A DNA stretch of 64,000 nucleotides, taken from assembly GCA_965235115.1 (NCBI GenBank), contig OZ249451.1, positions 4,526,001 to 4,590,000 on the forward strand, read 5' to 3'. This document shows, one piece after another, positions 1 through 64,000 of this stretch. Under the pieces are notes generated by a model. The model did not search any database, was not told where the DNA came from, and saw only the letters and a list, made by a program, of their open reading frames with translations. Origin of the DNA: Laetmonice hystrix. Its lineage: Eukaryota. Position numbers and translations under genes: made by a program. The stretch's first letter is position 1; each line of letters starts with the position of its first letter.

Positions 1-1140
1 GAGAACCGTTCACTAGGCCAGACTGAGCAACCCATGACAAGCCACTTCGTAAACAGGTCGCAACACAAGGAATTTACCTGCCCTGGGTTCAGTTCCTCAT
101 TTAGTTTATCTACGACTAAGACGAGAACAATCGCTCTAATGAATGTAGAAGTATGAGAGGATGTGACACAATGCTCACTTCAGTAGGAACACATCAAGTT
201 TCAAGTCCGTATACTCAGGGAAACGTGAGAGCTTCCAAGACCAAGTCATATTTGTCCTGTGGATACGTCTATTCCGGCTCGCGAGATATTGGACTGGGAA
301 TTATGGTCGTGAATTGTAAACAGATCTCGTGAATGTCTTCCATGCCGAGCTTTTTAACGTGCAAACTCGTCCTTTCTCGTCCTTCACGTAAGTATGCACG
401 CCCCTTATAGTATACCCAATATAGGCAAAGTTTCAAGGGAGGATTTTGTCAGGGGGGGGGGGGGGGGAGTCGACGGACTTTCTTTTGGAAGAAACACTGT
501 ATGTGTGGGAGGGGGGGGGGGGAGGTGGTGTTGTTAAATCAGTGTCCCCCAAGTAACCCTGCAGGACACCTTAATGCTTGATGGGGTCGAACATACAAGG
601 TTCATAGCAGAGACGGAGGAAGGGCTAGGTCTGTGAGCAGCTGCATCGGCGTGACAGGCTCAGTTTTTTTAGTAGGCCTATGTATCTTTTTTTCACCAGG
701 AAGGTAGGCTTCAGTAGTGTCGAGTAGGCGTAGAGAGTACGGCTGACAATTGTTGATCTTGATACAGACGGGGATTGAGGCGCCAACGGTTGTGGCCAGC
801 TTGCATCTTGAGAGACTCCTGTGAAATACAATTTAAATGCCTAAATAAGTAGGCTAAATCAAATAACTAAATAGATGTTCAAGTTCTTGGTAGAAACGGC
901 ACTAATGGACCATCGAACATATGAAGGAAACAGGCCTTGTATCATTTGATAAACAAGTTAGGCCTACTTATAAAACTTAATCTGCTTCAGTGTATAGGCG
1001 GGATCACGTCAGAGGGCTAATTCTTTCCAAGAAGTCTCCAAAAATTCATAACGGTCATTGTCGAAGATTAACCTAGTCAGGTTTATACCACTCACCTGTG
1101 TTAATAAACCCAGTGGCCGTGAAGCATAATATTTGTGACG

Positions 1141-1412
1141 CATTTCATGCTGGCCTGCTTCTGTTTGCTAAACTTCATGCTGGCCTGCTTCTGTTTGCTA
1201 AACTTCACGCTGGCCTGCTTCTGTTTGCTAAACTTCATGCTGGCCTGCTTCTGTTTGCTAAACTTCATGCTGGCCTGCTTTTGTTTGCTAAACTTCATGC
1301 TGGCCTGCTTCTGTTTGCTAAACTTCATGCTGGCCTGCTTCTGTTTGCTAAACTTCATGCTGGCCTGCTTCTGTTTGCTAAACTTCATGCTGGCCTGCTT
1401 CTGTTTGCTAAA
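1141..1412. repeat. 30-bp tandem minisatellite, about 9 copies (AACTTCATGCTGGCCTGCTTCTGTTTGCTA)
   Basis: Near-identical units repeat with a 30-nt period; explains ORFs 1098-1439, 1101-1388 and 1135-1425. Confidence 0.97.
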
Positions 1413-2011
1413 CTCACTTCAATGAACCAGTCGCCGTAGGCCGACCATGCTTTTGAGACGTTATTTTCCAGTGTAGGCCTACTTTGGCTTTTTAAAACGT
1501 CAAGGTAGGCATAGTGGAGCGTTGGGAGGGTAAGGGGGGAGGGCTATGACGAAAACAGGCGGAAGAAAGATATTATTTTGAACACAGAAGCCAGTGTAGG
1601 TAGAAGGAGATCAATTGACATTATTGTAATTTTTAATTCATGTATAGACCAGGCTTAATAAGACGAACGAATGTCATCTTTATGTGAAGTCATATTGAAT
1701 TGGCTTCCAAAAATACCATCATGGGAATAGCGACTCCTGGGCTTCCGTAGTTTCGTGAGACTGTATCTTACGAGACCTAGTAACACCTTACTGAATTTAC
1801 GTAAATCAGTTCCATTGTAAAAAGTCAATGGCGCCATACCTACGCGGGTATTAAATTAGTTCTTTAGAAGTTTTCAATGACATGATCAATTTCCGCGCAT
1901 AAAAGCCCAAATTCTTTTATGTTCTAAAGATATCAGATGCTCTATTTCAACAATATTTTATTCTTCCCCTATAGGCGTACTGATTCTTTCATTATTGTAT
2001 TTTTTCCACAG

Positions 2012-2175
2012 GTCTGGGATCGTTCGAAGGGGACATTATACCACTATGGACGCAGGACGAGTCAAACAGCCAAACTGGGGCCTCGAACCAGGAGCCACTT
2101 CCGTTGTCGGACATCCGGCGAAATATTCGCCGTACGGCGGCGCTGCTGCAGCAACAAGCCCCGGATCTACATACG
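2012..2175 (+). CDS. Orphan gene A, putative internal exon (GLGSFEGDIIPLWTQDESNSQ...LLQQQAPDLHT)
   Basis: Strong acceptor tattttttccacag| at 2011/2012 and donor ACG|gtaaat at 2175/2176. The frame is open and ends in phase 0, matching the phase-0 acceptor of the large exon at 2524. The start exon was not found. Confidence 0.5.
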
Positions 2176-2523
2176 GTAAATATCAGCTTCGGTTAGCATC
2201 AAGGCGTTGGTCGGGAACCTAGGAACAGTGGAGTGTGGGCTGGGCACCACTAAGTAAAACTATACGTATGTACATTGTCCTGCGAAAACGGAACCTCGTC
2301 CGATACTGGGAAGGCTAGGCCTATACGGCCAGTACGCACACTGTGAATGACCGCAAGAAACACACCAGTCCTGTCTTTAAAAAAACGGATTAAAATTATC
2401 GCTGGTGGCGCCGCCTGGCGAGAAATGACTTTTTAGATTAAATTAACTCTTTAAATTTTCACTTTAAAGGCTTTTTCTGAGTTTCACACAACCCCTTAAA
2501 TAACGAACTGTGTGATATTTCAG

Positions 2524-4299
2524 CTGGGCCGCCGACGTCTTCCCAACGTGTCCCAGGACCCAGGTGGGCCAGGAGGTAGCCATGGAGACACCAAGTCCCC
2601 GCTGGTCGTGTTCCTACCTCGGGTACAGCGAGAGGCCAGCTCTGCCGCCAGGTGGCAGGACGGGGCAGAGCAGCCGTCACCAACGCATCGCGCAACGCAC
2701 GATGATATCACGACCGCGTTGTATGCCAAGGATTCTCGTCAGACCACACCCCGGACACTCAAACATGGTCGGTCCGGTGAGACTAAACTAGGCCTACGGA
2801 TAATCCAGCAGGGTTCAAATATCAACCAGTCTAATAGGAAGACAGACGTAGCAGAAAGACCCCATAAAGGGCGGTTAAAATCACTCCCGGACCCCGAGCG
2901 CTTAAAAAATCTTTTAAGTCGAGATTTTAGCAAGCCTCCCCCACCCCCGGGTGAGAGGGTCGACCCACGGCTTCCCCCCGCCAAAAACAGCCCGCCTCCT
3001 ATCAAAAATCCGTTTGATATTTTCAAAAAGAAACAAGTTAACACAACCCGGTCAATGGATAACATGATATCCATGAAAAACTATGGTGAAAATGATAAAA
3101 GTGCTCTCATCAAGGATAACTTTGCCAAGTCTTCAAAGGGAATGACAAAAAAAGACAAGAAAGAGGTAAATAAGTCGCGTAATTTAGCTAAAGAACTGGA
3201 ACAAGTGCTGGATACTCCCAAGTTTCCCCCTATATCACAAACACAAAAAGTCACAGATTTGTATACTAGTAAAACTTCCACCCCAATTACTCCAGAGCCT
3301 GTGCTCTCAGAAGAGGAAGACATCCTGCTGGAACTGCCCAATATAAAGTTGAGAGATAAGGATGAGGAAGAGTATGTGTTTATCAGGGACAGCGACTCTG
3401 TGGACTTGACTGAAGTGACGGACTCTGCCTACTGCAAGTGTGATGAGGACACAACCTCACGTACCACGCCAAATGCCAACTGTGCCTGTCCAAACTGTGG
3501 CCGTAAACGGTCGCAGAAGACCAGCAGAGTTCCATCAGGTATCCCCGAGTACCCGCTTATCCCACCGGCCCCAGCCCTAGACCCAACCAGGCCAAGTCCA
3601 GCAGAACCCCCAGCCTCCCCAGGAGCTGTCCTCCTAGACCTATCCCAGGAATCGGACCAGGTGCAAACTCTGAGCACCCACCAATCGCTTGATGACAAAC
3701 TGAACTCCATTGGACTCTGGGGCGGACTCCCGGATGGGAAGGAAATGGAAGTTCCGGTTGAAGACGCCCTTCCAAAGATCCGGTTGCGGTTGAAGGGCAG
3801 TCAGATGGGGGTGTACCCGGACGGGGTCAGGGAGGCATACTTGAGGGCACTGGCCGTGGCTGAGGCCCGCCGACTGCCACAGGATCCCTGGTTGTACACT
3901 CCCCAAATCTCACGGCCTTGGGTGACCTCCTACTATCAGCGAATTCCGAACCCTGGGCAACCTAAACCAGAGCAGAACCAACTCCAATCAGAACAAAACA
4001 AGAAAAAGAAAAAGAAGAAAAAGAACCGTTTTAACGGAATGAAACATATCTTTGAGGAGGTCAATGTGGATGACTATTTTCCAGGCATGAAACACAATCT
4101 TCAACTGGAAGAGGATGATCTTCCATTGGATGCTTTAGAACAATCAGAGGGCGCCAGTGAACCAGGGTTGTCACCCAGACCAAAAAGATTCTCCATGCCA
4201 GAAAGGGCTGTGGTGCCCCCCATTGTGGCCGAATCCACTGTCAAACCGACTTCTTCCACTGAAAGCCGGACTTACAGTGGGTATCATACAAATATGTGA
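2524..4299 (+). CDS. Orphan gene A, large terminal exon (591 aa): Pro/Ser/Lys-rich, likely disordered protein with a Cys cluster and a poly-Lys NLS-like tract
   Basis: 1.8-kb non-repetitive ORF (track 2512-4299) preceded by in-frame acceptor gatatttcag|ctg. Contains YCKC-x13-CACPNC and KKKKKKKK. I recognise no family. Confidence 0.7.
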   Translation: MGRRRLPNVSQDPGGPGGSHGDTKSPLVVFLPRVQREASSAARWQDGAEQPSPTHRATHDDITTALYAKDSRQTTPRTLKHGRSGETKLGLRIIQQGSNINQSNRKTDVAERPHKGRLKSLPDPERLKNLLSRDFSKPPPPPGERVDPRLPPAKNSPPPIKNPFDIFKKKQVNTTRSMDNMISMKNYGENDKSALIKDNFAKSSKGMTKKDKKEVNKSRNLAKELEQVLDTPKFPPISQTQKVTDLYTSKTSTPITPEPVLSEEEDILLELPNIKLRDKDEEEYVFIRDSDSVDLTEVTDSAYCKCDEDTTSRTTPNANCACPNCGRKRSQKTSRVPSGIPEYPLIPPAPALDPTRPSPAEPPASPGAVLLDLSQESDQVQTLSTHQSLDDKLNSIGLWGGLPDGKEMEVPVEDALPKIRLRLKGSQMGVYPDGVREAYLRALAVAEARRLPQDPWLYTPQISRPWVTSYYQRIPNPGQPKPEQNQLQSEQNKKKKKKKKNRFNGMKHIFEEVNVDDYFPGMKHNLQLEEDDLPLDALEQSEGASEPGLSPRPKRFSMPERAVVPPIVAESTVKPTSSTESRTYSGYHTNM

Positions 4300-7200
4300 T
4301 GTTACAATAATTAACAATAATATTATTTATTCCACACTGAGTGGCACGCATGAAGAATGGATTGTGTTTCCGCGGCCGTATTGTCGAACTATAGCTGATT
4401 TATCGCATTTTTTTCTGGTGGTCATCTCCGTTTGAAGTCATCTGTAAAAGTCACCCTCGCATAAAATTTCGCATTTAATTATTTCTTCCGATTTCTTTAC
4501 TTTATATGGTACGAGATGGTTGGCTCTGATTTCAAAACGTCACACAAAAGTATGACGCGTTTTCCTGTTTCCACCTTTCCGATTATAGGCCTATTATAAT
4601 TATTTATCAGAAGTATTCCTCTCACTATTTGTAATATATATTCGGCCAGTATACTGGGGTTATAGATTTCCAATATCGCCATAGGAAACCCAGGGGAAAG
4701 ATCGCTGCTTTCTACTCACAACATGTGTTAACGGAATCACCACGGGAGAGGGAGAAGGAACGACTGGGTTAGGACATTGCAGGATTAAGTAATTAACTAG
4801 ACACGTTGTGGCGATACCACAATGGATCCCATCCCCTGGAAGTCACGAATATGACATGTTCAGAGTAAACTATGGCTCAATCTTGCACAGTTAAATACTT
4901 AAAAAATGCCCATGACGTCATTATGACGTCATAGGTCAGGCTACGTCATAAATCTTGGTGTCAAATGAAAGAGCATGTGTGACGTCGTATTAGTATTTAA
5001 TAGTAGGCCTAAGTATAGCTCATTGACAATAGGGCGTTTAAGTATGTCACGAGAATTCAAGAGATTTCGCGTTAGCGGGACAAGGAGCAGATAGCCTCGC
5101 TGGTTTAACATTGGGATGGCCATAGGGAACAGTGACAGTCAACTTTGAAATATTTTCATTCTGCAGTCAAGTCGCTGTTAATGTTGAGCGTTACAATACA
5201 TGATTACCGGGATGTTTACTCTAGGATAAAGTTTGTTTTATAGTTTAGAAAGTCAGATTGTGAATATACAGGCTGGTTTTTGTGAACCTGTCGGCCCTGT
5301 CAATGTTAATCCTATGGGAAAATTTTTGACGTCACAATCGCTTGGCGCACTTTCGGCGCTATCGTGAGCTGGTTTGAGGCTATTTAACGTCATTTGCATA
5401 TCCAGGTCACGAGACTTAAACCCCCTATAACGCGGAAAAAAGTACTGTACAAACATATGCGATCAAAATATCCCTCTCATGGCGCCCTCTATCGTGGAGT
5501 TGCAACCTGTCGGCAAAGAGCTGACACACAACTGGCTGGCAATGGACTGACAGGAGGCCATACAATAACGAATTTATAGTAGATCTATAATCATGTAACA
5601 ACAGAAATTGAGAGAGGAGGTAGGGGATGGAAGAAGGAAGAAAAGGTCGGATTGTTGTGCTTCATATAGTGTCTGCCGGAATCTACGGCCATGATGGAAC
5701 TGCCGATATCTAGGCTGGCGATAGCCTACTTGTATCCTATAACATAGCAAGGCATAGGCCTTTTGGTTCAAGAGACCAGAGATAGACGAATATGTGTCCA
5801 TAGCAAACAAGACATAGCTCATAGACATGGTTACGATCCTCAACCCTACCCTCTCTTACCTTGTAGGCCTACCATCAGGTCATTACTCAACCTTAGATCT
5901 ACCAACACCAGTCTCTATACGACCAATTACCCATATCTGCCAAAGTCCTTGCTATTTTAAACGATACAAATTTCATCAAGATATCTAAAAAACTCACCGA
6001 GTTATGAGTATTGCCTTACAACTACCTAAATGACACACAACCGTGCAAGATGTTGAAAAAAAGCATCAGAAAAAAATAGATTCCCATTCCACATGAAAGA
6101 GAAGAGGGGCAATCTATCGGATCGTTGTATTAAACTGGAAACTCGACATTTCAAGAGGTACGTGCGGGTGGCTGTATATATTTACCGCCCCAGTGTATGT
6201 TTACTTTATGAAGACGTGCAGTGCACACGTGTGTCTGTACGAACGGGGCCAACCAGCCCAGTAACAGCACGTGGTTACAGCGAACCGACCTTCCGCACCA
6301 ACTATAAATACAAGCACGTGTAAAGATAGTCAGGATATAGGTTCCGATATAATTATCGAGAGAGACAGCAGGGGGCGCCAAGGTCGTGAATCTCTAACCA
6401 ACATCGCCCTCCACGGTGGGCCTAATTGGTAACCAGGGAACACCTGACCAACCAGTCCCTGCTGGTCTGTGCGTATAGTCAGGATATACAATGTTATACA
6501 CGCGTTAGAGAAAACGTAGATTTTGGTGGTAATTTAAGCTGCACATGCGACTCATTAGTAAGATTTTAAACCTGATATTCAGCTGACAAGGACCGTAAAT
6601 GTTGATTGAAAATGGCCTGTCTCAACAAAAAACTCTTCCCTACGTGTTTCAGTAGAAATATATTTTTCATATATCATACACAAGTGCCAATTTTTATACA
6701 GTGTATAATACAAAAGCTAGGAGTGGAGTTTAAGGTATTTAGATCGCCACCCACACGACATGACGTATAGTAGGAATGACTAAACACGTCACACGATTGG
6801 ACAGAATACGTCACGTGACATACCATGTAATATGACGGATCCCCATGGCAACATACAATCTAGACCTTCAGGGGGTTCTTTTGGGGGACACACCACGACC
6901 ACCAACCAAAACTACACATTAATCTGGCCTAGAAATTATGTTCTTGAAACACAGCCTTATCAAATCATATCCGTACTGAAAGATGGCTGCCAAAGACGTC
7001 TTTCGGGTCTGGATGTGTTTTTTTGGGGGGGGATTCGGAAAAGTCAGTGTTCCTTGGTCGTTTTACGTGTAAACCCTTGACCTGTATCTTCTGTGCGAAT
7101 GTTCTCCCAGAGCCAGTTGAAAGATTACCGTTTCCCTGCGCTAAATGATCCTCTTACATATATATCGATTATAAGGTGGAATTCCACTGGAAAAACCGGA

Positions 7201-7536
7201 CCGAAAGGTGGTTATATAGGCACTAAATACAAAGTTAAATACAAAATAATAGTTAAATACAAGTGGTTAAATACACAAGTGGTTAAATACGTACTAGACG
7301 ATGCGCCCCGATGTCACGCTGGGCATCGTTTTCTTTCTCATGCGTCCGATTTTACCAGTGGAATTCCAGCTTTAAACAAAGATATTTTCCAGTCTTCCGC
7401 TGGCGAGAACGGTGCTCGGAGTCTCGGTGTTTCCAGACCATTGCTAGGACGGGTGTTATGAGTGTCCATCCCAGACCAAGCCGTGCCAGGGGAGGCAGTA
7501 TCCAATGGCATCATTATCCATGGTATTCGAGCGCGT

Positions 7537-8488
7537 TCACTTGTACTGACTTCTCTTAGATATGTACAGAAGAGCTGATCCCCCACGCAAGTCTTCCACA
7601 TTCCTGTTACTGGGAGACAAACAGTGAAAGATAAGGCTAATTTACCGATCAAGCAGGTGCATAGTACCCCAAAACATTACAAAAAATAAAAAGGTCAGGA
7701 TCAGTGATCATACATGTGATAGTATGTTTCCCATAATTAGATGAAAAACAATTATCTGTGACATTATCAAAATAGATACATAAAGCGCAAAAAATACAGG
7801 GGATGAAACGGGGGAATTGGCAGTGTAACAAGAACACATGCAAGAACAGCCTTGAAGAGGAATTTGATACGCATTGCGAAGTTCATATAAATACAGTCTC
7901 TGTCACTAACGGTGGCCCATTAGGGACATACGTTTTCTTCTCATCTCTTATTCCAAGTTCCTCCTCCTCTACCTGGCGTAAGGAACGAGAATCGTCGATA
8001 TTTAAAAGAAAGTAAAACCCCGGAAAATATATTGTTTTGGACATGCATGCCCCTTATGGGCCACCGTAGTCATTGTTTTAAGAAGAGAAGAGTAGTGATT
8101 TCTGATTTCGATGGCAATCTGTTCTTGCGTACCTGAGTGTGTATGAAGATTTGCGCGGCAGGTCCCGGTTGTAGAGAGTCTGTTGCATGATCTTCAGCTC
8201 TCTGTCCTCCTTCTCAAGTTGACGCCTCATGTATCGTAAGTTCTCCAGCATCATCTCCTGGCTGGTCACCATGGCGCTCGCGTAGGTAGTTGGCCGCCGG
8301 ACCTCGTGTTCAAACCGGGCGTCAAAGGGGGCTGCCCTGCTGGGGGGCTTTACCCCCGTCACATTCTGGGGGGACGTCTGCGGGTGTCCAGGTGTCACAG
8401 CCATGGTTTGGTCGGTCGGAACCGTTGTTGGTTGTTCTTTTGCTGTGGTTGGCTCCTCTGCTCCCAGTCCTGTTGCAACCTCTGCCAT
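7537..8488 (-). CDS. Orphan gene B candidate (about 142 aa, two exons 8488-8133 and 7609-7537) with a coiled-coil-like segment
   Basis: ATG in aaaATGG context at 8488. Heptad-like QEMMLENLRYMRRQLEKEDRELKIMQQTL. Donor CAG|gtacgc (phase 2) and acceptor tttgtctcccag| at 7609 give a stop at 7537. Unspliced, the ORF would run to 8078. Confidence 0.45.
7910..8066. mobile_element. Small MITE-like element with 20-bp terminal inverted repeats, possibly Tc1/mariner-type
   Basis: cggtggcccattagggacat (7910-7929) versus the reverse complement of 8047-8066 is 18/20 identical. TA follows the right end and TAA precedes the left end. Confidence 0.5.
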
Positions 8489-9270
8489 TTTTGCGGGTAA
8501 AATTTGACAACTTTTGACAAAGTTTTGCAACTTACAGCTAGAGCTGAGTAGGGGTCGTCTCAAGAAGGTTATAGTTACTGATATTTCTAGTCACAAATCC
8601 TGTTTTTGAAATGCAAACGAAAAGAGTCTGTTCCTTAGATCCGGTGCATGTGTAACAGGCCCGGGTGTGCAGCGTTCAAGGCCACGAAAGTGATAACCAA
8701 ACAGTTTGCGGACGTGTACAAGTCGGAGTGATACGGACGGCTATAAGTGATACACCAGACGACCTCCAGGGGGCGCCCATTACAGACGCTGCGATGAGCG
8801 TCCGGTGGGTCTGGGGAGGTGGGGGGGGGGGGGTGTTAGTGAGAATACGGTATAGATTCTCCCATGGTGATCCATCCACGAATTTTGGGAGAAAAAAACT
8901 GAAAAATGCTTCACTAAAATACTTCTATGCATACCCCTACCCTAATCTTAATCCCTCCCTAATCATAGGGACGTTACTCTGAGGAATAACCAAGAATACG
9001 CTAGAACTCAGGGCTATAATCAGGAAGCCGCAGTGCAGGTATTATTGTGAGTTCCTCAGGATAGCAGGCCGGGCCATAGGTTAACCGTACGCCCTTATGT
9101 CCAAGGGTAGTTGCTTGTCTGAATGCTAGTCTGAATGTCAGCCCCGCAAAATACAGCACATTATGCAGCAAAAAATTATCGGAAGCAGGAAGGGCAACGT
9201 TATTGTTAATTAGAAATGGCATGACAGGGCAGTCACGAGTACAGACCTATGGTATTATAGGCCTACGGAA

Positions 9271-9421
9271 ACTTTTTGTATTAAATACAAAATCTTTTTG
9301 TATTAAATACAAAAAGTTTTTGTATTAAATACAAAACCTTTTGTACTTAATACAAAAAGTTTTTGTATTTAATAAAAAAAAGTTTTTGTATTAAATACAA
9401 AAAGTTTTTGTATTTAATACA
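9271..9421. repeat. AT-rich tandem array of about 7 imperfect palindromes (TTTTGTAT-taa-ATACAAAA)
   Basis: Units of about 21-22 bp, each an 8-bp inverted repeat around a 3-nt spacer. Confidence 0.85.
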
Positions 9422-12144
9422 TACACACAAATTTGTGCGCGGGTGTGCACTGAGCTGTTTATTGCCCTACACCCACCCACACCCACACACCCATGGATGT
9501 ACATGTCACCACCAGACCATGGTATGCGATAGTTTATGTCTGATAGTTGTCCTTGGTTGAATGAACTGACTTCATGGATTTCAGATAGCTCATTGATAGG
9601 AGACAACTAAGAAATAACTATCCTCACCAGTATAGAGCAATAGAAATATATGAACGTCTGCAGGTGTAGAACTAGTAGTTTATTCCCCCCCCCCCAAAAA
9701 AAAATGTACAAAAATATTCGTTGAGGTAATAATTCAGGGGTAGATACAAGACTGAGAGTTGGGGCCTTTCGTATCATTGTATACGTAATCAGTTGTATGG
9801 AAATAGCTCATGTAACCTCGAGGTTAGGTCAGTTTGAGATACCGGTGCATCTTAATGACCGTGCAGCGGGCACGACCTCAACGTCTGCCTCGGGAATTAC
9901 AAGAGGCCATCAACACTGGCCTCGACTGGAGAGTCGTGGCGAATCATGCTCTAGTCTACATGTTTATCATATTTCCCAATGGCTAATCACGTTGAAGACT
10001 CTGTAGGCTACAGGGTGAGTGAATGAGTAGTTGGCGTTTAGTGGGGATCGAGTCAGCAGTAGCTATATCAGGGCGAGAACAAGGTAACTAATTCAGTCGG
10101 TGTATATCCATTGTGTGATAATAGGAAGAAACCCGCGCACCGGGGCGAACCCCTACCTTTTTCGATAGATTCCAAAGGATCTTTAAAGTGCCCCTTTAAT
10201 AAAGCAGTCGGCAGCACTGCTATGCAGGAGAGTGCGGCGAGACCGTGGCGAGAACCCAGAACCTTTTGGATGAAAGATTCCGTGCTCTATAACCACTGCG
10301 CCCCCCCCCCCCCCCGGACCGCTCTGTTTACAGGGTGGGGTAAATCTTGTCCTCTTGGTTTCAGACAACCTGTTTCTTTCCCATGCCCGGTTTGTATGCA
10401 TAATGAGGACAGAGCGAGTATAAACGACACCTTGCGGAACAGAGCTATGAGAAAAATATTGTTTTATCGTCAGAAACATTTACTCACCTGTCGTATTTTA
10501 TTTAAAAGAAAAATGTGTTTATGGAGAGAAAAGCAGTTTTTGCTCAAGAGTTAACCGTTCGGTTTGGCAGAGTATAGCGCCATCTGACGTTGGGGGTCTT
10601 TATCTCGGCTAGATCTTTATGTTCACTTGAGCCGACAGTCAGCTATAATTACCTTTCCTCATTACCTGTTATCGCCCTGAAATCTCTGATCGTTGGGTTG
10701 ATGTCTCTCACAGATGATACCCAGGTATATTTCTCATATCTTGCCCCCCCCCCCGCCCCCACTCTCGTCTGCTGAACGGTTTTAACAACTCTTTTATTAC
10801 TCCCAATCCAGCCACGAACCTGCTGGACCAAGGGGTTCCTATATTCCGCCGCCCCCTAAATGAGAAAGCCTCAGTATATCTTGATGCACCTTGATGAAGG
10901 GTAAGCACCCCAGCAACGCCCTCTCTTGTCGAGTGTTTGAACTACAGGTTGACGATGTCTTCCACCATTCGGGAATCCTCGGCCATATCTTCGAAAGTAG
11001 CCTCGGGTGATATAGGCGCCATTTTGAGCATTGCATCGCGGGTACATTTAGCTGGGACTCTCGCCAGCATGGCAGTGTTGGCAGTATTTTGCCTGCATCA
11101 GGCATAGAAGCAACTAAAATAGGCCTCCAGTGTTTTCCCCATCGTCAGTGCATGGGCAATATTACGAGAGTATCATGTTCATGATGTATACAAGTAGTCA
11201 TACCATCTGTCGTGGTACTGTCGTTCATGGGCGCGGCCATATTGCTTCCCATAATTTGATAAATTACCGTATCACGCCCATTTAGGTAAATTAGGTAATT
11301 GATTTTTTCAGTTCAAACGTTCCCCTTCATACCACAAAATATATATTTGCACACACGATGCCAAGAAGCAGGTTTCAATAATGCACTACTTTCTGGCTCG
11401 ATGGGATATGACGGTTCACTCAGTGCCTCGCTACACAGGTCGATTTCGCCATGTATCTGGTTGCCAATGGCGCCCATTTCACCCTAGGGTATATGCAGAT
11501 ATGACGTCATATGCCCGAGGGAATCCCGAATGAATGTCTTCGAGCCGACTCCGCGTGGATTCAGTGGAGCCACCTAGTGGATACAACACAAGCGCCCTCT
11601 AGTGTCAAAACTGCTTGCCGCGGAAATGCTTGCAAGAACCCAGTGACACCAGCCGAACCGGTGGTTAATCCAAAGACAAACACCCAGCGTAGGTTTAAAT
11701 AAAGAAATATCACTGCTTGACGCCCCTCTTCGATAGGCCTAGACCTGCTTTGTGTCACCGGTGTAGTAATCTACGGACGGCCGAAGATTGCCGAAGATTG
11801 CCGAAAGGATTCGAACGTGAGAATGCCCAAACCAAATGTTCGTCAAACAAGATCTCGGTACATGGCCGCACATGGCCGTACATGGCCGCATGTTTGGGGT
11901 CTCCCCTTGACGGATAACAGCCTACCGAAAATTAAAACCCTCATCGGGCGAAGCTGTTACAAAACTGGGGCACTGATTCTGATAAAGTTCGGCAACGTGC
12001 AGTTGGCCAAGTAAGGAAGGTGAAACCAGAGCAATTGTACACCAATGCCGGCAATATTTGCTTGTAATAATAGCAGGGACCAACTTTAAACGGGGGTCTA
12101 ACAAGGGCTAATGAGGGACATGTCTGGGATTCCCTATATTGTAG

Positions 12145-12610
12145 TCGCAGTCAGGGGTGTCCCGGTCTGGAGGACCACGGCCCCTGCAGGCTGCTGTCTG
12201 CCACCGACACGGATCACAGTCAGAGTCAGGGGTGTCCCCGCCTGGAGGACCACGGCCCCTGCAGGCTGCTGTCTGCCACCGACACGGATCACAGTCAGAG
12301 TCAGGGGTGTCCCGGCCTGGAGGACCACGACCCCTGCAGGCTGCTGTCTGCCACCGACACGGATCACAGTCAGAGTCAGGGGTGTCCCGGCCTGGAGGAC
12401 CACGGCCCCTGCAGGCTGATGTCTGCCACCGACACGGATCACAGTCAGAGTCAGGGGTGTCCCCGCCTGGAGGACCACCACCCCTGCAGGCCACTGTCTG
12501 CCACCGACACGGATCACATTGTAAGGAGTCAGAGTCAGGGGTGTCCCGGCCTGGAGGACCACGGCCCCTGCAGGCCACTGTCTGCCACCGACACGGATCA
12601 CATTGTTACA
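12145..12610. repeat. 75-bp GC-rich minisatellite, about 6 copies
   Basis: tcaggggtgt recurs at 12151, 12226, 12301, 12376, 12451 and 12535; the last interval is 84 bp. Confidence 0.95.
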
Positions 12611-14419
12611 AGGAGTCGTACGACTCGGTGATCGTCACTGAGGCGGGTAAAGACAGACGCTGGGGAGCGGAATGAACGCTCCTTTTGCTACCAGTGGAGC
12701 GTCCTTTTGGAACGGACCTTCCCTCTGGGAACGAGTACCCGGCCGGCCGGCCGGCCTTCAACGGTCGCGTCACCTCAATACCCAAATAGGTCGGCACACT
12801 TCATACGGTATAACCCACATCCTCCACCGACTTCCTTTCAATATAGAACCGGCTTTTTCTTGTATTCTTTAGTGTAGGATTTAGAATAAATGCGGAAAAA
12901 CTGATGTAAAAGGATTTGTAGGAGGGTGAAATGGGTGAATATCGACCGACTTAGCTGAAAATAGGTTTGAAATAGGCCTACCCGTAATGAGGGCGATGCA
13001 GGAGAAGTAATACTGGATGAACAAAGTGTAAAAAAAAGATTTTTTTCAGAAATATTTCAGTCAAGGAAGTGTCATTTATTACGAGGAGTATAGGGCAGAC
13101 AGGCATTCTACTACCATCGTATACGGTACCACTAATCGGCAATTAGTCTCCAGTATTCCGGCTAAACTTCCCCATGGGCGGAATTTTACACTTTTGAAAA
13201 TATCTAGTCCTCCTGTGAATGTTATGTCACCAGTGTTATGTTGGAGCAGGAGTTCGGTTGAAGACTTGTAGACTCGTTGTTGGGATTCCAATATACTTTA
13301 TTGTGGTGAGGATTTTCTCTCCACTCTGGACATTGTTCTCTACTACCGATACTAATGCCCGTCCTTGAATCTCCTATATATAGGCCCGTCTTTCGGACAT
13401 GCAATATATACCACGTCTAGGGCTATAAAAGCCAATCGATTAGGGTACAACCCTTTTGTAACGGTGGCGCCAATTACGCTAACTCATGTATATGTATTAC
13501 CTTAATGGGAGTGACCGACAATAAGGTGGTAAAACTATAAGTGTGCCATGCCTGGGTGGTGCGTAGCAACGGCAGACCATCTTTCTAAATAACTACAGGA
13601 ACTGAAGTCATGGCATGCAGTCAAGCAACAATGTAGCATCTCATGATGTCCTTATCCTCGCCAGCGCTGGCCCCTGGTTTGAGGGAGGAAGGGGGTATTA
13701 CCTTTGATTACCTTACCCTTTCCTCCTCTTCCTACCCCCACCCCAGACCCTCCCTGTGAGCGATAGAGGGTGGTGACTGCCGTAAGGCGATCTTTGGATC
13801 CTTGTTCAGCTCTGATTGTAAGTTTTTATCTGTGACCGACGTTTATTTGTCACACGTCATATGTAGAGCACAGAGGCAGTACGCAATCTTTTTATTAACC
13901 CTTAAACTCCCAAAATCGGGCGGTTTCGCTAAAAGGTTAATTTTAATCAAAGCACTCGGCCTTTTCGGGGGAAATTTTGTATTTTTTCATGAGTTAAATG
14001 AGGCCGGAAACTGGGACTGAAAATGACTTTACATGTATTCGTGCATGTACATATGATATAGACAAGTTCATACATGCAAGGATCTCAATTCTTGCGATTC
14101 ACAACTGTCACACATGAACTTCTCCCTACCTGCTCCACGTACCCCTAGCCACCACCGAGGGTACAGGATCTTACCCTGCCGTGTCGCAGCCACCTGCCAA
14201 ATAATATTATTTTTTAATTAACCTTATTCTATCCTGAAAAACAACGTTACTATCAAAGCACAGAAGGCGTATTGTTTCTGGCAAGTGAAACAAAGAAGTT
14301 TATTTTTTGGCCTAAACCTCGACATCCCTGTTGAGAAGAGTATAGTTTTATAACCGCACCACCCGTAGCCTTTCATGGTTAGCTTGTTAACCATGGCCCA
14401 CTGTGGTGATAGTTGTATG

Positions 14420-14779
14420 TTGGTTGCCTTCAACCTGACCGTGAACCAGTTGGTTGCCTTCAACCTGACCGTGAACCAGTTGGTTGCCTTCAACCTGACC
14501 GTGAACCAGTTGGTTGCCTTCAACCTGACCGTGAACCAGTTGGTTGCCTTCAACCTGACCGTGAACCAGTTGGTTGCCTTCAACCTGACCGTGAACCAGT
14601 TGGTTGCCTTCAACCTGACCGTGAACCAGTTGGTTGCCTTCAACCTGACCGTGAACCAGTTGGTTGCCTTCAACCTGACCGTGAACCAGTTGGTTGCCTT
14701 TAACCTGACCGTGAACCAGTTGGTTGCCTTCAACCTGACCGTGAACCAGTTGGTTGCCTTCAATCTGACCGTGTACCAG
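14420..14779. repeat. 30-bp tandem minisatellite, 12 copies (TTGGTTGCCTTCAACCTGACCGTGAACCAG)
   Basis: Near-perfect 30-nt period; explains ORFs 14224-14817, 14375-14836 and 14413-14703. Confidence 0.97.
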
Positions 14780-17169
14780 ACTGCTTGGATTGACGATCTC
14801 GTCCGCCAGAGTCTCACATGTTATGGGTGCGAATGATCACGACCCCCCTCAGTTCTCTGACCGGAACGAGAGGCCACTTGTCCTCGCTTGGCCCCAGACC
14901 CCCAATGACTTTTTCAATATGTTTTTTTTTTATTATAATACCCATGGAAGATATCGTCGTGGTTACAGAGACTTGGAAGAGGTTCCCAGGCCGTAACCAT
15001 TTCGTCATTTTCAGGTTCTCATTTTAACAACTAGATCCGCTAACCAAACACATACAACATGAGACAGCAATAGAAACTTGATCCAGCGACAATCCATTGA
15101 CTGTTGGCAGCAAGGCAAGGGTGGTTTTTCGCTCGTATCCACACTGGGATATAAATATACTTAGTTCAACCCCCTTTAAACCCCCTCCCCCTGACTTCCA
15201 ACAACCAAGCCAACCCTTAACAAACAAACCATCGGGCATGTCCTATTGTCCCTTATTACAGGCCTTGGTGCTGGCCAGGTTTGGAAACAGGAAACGTCTG
15301 TAGGACCTGTCAATGGGTACTGGGTGCATGTATGTACACACACCCTGGCACGGGTCTTAGACACGCAGGATTCATGTCTCAAGTTAACTCTGGTGCAATT
15401 AGCGACCCAGAAATATAGGGGAACGAACTTTACAAAAATGTGCGAATAATGACCCAGACCCCCCCCCCCCCCTCCCCCAAAAAAACTCCGGTGAAAAGAC
15501 GAAAACCTATATCCGATTTTCCCGGTATATTTCGCATGAGGTATGTCCAAAATGAAGTGATTAGTGAGAACATTCTGTATACTTAAGAACCCCAAGTATC
15601 ATACGAACGTGTTTTAAGAACGTGTTTATAGAATTTTAGAATAATTTCACAGTTTACCTTCACTTCAAAAACAAGGCTTTCGGGTGACACGACGCCATAT
15701 ACAATTATCCCCCCCCCCTCATCGCTCCCCTGCCCCCCCCCCCCCTCAAGTACCCCATCCCTAGCCCTGCCTCTAGCTTTAACCCCTACCTCAAATCCGT
15801 GCAAATATTGCGGAGGGGGGGGGGGCGGTATTTCAGGAAGTAAGATCTCAACTCCGTGATTCGAGTCGAGTACTGTTAGACGCCGCTAGGTGGTGTTATT
15901 GCCATGTAGTGTTTCCATGCCAATAACCTCTATGTAGGCCTAATCAGACGTATCGTTAGGGATTGAAAACATAGAAACACATTGTTCCTGTGTTACTGCA
16001 GTGTTTTATGTACGCTCTGGGACAGAGAAATGCGGAAATTAGTTGTCGCTCTTCACGCACAATTTGCCATGCACCTCCCGACATGAATTACGACCAAACC
16101 GAGCTATCGCGGTATCAACAAGACACAGTCACGGGTAAAACTCAGAACAAAATGTTGGTTACCTGCCAAATACAGTGTAATGCCGCTAATGCTCACTATT
16201 TATAGTTGCACTTAATTGGACGGAATGTAAAGAGACAATGTATATTGTTTGGTTTTATTCTATGGAAAGGATTGGATTCAGACAAAGTCAAGGATTTGAA
16301 AGGGAATAGGGGAAATACTGTGATTCTTCTAAAAACTATAAATCTTCCTGAAAAGAGTTTCAATTTTTCTTTTTCTGCAGCAGTTTGCTGTTAGAAATGA
16401 ATAACCCAACTGCTTGAATAACACTTCCAAACAAAATTCTTTCCATATAACTGACTTTGTGTTGCTCTTACATGCTTTGTTACTTTTGGATAACGTATAG
16501 CCAAGTTCTTAGGAAACAAGAAAAATACCTTTTTAAAAATAAAAAAAGCTATAAAAAACCGAGAGTCATAATAGAAGGCGCTTTTGTCCTTTATTATCTA
16601 CTCTCTTGCTGTCTCTGTCTCTCGCTGTCTCTGTCTCTCGCTGTCTCTCTCCCTCATTGATGACGTGTACGCAGTGCCGATCAGAGGAATATTGGCGAGC
16701 AACATGTTTAAACGTTTGCCAAATCATTATTTCTTTGTCTCCTGCCATTTTAAAGATTAAAGCCAAATGGTCTCTTAAGTTACACCGGCTAGTTACACCT
16801 TTAGTTGACACCGGGCAGGAAGTTCTAAGTGTCATGCTGGAAGGCAAACTTTGAAAGCGCAGTGACTTCATGGGACGTTCACACCGAGTCGGACGCCATG
16901 CACTGCCGACGCCGACGCCTCATGGGGCGGTGTCAGCTGCGGTATGAATACCAAATAAAAGGTTTTTCCTCCAGAATAAAGCCATACAAACCTAATAGCC
17001 CGCATCGGCATATGTAAAGTGCATATCTAGACATACTAATACATCACTATGTCAAGAAGAAACCAGCGCTAGGGCCAGCTTGTTCGCACGCCAGGTCAGA
17101 TGCTGGTCTTCTGTACGGCTAGCCGGTCATGCAGTCAGCCAAGCGTGACCGTGTGATCCCGGGCCAGAA

Positions 17170-17290
17170 GTTACTTCTGGCAGACAATGCCCACTCAGAC
17201 ATCTATTGACCTGGGTGAATCTCCTATCAATCATTGTAATCAGGAACCTGTGACCCAGTTTTTGACTCAGTGCCAGCAAGCCGGGGCCTC
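17170..17290 (-). pseudogene. Very degenerate LINE reverse-transcriptase fragment
   Basis: Minus frame VKNWVTGS*LQ*LIGDSPRSIDV*VGIVCQ resembles the WxxxxLxxRxQxVxI...GVPQG block of non-LTR RTs; multiple stops. Confidence 0.3.
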
Positions 17291-17399
17291 CCGCACTGCA
17301 GGCAACAACATTAATTATCCTGTAAACCATGCTTTTACTTGCAAATACCATCGTGAAATCAGAGACAATGTTTCCCTGTTCCGTTCAATTCAAAAAGGA

Positions 17400-17478
17400 G
17401 AAAGAAGAAGAAGAAGAAGAAGAAGAACAAGAAGAACAAGAACAAGAACAAGAACAAGAACAAGAACAAGAAAAAGAA
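17400..17478. repeat. Compound (GAA)n/(AAGAAC)n microsatellite
   Basis: Seen directly. Confidence 0.95.
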
Positions 17479-19419
17479 GACTTCGAATTAAAACTTTGTC
17501 CTATGTATTGATGATTGAACGAGTAGGTCCTCCCCTATTAAACAAACAAAGATGAAAGAAAGTTGTCAGGCCGTGGCGACCTGTAATCCGGAAGGAACCT
17601 GAGATAAAGTTCAGTGAATTTTGTCAGTTGGATTTCGTGACGAGACGGTATTGACTGAATGACCTCTCACAAGAGGCAGCAGTGCATGAGTGCATAAGTG
17701 AAAGGTTATCCGCCTTCTCTTTTTGAAATGACTATCCAACCAATATTTCGGTATGATTTAGAGGGAATATTGGCAAAGATGACATTTATTAACGACTACA
17801 GGAGCTCATTTAGTGGTTATCTGATGGCAGATATGGAAAGAAGCCAGAAGTTGAGACTGATACGTCAAGTTCTGCTCTCTAATGTCTGATGTTCTTCTGG
17901 ATCGAAATATTATATTATCTCATGAACAATATTATTTCGCCCGAAATAATATCGTACCATACCACTTTGGGGGTTTCAAGTTTTTTCTTCGCTCCTTGAT
18001 CAAAAGTACAAATGGTTATGGCGCAAATCGTGACGCAATCATATTGTGACGCAATGTGGTCAAAGGTGACACGCTGGGAGGCAAACTTTGAACGCGAAGT
18101 GACTTAATGGGACGTTCACACCAAGTCCGACGCCATGCATCGCTGACGCCGACGCCTGTATGAATGCTTCCATTGAAACTGGTGTGTTGTAAAATACGCG
18201 TCAGTATAGGCGTCTGGGGCGGCGTCAGCTCGGGCCTAACAGGATTTTGGGAAATAAAACTGTATTGTATTATATCCCCCAGAACAAAGCTATACAGATA
18301 TAATAGCCCGTATAGGCCTGTGTAAAGACCGAGCAGGCGTGATCTGTAGGACAATGAACCTGAGGAAGGCGATATGTGGTGTTGATCATTTACAAAGACG
18401 AACGTTCATTGATCTATTCGTTGATTACTGGTTTCCTTGAACTGTAAAAGCTCAGTGGTATAAGCAATGCTGTAACTGACATAATAACAGTGAGCTCAAT
18501 TTCTCTGAAGTAGAACGGTTATAATATTATCGTAAGATCAACTTAAGTGACTTTGGTCTTTTTTTGAAGTCAGTTATACTGTTGTTCTGTGAAAGCTTAT
18601 AAAAACAGGTGCGACTATTTCTTCAACTGTTCCGTTCTACCCATGGACGTTTCCATGCGTGTCCTAACATTGTATAATACCCTCGTGGCAGTGTATACCC
18701 AAGCACTGCTTCACAAACCAACTAATCCACTGCAACAGTTTCTTGGAAAGGAGTTGGTAGTTGATCCACAGCCCTCCGGTGCTACATTGGTGCGACATTG
18801 CACTTCTTCAGAATTTGACTAGACATAGGTTCCTTAAGTAAACATGAAATTAAGAAACAGAAAATATTTATCGAGTTTGTTTTCCTTATATGACGTGCAT
18901 GAGAGAGTGCTGAAAGCCAAGTATTAATTTACACACATAACATTAAGTCATCAAGATATACATGTACTAAGTTACGTTGAATGTGCTTTTAAAAAGAACA
19001 TGATCAGCTAAATTAAAAATTTCAGCCTCGTCAACCCATCAACTTGTCCAATTCGCCTTTCAGTGTACCAGCCCGCCCACGCTGCTCGGTCACCCGCAAA
19101 ACAGGACGGAAACGAAATTCACGATTTACTTATATACCAGTTTGATGTCTGGGTTATTTTGCGGTGTGCAATACATTCCGATGATTGCAGCCAGTGTTGT
19201 GAAGACGGCGGACTGAAATTGTCTCCATGACCAATGTGCTTCCCGTTTCTCTTGTTTCCTCAACCAGTCAAACTGGCCGCCTCGTTATGACACTAGTTGT
19301 TGCCGAGGGGTAAAACCCTTACCCCATTCTAACCCGGAGACTGGAGACTCTGGAAAGCTAAACAAAATATTGACTTTAGGCGGGAAAGTGAAGGAGATAA
19401 TAAAAGAGATCGAAGAGGG

Positions 19420-19687
19420 GAGGGTGGGTATTTGGGTTTTTTACGCCTTGCAACAGCCAGGGTCATATCACGGCGGTGAAGATGAGATGAAAGTCAGTTT
19501 TTCTTGGTGGAGGAAACCGGAGTACCCGGAGGAAACCACCGACCTTCGGGAAGGAACTGACTGACAAACCTTTCACACATGCAGCCCAGGCCGGGAATCG
19601 AACCCGGGTCGCAGCGGTGTGAGGCGATGGTCCTAGGTGTCATGATGGAGCCGACACCTTAGACCACTCGGCCACCCGAGGCCCCCC
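19420..19687 (-). mobile_element. Full-length tRNA-derived SINE with a Meta-type core and 11-bp TSD
   Basis: Minus strand has A-box GTGGCCGAGTGG, B-box GGGTTCGATTCCC and core GGTCGGTGGTTTCCTCCGGGTACTCCGGTTTCCTCCACC. TCGAAGAGGGG flanks both sides (19409-19419 and 19688-19698). Confidence 0.85.
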
Positions 19688-22600
19688 TCGAAGAGGGGAA
19701 CATCAAGGAAGGGATTGCCACTGCGATATTCCAGCGAGTTTGACATCACGCTATTATCTCACCGTGATTTTACTATCAAATAGTGGAAACCTTTTTCATA
19801 AACAGGGAAGGACAGTCAGGAAAACACTACAAATATTGTACAGGCGTTACAAGGACATCGCCCTTTTAACTCTGTTTTCTGCTCGAGTCGCTGTGATTAT
19901 CACCAAGAGAAGTCCAGGAATGTGGTAAACCGGCTCGTGTAACATGGTAAACAGGTTAACCATGAGAGATTATCATAGTTACTCCCCACTTATTGTATAC
20001 GATTACTCTATAACCACACCCACACGTATACCTGAGACCGGCTACCTACATGGATTGTATTCATAAAACGTGAAAGAAAACATAATATAGGCCTTAAACT
20101 TTTGTGAATGGGCGTGAGAGAAAGTAATGTAATTCTGGGGTTAGATAAATGGTCAGAATGGTCAGATCTTGGAGGAGGGCTCTTACTAAGGAACAGCTGT
20201 GCTGGACTTGGGGCAGAGGTCAAAGTTATGACAACTTGCGAACAATATCATAGAGTTTTCCTGTCCTCCGGTGGCCCAGTCAGCGAGGCGTGTCCTGTCC
20301 CGTGCTTGTCGTCCTTTCGTAGTATACGGAAGAGGCCTTCTTGATGAGGTGGTTAAGGTCTGATTAGCACGACTCATACAACCAATGCGGGGGATGGGGG
20401 GGGGGCTATCATAGACCGGGCAATATACAGGTGGACCTTCTTGGGCAAATCCGGTCAAGTCGCGAGCCCATGCACGCCTGTCTGCGCATCCGAAGGCTAC
20501 GTCCATAGGCGGTCGCCACTGGCTGGGTTGGGAGATCTTTCTGGCTGGCTGACTCGACATCAGAGCTCACTAAACCGTGTCGAGGTGCCGTCCCTGGTCG
20601 GCATTAACCACGCACAGGCGTCGGCATGGCAAGGTGACGCTTCTAGCTCGACAGGACTCCCTCCCGTCTCCCGTCAACCCCCCACCCACTCGTTCCCGGT
20701 CTGAGCCCCTTCCCCCCTCGTCACTACGACCTGGGACCACTCCGTGCGCAAGCCAACACCCTCCGTGACGCTCTTCAGTGCCGTAAAGTGGGCGACTCCC
20801 GGCGCACTCCCTCCCTACCTTCTGACACTCTGGACGGGAGCATCACATCCTCCCGAGTCGGCCATACTTACATCTGATATACATTCACCGGCCAACAGGT
20901 AGGTCTCTCGCCATATCGGGGTGATTGTATACGTGGGTAAATATTGGAGAAATCTAAAAACTTACTTTGCATCTTATGCTAATCGGCCTAAGGGAGGGGG
21001 GGGGGGTCATTTCTTTTTATCTCATATTACCTTAGTAAGTTTGATGTTGTGCATCAATCAATGACGTTTTCGGGTGAAGATTATTGCACACAGAGTAAAC
21101 AGAACTCAATGAGAAAGGGCCCGGCTTCAACTGTCACCGATTGTTTAATTTAATTTTACCTCCTTGAAGAGAAAGCTAACTTTCAGCTTTTATTTGATTT
21201 GCGTGCCTAACATGGGTAAATATGATATATGCATGTTCCCTGTATTCGCGAATCGTGAGGGAAACAACTCACCAACATGGTTTTGTTGTGAATAGCTTGA
21301 ACCCCTCTCACACACGTAATCTTACCGCCTGATATTAATGGTAGAGGCGGTCTTACAACAAGGCAAAAAACATCGCTTTACCCTGCACGGCTGAACAGAC
21401 TTTAAAACAGTGCGAGGGACTGTCACCATTCCCTTGTAGAAACTGGAACAAACTTCCTTTAAACAGGTACATATATTGTCATGCTTGCAGTGTTTTCCCT
21501 TCCCTTATCCCTAACCGGGAAGAAATCTCATGTAGGCAAACTGTTCTCTCCCCCCACACTTCCAAGAGGAGCTGCGGGAGCTGCGGTCACCCGAAGTAGC
21601 CGTTTCTGGGCCCACGTGTCGTTAAAACCTTGGAGCATCGCTTCTTCTCTGTGTTCAAATATATTATCATGCATAAGAAATTCACGGATTTAAGAAAATA
21701 AGCCGGATTATCCCCAGTTCATGGATAAAGTGATCCACCTAAGTTTATAAGCCTGAAGGAGAAATATAACCGGCCCGTTCCGCTCTATAGCTTTCCCTGA
21801 TTATGTGCGTGTTTAAGGGAAGAGCTGGGCGTGAACTGCACTGTAAGAGCTGGCTGTATCATTATAATACATCTTTACCATCGTCAGCACCTGATGCCTG
21901 ACACATAGCAGATATTCCTGCTCAGTATTTGACCGAGACCGGCTTAACTTAGTTAGGTAAAACTGAGTGGTTATTAAGGTCAGCCGATGGCAGTGGCCAG
22001 CTTGGTGTCATGCAGGGGTGAGGTGAGGCGTGAGGGTTGGACATGGTCGGGGGAGTTGGTGCACAGATAGTGGCCCGGATGTACCTACGGTTGGCCCGTG
22101 AGGCAATTGCTTCGTCCACCTGCACACGCCACACCAACCACCAGACCATCTGCTGACGTTCACATGTTTTTGGAAAATTTAAAAAAAAGGAAAGAAGTAA
22201 AGAATAAAATTGTCAACAACGTCTTATTAACGGCGACTGACAGATGGGCACTGATCCTGAAAGAGAAACAAATTCCCGATGAATTCTTCACGAATCGGTC
22301 GAAGGAAAACGAAAAGTTTGTCTTTGATCAATATGTACTTGTATCTCGAACCGTGCGACTGAACTCAAAGGTTGAATTATTCACATTCAAACTTCGTGAA
22401 ATCAACAAATTTCAACCAAACAACACGCGCAGGGCACTTTTAAATAATGCATTCGTGGTCGCTTTGTAACATCGATAGATGGTGGCACGAAAACTGTTGG
22501 CATTGCTATGGCAACTGATATAAACAGTAAGGTAAACAAGATGAATAAGCCTAAGGTAATCAATAGGCTCAGATTGCTCCGGAAGTCCTCTCACACGGTG

Positions 22601-22839
22601 AAGTTTATCAGATCGTAGGTAAGTCATCGCTAAATTCATTAATCCAGGTCAAAACAACGCCATAAAAGTGGTGTCAGATTATAATGAGGTCATGTACCGA
22701 TGACTTGGAACAGGTCGGTGTTGGATTGTAATATTTCTGAGTTTATAATTAGAAATATTATGACCACAAGCCACCGCGGGTCGTGACTTCAAATCCGCAA
22801 GGTAGCGCGAGGTCAGTCGAGGCCACTGCCCGGCAAAAA

Positions 22840-22882
22840 CCAATCGAAGGCTGTCGTCTGCTGACGATGACGTCATTGGAAG
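22840..22882. promoter_or_regulatory. Promoter-like motif cluster (CCAAT, TGACGTCA, ATTGG, GGAAG)
   Basis: CCAAT at 22840, CRE palindrome at 22868-22875, reverse CCAAT at 22875 and an ETS-like core at 22878, all within 45 bp. No linked gene identified. Confidence 0.3.
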
Positions 22883-25800
22883 CGGGATAGCCCGGTCGGA
22901 TCCGGCAGAACGAAAGGACGGGAGAGAGGGTCTGACTTTTGATAAAAATATTTATAATCGCCTTTTAGGCAAAGGTAGAAGACATCACTACATCCTGTAG
23001 AATACATCTCCACATCCTGACATAAGGAACCCTCCACATATAGGCCTACCTATCTTATGGAGAAAGAAACACATATCCGGGCTATAAATTTAAGATATAG
23101 AGCAAACCATTGTATAACTCTGTCTTGAAAGTATGCCTCGAACCTACATTAGGAATGAAGGCAATTCGTAGAAGACCTGCAAGATGCTGGAGGGTATTTG
23201 CTAGGTTTGACATGAAAATACTGAACGGAATTCCAAGCCATTAGGATTTGGTGGAGCACTGTAGGACCCGAGGGCAATAAACGCCTCTGGGCAGTTGGTT
23301 GGTTTTTGACAAGAGCATGACGATGGATACCTACACGGATCCTGGCGTATCTTTAAGAATACTCGTCTCTGATGGTAATACATTTACAACCTTTACAACA
23401 CACGCCAGGCCCTTGCTATTGTGTAGGCGTTGTGATCCTCAGGCCTAACTAATTTAATCTTGGGCTCATATTATGTCTTACATTCAGACCGAAACGACGA
23501 GATCATTTCTGAATTACGTCACTAGAGTTTGGTACGCTGAGATATGAGCCATACACAACTCTCTATGCGATCTCAAGTAGGACTATATTATATCAAGGTT
23601 ATTTTGTTAAGCATCCTGTCTACAAATCCTTTTCATAGAGTTGACAAAGTCAAATTTACAAGACAATTGCTTTTAATATTGTACCTGCTCAACTAAGAAT
23701 CAAAATGCCCGAGTTATCGGCCCTAATTTTTAGCTAAATTCGACATCGACCACGACATCGTTTTGTAAAAACCACATGAGCGGACAGACCTTCGTGAACT
23801 TCTTGCGCCATGACCAATTTAGATCTTTTACCATAGTCGTGACAATGTTAAGGTCATTACAGTGTGTCGACCGACACGGTTCAGTGACACAGGAATGACC
23901 CAGATTCATGTCGTCAAGGTCAATCCCGAGGTCGGGCCACAGAGTCCTGTTGGAATATTCATAGATCAGTGGAATCGACCGTAAAATTAACCCTAACCCC
24001 ATGATCATGGCGGCCTGGTGTGAGTGGGGTAGGCGACGCACAGACCTGCTGTGAGTGGGGTAGGCCACGCACAGCGGGTGGCACTGTGCCCCAAGTTCTC
24101 ATTGATTGCGAATTCTGAGACTATATAGGGAGTTGGTACCAACCCGATTGTTACACGTGGGATGACGTTACCAACCTGACGTTGTGGGTATTATGTGCTT
24201 TGTGACGTCATAATGAAATTAGTTAAAGAGATACAGAGAGAGAGAGGGAGAGGGAGAGGGAGAGAGGGAGAGACAGGGAGAGAGAGATAGATACGGAGGG
24301 AGAACGGATTCATACATGGAAATAAACCATTTGAAATGCGATATAGACGGTGTGTGGCTGATCCTGTAGAGAGAAAAAGACAAGAAAGATTACATAGATG
24401 CTAATCGGGATTGTCCTGAATATGCAAGAATAGCCAGCTGCAGCCTACAATATATGACGGATTGTATGCCACACGTGTGCCAGGTCTTGGAATGCGTGTA
24501 CTACAAGATAAAAACACAAAAAAGAAGGAACAAAAATGGTAGAGTAAGGCTGAGGACACAAATCATGTGTGTAGGGCCTATACTAGGTGTTATGTTGCTA
24601 TGCGTTAGGTAACTATAAAGTAAGGGCCCAGGCAGGTACTGGGAAGGCTATGGTGTAGGTAGTTAGGTAGTTAGGGTATAGTAGGTAGGTAGGTAGCAAG
24701 TGGTCATTATTCGCAAGTGCTAGCTCTAGCACATAATTACGTAGGCCTACATCTTCTAATAACATCCCTACGTAAACGAATGGTACCCTTGGCAACTCCA
24801 TCGTCCAAGAGAAGATCGCAGAGACATTGCGCTCTCCAAGAACAGCTGCCTATAGCATGACGCCTATGAAAGGTAGTCAGTGATAGCATGACGCCTCTGA
24901 AAGGTAGTCAGTAATACAGGTCAGTTAACACTGGTGCGTGTAGCTAGAGGCTGACGCCGCAGGGGTGGACATGCAGTACAGTGATCTACACACCTTTAAA
25001 TGTCTCAGACAGCAGAGGGCTCGCTTAAACACGACCCTGATGAATTCAATGAATAAATCTCAATTTGGAAAGTAGCACTGAAAAGCATGGTACTTTTTAA
25101 GTACAGTTAATGTGACCCAGATTTGTGTTAATAGGTCAGCGATCTATGCATAATTAAGCCGCATTGTTTTCTACGCATTCCAGAAAACGATTTAAACAGG
25201 AATTATTTAGTGATCTGTGCATTGGAAGCATTGAGACTGATGCCTTCATCGTTATGAAGTTAGAGGAACATTCCGACACTCTCAGCGTTACCTATAGCAA
25301 CCAGACTATCATAACTTATCATGAAAGTCTCAGATTTTTGAAAGTCGAGCCAAGTTTTGGTCCATAAAATTCTTTGACCCTAGCCACCTATTGACTTGAG
25401 AAGACGTACTTCCGGTCTAACGGGGTCTTCTGCTGACTGGTTCCCTGCTCAACTCCTATCGGAGATATCAATCTCCGAGGGGAGGGAGGAGTGAGCCGGG
25501 GACCAGTCAGGGTCTTCTGTCGGGTTGTAAGAAATTGTTTCTGTCCCGAAGATGGGCAGCAGTTGCCGGCCCGACGTAAACCCACCAACCTACCACCGCC
25601 ACTAGCATACCTTTGGTATAGTCTCGATCACCAAACCCTTTTTCCCCGCTATAGAGGCTTGCGGCTAGGAGAACTGCCAGGAGGGCGAGTATGCTTTTGG
25701 CAGTTCAGGTCATACGTTTGCCTATAACGGGCGCGCTCTGACGATAGGAGGGCAGGACCTTTAGTATCGGAAGGCCTCTGATTGTGGTTCCTAACCTTTG

Positions 25801-26747
25801 CCCATCACGACCGGGCATTGAAATGGATTCAAAAGATCGGGAAATGACCCCCAGGGTAACTTGCTGACCTCAGGGCTGCCTTGCTGCGTTACATACGGGA
25901 CAGATACCAGCATATAGTGTCGTATAGACACAGGTCAGTTGATGGTCAACTTTTGCAGACAAGAGTCACCTGTTAGGAAGAAAGAGGGTGCATATATACT
26001 GACCTCATCTGACCTTGAACCTTGACCTGATAGCTGTACGAGCTTTTCACAGGTCATTATTGCCTGGCAACAGTATTTGAAAAGAATGAGTACGTATATA
26101 TGAGGAAAGTGATCTTCCTCAAGTCCCCACTGAGATATGTCCAAAGGCTAAATCCCTGTACATATCATCGCTTGTCATAAACAACAAACTTGCCAATTGT
26201 TGGTGCTTTCATGTACAGACGCCCCAGAGTGTTACAAGAAGAAAAGATAGCTATAAACAGTCTAAGGGTTAACGACAGGTCACAGTCTACCAGAGGGTTA
26301 ATGATGGTCACCAGCAGCCCAAGGGTTAGCGAAGGGTACGCTGACCCAGTATCATTCACCTCAACGTTTCAGTCTGGCGTCGAACGCCGTAGGTTGTGGG
26401 TTCCTTCCGGTCTACCCAAACCAAGCTGCCAAGTGTTTACTAGGCGTGTCGCAGTGTACAAAATGTCCCTCTTCTGCGAAATCTCCGCTAGCAATTAGTG
26501 GAAGAAGAGTTGTAGAACGTATGTACCTTCCCAGCAATCTGTAAAGAGTGTGTTTTTGCAGAGGATCAGGCCAAAGGGCACTTTACATAGAATAGCCATA
26601 CATTTCCGGGTTTCCAAGACGCAAGAGACATCCTTTGGGTGCTGTACCACAGTTTCAAAGGTGTTTTATGACTGATGTGAATTTTTGCCATATATGAATG
26701 TAATTATATAGAATGGGATTATGTCAATATTGAGATTATAGATTGCC

Positions 26748-26935
26748 CCTGGGTCCGGTTTTTAGTTTGCAAACCGAGTCTTAGGATTCAAACCTTAAGA
26801 TTGAACTCTTGTTTCTGAGCTTCTGGTTGGTTCTTCAAATGAAGTCAGCCAATGAGGGACTATAACACAAGTCAGTTTTAACATTCCAGTCTTACGATTG
26901 GTAAAATGACGGACCAAAACCCGGGCACAGGGATT
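26748..26935 (-). repeat. Dispersed repeat copy 1 (inverse partner at 40490-40680)
   Basis: The reverse complement matches 40490-40680, e.g. tttgcaaac, cttaagattgaactcttgtttc and cttcaaatga-tcagccaatgag. Confidence 0.75.
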
Positions 26936-29007
26936 AGCCGGATTGTATGAGGTGGTGTTTGAGTGGGATGATTTCAGTAGATAAAGACCAAGAATGTGTC
27001 TGGTTGGAGTGAGAAACCTATTGCACCGGTCCTTGGCCGGGATACCAGTTCTGGAGTCTTTAGGTACGGTAACATATTCATTCATTGTAGTATATTCATG
27101 CACGCGATGCTCTTCATGCCAGTTTAACCCGTGCTACTTGCCAATATTTTACTTCTGTTCAATCATTAAGCAATTACCAAATCTCGTCAGAGTCAAAAAG
27201 TGTTAGCTTTGTCCCCGACAACTTTCAATGTGTTTTAAGGGTGTCTAGAGGGTGATTATATCAACCCTCGATTAGCCAACACATGTCAAGTCGCCCGCAC
27301 ATGACCCGTTACCCCACGATCTTTTACCCCTACCCCTCCCACCCACCCAACCACCCACCCAACCACCCGCCGCTGCAACACTTGGTGACAGCGCACCTGC
27401 AAGAAGAGCATTTTTGGCCACTAAATACAATTTTTTTTCGTACCCTGACCTAGATCTAAAACATTCCAGCGGTCGATTATATATATAAAAAGGTTGGGTG
27501 GGTTAGGATGCATGGGGTGAACAGGTTCAGACGGATACGGTATACTAATAAAGTGTATATTATCATACCAGAGAGGGCAGAAATATCGGACCCACCAACT
27601 GCACACTGCGAATTCCATCTCTTCAATTATATTGCAAGTAACGGCGAGTATGTATGAAAAACTTGACAACGCCAGTTAGGCGACGGTTAAAGAAAATCAC
27701 CTTGACTATACACCATACCTTGGTGGCCTGTTGTATTGCCCTGACCTGCTCTGCCCCGGTAGAGGTAAACATATATATGTCATTCAGTATAGAACTGGGG
27801 GAGGGGTGTGTGTAGTCGGGGGGGGGGGGCAAATAATGCAGTCAGATCTTACCATGATAACATCGTACATTCCGGTTGTTCATGACCTAGTAAAGTCAGC
27901 GTATAACAATAAGGCAAAAAAGTTTCGTTTCTTGTCCGCTCAGATAAAAAAAAAAACTGGTGCGGTGACGCCCGATTCTTAGAATGCAATTGCTGTTGGG
28001 TACATGAAGAAATCCTGAAGAATTTTACAAAACTGGTGTAATAATGATGTTCAATATTTGTGATAAAGAACGTGAAAAATCTCCACCACACGCCACAGAA
28101 CCGTTTCAACGTTCTAACACAACGCAACACCGCCCACCACAAATTGGAGTTTTCAGGAAAAAAGACTTAACGCGGGAGGCTTTAGGGGACGCGCGAGGGG
28201 ACAAAATGAAACTTTTTGTTTGGCCTAACAGAACTCGGAAAAAGCGGAATAATACAGAATTATGTTACGGTGGGGCACAAGGGGGCGGCAGCAGTTGAAT
28301 GAAGACACTGAAAGTGGCCCATTGTAGGAAAACCAGTTAGAGAGGCGTGCAGAGGGCCCAGGTCAAGGCGATCCATACTCGACACGCAATGACCCCCTCG
28401 GGTCGTACCCTACTGCAAGCCTTCTGAGTCAGCCACCCTCTCCCCACCCCACCCAACATATAACAGTCAAGTGGCCTATATTATGGGTATAGACATGTCA
28501 CTGTACCTCTGTGACAAGAAAGGAAAATATGAAATATTTCAATTCGTAACTTTACAACGTTATGGTTTATTTTAGCCTGGAGCACAGTGTCCCGGTACGC
28601 TGTTTCCGGTTTTGTTCAGTTCCCGACTGTCCGTTTTTCACCTTATTGGCAACAACCCAGAAAAGGGGCTCGCCTTATTATTAGACTATCCTTGTTAATT
28701 AATATGGCATAGTTAGCATTCCTCATAAAAGGGAGTTTCCTTGCGATTTCTGCCCTATTGCGCCCACTGTGAGCGGTTCTTGCAATCGGTATGCCAATAT
28801 CTACAAAGTATGGAAAGAGGTATTGGAGTTGTACGTTGCCTGCATAACTCTTTGAAGAGAGTCGTGAAACTACGTACACCCGAATCACGACTCGTGCAAT
28901 TCGTGCCCGTTCGTGCGTTATTAGACCGACTGTCTTTGGCCTAAATATTCCCCAGTCCCTTGTTAAGTCTATAGGTAGCTTTTTCCAAAATAAGGACATA
29001 ATGTTTA

Positions 29008-29209
29008 AATCCGGTCATACACGACCCGACTCAACTCAGCTCCATCCAACTAGTTTTTCTTTACATTGAATACCACCTCACACCTCGCCCAACCTGACCC
29101 CATTCAAACGACCCCGACTGGCTCTGATCGAATGGGGGAGGGGGGGGGGAGAGATACATGAAAAAAAGTTGCAGTGAGTTGAGTCGGGTCGGTACGTGTA
29201 TGCGGGCTT
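29008..29209. mobile_element. MITE with terminal inverted repeats, possibly PIF/Harbinger (Tourist-like)
   Basis: catacacgacccgactcaactca on the left versus tgagttgagtcgggtcggtacgtgtatg on the right; TTA/TAG-like flanks. Confidence 0.6.
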
Positions 29210-29771
29210 TAGGTCCTCACTATAGTTTTCTGATTCGAACGTAAAGGTATAGGCGCAGACTGGTCATCGTCAGAATCACTCCTGTAAAACTGACCGAATT
29301 CTGTTCCTCTTATCTCCGAAACACAGCACAAGAAGCCCCGGTGCACGGGTTTCTTCCTATCACCTCATGATTATCACCCAATGGATTTCACCAACTAAGT
29401 TAGTTTGTTTTCGCCCTGATATAGCTGGAATACTGCTGAATGGGCGCCAAACACCAACAACTCACTTACTCTTGCCTGGCCCACACCTGGACAAGAAAAC
29501 ATTTTTTTAAACCCGTTTCCTTTTCGCAATGAAAAGACCGTGTCTCCTAGAATAAACACAGTGTCAGGATACTTCCATATAGCTACTGTACACATACTGG
29601 CCATAAGTATTGTAACATTGAAAAACACATCAAAGTCTAGTCTAAAGAACTGTGTAACAATAATTTGTTCCATTTCCTTTACTCTACTCAAGACGTCCTA
29701 AAAGTGCACTGATCTGAAGTCTGTTTTATGGTCTTGCCAGGAAACAAATCTTTCAATACTTTGTCGGATAA

Positions 29772-29999
29772 CTACGTGACCTGATAATTGCACGAATCGG
29801 TCATAACAATTTGACACCGATCTTCTCTCGGTGTGGTTTTCTTTAGACGACCACTGCTGTTTATTTTTTCATGGTCACTAGTTTGTTGGTACTTAATCGC
29901 CCACACTCTGAACACCGTTTGACGGCAGAGGCGAAGACGTCTGGCTATGTCCTGCTCCGAAACAGCTTCCTCTCTCAGAGATGACTTGACGTTCAGCAT
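29772..29999 (-). mobile_element. Tc1-family transposase N-terminal (paired-like HTH) remnant
   Basis: IARRLRLCRQTVFRVWAIKYQQTSDHEKINSSGRLKKTTPREDR fits the Tc1 pattern IAxxLxxSxxTVxRIxxKYxxTG...RSGRPRKTTxREDR. No DDE domain recognised. Confidence 0.7.
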
Positions 30000-30008
30000 T
30001 TGTAAGAT

Positions 30009-33000
30009 ACACCAGCCCTACACACTTCCTGCCTCTACAATAACTGGCAAGAAGGTTAACCACCAGCCCTACACACTTCCTGCCTCTACAATAACTGGCA
30101 AGAAGGTTAACCACCAGCCTACACACTTCCTGCCTCTACAATAACTGGCAAGAAGGTTAACCACCAGCCTACACACTTCCTGCCTCTACAATAACTGGCA
30201 AGAAGGTTAACCACCAGCCCTACACACTTCCTGCCTCTACTATAACTGGCAAGAAGGTTAACCACCAGCCCTACACACTTCCTGTCTCTACTATAACTGG
30301 CAAGAAGGTTAACCACCAGCCCTACACACTTCCTGTCTCTACTATAACTGGCAAGAAGGTTAACCACCAGCCCTACACACTTCCTGTCTCTACTATAACT
30401 GGCAAGAAGGTTAACCACCAGCCTACACACTTCCTGCCTCTACAATAACTGGCAAGAAGGTTAACCACCAGCCCTACACACTTCCTGCCTCTACTATAAC
30501 TGGCAAGAAGGTTAACCACCAGCCTACACACTTCCTGCCTCTACAATAACTGGCAAGAAGGTTAACCACCAGCCCTACACACTTCCTGCCTCTACAATAA
30601 CTGGCAAGAAGGTTAACCACCAGCCCTGCACACTTTCTCCCCTACAATAACTGGCAAGAAGGTTAACCACCAGCCCTACACACTTCCTGTCTCTACTATA
30701 ACTGGCAAGAAGGTTAACCACCAGCCCTACACACTTCCTGCCTCTACTATAACTGGCAAGAAGGTTAACCACCAGCCCTACACACTTCCTGCCTCTACTA
30801 TAACTGGCAAGAAGGTTAACCACCAGCCTACACACTTCCTGCCTCTACAATAACTGGCAAGAAGGTTAACCACCAGCCTACACACTTCCTGCCTCTACAA
30901 TAACTGGCAAGAAGGTTAACCACCAGCCCTACACACTTCCTGCCTCTACAATAACTGGCAAGAAGGTTAACCACCAGCCCTACACACTTCCTGTCTCTAC
31001 TATAACTGGCAAGAAGGTTAACCACCAGCCCTACACACTTCCTGTCTCTACTATAACTGGCAAGAAGGTTAACCACCAGCCTACACACTTCCTGCCTCTA
31101 CTATAACTGGCAAGAAGGTTAACCACCAGCCCTACACACTTCCTCCCCTACTATAACTGGCAAGAAGGTTAACCACCAGCCTACACACTTCCTGCCTCTA
31201 CTATAACTGGCAAGAAGGTTAACCACCAGCCCTACACACTTCCTCCCTCTACTATAACTGGCAAGAAGGTTAACCACCAGCCCTACACACTTCCTGTCTC
31301 TACAATAACTGGCAAGAAGGTTAACCACCAGCCCTACACACTTCCTGTCTCTACAATAACTGGCAAGAAGGTTAACCACCAGCCCTACACACTTCCTGTC
31401 TCTACAATAACTGGCAAGAAGGTTAACCACCAGCCCTACACACTTCCTGTCTCTACAATAACTGGCAAGAAGGTTAACCACCAGCCCTACACACTTCCTT
31501 CCCTACTATAACTGGCAAGAAGGTTAACCACCAGCCCTACACACTTCCTGCCTCTACTATAACTGGCAAGAAGGTTAACCACCAGCCCTACACACTTCCT
31601 GCCTCTACTATAACTGGCAAGAAGGTTAACCACCAGCCCTACACACTTCCTGCCTCTACTATAACTGGCAAGAAGGTTAACCACCAGCCTACACACTTCC
31701 TGCCTCTACACTGGCAAGAAGGTTAACCACCAGCCCTACACACTTCCTGCCTCTACTATAACTGGCAAGAAGGTTAACCACCAGCCCTACACACTTCCTG
31801 CCTCTACTATAACTGGCAAGAAGGTTAACCACCAGCCCTACACACTTCCTGCCTCTACTATAACTGGCAAGAAGGTTAACCACCAGCCCTACACACTTCC
31901 TGCCTCTACTATAACTGGCAAGAAGGTTAACCACCAGCCCTACACACTTCCTGCCTCTACTATAACTGGCAAGAAGGTTAACCACCAGCCCTACACACTT
32001 CCTGCCTCTACTATAACTGGCAAGAAGGTTAACCACCAGCCTACACACTTCCTGCCTCTACAATAACTGGCAAGAAGGTTAACCACCAGCCCTACACACT
32101 TCCTGCCTCTACTATAACTGGCAAGAAGGTTAACCACCAGCCCTACACACTTCCTGCCTCTACTATAACTGGCAAGAAGGTTAACCACCAGCCCTACACA
32201 CTTCCTGCCTCTACAATAACTGGCAAGAAGGTTAACCACCAGCCCTACACACTTCCTGTCTCTACTATAACTGGCAAGAAGGTTAACCACCAGCCCTACA
32301 CACTTCCTCCCTCTACTATAACTGGCAAGAAGGTTAACCACCAGCCCTGCACACTTCCTGCCTCTACTATAACTGGCAAGAAGGTTAACCACCAGCCCTA
32401 CACACTTCCTCCCTCTACTATAACTGGCAAGAAGGTTAACCACCAGCCCTGCACACTTCCTGCCTCTACTATAACTGGCAAGAAGGTTAACCACCAGCCC
32501 TGCACACTTCCTGCCTCTACTATAACTGGCAAGAAGGTTAACCACCAGCCCTACACACTTCCTGCCTCTACTATAACTGGCAAGAAGGTTAACCACCAGC
32601 CCTGCACACTTCCTGCCTCTACTATAACTGGCAAGAAGGTTAACCACCAGCCCTACACACTTCCTCCCTCTACTATAACTGGCAAGAAGGTTAACCACCA
32701 GCCCTACACACTTCCTCCCTCTACTATAACTGGCAAGAAGGTTAACCACCAGCCCTGCACACTTCCTGCCTCTACTATAACTGGCAAGAAGGTTAACCAC
32801 CAGCCCTGCACACTTCCTGCCTCTACTATAACTGGCAAGAAGGTTAACCACCAGCCCTACACACTTCCTCCCTCTACTATAACTGGCAAGAAGGTTAACC
32901 ACCAGCCCTACACACTTCCTCCCTCTACTATAACTGGCAAGAAGGTTAACCACCAGCCCTACACACTTCCTCCCTCTACTATAACTGGCAAGAAGGTTAA

Positions 33001-33961
33001 CCACCAGCCCTACACACTTCCTGTCTCTACTATAACTGGCAAGAAGGTTAACCACCAGCCCTACACACTTCCTGTCTCTACTATAACTGGCAAGAAGGTT
33101 AACCACCAGCCCTGCACACTTCCTCCCTCTACTATAACTGGCAAGAAGGTTAACCACCAGCCCTGCACACTTCCTGCCTCTACTATAACTGGCAAGAAGG
33201 TTAACCACCAGCCCTACACACTTCCTCCCTCTACTATAACTGGCAAGAAGGTTAACCACCAGCCCTACACACTTCCTGTCTCTACTATAACTGGCAAGAA
33301 GGTTAACCACCAGCCCTGCACACTTCCTGCCTCTACTATAACTGGCAAGAAGGTTAACCACCAGCCCTGCACACTTCCTGCCTCTACTATAACTGGCAAG
33401 AAGGTTAACCACCAGCCTACACACTTCCTGCCTCTACTATACCTGGCAAGAAGGTTAACCACCAGCCTACACACTTCCTGCCTCTACTATAACTGGCAAG
33501 AAGGTTAACCACCAGCCTACACACTTCCTGCCTCTACTATACCTGGCAAGAAGGTTAACCACCAGCCCTACACACTTCCTGCCTCTACTATAACTGGCAA
33601 GAAGGTTAACCACCAGCCCTACACACTTCCTGCCTCTACTATAACTGGCAAGAAGGTTAACCACCAGCCCTACACACTTCCTGCCTCTACTATAACTGGC
33701 AAGAAGGTTAACCACCAGCCCTACACACTTCCTCCCTCTACTATAACTGGCAAGAAGGTTAACCACCAGCCCTACACACTTCCTGTCTCCACTATAACTG
33801 GCAAGAAGGTTAACCACCAGCCCTACACACTTCCTCCCTCTACTATAACTGGCAAGAAGGTTAACCACCAGCCCTACACACTTCCTCCCTCTACTATAAC
33901 TGGCAAGAAGGTTAACCACCAGCCCTACACACTTCCTGTCTCCACTATAACTGGCAAGAAG
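30009..33961. repeat. 51-bp satellite array, about 4 kb, roughly 77-78 copies (CACCAGCCCTACACACTTCCTGCCTCTACTATAACTGGCAAGAAGGTTAAC)
   Basis: Highly homogeneous 51-nt units with occasional 50-nt variants. The minus-strand ORFs, including the 477-aa one, are the repeated unit translation. Confidence 0.98.
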
Positions 33962-34462
33962 CCATAGTTTGACAAGATGTGGTTACTGTCTCGGCACGTT
34001 CACTGATGTCGAGAATTTCTTTTGAAGTTGGTCGATTCACACCATTACGGGTGGGACTATTTCTCTGTGATCTTTAGTGGGCGATAATGGAGGACATTCA
34101 GTTCATTATCCAGGGCAGTTAGACGGAACGAATTGTGTACTTCGCCCGAGTCACCTCACTCAGGTTCAACTTCTTGTTTCGCAAACACTTGTACTTTAAA
34201 ATGCTTTCCTGTAATACTATCAGGGTATCAGTAGATTTTCGAGTCAAGAACCCCCAAAGAATTTATTGAAGATAATTTGGTTGAAAAAATGCCATTGGGG
34301 AGGTCTAGGCCTACAAAACTATCTGGGTTAGTTATTCATGTACGTTTTTCTCAACACTTGAAAACTAGAGTATGCTGAAGGTATCATAGGACTCAGGGAA
34401 GACAAAGAGAGAGACAAACTTGTCCCTCAATTTGTGAAAACTTTTACCAACTGACTCCGATT

Positions 34463-34950
34463 GATTGTGTGAATCTATACTAGGATTCCCGATATGATTG
34501 TGTAAATCTATACCAGGATTCCCGATGTGATTGTGTGAATCTATACCAGGATTCCCAATGTTATTGTGTGAATCTATACCAGGATTCCCGATGTGATTCT
34601 ATACCAGAATTGCTGACCCTAACCCTGCACCGACTGATCGTAGTAAAAGATTGTGTGAATCTATACCAGGATTGCCGACCCTAATCCTGCACCGACTGAT
34701 CATAGTAAAATATTGTGTGAATCTATACCAGGATTGCCGACCCTAACCCTGCACCGACTGATCATAGTAAAATATTGTGTGAATCTATACCAGGATTGCC
34801 GACCCTCCTGCACCGACTGATCATAGTAAAATATTGTGTGAATCTATACCAGGATTGCCGACCCTAATCCTGCACCGACTGATCATAGTAAAATATTGTG
34901 TGAATCTATACCAGGATTGCCGACCCTAATCCTGCACCGACTGATCATAG
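34463..34950. repeat. Left arm of a 62-bp satellite, beginning with four 33-bp subunits
   Basis: (g/t)attgtgt(g/a)aatc recurs at 34463, 34496, 34529 and 34562 (33-bp period), then 62-bp units follow. Confidence 0.9.
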
Positions 34951-36670
34951 TTTTTTTTATTTTTTTATTCAATTTGTTATACTGGCCTCTTGTCGGCACA
35001 CGCCGGTTTTCATCTAGAAGCCAGTTTACAACACCGTCCATAGACGACATAAACAACAGTCATACAAACACAACAGAATGATGTTGATGAAAATTATAGG
35101 AACCACTTATACAAACCTTCACAGTAGTTAGAGGTTTGGTCGGGGGGGGGGGTCTGGGCACACAATAGTTAACTGTACAGGATTAGGTAGGGTGATACAG
35201 ACTAAGCTGTAACGTTAGAAACAATAGAATTAGACAACCACTTCTTCTGAATTGCTTTAAAGGACAAAAACGGGTCTATTTTCCTTATTTCAGCCGGTAA
35301 GCAGTTCCATTCATTTGCCCCCGCATATTGTACACTCCTTTTATAGGCCTCACAATTTTGCGTGTTTATTTTAAAAATTGGTGCATCCCGGGCCCTAGTT
35401 GCAACTCTGGATTGGTCAATTAACGATAGATCACTTTTCTTTTTATACATATAATTGAGCATGTGGGTCTTCCTCCTGTTGACAAGAGTGGCTACTTTGG
35501 CTTTCCTATGGATTTCATCTGTTGAGGTACGCGAATGGACACTTAGACATAGTTTTAGACATCTATTTTGAAGTCTTTGTAGTTTATCTAGGTTTGCAGT
35601 GGTTGATTTGAAATATATCACGTCTGCATAATCAAAATATGGCAATATCATTGTTTTGTACACAGTTAAAGCAGCATTTTCTGTCAGATATTTCCTAATT
35701 TTACTTAGAACGTAGGCTTTGTGGGCTATTGTCTTTACCATCGACGAAACATGATTGCTAAAAGTAAGAGTATTGTCTAAGATAACACCTAGGTACTTAT
35801 AGGTTGGCACCATTTGTAATATGCTTTCGTTAATAGACAGTTCTATTTTGCCTAGTTTTTTAGGGCTTTTCTAGTGCCAAATGCCATAGTTTTAGTCTTA
35901 TTAACATTAATGGTTAGGGCATTGCTGGCACACCATTGAGAAAACTTGTCTAGTGAATTTTGCAGACCTTTCAGCGCCACATCATTCGAGCCATCACTAC
36001 ATGAAATAGCAGTGTCATCTGCATATAAGAATAGCGGGGACTCGCCTATGGCCCCTTGTACATCATTCACATACACCAGGAAGAAAAGGGGTCCTAGAAT
36101 GGACCCCTGCGGGACACCGCACTCGACATTTAAAAGTGTTGAAGTCCGGCCATTTACTTTTGTTCTCTGCTTTCTGTTAGCCAAGTAGCTAGTAAACCAT
36201 TTAAGGTTTGTGCTGCGCAACCCCATATGCTCTAGTTTACTGCATAAAATTCTATGATTCACTGTGTCAAAGGCTTTTTTTTAGATCGATAAACACTGCG
36301 ACAGTAGTTTTCTTGTTATTGATTGAATCAAAGATGCTGTTAGTTAGGTCAGCTATAGTGTTAATAGTAGAATGATTCGGGCGAAAACCTCCTTGAACCG
36401 CGCTTAGCAAGCCATTGGCTTCAAAGAAATTCATTATATTGGAGTGGACAATTTTCTCTAGCAACTTTCCTGGTAGGGGGAGTAACGATATTGGTCTATA
36501 ATTTCCTACATCTTCTCTGTCGCCTCCCTTGAACACTGGAATTATTGTAGCTCTTTTCCATGCGTCCGGGAAGATACCAGTACGCAGCGAGGTATTAAAG
36601 ATGTGGGACAGTTGGGGGATAAGTGCTAGTAAAGCATCCTTCAGTACTCTGGCAGATAGGTGATCAATAC
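34951..36670 (-). mobile_element. 5'-truncated CR1/L2-group non-LTR retrotransposon (RT domain, C-terminus, 3' UTR, A-rich tail)
   Basis: Motifs NYRPISLL, QGGFRPNHST, FIDLKK/AFDTVNH, GVPQGSILGPLFF, LYADDT and YKYLGVILD. Tail gaataaaaaaataaaaaaaa. CATAG TSD at 34946-34950 and 36671-36675. Two frameshifts in A-runs. Confidence 0.95.
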
Positions 36671-37592
36671 CATAGTAAAATATTGTGTGAATCTATACCA
36701 GGATTGCCGACCCTAATCCTGCACCGACTGATCATAGTAAAATATTGTGTGAATCTATACCAGGATTGCTGACCCTAACCCTGCACTGACTGATCGTAGT
36801 AAAAGATTGTGTGAATCTATACAAGGATTGCCGACCCTAACCCTGCACCGACTGATCGTAGTAAAAGATTGTGTGAATCTATACCAGGATTGCTGACCCT
36901 AATCCTGCACCGACTGATCGTAGTAAAAGATTGTGTGAATCTATACAAGGATTGCCGACCCTAATCCTGCACCGACTGATCGTAGTAAAAGATTGTGTGA
37001 ATCTATACCAGGATTGCTGACCCTAATCCTGCACCGACTGATCGTAGTAAAAGATTGTGTGAATCTATACAAGGATTGCCGACCCTAACCCTGCACCGAC
37101 TGATCGTAGTAAAAGATTGTGTGAATCTATACCAGGATTGCTGACCCTAATCCTGCACCGACTGATCGTAGTAAAAGATTGTGTGAATCTATACAAGGAT
37201 TGCCGACCCTAATCCTGCACCGACTGATCGTAGTAAAAGATTGTGTGAATCTATACCAGGATTGCCGATCCTAACCCTGCACCGACTGATCGTAGTAAAA
37301 GATTGTGTGAATCTATACAAGGATTGCCGACCCTAATCCTGCACTGACTGATCGTAGTAAAAGATTGTGTGAATCTATACAAGGATTGCCGACCCTAACC
37401 CTGCACCGACTGATCGTAGTAAAAGATTGTGTGAATCTATACAAGGATTGCCGACCCTAACCCTGCACCGACTGATCGTAGTAAAAGATTTTGTGAATCT
37501 ATACCAGGATTGCCGACCCTAACCCTGCACCGACTGATCGTAGTAAAAGATTGTGTGAATCTATACCAGGATTGTCGACCCTAACCCTGCAC
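36671..37592. repeat. Right arm of the 62-bp satellite, about 15 copies
   Basis: 62-nt period resumes in register after the LINE. Confidence 0.95.
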
Positions 37593-39675
37593 CCCCACTT
37601 TCAGAACAACCCATGTCACCACCCGAGGTCTGGTAATCACTGATCTGTACCCTAACTTTTATATTTGGATTGTTACTAGGAAACGACTTGAATGACAACG
37701 TTGATTATTGATTAGCTTTGCCCGAATGATAGATTAAGAGTGACCTCCGAGTGTGGGAACCCGCCGCTCTGATGACAGGACTCTTTGACAGCCTGTCGCA
37801 GCAAGAGGTTACACACGAGAACCAGGGGCCGAGGGGCGGGGGGAACTGCGAACAAAGGGGCACATCCATAAATATATCATATATTTATGATGAAATTCTA
37901 TTGTATATCTCGAATATTGCTCCAATATTGTTTTGTTACCTTAGGAACGATTGGCAGGTAATTTTTGTCGAAACCTTCCAATTCACGATACAGTCAGGGA
38001 CGAGTATAAAAACGCTGGTCTAAAATCGGTCACGTGACCATGAGGCGAGACCCCCACGGTCACGTGACTGCATCCCCCGCTCCCATGACACAAACAATGC
38101 GAATGTGTGCTGTAATCTTGGGGTTCGATTCCGGACATTTTGAAAGTGCCACGATGAGATACGTATCACGATACATAACACACGATACGATACATATCAA
38201 GTTTTCAAGTTATATTTTATTTATGCTAAGACTGCCACATGGAATCGGGAATTAGAAGCTTGGGTCAGATACTCTGTGTATTGTGAGCTATTCCAGCGAC
38301 ATATGGCACCTGAGATTTCATTCGAAACATATATCCTTAACATTCAGATAATACTAACGATTTCAGCTCATTCAGCTCCTCCCGAGTCCAAACGATTCGG
38401 AGTTGAGAGCAAGACTAACTGAGAACAACTAAAAATATAGGGATTGGTCTGACTGTTAGGTACGGAGTTTTAGAGGGTCCAAGTCCTCACGTTCGTATCT
38501 GGCGTCTGGAGACACACGATGCCCCATTGAGAGTCAACTGGTTTGGAACCTTGACGCAGATTGAACCCACTGACGGGGTACGGGTTCGATTGCTAGAACC
38601 CTTTAGAAGAGTTGTGTCCACCCATCACCGAGTTATACTCTCACCTCTCAAAGTGGACACACGCCAACCGAGCCGAACTCTTCGTACTGTCAGGAGACCC
38701 GAGTCTCGCCTTTGTCTACATTCCTACAGGATTCCTAATTGCTTTATGTATCCCACTCCAGGTCGAGGACCACAGAAAGGGTGTGCACATACATCAAACG
38801 TTCTGCTAGGATAAAAACAAAGTCCCGCCGAAATTAAAAGTATTCAAGTACTACAGATCATGAGTAAAGATTAAAGCCAAATTTTGATTGACATTTTACG
38901 TCTGCAAAATTTGTTTTAGTGAACATAAACAGATATTTTGAAAACCACCCAGCAAAATTGCGATGTGAGCGCTCTCTCATTGCAGTCACGTGTGCATGTC
39001 TTGATACCTATTTGATATGCAAATAAGAGTGCCAGTCGCAGGAATAAACTATTATTAGATGCTCTATTGTTGGGTCTTGAAACATCGACCAGGTTCCTGT
39101 CGATCTATAGGCCTACGTATACATGTATTTAGCCATCAGGCGTGTAGTTAGGAAAGTATGGGCGCATTGAAATGTCTGGAATTGAATTGTCAGGGCCGTA
39201 GCATGCTGGGGGAGGGGGCTGAGATTTCCATTGTTTTGTACCCCAGACCGCAGGTCGACCGGCCCAATGACGCGCTATCACGCGGTAGGCCTAGGCCCCT
39301 ATCTAGTTAATGTTCAGGGGACACTGCCCCCTGGGATTTTTGTGCAGGCTACGGCCCTGAGATATGATCCATAATATTCACCGACGTACCATCCCAGACA
39401 TTCCTTGAAACCATCCAACAACCTTAAGGACGTTGTAAAAAGGTCACCCCTCCCAGTTCCACCTGGTTGGTCAAGGCCTCCCTTCGCGATCACGTGACCC
39501 ACATTCCGACCTATCGCGACATAACCGGAGAAAAAGACAGAAAGTAGGTCAAACCCCACCAGGGGGTTTCATCTGAAGCGAAAAAGTCAATGTGTCATCG
39601 CATTATTTTGTTTTACAACGCGTTTTTGAGGAAAATATGTCAACAAGTGCTTTGAGTGCATTCAAATACAGCCGT

Positions 39676-39962
39676 CTGTGACCTTTAGATTTGACCACTC
39701 TGCCTTAGATGTACACCTGTAACTTTACCTTAGGGCAGTCCGGGGAGATAGTTGAAGTAAATCACGTTGATCATTCGTTGTCTGACTATAAAAGTGATAC
39801 GGTAACCCCTCGTCCCAGCCATCTGTGACTGTTAGATTTGACCATCCCGCCCGAGATGTACACCTGTAACTTTACCTTAGGCCAGTCTGGGGAGATAGTT
39901 GAAGTAAATCACATTGATCATTCGTTGTCTGGCAATAAAAGTGATACGGTAACCCCTCGTCT
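39676..39962. repeat. Tandem duplication, 2 x about 147 bp, diverged
   Basis: ctgtgac..tagatttgacc starts at 39676 and 39823; shared agatgtacacctgtaactttaccttagg and gatacggtaacccctcgtc. Confidence 0.85.
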
Positions 39963-40489
39963 CGGTCTGTGGAACGGGCACATATATCAACATGACAGTT
40001 TTAGACTCTCAAACATTGAGGGTTGACCCACTGGAGGGGGTTGGCAGGAGGATTTGAAAGTAGGCAATTGTCATCTCATCAGTATACTGTTGAAAGATCA
40101 ATGTACTATTATATTCGCAGGGTGGTCAGCCACATTTGGTAAACATTTCTTTCAGAAAAAAGGTCAAAACTGTTAAACAAAAGGAGGATTACTATTGTTC
40201 GTAAAGATGTGTAGCTGTACATTTAGCCGCAAAAAAGTTCTTCATATTTAAGTAGCGACAACCTGAATGGTTAAACCTACATGGTCCTCAGGCCTACATT
40301 GAATGAACTGGTCTCTTCCGCGCCCCCTGGCGTCTTTAAACGGAATGAAGCCGGAGGATCTTGTCTTGAATGGTTTAATCCATCCGCACCTTCGTGAACG
40401 TAGAACCTCGCTTTGGATTGATGCCAGAAGAAGGCCGCGCTGGTTAAGTGGTCCAAGGATCCTGCTAGTTACCATTAGAGCCTCTCACC

Positions 40490-40680
40490 TATGTGCCCGA
40501 TTTTTAGTCCGTCATTTTAACAATCTTAAGACTGGAATTCTAAGACTGACTTGTGTTATGGTCTCTCATTGGCTGAAGTCATTTGAAGGACCAATCAGAA
40601 GCTCTGAAACAAGAGTTCAGTCTTAAGATTTGAATCTTAAGACTCAGTTTGCAAACTAAAAACCAGGGCCTGGGGTCGTA
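40490..40680 (+). repeat. Dispersed repeat copy 2 (inverse partner at 26748-26935)
   Basis: See copy 1. Confidence 0.75.
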
Positions 40681-40688
40681 TCACTAGA

Positions 40689-40775
40689 AGGTTTGTCAGT
40701 TACTTGCTGTAGGTCGGTGGGTTACGCCGGGTACTGCGGTCGCTTCCACCAATAAACCCGGCCAACTTGATATAA
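40689..40775 (+). mobile_element. Diverged Meta-type SINE core fragment
   Basis: aggtttgtcagt...ggtcggtgggttacgccgggtactgcggtcgcttccaccaataaac resembles the core of the 19420-19687 SINE. Confidence 0.45.
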
Positions 40776-40890
40776 CCCTGGCTGCATGCACGGAGGCGTA
40801 AAACGTGAACTTCGTGAGCATGGAAATGAAAAGTCCCTGATAACCTGTAGGTCAGTACGACGAACGGATAGTTCAACAGGTGACGGAGCA

Positions 40891-41012
40891 AAAATACCAA
40901 GCTCTCCAGCGGCCATTTCCACTCAGCCGGGCGGCCAGTCAACCAATTACAAAAATACCAAGCTCTCCAGCGGCCATCTCCACTCAGCCGGGCGGCCAGT
41001 CAACCAATTACA
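40891..41012. repeat. Tandem duplication, 2 x 61 bp
   Basis: aaaataccaagctctccagcggcc at 40891 and 40952. Confidence 0.9.
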
Positions 41013-42389
41013 AAAATGCGCGAGTGTGGTTGGCTCCATTACGCTGGACGTAGACATAAATCAGGGATCTAAAATATGTGCACATAAAATACAGTGGAGA
41101 ATGTAGGCCTATTCCTGTTTTTGTCTACTATGGCCAACCATAAAACTTGTACTATGTGAACATTGACACAGACCGATTGCTCAGCCTGTCGGATTTATGG
41201 ACACGGCTCGTTAAGTGACAGACTGTCCGTCGCCGGTCGGATGGTCAGTCGGTATTGATGAGACGTCCCCCTGGTTGCGACCAGAACCATTGCTGTCCCC
41301 AGGAAAAGTTTTACCGGAGGCGCCATGGTTATAGAGAAATATCACTCGGCCATCGCAAGCACAAATACTTAATTATCTTTTTTTTCAAAAGGCATTCTCT
41401 TTTTGCCCTTCTAGTGAAACCCATGGTTCCAAGAGGATTTCTTCCTTTCAGTTAATGACAACAAAATAGAGCATTGCGCTGCGGACACTGGGAGACTATA
41501 TTAGAAGGCATTTAGGACCAGTAAGCACGTAAACTGTAATGAGGCTAAGCATATTATTTGACAGGTCTGCCAGATTCCAAGTCGAAGTGATTAACTCTTT
41601 CTTCGCGTCTATTCATCTCGTGTGTAACCCGACAGGGACGACTGAAGAAAACTCTAGGAGTATGGAATGGTTGCAATGGCTGTAGAACGTCCACGAGGCG
41701 AGCCATTTACTTCCAATGACATGCTCTGAGAGTGGTGTGAGGCGAACCCTGCCATCAACTCCCTCTGTTCACGGTGATTGCACCATGGTGGGCTAACATT
41801 CCCCAGGATGTGGAGTTAGGGTCGGGGTTTCAGTGCAGTAATAGATTTGTGGATGCTACCAGAACATTGTTTCTTTCGAAAATAGCTTTAGGGAATCTGA
41901 AAAAAGGGTGTGAAAGGTAAGACAGCAAAACTGTAAACACATTTTTTGGGGGTTCTATTAAATCCGCTGAAGTCGGCGGCGTTTGAGATAACAGCAGGCT
42001 ACAAAAAGAAAGATTTGGGATAGTATTTATGATTGAGGTAGTATATTTATTCATGGGACAACGATCTATCCAATGCACGGAATGACAGGCCGTATCTGTA
42101 TTACGTATACACAGAAAAAAATGCCAGGGTAGAAAGTTAGTCAGAATCACTGGCTTTCTAAGTTTAACTTAGTCAAACGTCGGTGTCTTTTTGTCCGAAC
42201 TTTCTAAGGGGTTGTTGACTGGGCATTAGTCAGATTCTTAGTCAGTTTGACTAAGTCTTCGACTTTTCCCACCTCCGATTACACCCTCTCAAATACGGTG
42301 CAGGGCGGCTATGATGACAACTGGCTGATACTGAGTGCACCAATAGGCCTACGGGGGTAAATGACGCAAAAGGAGGCTACAACATGATC

Positions 42390-42650
42390 GACAAATGGAA
42401 GAAATTACATATATCTCACAAGGTTTTTTAATGCACATGTACAATAAGTCCACGAGGAATTTTGAAGGCACAGCACAAAGACAAAGTACTAAGTGACCTG
42501 ACGGAAATATGTCAACCAACAGAAATAGAGGAGATAACACACACACACCTCGCAGCACAAACTGACCGCCAAACCCTACTCAAAATCGTACCCACAGTTC
42601 ACGCATCTACCACCAAGGCGAACGTCCCTCTAATCTTAACCTATATAGGC
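42390..42650 (+). pseudogene. Possible degenerate Penelope-like retroelement fragment (region after the RT thumb)
   Basis: ...DRQTLLKIV...NVPLILTY resembles the xRxxLL...PLVxTY motif of Penelope-like elements as I recall it; highly decayed. Confidence 0.3.
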
Positions 42651-43253
42651 TAATCCTATTGCTCACAAAACTGCAAAAAAAAATAAGTTGTCTATTAATG
42701 CCAACTCCAATGTAAACATGAATTCATACATAGTTAAACGCCAACTCCCAATGTCAATTGAACCCATTGGAATTTGGGCGCACGTTGGAGTGCGATCGCG
42801 TGTGTCTCCATGCAAGCACTGCATAAGGCCCCTTTATTCCAGTTTATGAAGGTATGTTTATGCTGGTCCTAGCTTTAGGCCTAAATTAGTAAATGTAGGC
42901 CTAACTGGTGTGGAAGGTTTAATGCTGGATATTCACTAACGTTAGTCTATAGCGGGGTCCAGTGACATCAAGTGGGGGTCCAGTGACTTTATGATGAAAA
43001 ATGCACCACATATCACCAAATTACATCTTAAATTTCAAAACTTTCCTGGGGGGTTGCCCCCGGACCCCCCAGCAGCCTTTCGGAGTTTCGCGCTCACAGA
43101 GCCCCCCTCTGCAGCAGTGCATAAATTTTAAGACCTTATTTTATGATCCAAAATGCACCCGATATCACCAAATTACACCTTAAATAAGAAAATCTTTGCA
43201 GGGGGGCATGCCCCGGACCACCTAGCAGGGCTTCGCGCTTACAACGCTTGGAA

Positions 43254-43593
43254 AAGTGGCGTAGGAAAAGGGGGCGGGGGGCCATGGCCCCCCCAATGAA
43301 AAAGTTGGGGGGGGGGCAGAGTAGGCTATGTTTTGGCGCCCCCAATATTAAGGTTGTGGACCAATTAATATGGTGTATAGGCCTACAGTTGTGTACACGT
43401 ATGTACATATAGGCCTATATGCGCACACTAATACTGACAAACTTGCCCCCCCCCCCCAACTGCGAATAGCTTCCTACGCCTCTGTTGCACACTTCGCGCC
43501 TGCGGCGCTCGTCGCGCCTTCAGCGCTCGGTTCAGTATCAGATGAGCCCCCCCCACACACACACACACATTTTGTCATCTTCTTACGCCACTG
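43254..43593. mobile_element. Cluster of non-autonomous hAT-like MITE fragments
   Basis: TIR-like agtggcgtaggaa (43255), ttcctacgcctctg (43471-43484) and cttacgccactg (about 43582-43593); GC-run-rich interior. No TSD found. Confidence 0.5.
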
Positions 43594-44639
43594 ATGTGTA
43601 TATGATCTGCAAAACTTTAGGGGGATTTGAACGCCCTGAACCCCCCCCCCCCCCCCGGGGTTAGGGCTAGCAACATTATTCGTTACTGGGTTATCTCCCG
43701 GTAGGTCTCCCAAACAGGCCTAGTCTATAGCCACCATGCATGCTTGGACGATAATCGGGGATCGAAAGATTGTACGATGAAACTTCGAAACAAAATACAT
43801 CAGTGGGACCTCTTAATGTACAGTCTTTTAAACTTTCAGTGAATTGCGATATTCTAAGTATGTTTACGAAGAGCTTATTATAGATATAGTTACCTTGACG
43901 TGCGGGTTTAGATCTATTGACTGGAAAATGTAGTCGGCCCTTCGCTATTGGCTGCACTGTCTAAAAATGCGCGAAATTCGACCGAGGCTTAGCCATATTG
44001 CCTATAGACTATTTACTAAGTATTAGAAACTTAGTCAAATGTGACTAACCCCCCATTTGACTAAGAATCTACCCCTACTTGACTACCTTTCTATCTTGGC
44101 ATTTTTTTCTGTGTAGACTCGATCACCTGTACGAGATCTCTATGTGCAACAAAGAGGCATGCCCTATATAGTTGACATGACGACCCCCGCCCCCACATAC
44201 ACCCCCACCCCCACTCCAACCCCAGCATGCCGGCCTGCATAATTACCCTTTTACCCTAGCACTGCCCACTGACTTCACATGTCGGGCACCTGGCCAGAGC
44301 ACCTGCGAGCTATCCTCACATATTGCTACCGTCCGTTGGTCAATCAGACCCACACGGGTCCGTATTGTCGTCCGGGAAATGTCAAATCCTGGCGACTCCC
44401 GGACCAGATGGGGTAACGCAAACCACCCCCTTCCTACATCCTGCTGATTTACCCGACATGCAACACGAACAGTTTCTCCCAAACCGGTCTTGTATACTTT
44501 ACGGTCTAGATACCAAACGTTGCCTTGGAAAAAGGTGACTGAGTTATAAAAGTACGTCAACACCAAATACAATCTGACCGGCAACACTCGGTGGAAAGAG
44601 GACAATTGGTTCAGAAGGTGTCGGTCCGATTGCCTTACG

Positions 44640-45626
44640 TCCTGGGATAGCGAGGTCATGTCTCATGCCTTCCGTTGTTAGCAAGCTCAGTCTCCATACC
44701 CCGGATAGCGAGGTCATGTCTCATGCCTTCCGTTGTTAGCAAGCTCAGTCTCCATACGTCCTGGGATAGCGAGGTCATGTCTCATGCCTTCCGTTGTTAG
44801 CAAGCTTAGTCTCTATACCTCGGATAGCGAGGTCATGTCTCATGCCTTCCGTTGTTAGCAAGCTCAGTCTGTCCTCGGATAGCGAGGTCATGTCTCATGC
44901 CTTCCGTTGTTAGCAAGCTCAGTCTGTCCTCGGATAGCGAGGTCATGTCTCATGCCTTCCGTTGTTAGCAAGCTCAGTCTCCATACGTCCTCGCATAGCG
45001 AGGTCATGTCTCATGCCTTCCGTTGTTAGCAAGCTCAGTCTGTCCTCGGATAGCGAGGTCATGTCTCATGCCTTCCGTTGTTAGCAAGCTCAGTCTCCAT
45101 ACGACCTGGGATAGCGAGGTCATGTCTCATGCCTTCCGTTGTTAGCAAGCTTAGTCTCCATACGACCTGGGATAGCGAGGTCATGTCTCATGCCTTCCGT
45201 TGTTAGCAAGCTCAGTCTCCATACGACCTGGGATAGCGAGGTCATGTCTCATGCCTTCCGTTGTTAGCAAGCTCAGTCTCCATACGACCTGGGATAGCGA
45301 GGTCATGTCTCATGCCTTCCGTTGTTAGCAAGCTCAGTCTCCATACGACCTGGGATAGCGAGGTCATGTCTCATGCCTTCCGTTGTTAGCAAGCTCAGTC
45401 TCCATACCTCGGATAGCGAGGTCATGTGTCATGCCTTCCGTTGTTAGCAAGCTCAGTCTCCATACCTCGGATAGCGAGGTCATGTGTCATGCCTTCCGTT
45501 GTTAGCAAGCTCCGTCTCCATACCTCGCATAGCGAGGTCATGTCTCATGCCTTCCGTTGTCAGAAAGCTCACTCTCCATACGTCCTCGGATAGCGAGGTC
45601 ATGTGTCATGCCTTCCGTTGTCAGAA
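44640..45626. repeat. 55-61-bp minisatellite, about 17 copies (GGATAGCGAGGTCATGTCTCATGCCTTCCGTTGTTAGCAAGCTCAGTCTCCATACG...)
   Basis: Constant core with three length variants at the unit junction. Confidence 0.96.
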
Positions 45627-46170
45627 AACTCTCCAGGCGATATAAGAAGGGCACCCCGGGTCACTATTGTTCCTCTCCATCGATCTGTATTTATAACATT
45701 TATAGGGGACGATCGCTTTGTGAAGTGTAGTTTTTTTTAAGCAGCCATACATAGAAGAAAGTTTAAGATAAACTGTGCCAGGGCTGTACGTTCATTGACA
45801 ACTTTTTAAAACTTGTTGTAGGAAAACCAAGCAATAAAACTATCGACGTGACGCTTTTAAAACTTACTTTAACTCGAGCATCACTATCTTGAAATCGGGC
45901 CAACTTCATCCATGATAACAAGTTTCCGAAATGTGAATTTGACACGAAAGCGTAAAACTGTAGAATAGGGATTAGAGTGAACATTTAAAAAGGGGGTTCA
46001 AGTCGGATCGGCACAAAACTGAGAGTTGAAAGTGACTTGAATTGATAATATAGTCTTGAAGTACTAAAGGTTTTTCGTAAACGTTGAGTCTGAATTTTTC
46101 ACACATCTTCTGTGTCTGCCAAATTTGTTTTAGGGGAGATAAATGCATGAAAATCATGAAAATCACTGTA

Positions 46171-46302
46171 GGGTGGGTGGGTGGGTATTTGGGGGGGGGG
46201 GGGTTACGCCTTCCAACAGCCAGGGTCATATCACGGCGGTGAAGATGATGATGAAAGTAAGTTTTTCTTGGTGGAGGAAACCGGAGTACCCGGAGGAAAC
46301 AC
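46171..46302 (-). mobile_element. 5'-truncated copy of the same Meta-type SINE with a 10-bp TSD
   Basis: Matches the 3' half of 19420-19687. AATCACTGTA at 46161-46170 and 46303-46312. Confidence 0.85.
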
Positions 46303-47605
46303 AATCACTGTAACATTGCGAGGTAAACGCCCCCTGGTGGCTATGGGAGACCGTTTGGAGGCGTTTGATAGGCAAATTAGGGTGTCAGTGCCAGCTATTA
46401 TTGTCAGCGCTCTGGTTCTCACGCTTGTTGGTTCCACTGCTCCCCACTGCCGTAAAACCAGCAGGGCATTGCTTGCAACATTGCGCAGGTCTCTGTCAAC
46501 AGCCGTCGTCAGTGAGCAGTCAGGAATGGTGGAAGAATCAATGACAATCCTTGGCCTCACTGACACCTGCTCCACAGATCATGTCGTCTCTGATACAATC
46601 TTTAATAGATAAATCAAAACTGTTTTCTGTAAGTTAGTTTGAGTGACATGTTAAAATGTTGTAAGCTAAAGTTTTCAGAAGGTAATGTTACGAGGTCATG
46701 GTAGCCGTTGAGGTCACGGCCAATTGGTGCGGAAAAGTTACTGTCCTACTCTTACCTGGGTGAAAAGGTTCCACCTTTTTAAGGGCTGAGTCTGAATTAC
46801 AAGTGGGTTACATTCTGTGGTAATAGTATATATATATTTTTATTAATCACTGTCAAAGCAATAACATAGGCCTACGTAACGTCGCGTAGCTTTTTGACCC
46901 CATGCCGGAAACACCTTGGATTTTGGGGCTGTCATGCCATGTCGGCAATATTTCATCCATATTCAGGGCGTCTATGAGGGTGGAGTAAGGAAGAAACCCA
47001 CCAGCGGGAGGCAATTCCTTACCCTTTCGGAAGATGCCAAGGGGTCATGTCTATGCCCAGTCGCGCAGACACGGTCGGACATACCGACATACATTTGCTG
47101 ACCCCGTTTCAGTGAACGGTGGAAGGCCATCAGTGAGAGAAATAGTACTGGACCGATTCAAATCCATCTATGCCATGCAGATGATTCGGCAATCCAACGT
47201 TCAGTCACTTCCCAACAACGGCCCTCGACCGATTATAATGCTTGGCGTCTCGTGACCTAGTTATCATAACGTTATGTTGATGAGCACCGCTGGCGACATG
47301 CAGCGTCCGTTACGTCACAATTCCCCTTTGGTTTAACATAGGGCGAGCGTACACCTCTCTAAATGTTGGCCTTTCTTTTGACAAATAATAGTTCTTAAGT
47401 GTGAAGTATAGTTTTGGTGGTGATGTATAGTAACAAAGAGAACAGCAATTGTGGAGTTATCAGAACGTTTTTTCAATGGGCCTATCAATGCTAAGTGACC
47501 GGAACCGGAATTTGTCTGTCGCCATTTTGAGCCTCCAAACCGCATTTCTCGTCGATTCACGCATTGTAACGTGACATACTTACGCTCCGTATTCATCACC
47601 TCTTA

Positions 47606-47772
47606 CCAACGATCAGGGGTAGAGTTGAGGATCATTCCAACCCCTGACCAACAATCAGGGGTAGAGTTAAGGATCATTCCAACCCCTGACCAACGATCAG
47701 GGGTAGAGTTGAGGATCATTCCAACCCCTGACCAACGATCAGGGGTAGAGTTGAGGATCATTCCAACCCCTC
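47606..47772. repeat. 42-bp tandem repeat, 4 copies, each with internal inverted arms
   Basis: Unit cgatcaggggtagagttgaggatcattccaacccctgaccaa; tcagggg and cccctga are complementary. Confidence 0.9.
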
Positions 47773-48505
47773 ATCACCATTGGGAACTCCCTACTTTGTC
47801 CAAGTGTTTGTTATGATTATCAATCTTCACTTCCTCCTAGTTTTCTCTGAAGACTGAACAACCTGGGCACTGGAACGGAACGGTGGCGACACGGAGAGAC
47901 TCTACTCCGGTCAAACTTCCCGGGGATAAAGTGACTCTGACCAGTATAGATCTCTATAAAAGGTGAAAGATTTCCCATGCCCCACCGACACAGGAATCGA
48001 CCAAGATATGCCGTCTGTGAATAAGGTGTATCTTGACATGGGTACATGACCTCTCGAGAACATGTTAAAGAACTTAGGGCGTTAAACAAACGAAAACAGG
48101 TAAAAACACGACAGAAAGCACTACAGTTGTTTTTTTCACTCTTCTTCTTAGAATAAGATCTCCGGAAGATCTCCGGAAGCGTGACTGAAACCACCACATT
48201 CAGGTCTGACTGGGAAACGTTGTAGTAAGATTTATTGCCGTAGCTTTGTAAGACGGCATGGCAGTTCGGATAAAACGATCAAGGCATTGGGCGGAGTCGC
48301 GGGGAACGATGTCATACTATATAGCCGTATACTCTGTTCTACTTGCTACATTCTCCGATACCAAAATATGGAATAAATTGATTATATTTTATTAATTTAC
48401 GGCACGTGTTTTAAATATATTGCGGTTAACTGGAGACCGGCCGCGGGGGTGTGTATTTTATTTCCAGCGGACAAGATATGAATCCTTTTCATCACATTAT
48501 ACAGA

Positions 48506-48660
48506 TATAACAATAGGATTGTGTTTCGCTCAGTTGGCTGCCCCGTGTTGTATACTGCTCTATGTTATTTGGCGTGTCTCTGTACAGCCTGCACGGCAAA
48601 GTCTGATCTAAAACGTCAACATCTCCTGACAATCGGGGGTCACACTTCAGAGAATCCAGC
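48506..48660 (+). promoter_or_regulatory. Candidate core promoter and non-coding first exon of the multi-WAP gene
   Basis: TATAA at 48506, Inr-like TCAGTT at 48530-48535 and donor AGC|gtaagg at 48660/48661. The ATG exon is preceded by acceptors at 49336 and 49372, so an upstream exon is expected. Confidence 0.3.
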
Positions 48661-49393
48661 GTAAGGCTTGCTGCACGAAGCCCTGGATACTTGCCTAGGG
48701 TTTCTTTGTAAACACTCAGACTGTGTCTGATCTTTTTATGCGTCACTTTACATCATTATATCTCCACCTTTAACTGTATCTTGTTCGGAAATAAATGAGA
48801 TTAGGCCTATATTGTGGCAGATTGTCACTATTGAAAGAACGCGGACGGTTGGTATTTTTCCAATCAGGCGCACACTTTCTGTGGTATATTCCTAATCTTA
48901 TTGATCAGGATGTCAATGTTTCTCAGGATCTGTTTTCAAAACTTATATAAACAATCTGGAGAAAGACCTTGAGTGAGACGGGAGATTGGTTTATTCCAGG
49001 AAGAACAATCTCCTTGACAGGCAATACCATGGGTTAGCTCGTTCAAATTATACCAACCCTAGTCTCAAACTACTTTCTGTAGAATATTTCTGTAGCCCCA
49101 AGGGTTGAGAAGGTCCATAATAAGTATCCAGTAAAACTCTGTAGACACGTTAGTGGATAGAAGCTGTTTTACACGGACCTGTTGTTCTACATGTGTATAA
49201 CTTTATTTTATGCAAATGGTCTTGAAACCGGCGTCTCACAAATCGTTCTAAAATATCTCTGATTCCTTTCCCTTCTTGGATTCCAATTTTCCACGGAATA
49301 TTTTGATGTTTTGATGTGCTCATATTGTTTCTACAGACCTTCCGAACTTGACTTGTTGTTTCTTGTCCTCAGTTTGGAGCGGCGGTCGTCAGG

Positions 49394-49460
49394 ATGAAGG
49401 TCGTAGTTCGCGGCGCATGCGCGCTGGTCGCTGTATTATTACTTTATGTCGGATACGGAG
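49394..49460 (+). CDS. Multi-WAP gene exon: signal peptide MKVVVRGACALVAVLLLYVGYG
   Basis: Basic N-terminus, hydrophobic core, donor GAG|gtaggt in phase 1. Confidence 0.85.
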
Positions 49461-52400
49461 GTAGGTTCAGCATCAGGTCCAATAATTCTCGAGTTATTGA
49501 ACAGTGAGCACTGTAGTTCTATAAATGACTTTTAGTTTATCTGAAAGGCAACAACAAACATGTGTCTTATTATAATAATGTATTATAACCACTTAATTGA
49601 GATTATAAGACTATAGCAACCCTTTTAAACCTCATTGTCACGGGGGTTCCTCGTGGAGTTTTTCACTGAAACTGCCAGCGGATTTACAATTTTGCTCTCT
49701 TCTTTCTATTTCAGACGCGCAAATAGGTAAGACCCATACTTTTTCCTTTTGAAATAATTTGTATCCATCATTTATTGAAGCTTACTGTCATAAGACCGCG
49801 TTCTAGTGAGTCGCTGTAAAGCGGCCGTCGGGTCCTAAAACTAGGACCTCCCACCCGTGCTACGATTTCGCTCTATTTCAGATGTAGACCTCGGCCGGCG
49901 GACCACTATAGAAAATCATCACTACAGAAAATCATACAGGCCGGGGTTAAGTTTATAACACATACCAAGATCTTACTGTGGGAATACGTCAGGCCGGGGT
50001 TAAGTTTATAACATATACCGAGATCTTACTGTGGGAATATACGTCAGGCCGGGGTTAAGTTTATAACATATACCAAGATCTTATTGTGGGAATACGTCAG
50101 GCCGGGGTTAAGTTTATAACATATACCAAGATCTTACCGTGGGAATACGTCAGGCCGGGGTTAAGTTTATAACATATACCGAGATCTTACTGTGGGAATA
50201 CGTCAGGCCGGGGTTAAGTTTATAACACATACCAAGATCTTACTGTGGGAATACGTCAGGCCAGGGTTAAGTTTATAACACATACCAAGATCTTATTGTG
50301 GGAATACGTCAGGCCAGGGTTAAGTTTATAACATATACCAAGATCTTACTGTGGGAATACGTCAGGCCGGGGTTAAGTTTATAACATATACCAAGATCTT
50401 ACTGTGGGAATACGTCAGGCCGGGGTTAAGTTTATAACATATACCAAGATCTTACTGTGGGAATACGTCAGGCCAGGGTTAAGTTTATAACATATACCAA
50501 GATCTTACTGTGGGAATACGTCAGGCCGGGGTTAAGTTTATAACATATACCAAGATCTTACTGTGGGAATACGTCAGGCCGGGGTTAAGTTTATAACATA
50601 TACCAAGATCTTACTGTGGGAATACGTCAGGCCGGGGTTAAGTTTATAACACATACCAAGATCTTACTGTGGGAATACGTCAGGCCGGGGTTAAGTTTAT
50701 AACACATACCAAGATCTTACTGTGGGAATACGTCAGGCCGGGGTTAAGTTTATAACATATACCAAGATCTTACTGTGGGAATACGTCAGGCCAGGGTTAA
50801 GTTTATAACATATACCAAGATCTTACTGTGGGAATACGTCAGGCCAGGGTTAAGTTTATAACATATACCAAGATCTTACTGTGGGAATACGTCAGGCCGG
50901 GGTTAAGTTTATAACGTATACCAAGATCTTACTGTGGGAATACGCCAGGCCGGGGTTAAGTTTATACCAAGATCTCACTGTGGGAATACGTCAGGCCGGG
51001 GTTAAGTTTATAACATATACCAAGATCTTACTGTGGGAATACGTTACGACGATCGCGGCACAACTTTCACTCTGATCGTAACATCAATAAAATTCAACTT
51101 TCACATAAACTTAATAAGGTCCGATTATGAGATACTATTCATAAGAAAAGTTTATGATAACTCCATTATAGCTATCAACTATAATTCCCCCAGGTCCGTA
51201 CACAACTCCTGCAGTTCCCGGACGAGACAATTGCTCAATCTCTAACACGGTCCGAACAATCACCAAATGTGGCGACCCTTGCATCCAGGACTCCAGCTGC
51301 CCCAGCAACTTCCGGTGTTGTCGAATACCCGGATGTGGGCTAGTCTGCACTGACACCCAGAGTAAGGCGGTGTGTTTCGGATGGCCTTTAATGCTAATTT
51401 CCACTCCTCCTCAACTAGCAAAACCTGCAACTACACTGATGAGAAAAAACTGAAGAGTGTAGACTTTGGCCTTTAGAAATCTAGACTCGCAATTCCTACT
51501 TAAACTAGCGTCAAGTATGCCTGTAGCCACCCATTTAGGCCTAGCCAAATACTTTTTTAGACATAATTCATGACTGGTAGGCTTAGTTTAAAACAAAGAA
51601 AAGTTTCTCTTGGCCTCTCTCCCTTGCCGCCTTGCAACAAAGAATATCTTTTACATGTCTCAACTGTAGGCCTAGACTTCGCGTTACTTTCCGTCCTACC
51701 TAATACATCATTCAATTTCAGGTTTATCTCTGGCTGCTACACCCACTGATCACTCACAGACTAGAGAGGAACAATGACCGTTACTTTTACCGTTAAATGT
51801 TTCTTACTGTGACGCGTTGAATTGTTACGTTTACCGTATGATTTCATTCCAGGTGCTCAGCTGCTCAAACAAACTGCTCAAGTTGGATTACATGTGAATT
51901 TGAGTTGATTGACGCGACAAAGACACTGTATGATGACAGTAATAATAATCAACATTCAAACTGCATAATGTATTTCATTTCTTGTTGTTTTTTAAGTTAC
52001 AGTCAATGACAAAGTTTGGGGGACGATACAGCCACACAGGACTCGCTTTTTACCAGCTTTATAGCCTCTGTTTTTTCATATTTTCATATGAAGGCATATA
52101 TCATTGAATTATTGTTTGATATTGGAGGACCCCAAAATAATTATTGTGGAAGGTAACCGTATTACGTTCTTGAAGTCTTCTCAGAGACGCAGCAGGTGTT
52201 TTTTGGTCCGATCAGCTATCGGAGACTATAGCTGCAAGGTCAAACGAAACTGAATGGTACTTGGCATACCAGGTACCAGATGGGTAGGTTTCTAGGCCTA
52301 GTAATGGTACTTGGCATACCAGGTACCAGATGGGTAGGTTTCTAGGCCTAGCGGTCAACGTTCTCACAAGTATAGCCATTGGTGTATTGTCTAATATACT

Positions 52401-55400
52401 AACTCTAATCTGTATTCTTTTCCATAAATTAACACCACCACTTAACCACTGCTAACACCACCACCTTTTCGACGGGATCGCCCCCTGGCGACAGACGGTG
52501 CAAACCAGTGTCCTTTGACCTTCAGCGGTCCTTGTGGGTTACCATGTGCCCTTGGGTTCAGTGTTTGCCCGGACGGTGGAGTCTGCTGCTACCGCCCTGA
52601 CTGCGGCTATAGCTCCTGCACCAAGGCCGATGGTAAATGACTATTTCACAAAGTTTTATTGACACTGACATCTGCGATAAGCGATTTAATCTGCGATTTA
52701 TTGTGTTGAGATGGTCATAACCTCTCTTTCCACGCATGACCCCGCGCACATGGGGTCACAATGCACCGCGCCAGCTCGGCATGACAGTTATCGGAAAATC
52801 AAGATCAGCAGGAAATGTATATTTTATTGACATGTATTATCCTTCAACGTAACGTATAATTAATTGAAAAAGGACTTAATTGGAAATTATACTTAATTAA
52901 TTATTTAATTATATTATAATTATAAAAGTACGAGCCCCATTTAAAGTGCAACAATGTTCATTAAAACACTACAGTTTCCGCCTTTGCGCAGTAGGTCCTA
53001 TTGACGTGCAGTCACCTGAACTGAACCCACCCTACGAACGACCCTAATTACCACAGCTTCCTAACAATAACGTTCTCACCCTGTCAGTGGCCAGAGACGC
53101 TGCCCCGTGTCCAGCCGGGGTTACCGGCCCATGCGGAGCCACCTGTGGTCCCCGTCAGTTATGTGAGCCGGGAGCGACCTGCTGCTTCCGGTTTGAATGC
53201 GGTTATAGTTCATGCATAACGTCAAACGGTAAATGGTGCCATTACTAATTATCACAGACTGAACACGTGTGGGTGAGTGTGTGTGGGTGTGACACATATA
53301 AGTGTGTTTCTATTTCCTTACCTCTAACACTAACCAATACTGGCAAACGATCATTTTTTATTGCAAGTTTGTGAATGCGAAATAAGCATGTATAAGCCTA
53401 TCATTTAACACTCAAATGGAACCCTGTTTGGGTAATTCAGGACGAGTAGTGTTGATGCCTGAGTATTGTAGATAATGGCAGGACTTCCCCTCTGTTGGAA
53501 TATGTATGTGTATATAGCTGAAGAGCGCCACCTTGAGCATTTATAAGGACTGAAATAGATTATGAGAACAGCCCAGTTTAGGCTTTTTCTGTCATATCAA
53601 ACAGGGTCCCATCATCCCACCCAAAACAGTCATTGCACGCATCACAATTTACTAATAACCTTTACTGCACAAATTCCCCTTTCACCGTTCTGCAAGTCTT
53701 ATGCATGTTTACCCTTCCAGTAAAGTTTATGAGACCACCCTTCCATTGTACCAAGATACTTCCAAAGTTTATGAGACCACCCTTCCATTGTACCAAGATA
53801 CTTCCAAAGTTTATGAGACCACCCTTCCATTGTACCAATATACTTCCAAAGTTTATGAGACCACCCTTGTATCATACCAAGATACTGCCGAAGTTTATGA
53901 GACCACCCCTCTATTGTACGGATTACATACATTAACCCCTCACTGACCATGCTGCGGTTTGCAGTCTTACCATCAGGTAATTTACAGTCTATCCGTCACG
54001 GAGTCTGCCCCATTCTCCCCAGTGGCAGCCCGCTACTACCACGTCAGATAACCTGCCTTGTCGACGGTGATTGCCCGGGGGTATTCAAATGTTGCCCTCG
54101 ACTCGGGTGTAGGACCTTTATAAAGTTATGTATATATCCACAAGGATTTACCACAGCCCGTTCCTATACAACACCAGCTTCAACCACAACAACCGGTAAC
54201 TTACATTTAATATCAACTTTTAAAATGTCCTATAGTCGATGAAATTCGAGAACAATGGAAGATATTGAAGTACAAAATTGAATGTGAGGTACACATGTAC
54301 TTCTGATAAATAGGTATCCTGTGGTTTTTATAGACCTATTTTCTTTCTCCTTTTTTGGAAATAAATTTTGAGTCACGCCATCTTCAAAGTGCGCGTTCAT
54401 GTATTACGGAACAGGAACGTTGCTAGGGCCCCTGCATAAACCAGGGGAATGCCCTGTTACACCAACAAGGGCACGGACTTCTTGTGGGAATCCCTGCTAT
54501 TTTGACGTATATTGTCCTGGTCAGCTGAAGTGCTGCCCTCTACCGGGATGCGGAAGTAAGGGTGTCGTCTGCCTAAGCCCGCGCTTCCAGACCACTGAAC
54601 CGCACATACACACCTTTCCCGTTGTAACCCCTCCAACTATATATCACCCTACCACACAGGCGCCCGGTAATCAAGTCATTTCATATTCTACCATTGCTAT
54701 CCCGATTTGAAGATCATAATCGATTACGTTACTCTTCAATATACACAATTAGGTTCATTTAGAGATATGGTCATGAGTAATTCAACGTTTCCCAAAGTTC
54801 TCTATTCTCTACTTGAACACCTCCCCCCTTTATTCTGCCTTTTACGGTATCAGTATTTTCACACTCTGTGCACATTAACACTCGCATGACATATTATCAA
54901 GGATGGCCCAGTGGTTATGCTACATTAGATTATAAAATAATAATTTTCTTTCACACATTTTGGTATTATTATGTATAAGACACCCCATGTGACTCCCCGA
55001 CGCTTTTATAGGTGTTGATCTGCCTTACATGAAGCAGGGTATTTGCGTAGAGCACCCTCACATAAAGCAGAAGAGTTGCCACCCAACATGCTTCAATGAC
55101 TACGAATGTCCAAACATACTCAAGTGCTGCCCCATACCGGCGTGCGGAGGAATTAGTACTGTATGCATAACGCCGATCTTTTTGCACGGTCCCTTTTTGC
55201 ATAAGAAAGGTAAAGAATCTACGATGTCTTGTTATGTTTTTGAACTTTTGTCTTAAAAACGTTTCTGGGGTATTCATAAGGAACCAGTTATTACCTGCGT
55301 GGTTCAGAAATATCGCTGCGCCATCCTTGCTTTTGATGCATGATGTTTCCTTTTGTATTTAACCGGATACACAGTTTGGTCGCATCTTAAAACGGTGGCT

Positions 55401-58400
55401 GTTTGTACTGAGTCGCCATCTGGTATGGACAGAGAGTGTGAAGTGAGGTGTTCTTCCAGTGATGAGTGTCAGGAATCAGAAATCTGTTGCATGCTTCCCT
55501 CCTGTGGTTCAACGGGAACGACCTGCATGAAACGCCAGGGTAATTTTAGTTAAGTAGAGCAACACTAGGTGGCATAAAGTGTGTTGATAAATTGTATTAA
55601 AGGGAGACTCGTAACATTAGTCGATAGGTGGCGCTTCTGCATGGTGATGCATTTAATTGGTTTAACACCCTCCTCCGAGACATACATGTATATAATACTA
55701 TATATGTCCTTAAAGGTACAGATTGAGCGAGGCCAAATATGCATGCAAATATGAATTTACCATCCCTTATTTGGTAATTACCTTACAGCGCCACCTGTCG
55801 GCTCACTGATTGCCTTTTTCTCGCCCTTCAGCCTAACGATTAGACTAACAGAAGTTTAGATGTAGCCGACATTTATGAGAGAGGGAGAGAGAGATAGAGA
55901 GACAGAGAGAGAGAGAGAGAAAGAGATAGACAGAGGCACAGAGAGACAGAGACAGAGAGAGAGATAACTCATGCTTGCTAACACCAACCTCTAACACACG
56001 CCGTTTCGTACGTAAAGCCACAGACACCACCCCGCCCGTCAACTGCCCCGAGGTGACCACGTTTAGCAGTACGTCATGCGCAGAGATGGTTACCTGCACA
56101 CGTGACGCAGACTGTCCTGACGAACGCCAGTGTTGCTTCACGTTGTGCGGCGCGCGCTGCATCCCGCCACGGAGTCAGGATGACGTACCAGGAGACGCTG
56201 GAGGCACGTAATATGTTGTACTTTAGATATCTGTCTACGTCATATATGGTAGGCTCTAGATCTATGCTGTGTTCCGTTCTCGTAGTCAGTCGCGGTGCTT
56301 CTTTAAATAAACTCGTCCATGATTTATCCGGATCATAAATACTTTTATAAGGCCCGGGACAACTAAAGGGGGTGGGGGTGTGGGTGGGGTGGGGTGGGGG
56401 GTGGGGGTAGAAGAGAGTAGCGCCACTCGTCATTTACAGAGTTTGGTGGCCCAGTGGGTGAAAGACACCTGCCTTGAGAGAGCTAAGAGTTGCTGGCTTT
56501 CAGGTTAAATTCTCACTTTTTTCAATGAACCCCCCCCCCTCCGGGCCAGCGATTTGTGTGCGGGTTTTTCTCGAGAATCTTTTGGGCAAATCACGGGGCA
56601 ATTAGCCAATCAGAGCTCTGACGTCATACTACAACGCTAATACTAACCCTAACCCTCACTTTAACTCTAATCCTCACTTTAACCCTAATCCTCACTTTAA
56701 CCCTAATCCTCAATCATATTTGTTCATACAGATGTGTCCGTCAACTATATTAGAGATAAGCATAGATTTGTATTCATTCGACAGAGTCTAAACAGGCGCT
56801 ACGTCATGCAGAAGGAGCTGACGGCACTTACCCATTGTTCCCAGAAGAGTTAGGGGATAGAAATCTTACACTTGTGCCTTCCCATAATCATTAGATACCG
56901 ACGGGATGTCACCTATGGAACCATGACCCCTGCACTCACAACATGCATGTCAATATTCCAGGACGGCGGCCAGCCCGGAGCCGGCCTGGTGCCTGTCCCA
57001 ATTACAATCTGCCGGGAAACTGCCGGTTGTACTGTCTCCGGGATGACCAGTGCGACCATGGTTCTAGGTGTTGTTTCACGGGATGCGGGAAACGCTGCCT
57101 CAGAGTCGTACGAACCATTCCCCCAGGCATGCTCCATTTCGTATACTCGAAAGAATCTTTGCGTTTTTTCCATTTTATACCCGAGCCGTAGTGCAACATC
57201 GAACTAACAGAGGACATTGCCTTCTACATTGCTTTTTCCCCGCAGACCAACCTAAATTAATGGTCATTATTATAGAGACTAAAATGCGTCACAGAGGGAA
57301 AATAATTTTAGTTACAATTTTTAGAATTTAGAGTATTTTTTTATGACAAGTCAAACAGACAACCCCGTCATATAACGAAAGCCAATTCAGCTGAAAATAT
57401 TTGCAATGCTGTTCTAACGCTGCTAACTCTGCAGTGGCTGTGAGCCGGCCAGGTCTGTGCCCAAACATCCACCTCCCAGGACAGTGTCAGAAGTTCTGTA
57501 AACAAGATGGACAGTGCTCACTGAACCGGAAGTGCTGCTCCACTGGTTGCGGAAGGCGCTGTCTCAGCGTAACAGGAAACAATACTATTGACCCCGGAAA
57601 TGAACTCCCAGGCAGGCGCTCTCCTAACATTGTTTCCGATTCATCATAAATTAAAACTTTCAAATGTCTTTTTTTTATCTGCCATCCCATATAAACCATC
57701 ATGTTATTTATCTTGATGAAGATATTGGCAGATATTTGCATGGCCTTTAGCGTAATACCGCCAAAATATTGTTTCCTTTCTTATCTGATATTGACGATTT
57801 TTTTAGTATTATATTCTATGACACTATCTTTGATAGGGGGTTCTTTGCAATTTGCTTCAACCATAGTTGTTTCTTGACTTTCTAGGAAGCTCAACAGCTA
57901 ACTGATGCCTGATTGCTTATTTTTCTAAGAGTTTCCGCCGTATAGTTATTCTGTTTTCAGTGACATAGATTTGTTTCAAGTTGTATCAGTTGTGTACAGC
58001 TATTACTAATGATCAACACGATACCCTATCCTAAATACGGTAGAGTCTCGTAATCTTCTACAAACGCTTTATTCATTGGCTCTGATTGCCAGCTTCCATA
58101 GTATCGCTTACAGTTCAACCTTTTTAAACCCATGTTGTCATTTTTCCCTTGCTTCCAGTTTCTCATGTTTTATTGCAAACTGATACCTCCAGTCGTTTCA
58201 AACATAACATTATAGTATCTTTTTCAGTTTGGCTAAACAACCGTTTATAGAAGACAGCCCTGCTTCTAGTAGTTTTGGGCCAGACATACATTAAACATGC
58301 CTTCAAGGGAGACCGGGGTGTTTTTAAGTTGAAATTGAGTTTTTATATGAAAGGCGTTTATTTCAGTTTTGAATTCACGAAAGACAGTATTATTTGGATA

Positions 58401-61400
58401 ATAATGGAGTAAGTACAATATTATAGGCCGATATAGTGTGAAGATTTGAAAATTTGACAATTCTCTTCGTGATTATCGACATCTCCGGCACCCCTGTCTC
58501 CAACCAATCATCAAATTGACGTTCCTAGAACTGTCATCACTTTTACCTTTCAGCTAAGAATGGAATATGTCCAAACATTGTCCAGTTCAGACCTAATGGC
58601 GTGTGTCCTGGGATCTCCTGCAGCAAGGATGACGATTGTTTTGGTGAACAGAAATGTTGTGTTTCCGGATGTGGACAAAGAACGATCTGTACTTCTCCCG
58701 TCTTGGCGACAGGTGGATTGAACAATTCCTAGCACACTCGATGGCTCGGAACCGCATTGGGACAATGGGAAATTATACAGATGCTAATCTCCGCTAGAAT
58801 TTCCTGTAGATGCACGCCAAGATAAGATGATGCATGATTGAAAATGGCGAATTGTGGATGGTATGGGACTAAAAAAAGGAATTGATATGTACTTAACACG
58901 AATAGCAAAAATACGTCTCCCATTGTCCTAGGTACAGCTTCTCGGATGTGCACATTCTTCCTAGAGTTGTGGGCCTTCAGTTTTATTTGCTTGCCCATGG
59001 CACCTTGAGTCACAATGTAGACAGCCTATTCTGCGCAGTTCTGCATGCTTCCTGTGTAGGCGCAGTGATATAGCTAGGACAACTGTAGTATTGCAGGCAC
59101 ATTATCCACGAAATCTACCACCCGCATCGCAAACAACCTCCTAGCCAACCCAATGTCTACACTCATTTTCTAGCACACACATATTTTGTAGCAACATCGG
59201 CAGTTTTTTCTCCCCCACTTGTTTGTCCTGCCTTTAAGTTTGATTTTACTCCCAGTGACGTACTCCCTAAGGCACCCCATGCTTTGTTTTGCAGCACATT
59301 TAGTGATTTAACCCAGCAGGTCGTGAGGCCAACATGCCCGCCTCACAAGTATGATTTGAGTTCTCCAGCGCACAGTTAAATGTCGGTCTAGAACCGTCGA
59401 CCGAAGGTCTAAGTCGACCCATCTGTGTTTCATCACGCCTTGTCTGTCGTAGATTAAAGTCATTTGATGTCAATCATACATCATGTTTGTTTTGCAGTCA
59501 TACTGCCCTAATTTTCTTTTCAGAGAGCATATAGAATATATCTACTTGTACTTTCAATGTTACAAATATTTTACATAAACTTATTGAAGCTTTAAAAACA
59601 TAGTTGACTTTAAAAATAACAGATACGCTCTAATAAATGACATCTACACAACATTTCTGGCATTATCTGTAAACCTAAATCGTATCTTCTAACTTTCCAT
59701 TATCTGTTCATCATTTGGATAATTTAGTTGCCCTTTTACTCAAGTTTTACTGTTTATTCTACTTTTCAGGCGAAAGATGCGGTGTAAGTAATATTTTTAT
59801 TTTATTATATTATATATGTATAGCAAGAGACGTGAATTTCAAGTATTACAACAACTAGTTAAGTGACTTCATTATTAATCCTGTCATGCAGGTTTGCTAT
59901 CGTGAAATATTTACAATAAAACCCCACCCCCTTTGGCTGCAAGCCTTGCTTGATCTTCAAGAAATCAAGTACATATAGTATGGAATAGAAACGGATAAGT
60001 CATGAATAAGATGTAATAACAGGGATAAGGAGATGGTTTTACGAATAGAAGATGGCCAAGCCTGACACCCAGGGGGTTATGGGGGTTGCAATACTCTTTT
60101 GAAAGTGATTTTTTGCTAGTCAAATTCCCCCACCCGCAGGATCCGCGCTGCGGCGCCTGGCAAAAGGCAATAAGTTTGCATACGGGGTTCCTCTTCAAAC
60201 ACAACAACTCCCTTCTCAGATGAAAGATTCTGGTGGGATAAAAATTCTTTATGAGATCTGTAATAATCAGTCAAATATATTATATACATGTATATATATT
60301 TATATACTGTATGTATATGTTTATCCGATAGCCTATATTCTGCCCACCAAGCTACAGATGTGAAAGGGCACCTGGCTGCACCTCCTCACTCTGTGCCGGA
60401 CGCTGCGTCCGAGGTTAGTACTTATCGTAGAGTACTTCAGTTAGCCAAGATTGTACAACCTGTAATTAACCAGTTATATACACTCAAACCTTTAATATAC
60501 TAGTGTCAAACCCGCTGCATATATATATGCATGCCTAATGCAGCTTTCCGTCCCAGCCAATAAGATACTTTTCAATATTTTAGCAGAAGATAAGCATGGG
60601 TATTTAAATCGCAGAAGTCATTATATAGGTTTGCTAAAATTCAGTGTCTTCTGCCAATAAATGTTGCTGGAATACGTATCGTAAACCTACTATGTCCCAT
60701 GATGATGGTAACTTGATAAACTGGACTTTCAGGTGGCATTTCCCTGCCAGGCACACCTTTCCCACCCATCCCCCCAGTACAACCTCGCCCGGGCTTATCC
60801 TGCAGCGTAAGTAACCTTCAAATATACCCACCTTTTATTCGTACATTAAAATATGACTAAAACGTTTTTAAACGTTCTTTACAAGCTGGGTGCCAACATG
60901 TTGATTAAGAATCGGTTTGATTGGCTGTTTATCACAGACCACCGTGTGTGTGGCAGGATTCGAGTGTAAGCTCAAGGACGTGGTTTGCATAACAGCCCCA
61001 TGTAACCCTGTGCCTACTTGCGTTCCAACAAGTAAGAAGCAGTTTTTCTACCCAGATTTGTATTACATATTTATTATATTAGATATATTTTGTTATATAT
61101 TTTTTAATTATATTTCTATATTGTATATATTAGATGGTAGAGATAATCATCATCTGTATGCTTGTCCAGGAACATTGATAGTAAACTTATAATGTCACTA
61201 TTCACCTCATCCTTTTAGATAACGCCTGTGACGTAAGTATTCCAGTCTTCTTACACTTCATTCTGGTTCTACTAAAATAGATATGGAATAGTTATGACAT
61301 TTCAGATGTAAAACAAGTTTTTTCAGCAGATCGACAAAAAAATTGCTCTATCAACTCATTTAAAAAGTCAAAAAGCACAAAGGAAAGCATTTCTGTTCGC

Positions 61401-63278
61401 TTTGGAAATGAGAAAAATAAAAGGCATCGTCCGCATGGCATAGAAAGCATATCTCTTGGTTCCTATGTCCTTCATGTGCCTGGACGCAATTCTCCCAAAT
61501 TATAAGTTTGGCCTAGAGTATGAGAAGATGTTTCATCCTTACCTTTGTGCAGAGTAGGCGGTATGCCATGCCCCCCGGATTACCGCTGTCGGGTCGGCCC
61601 GGAGCGGCTCCAATGATTATGATTATGATTACGATTATGATTATGATTATGATTTGTACCTTTGTGCAGAGTATGCCATGCCCCCCGGAGTACCGTTGTC
61701 AGGTCGGTCCGGAGCGGCTCCGATGCGTTCCCATCTCAGCAGGTAAGATTCTACTAAACGCCGCTAGAGGGCCAAATATACCAGCCTCTTCCTGTTTCCT
61801 CTTGTTTACGTCTTCAGCATATCTCTCAAAATGTGTCACTGTCAATACTTTTGAAAAAAGAAAGAAAGAAAGAAAGAAAGTGGAAAGGCATAATACCAAT
61901 GTTAGATGGTTGTGAGATTTTTTAGTTGTTTAGAAGTACACTTAGTTCTTGGTCGAAGCAAAGTTCCAATGCTTAACGCTCCTCAACATTGTTATTATGG
62001 TTCTCAAGTGCCGTCCCAAAGTACGAAGTGAAGATTTTAGGAGGGCATACTCTATAATCAATAGACATCCGGGTATCCTCCGGGATACCCGGATCAGATA
62101 ACAACATCTACATCGATGTCTTGTTAAGGTGCTAAAATTGGCTCGTTTTTAAAATGACAAAATGGGGAGATAATTATTACATAATAGTTCGATATTACAG
62201 AATGAACCTCAGCAAGACCGACTTCATGCTAGTATTTATATCGTTACAAGAAGGTGTCTGTGTCGTTTATTTGTCTCATAAGGCGGTTTTTCAGGTATAA
62301 TAGAGGGGAGGGTGCTACATACAATACCGGCTCCGATTGTGTCCCAATATTTGAATTGAAAAAAAAATGCGTGAAGCCAAAAACTATTAACATGCGGCCA
62401 AGGTCAAGATCACGTCGCCTTTTGCATCTTGTTTCCTAATCTCTTGTCCTCTTCCTTTCTAATTTTAGGTCGATATACTATTTTTCTAGGGTTACTTAGC
62501 ATTTTTAGATACCGATTATCTTCCGATATAGCTTGTAAACCATTACTTCGCAGTAGATTGCCACGTCTGACATCTTTATTGTCGGTTTGCTGACTAGAAT
62601 CAGGGTTTGAAGGCCTGATGTCCAGTCAGGTTTTGAAGGCCAGGGACTCGTTTCACTAACACTGTACGAGCTCGTATATGGCCTTATAGCTCGTAAACAA
62701 GAAAAAACTCCTACATTTTGCTATTATGATCTATAGATAATACGAGTTGTAACATATGAGTGTTTAGTGAAACGGTCCCCAGGCTGATGTGTTCAGTGAA
62801 ACGGTCCCCAGGCTGATGTCCGGTTGTTGAGTAGTCCAAGTAATCCGATTGGTCCTCGTTAATTACTAGACATCCGCTGCAGCTTGTCGCCCGATCCCGG
62901 ACCTTGCAGGGGCAGCATCATCTCCTACTTCTACGACTCCGACTCTGGCAGTTGTCGGACATTTAATTACGGTGGCTGTGGCGGAAACAATAACAGATTT
63001 GAAACGCAAAGTCGTTGTAGTGAAGTCTGTCAAAGCCAGCCAGATTCCGGCGGTGGCGGTGAGACCTTTACTTCCCTCGTGAATGCAGTTACCCCCGTTT
63101 ATAACCCCTTCAACCCCACCCCATGCATGTGGGAGCCCAACCCCTGACCCCTCAGGCCATATCACCATCCTTGCATGATTGGAACTGGAACGCGGAACCT
63201 CGGTTTGGGGTTCATTCAGTTCATTTTGGTAGTTTTCATGTATTTTATTTTTTCTTTTCCTTTTCAGCATTTTTATAG
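49394..63278 (+). CDS. Secreted multi-domain protease-inhibitor-like protein: signal peptide + 11 WAP + 3 follistatin-N-like modules + Kunitz; 21 coding exons, about 867 aa
   Basis: Exons 49394-49460, 49715-49726, 51194-51361, 52495-52632, 53088-53228, 53965-54195, 54415-54666, 55012-55209, 55375-55539, 56024-56203, 56962-57126, 57435-57611, 58554-58712, 59770-59783, 60332-60413, 60733-60806, 60938-61031, 61219-61232, 61670-61742, 62870-63058 and 63268-63278 join in phase (sum 2604 nt) with no internal stop. Confidence 0.85.
49715..49726 (+). CDS. Multi-WAP gene 12-nt microexon (DAQI), likely carrying the signal-cleavage site
   Basis: Acceptor tctttctatttcag| and donor TAG|gtaaga; phase 1 to 1. 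Confidence 0.7.
   Translation, partial: TRK
49937..51043. repeat. 53-bp intronic minisatellite, about 21 copies
   Basis: Unit tcaggccggggttaagtttataacatataccaagatcttactgtgggaatacg. Confidence 0.97.
51194..51361 (+). CDS. Multi-WAP gene exon: WAP1
   Basis: NC...KCGDPCIQDSSCPSNFRCCRIPGCGLVC has 8 Cys; ccccag| and A|gtaagg. Confidence 0.9.
52253..52351. repeat. Tandem duplication, 2 x about 50 bp
   Basis: aatggtacttggcataccaggtaccagatgggtaggtttctaggcctag occurs twice. Confidence 0.9.
52495..52632 (+). CDS. Multi-WAP gene exon: WAP2
   Basis: QCPLTFSGPCGLPCALGFSVCPDGGVCCYRPDCGYSSC has 8 Cys; donor G|gtaaat. Confidence 0.85.
53088..53228 (+). CDS. Multi-WAP gene exon: WAP3
   Basis: PCPAGVTGPCGATCGPRQLCEPGATCCFRFECGYSSC has 8 Cys; ctgtcag| and G|gtaaat. 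Confidence 0.9.
53719..53910. repeat. 42-bp intronic tandem repeat, about 4.5 copies
   Basis: Unit ccaaagtttatgagaccacccttccattgtaccaagatactt. Confidence 0.9.
53965..54195 (+). CDS. Multi-WAP gene exon: WAP4 (7 Cys) plus Thr-rich linker
   Basis: RHGVCP...ITCLVDGDCPGVFKCCPRLGCRTFIKLC; tttgcag| and G|gtaact. Confidence 0.85.
54415..54666 (+). CDS. Multi-WAP gene exon: WAP5 plus Thr/Pro linker
   Basis: KPGECP...SCGNPCYFDVYCPGQLKCCPLPGCGSKGVVC; an alternative in-phase acceptor exists at 54427. Confidence 0.9.
55012..55209 (+). CDS. Multi-WAP gene exon: WAP6
   Basis: KQGIC...SCHPTCFNDYECPNILKCCPIPACGGISTVC; cttttatag| and AAG|gtaaag. Confidence 0.9.
55375..55539 (+). CDS. Multi-WAP gene exon: WAP7
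   Basis: VC...ECEVRCSSSDECQESEICCMLPSCGSTGTTC has 8 Cys; donor AGG|gtaatt. Confidence 0.88.
55876..55965. repeat. (GA)n-rich microsatellite
   Basis: Seen directly; similar tracts at about 16600-16650 and 24230-24290. Confidence 0.9.
56024..56203 (+). CDS. Multi-WAP gene exon: WAP8 (putative GC donor)
   Basis: NCP...SCAEMVTCTRDADCPDERQCCFTLCGARC; best phase-1 donor GAG|gcacgt, with a weak GT alternative at 56173. Confidence 0.85.
56640..56712. repeat. (TAACCC)-like 18-bp microrepeat, possibly within a non-autonomous Helitron-like insert
   Basis: taaccctaaccctcactt taactctaatcctcactt taaccctaatcctcactt; the element assignment is inference only. Confidence 0.6.
56962..57126 (+). CDS. Multi-WAP gene exon: WAP9 (putative GC donor)
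   Basis: RPGACPNYNLPGNCRLYCLRDDQCDHGSRCCFTGCGKRC; tattccag| and CAG|gcatgc. Confidence 0.88.
57435..57611 (+). CDS. Multi-WAP gene exon: WAP10 (putative GC donor)
   Basis: RPGLCPNIHLPGQCQKFCKQDGQCSLNRKCCSTGCGRRC; ctctgcag| and CAG|gcaggc. Confidence 0.88.
58554..58712 (+). CDS. Multi-WAP gene exon: WAP11
   Basis: KNGICP...VCPGISCSKDDDCFGEQKCCVSGCGQRTIC; ttttacctttcag| and CAG|gtggat. Confidence 0.9.
59770..60413 (+). CDS. Multi-WAP gene: 14-nt microexon 59770-59783 (GERCG) plus exon 60332-60413 = Cys module 1
   Basis: cttttcag|...|gtaagt, then tccgatag|...G|gttagt. Product GERCG/PIFCPPSYRCERAPGCTSSLCAGRCVR has 6 Cys. Confidence 0.78.
60733..61031 (+). CDS. Multi-WAP gene: Pro-rich exon 60733-60806 plus exon 60938-61031 = Cys module 2
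   Basis: GGISLPGTPFPPIPPVQPRPGLSCS/TTVCVAGFECKLKDVVCITAPCNPVPTC; canonical donors gtaagt and gtaaga. Confidence 0.85.
61219..61742 (+). CDS. Multi-WAP gene: 14-nt microexon 61219-61232 (NNACD) plus exon 61670-61742 = Cys module 3 (FOLN spacing)
   Basis: C-x4-C-x5-C-x8-C in NNACD/SMPCPPEYRCQVGPERLRCV; ccttttag|...|gtaagt and tttgtgcag|...G|gtaaga. Confidence 0.82.
61541..61615 (+). pseudogene. Pseudo-exon: disabled partial duplicate of exon 61670-61742
   Basis: Same acceptor acctttgtgcag, an insertion after the acceptor, CGA TGC changed to CAA TGA, and no donor; separated from the intact copy by a (GATTAT)n tract. Confidence 0.8.
62870..63058 (+). CDS. Multi-WAP gene exon: BPTI/Kunitz domain
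   Basis: CSLSPDPGPCRGSIISYFYDSDSGSCRTFNYGGCGGNNNRFETQSRCSEVC has all six Cys and the FxYGGCxGNxNxF motif; attactag| and G|gtgaga. Confidence 0.95.
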
Positions 63279-63983
63279 ATTAGAACCAAGAAGCCCGACC
63301 TTCCTTTTTGATTTTATTCTCATTTTCCCATCCAGATATTAAGATTTTATTGAATGCACCTGTCAATATTGCCAGCATGTCTCTCTCCACAGAAGGGTCG
63401 TTGATTGGTTAAGGTTTGCATGCATGGTTTCAGTATACACAAACATGGACTTGCTTCTTCGTCGAGTAGCATTTTCAGGTTGTTAATCGTACAACCCCCT
63501 AAAGTTTAACCAAAAATTACACGCCAAAAAGAATAATCGAAATCGAAAATCTGAGAATGTTACGCGACAAAACAGGCTGTCTTCCTGGCTAAATCAAGTC
63601 CTGCTTGTCGTATATGTTTATTCAGTTTTTATTTTTATTTTTGTATATTTCATGTTGTCGTTTCATTGAGCTGTTTCACTTTACAATTTTCCTGTTGTAT
63701 CTACAACTATCGACATAATAACTAACAATAGCTCTGGGCCAACTTTTCAATGGCTTTCTTATAGCTAGTAGCAACTTCCGACTACGAGTACTACAAGTAC
63801 GAGTTTCATGTACTGCTTACCGTTTGCTAGCCGTCATGTTATCTTTTGTCTTCTGAACACATGACGGATAACGTGAAACTAACCGCAGTGTTGTAAACAT
63901 TTGTATTTCAACATAATCCATGCAAGATAAGGTAGTGCATAACCAATACTTAGCATAATCCATAAACCATCAGTACAAATAAA
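63268..63983 (+). other. Putative terminal exon (AFL-stop at 63276-63278) and 3' UTR with AATAAA at 63978-63983
   Basis: Long pyrimidine tract ttttttcttttccttttcag| at 63267. Alternatives are read-through to the stop at 63147 or further exons beyond the window. Confidence 0.5.
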
Positions 63984-64000
63984 GTACTAAATAACTAGAC

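What the first reader, a model, noticed from the sequence alone, without database searches (positions are those of the whole stretch)
49394..63278. Modular secreted protein: 11 WAP + 3 follistatin-N-like + Kunitz
The reconstructed 867-aa protein strings eleven divergent WAP domains, one per phase-1 exon, with Thr/Pro-rich linkers. WAP-Kunitz fusions are known (EPPIN, WFDC8, WFIKKN, snake ku-wap-fusin) but with one to three WAPs, and I do not recall this architecture. The order WAP, follistatin-like, Kunitz echoes WFIKKN. It is a candidate broad-spectrum protease inhibitor, antimicrobial or mucus/matrix protein, and the best candidate for an undescribed system here.
Basis: partly seen in the sequence, partly recalled or inferred. 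Interest (0 to 1): 0.8.

Follow-up and report, generated by a model that had tools for sequence, protein, structure and literature searches.

The report
Long secreted WAP–Kunitz mosaic gene
This worm gene really does string eleven WAP modules, three small EGF-like modules and a Kunitz module, but it most likely runs on past the window's end, and similar many-WAP-plus-Kunitz proteins are already in public databases, so it is a new member of a known kind.

Summary
The exons are real.

- **WAP exons.** There are eleven cysteine-rich exons on the + strand, all phase 1. Eight pass Pfam's WAP cut-off and one is marginal. Two (W2, W3) are WAP-like only by cysteine spacing.
- **"Follistatin-N-like" pieces.** No FOLN match was found. 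Each is built from a micro-exon plus a main exon. The nearest solved relative is the two-disulfide module of avian eggshell-membrane protein (CREMP), a truncated EGF.
- **Gene end.** The model stops only because the window stops. The Kunitz exon has a strong phase-1 donor. In the 15 kb beyond it, on the same strand and phase, lie nine more Kunitz exons, two more WAP exons and three more small modules. No second signal-peptide exon was found. The open frame is then about 1,568 codons: 13 WAP, 6 small modules, 10 Kunitz. The gene's end is unresolved.
- **Expression.** No RNA data were found, so the joins, three GC donors included, are inferred.
- **Novelty.** The architecture is not new. Turtles have predicted proteins with 11 WAP and 3 Kunitz domains, and a limpet shell-matrix protein has 11 WAP domains.
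- **Likely role.** A secreted matrix or mucus protein whose Kunitz heads inhibit trypsin-like proteases. The short-loop WAPs W1–W11 look antibacterial or structural instead.

The scan holds a second, unfollowed first-reader note of this same stretch.

The parts
49394..49460 (+). Exon 1: start codon and signal peptide (22 residues plus a split codon); donor GAG|GTAGGT, phase 1
   Evidence: It is the only ATG exon with a strongly hydrophobic core and a good phase-1 donor between 49.3 and 78.7 kb.
51194..51361 (+). W1, a WAP exon of phase 1-1 (alternative acceptor at 51215)
   Evidence: Pfam WAP 24.6 bits; independent HMM E 1.8e-6; splice sites.
52495..52632 (+). W2, a divergent WAP-like exon with 8 Cys
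   Evidence: No Pfam hit. Cys spacing aligns with the other WAPs. Leave-out HMM E 0.26.
53088..53228 (+). W3, a divergent WAP-like exon with 8 Cys
   Evidence: No Pfam hit. BLAST reaches WAP domains of database proteins, 46% over 41 aa. Leave-out HMM E 0.095.
53965..54195 (+). W4, a WAP exon with 7 Cys (second Cys lost) and a Thr-rich tail
   Evidence: Pfam WAP 27.4 bits; Cys spacing and tail.
54445..54666 (+). W5, a WAP exon with a 31-residue Thr/Pro-rich tail
   Evidence: Pfam WAP 30.8 bits.
55012..55209 (+). W6, a WAP exon
   Evidence: Pfam WAP 26.5 bits.
55375..55539 (+). W7, a WAP exon, marginal by HMM
   Evidence: Pfam 15.3 bits, below the cut-off; independent HMM E 8e-4; 8 Cys in register.
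56018..56203 (+). W8, a WAP exon; GC donor at 56204, or a GT donor after 56173 in the same phase
   Evidence: Pfam 34.2 bits; donors; bases confirmed in DNA contigs.
56962..57126 (+). W9, a WAP exon; the only in-phase donor is CAG|GCATGC
   Evidence: Pfam 39 bits. The one haplotype variant inside it is at a third codon position (His to Gln).
57435..57611 (+). W10, a WAP exon; the only in-phase donor is CAG|GCAGGC
   Evidence: Pfam 42 bits. It aligns to SLPI domain 2 with a 5-residue gap in the inhibitory loop, and aligns to omwaprin with only a one-residue gap before the second Cys and none in the C2-C3 loop.
58554..58712 (+). W11, a WAP exon
   Evidence: Pfam 37.4 bits; two synonymous haplotype variants.
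59770..59783 (+). fA micro-exon of 14 nt, phase 1 to 0, carrying the first Cys; donor GTAAGT
60332..60413 (+). fA main exon, phase 0 to 1, 5 Cys; with its micro-exon it makes a 6-Cys EGF-like module
60778..60806 (+). fB micro-exon of 29 nt (alternative acceptors at 60751 and 60733), Pro-rich plus the first Cys
60938..61031 (+). fB main exon of 94 nt, 5 Cys
   Evidence: 47-50% identity to repeated modules of a gastropod WAP protein, P0136.
61219..61232 (+). fC micro-exon of 14 nt
61553..61660 (+). Decayed duplicate of the fC main exon (7-nt insertion, stop), running into an (ATGATT)n microsatellite; not part of the coding model
61670..61742 (+). fC main exon; with its micro-exon it makes a 4-Cys module spaced C-x4-C-x5-C-x8-C, the CREMP / N-terminal-EGF spacing
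62870..63058 (+). K1, a Kunitz exon with P1 Arg; strong phase-1 donor GCG|GTGAGA
   Evidence: Pfam Kunitz 72.3 bits.
63059..63147 (+). The only AATAAA is at 63978.

Best explanation
The stretch is the 5' two-thirds of one long gene for a secreted, disulfide-rich mosaic protein of an annelid-type worm.

Shown:
- One signal-peptide exon is followed by symmetric phase-1 exons, each holding one module.
- The small EGF-like modules are each split into a micro-exon (phase 1 to 0, ending Cys-x|GTAAGT) and a main exon (phase 0 to 1).

Inferred:
- The Kunitz exon K1 splices from its donor at 63058 to a second Kunitz exon 1.1 kb on, just beyond the window.
- The gene runs at least to G000:C21:4604914. 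That gives SP, W x11, f x3, K x2, f, K x4, f, W, K, f, W, K x3. This is about 1,568 codons with no stop yet: 13 WAP, 6 small modules and 10 Kunitz.

Proposed working:
- The protein is secreted into an extracellular layer such as mucus, cuticle or tube lining.
- The Kunitz heads with Arg or Lys at P1 (K1, K2, K5, K6, K9) block trypsin-like serine proteases by the standard substrate-like mechanism. The heads with Gly, Asp, Thr or Gln at P1 have other targets or none.
- W12 and W13 keep an elafin-length loop and may inhibit elastase-like enzymes.
- W1-W11 have the short loop of the antibacterial, non-inhibitory snake waprins. They more likely act as cationic antibacterial or structural beads.
- The Thr/Pro-rich stretches after W4 and W5 and the two- or three-disulfide small modules act as spacers.
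For: **Exons and frame.**

**Domain identities.**

**Continuation beyond the window.**
- Nine further Kunitz exons, two WAP exons and three small-module pairs lie on the same strand. All fit phase 1 (the small modules as 1 to 0 plus 0 to 1 pairs) and all have AG/GT borders.
- The K1 donor G|GTGAGA matches those of K4 and K5.
- No credible second signal-peptide exon lies between 63 and 79 kb.
- The same odd two-exon build of the small module occurs on both sides of K1. All six have a micro-exon ending Cys-x|GTAAGT. In the four introns tested, such sites were found in 4 of 4, against 0.005 expected in shuffles.

**Intactness.**
- The nine tabulated Kunitz exons keep 6 Cys, seven of them at exactly 8-15-7-12-3, at only 31-56% mutual identity. 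The tenth, a copy of K8, shows the same pattern.
- 12 of 13 WAP exons keep 8 Cys.
- Haplotype variants are rarer in exons (3 in 687 nt, all at third codon positions, 2 synonymous) than in introns (22 in 2,214 nt).

**Function leads.**
- P1 residues.
- Loop lengths and alignments to SLPI, elafin, omwaprin and nawaprin.
- WAP and Kunitz proteins are recurrent parts of spiralian secreted matrices (PMC3374290; bioRxiv 10.64898/2026.03.09.710468).
Against: - No RNA run holds the stretch. No splice junction, the K1-K2 join and the three GC donors included, is observed.
- An in-frame stop (63145) and an AATAAA (63978) allow a short 866-aa form.
- No annotated protein of this genome and no annelid relative appeared among the 120 listed hits of the database search, so there is no comparative check of the gene's limits.
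- The gene's 3' end is not found. Sushi exons and a 14th WAP exon follow on the same strand.
- Inhibition and antibacterial action are inferred from sequence only.
Confidence: 0.6

Rival explanations
1. Transcription ends after the K1 exon, giving the 866-aa protein with a 28-residue tail. The Kunitz/WAP exons from 64157 on belong to a neighbouring paralogous gene, or are reached only in a minor isoform.
For: - An in-frame stop lies at 63145 and the only AATAAA at 63978, 180 nt before the K2 acceptor.
- Tandem inhibitor genes are common. This genome has several other mosaic inhibitor loci.
- With the tail's one Cys, the mature short form has an even number of Cys despite the 7-Cys W4. This is numerology, not proof.
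Against: - K2 starts in phase 1 and needs an upstream exon. No convincing signal-peptide exon lies between K1 and K2 or anywhere up to K9.
- The K1 donor is as strong as the donors of the internal Kunitz exons.
- The same two-exon small module is interleaved on both sides of K1.
Confidence: 0.25
2. The protein is mainly a structural, cross-linkable matrix component, like the WAP proteins of mollusc shell matrix or avian CREMP fibres, and not an inhibitor. The disulfide-rich beads give toughness and protease resistance, and the unpaired Cys of W4 allows intermolecular links.
For: - W1-W11 lack the long inhibitory loop.
- The small modules are nearest to CREMP, a fibre protein.
- A limpet 11-WAP protein is a major shell-matrix constituent.
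- W4 has 7 Cys.
- Barnacle and gastropod proteins alternate WAP with the same small module.
Against: - The ten Kunitz domains keep six cysteines and a canonical or near-canonical scaffold, and five have a basic P1. This is the hallmark of working inhibitors.
- The worm makes no shell.
- Matrix and inhibitor roles do not exclude each other.
Confidence: 0.3
3. Part of the array is not used. W9 and W10 (GC donors only), and perhaps W2, W3 and W4, are skipped or decaying exons, or the whole locus is silent in the tissues sampled.
For: - Three consecutive GC donors with imperfect consensus.
- W2 and W3 are not recognised by HMMs.
- W4 lost a Cys.
- A decayed copy of the fC exon lies at 61553-61660.
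- No RNA holder was found.
- All these exons are symmetric, so skipping keeps the frame.
Against: - W9 and W10 are the best-scoring WAPs of the array (39 and 42 bits).
- They have no stops and a full set of 8 Cys.
- The single variant in W9 is at a third codon position.
- The GC bases are real.
Confidence: 0.12

Closest known systems
Predicted 'papilin-like' / WFDC8-like multi-WAP plus Kunitz proteins of reptiles, birds and fish (turtle cluster P0009, e.g. XP_043382890.1; Pogona vitticeps P0079; quail P0008)
   Same: Secreted strings of WAP domains with Kunitz domains. P0009 has 11 WAP and 3 Kunitz, and P0079 has 7 WAP and 7 Kunitz, by Pfam.
   Different: These are vertebrate proteins with only 40-57% identity per domain, so they probably expanded independently. 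They have no small EGF-like modules. All are uncharacterised computer predictions, and the name 'papilin' is automatic.
Lottia gigantea shell-matrix proteins Lotgi1|239125 (2 + 9 WAP) and Lotgi1|201804 (8 WAP)
   Same: Lophotrochozoan secreted proteins of about 85-103 kDa, with 8-11 WAP domains interrupted by small Cys-rich inhibitor-type modules. They were found as proteins by mass spectrometry (PMC3374290).
   Different: Their spacers are antistasin domains, and no Kunitz is reported. No antistasin match lies in our locus. I could not fetch their sequences to align them.
Eppin, WFDC8 and WFIKKN1/2 (vertebrate WAP-Kunitz fusions)
   Same: A WAP and a Kunitz domain in one secreted chain.
   Different: They carry one to three WAPs. 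WFIKKN also needs follistatin/Kazal, Ig and NTR domains, and no FOLN, Kazal or NTR match is in the locus; Ig was not searched for.
[quoted passage not shown]
   Same: The small modules match it best among solved structures: E 4e-10 with the mixed profile and 0.0028 with the window's own four modules. fC has the same C-x4-C-x5-C-x8-C spacing, described as a truncated EGF with 1-3 and 2-4 disulfides.
   Different: Five of the six worm modules have six Cys, with an extra C-x4-C-x3-5-C tail. They are single spacers between inhibitor domains, not long tandem arrays.
Gastropod (Babylonia areolata XP_076445861.1, P0136) and barnacle (Pollicipes pollicipes 'balbiani ring protein 3-like', P0041 and P0191) WAP proteins
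   Same: They alternate WAP domains with the same 6-Cys or 4-Cys small module.
   Different: They have no Kunitz domains and are uncharacterised.
Omwaprin and nawaprin (snake waprins) versus elafin and SLPI domain 2
   Same: W1-W11 share the short C2-C3 loop of the waprins. W12 and W13 share the near-full-length loop of elafin.
   Different: The waprins are single-domain venom proteins. That omwaprin is antibacterial and not inhibitory is from my own knowledge and was not tested here.

Membership tests
WAP four-disulfide core (PF00095) | Score above the Pfam gathering cut-off (20.8 bits) | tested here: met
   Met by W1, W4, W5, W6, W8, W9, W10 and W11 (24.6-42 bits) and by W12-W14 beyond the window. 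W7 scores 15.3 bits, below the cut-off. W2 and W3 get no hit.
WAP four-disulfide core (PF00095) | Eight cysteines with a central CC, spaced C-xn-C-x3-9-C-x5-C-x5-CC-x3-5-C-x3-6-C | tested here: met
   All eleven exons align on seven invariant Cys columns. Only W4 lacks the second Cys.
Inhibitory WAP of the elafin/SLPI-D2 type | An 8-residue binding loop between the second and third Cys | tested here: not met
   W1-W11 have 3-5 residues there. W10 aligns to SLPI-D2 with a 5-residue gap in the loop. W12 and W13 (7 residues) align to elafin with one gap.
Kunitz/BPTI (PF00014) | Score above the cut-off and six Cys in the canonical spacing | tested here: met
   K1 scores 72.3 bits. K2-K8 and K9 score 64-75 bits. 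The tenth copy scores 67.6 bits in the genome search. All nine tabulated exons keep six Cys, seven at exactly 8-15-7-12-3 (K3 and K5 differ slightly), with P1 R, R, G, D, R, K, T, Q, R.
Follistatin N-terminal domain-like (FOLN, PF09289) | A match to the family profile | tested here: not met
   The spliced modules give no hit at E up to 10. No FOLN match in the locus appears in the six-frame genome search. Follistatin reaches only E 0.31 with the mixed profile and is absent with the window-only profile. The first three Cys do share the C-x4-C-x5-C spacing.
CREMP-type two-disulfide (truncated EGF) module | C-x4-C-x5-C-x8-C spacing and profile similarity to PDB 9pgb | tested here: inconclusive
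   fC has exactly this spacing. PDB 9pgb is the best hit: E 0.0028 with the window-only profile and 4e-10 with gastropod and barnacle modules added. The other five modules have six Cys. No fold was computed.
WFIKKN | WAP, follistatin/Kazal, Ig, two Kunitz and an NTR domain in one chain | tested here: not met
   None of the 89 Kazal_2 matches, the 4 NTR matches or the single FOLN match in the genome lies in C21:4.575-4.630 Mb. Ig domains were not searched for.
Papilin | An ADAMTS-like N-terminal cassette with thrombospondin type-1 repeats, then Kunitz and Ig domains | not tested
   Only WAP, Kunitz and, further on, Sushi were seen in the exons scanned. No search for TSP1 or PLAC was run. The name 'papilin-like' on database look-alikes is automatic.
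Lustrin_cystein (PF14625) and Antistasin (PF02822) | A match to the family profile | tested here: not met
   The only trace is a sub-threshold Lustrin_cystein hit (15.8 bits against a 27-bit cut-off). No match of either family lies in the locus in the genome-wide searches.

The most novel reading that the evidence does not exclude
One transcript encodes all of it: at least 13 WAP, 10 Kunitz and 6 small modules, and perhaps the Sushi exons and 14th WAP further on. That would be over 23 inhibitor-type heads on one chain, more than in any WAP-Kunitz protein I found in the databases. The spacer would be a so far unannotated CREMP-like module family shared by annelids, gastropods and barnacles, whose first cysteine is always carried by its own 14-29-nt micro-exon.
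Probability: 0.3. Interest if true: 0.45.

Novelty: new member of a known kind. Interest (0 to 1): 0.3.

Why it matters
It shows that the long WAP-plus-Kunitz strings that automatic annotation keeps mislabelling (as papilin, balbiani ring protein, notch and so on) also exist in annelids. It gives a worked exon map for one of them. It also flags a small disulfide module, nearest to the recently solved CREMP module, as a recurrent spacer in invertebrate WAP proteins. None of these proteins has been studied functionally, so a worm with a good genome could serve to test two things: whether the many heads inhibit different proteases, and whether the short-loop WAPs are antibacterial or structural. 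The general theme is known, so the gain is incremental.

Tried and rejected
- **RNA evidence.** Two searches for runs holding the stretch (57300-63300 and the exon-dense 53950-57650) returned only three DNA data sets of one sample. Laying them confirmed the bases, the GC donors included, but shows nothing about splicing.
- **An annotated protein of this genome, or an annelid relative.** I searched the 5.8-billion-protein collection with a long multi-WAP protein aligned to the window's WAP exons. The 120 listed hits held no own-genome entry and no annelid.
- **Full-length searches with the spliced protein.** Not run. The spliced sequence has no reference and I did not type it. Only modules of at most 42 residues were typed.
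- **FOLN, Lustrin_cystein, Antistasin, Kazal and NTR as identities for the small modules or other parts of the locus.** No match. The weak Lustrin_cystein hit is below threshold and was dropped.
- **A second signal-peptide exone downstream of K1.** Nothing convincing was found.
- **Literature.** I found no study of an annelid multi-WAP/Kunitz protein.
- **Structure prediction.** I ran none. The folds of WAP and Kunitz are not in doubt, and the small modules are too short for a telling fold search.
- **Sushi exons and gene end.** I did not resolve their exon structure or find the 3' end.


Full report
**Where and what.** The window is G000:C21:4526001-4590000 of a 627-Mb animal genome. Earlier notes of the scan call the animal a worm with giant cuticle collagens. 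All features below lie on the + strand.

**Checking the observation.** Stop-free, cysteine-rich frames and splice-site phases give one consistent model.
- Exon 1 (49394-49460) holds a start codon and a hydrophobic signal peptide. It ends in phase 1 at GAG|GTAGGT.
- Eleven exons follow, W1-W11 (51194-58712). Each is a multiple of three long and lies between phase-1 introns.
- Then come three small cysteine modules and one Kunitz exon (62870-63058).
- Reading on from the Kunitz exon to the stop at 63145 gives 866 codons.

How well the WAP exons are supported:
- Pfam puts W1, W4, W5, W6, W8, W9, W10 and W11 above the WAP cut-off. W7 is below it, and W2 and W3 get nothing.
- An HMM that I built from 400 WAP domains of database proteins, so independent of this locus, finds W1 and W4-W11 in a six-frame translation of 104 kb. 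It adds three WAP exons beyond the window, finds none on the minus strand and none elsewhere.
- W2 and W3 keep all eight cysteines in register. They score only marginally against a profile of the other WAPs (E 0.26 and 0.095).
- W3's best BLAST matches fall on WAP domains of other proteins.
- W4 has lost the second cysteine.
- Clearly Thr/Pro-rich tails follow only W4 and W5.
- Among the 22 WAP matches listed for the whole genome (a lower bound by the tool's note), 11 lie in this locus.

**The three GC donors.** W9 and W10 can be joined in frame only through CAG|GCATGC and CAG|GCAGGC. W8 has GAG|GCACGT, or a GT donor 30 nt earlier in the same phase. The same reader had noted this separately. 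DNA contigs of three runs of one sample show no variant at these bases, so they are not assembly errors. Their use remains unproven. Within 55900-58800 the second haplotype differs at 22 intronic places in 2,214 nt. It differs at only 3 exonic places in 687 nt, all at third codon positions and two of them synonymous. This is weak but consistent support that W9 and W11 are read in this frame.

**The small modules.** The main exons (60332-60413, 60938-61031, 61670-61742) start in phase 0 and end in phase 1. They cannot follow a phase-1 donor directly.
- Upstream of each lies a micro-exon of 14 or 29 nt. It has a pyrimidine-rich acceptor, a reading frame ending Cys-x, and the donor GTAAGT (59770-59783, 60778-60806, 61219-61232).
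- The micro-exon supplies the first cysteine, giving C-x4-C-x5-C...
- Such sites were found in 4 of the 4 introns tested. In 2,000 shuffles of those introns the mean was 0.005.
- The same signature led me to two more modules beyond the window.
- Spliced, the modules have six cysteines. fC has four, spaced C-x4-C-x5-C-x8-C.

What the modules are:
- Pfam gives no FOLN hit.
- The genome-wide six-frame searches for FOLN, Lustrin_cystein and Antistasin find nothing in the locus.
[quoted passage not shown] Small toxins and Notch EGF domains follow.
- With gastropod and barnacle modules added, that match is E 4e-10 and follistatin is at E 0.31.
- The CREMP paper describes this module as the first two disulfides of an EGF domain, with exactly that spacing.
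- So 'follistatin-N-like' is right as a cysteine pattern for the first three Cys. The better name is an EGF-like, CREMP-type module.
- The same module alternates with WAP domains in a gastropod protein (P0136) and in barnacle proteins (P0041, P0191).
- A decayed copy of the fC exon, frameshifted and running into an (ATGATT)n microsatellite, sits at 61553-61660.

**The gene does not stop at the window's end.** The K1 exon ends, ten residues after its last cysteine, at GCG|GTGAGA in phase 1. This is the same donor type as in the later Kunitz exons. I fetched the next 40 kb. On the same strand, with AG/GT borders and in phase 1, lie the following, in window-equivalent numbering:

| Exon | Position | Locus reference |
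|---|---|---|
| K2 | 64157-64324 | L001:157-324 |
| small module fE | 64519-64547 + 65477-65573 | |
| K3 | 66691-66867 | |
| K4 | 68890-69060 | |
| K5 | 69366-69548 | |
| K6 | 69916-70089 | |
| small module fD | 70615-70643 + 72197-72290 | |
| W12 | 72483-72620 | |
| K7 | 73546-73710 | |
| small module fF | 74205-74224 + 74900-74993 | |
| W13 | 75094-75231 | |
| K8 | 75571-75744 | |
| copy of K8 | 77143-77313 | |
| K9 | 78744-78914 | L003:4744-4914 |

That is about 1,568 codons with no stop.
- A scan for ATG exons with a hydrophobic core and a phase-1 donor recovers exon 1. It finds nothing convincing between K1 and K9.
- K2 starts in phase 1, so it cannot open a gene.
- The nine tabulated Kunitz exons are 31-56% identical to each other, yet all keep six cysteines, seven of them at exactly 8-15-7-12-3. 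The K8 copy shows the same pattern. They are old and maintained.
- Against the long form: there is a stop at 63145 and an AATAAA at 63978, so a short form may also exist.
- Further on come Sushi exons, in several near-identical copies, and a 14th WAP exon. I could not decide whether they belong to the gene, so the 3' end is open.

**No expression data.** Both searches for sequencing runs returned only DNA of one sample. Every junction is inferred.

**How it probably works.**
- Kunitz domains inhibit serine proteases in a substrate-like way, through the residue after the second cysteine (P1). This is established knowledge of the BPTI family.
- Here P1 is Arg in K1, K2, K5 and K9, and Lys in K6. 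It is Gly, Asp, Thr and Gln in K3, K4, K7 and K8. That means five trypsin-directed heads and four of other or no specificity.
- In elafin and SLPI domain 2 the inhibitory loop lies between the second and third cysteines. W10 aligns to SLPI domain 2 with a five-residue gap exactly there, and aligns to omwaprin with no gap in that loop.
- W1-W11 have 3-5 residues in this loop. W12 and W13 have 7 and align to elafin with one gap.
- From my own knowledge, not tested here, omwaprin and nawaprin are not protease inhibitors, and omwaprin is antibacterial.
- I therefore read W1-W11 as antibacterial or structural beads, W12 and W13 as possible elastase-type inhibitors, and the Kunitz block as the main inhibitory part.
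- The predicted mature protein is basic (pI about 8.3).
- WAP and Kunitz proteins are recurrent in spiralian secreted matrices. A place in mucus, cuticle or tube lining is likely but is inferred.

**Comparison with what is known.**
- A profile of the 14 WAP exons, searched against 1.84 billion representative proteins, gave 1,829 hits. Many have 10 to 48 WAP stretches. They come from a sponge, sea stars, a sea cucumber, bivalves, hemichordates, fish, sharks, frogs, turtles and birds.
- Sixteen of the best 150 also hold Kunitz domains. By Pfam, a turtle family has 11 WAP and 3 Kunitz, and a lizard protein has 7 WAP and 7 Kunitz. An abalone protein has 9 WAP, 3 Kunitz, 7 thyroglobulin-1 and a SEA domain.
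- A limpet shell-matrix protein with 2 + 9 WAP domains separated by antistasin domains was found by proteomics.
- All carry automatic, misleading names, and none has been characterised.
- This genome has other mosaic inhibitor loci, and the scan holds a note of another Kunitz/mucin/lustrin-type gene.
- WFIKKN membership fails, because no Kazal, NTR or FOLN lies in the locus.

**Verdict.** This is a real, intact, probably much longer mosaic gene. It is a new annelid member of a known, widespread but unstudied kind. The novelty claim and the gene's limits were not.

Noticed in passing
window 30100-34000: A tandem repeat of about 4 kb with a 51-nt unit and strong GC skew (-0.43). It stays open for up to 491 codons on the + strand (a 17-residue Thr/Pro/Lys-rich unit) and also on the - strand. 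Pfam gives only a spurious repeat-driven hit. It could be a minisatellite or a coding mucin-like repeat.
   Followed up: partly
window 35205-36692, - strand: Three adjoining open frames of 141-222 codons that look like a reverse transcriptase of a LINE-type element (a YADD-type motif is visible). Pfam on the 3' piece gave nothing.
   Followed up: partly
window 2500-4296, + strand: An open frame of 599 codons with no Pfam match.
   Followed up: partly
window 56203-57612: Three consecutive introns would need GC donors. The bases are confirmed in DNA contigs of the same sample, but no RNA is available to show use. The same reader noted this as a separate finding.
   Followed up: partly
L003:5588-8943, L002:390-6459, L004:4666-4878 (G000:C21:4605588-4624878): Sushi-domain exons on the same strand. 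Each holds only the C-terminal two-thirds of the domain. Several are near-identical copies and some look degenerate. A 14th WAP exon lies at L002:9683-9850. They may be the gene's tail or a neighbouring gene.
   Followed up: partly
G000:C3:30971151-31012983, - strand: About 30 Kunitz exons in 40 kb, followed by two WAP exons and an antistasin match. This is a second and even larger mosaic inhibitor locus.
   Followed up: no
G000:C21:12559304-12564975, - strand: One open frame of 1,335 codons holding at least 38 antistasin repeats, flanked by Kunitz exons.
   Followed up: no
G000:C3:38170590-38184331, - strand: A cluster with WAP, Kunitz, Lustrin_cystein and antistasin matches, probably another mosaic inhibitor gene.
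   Followed up: no
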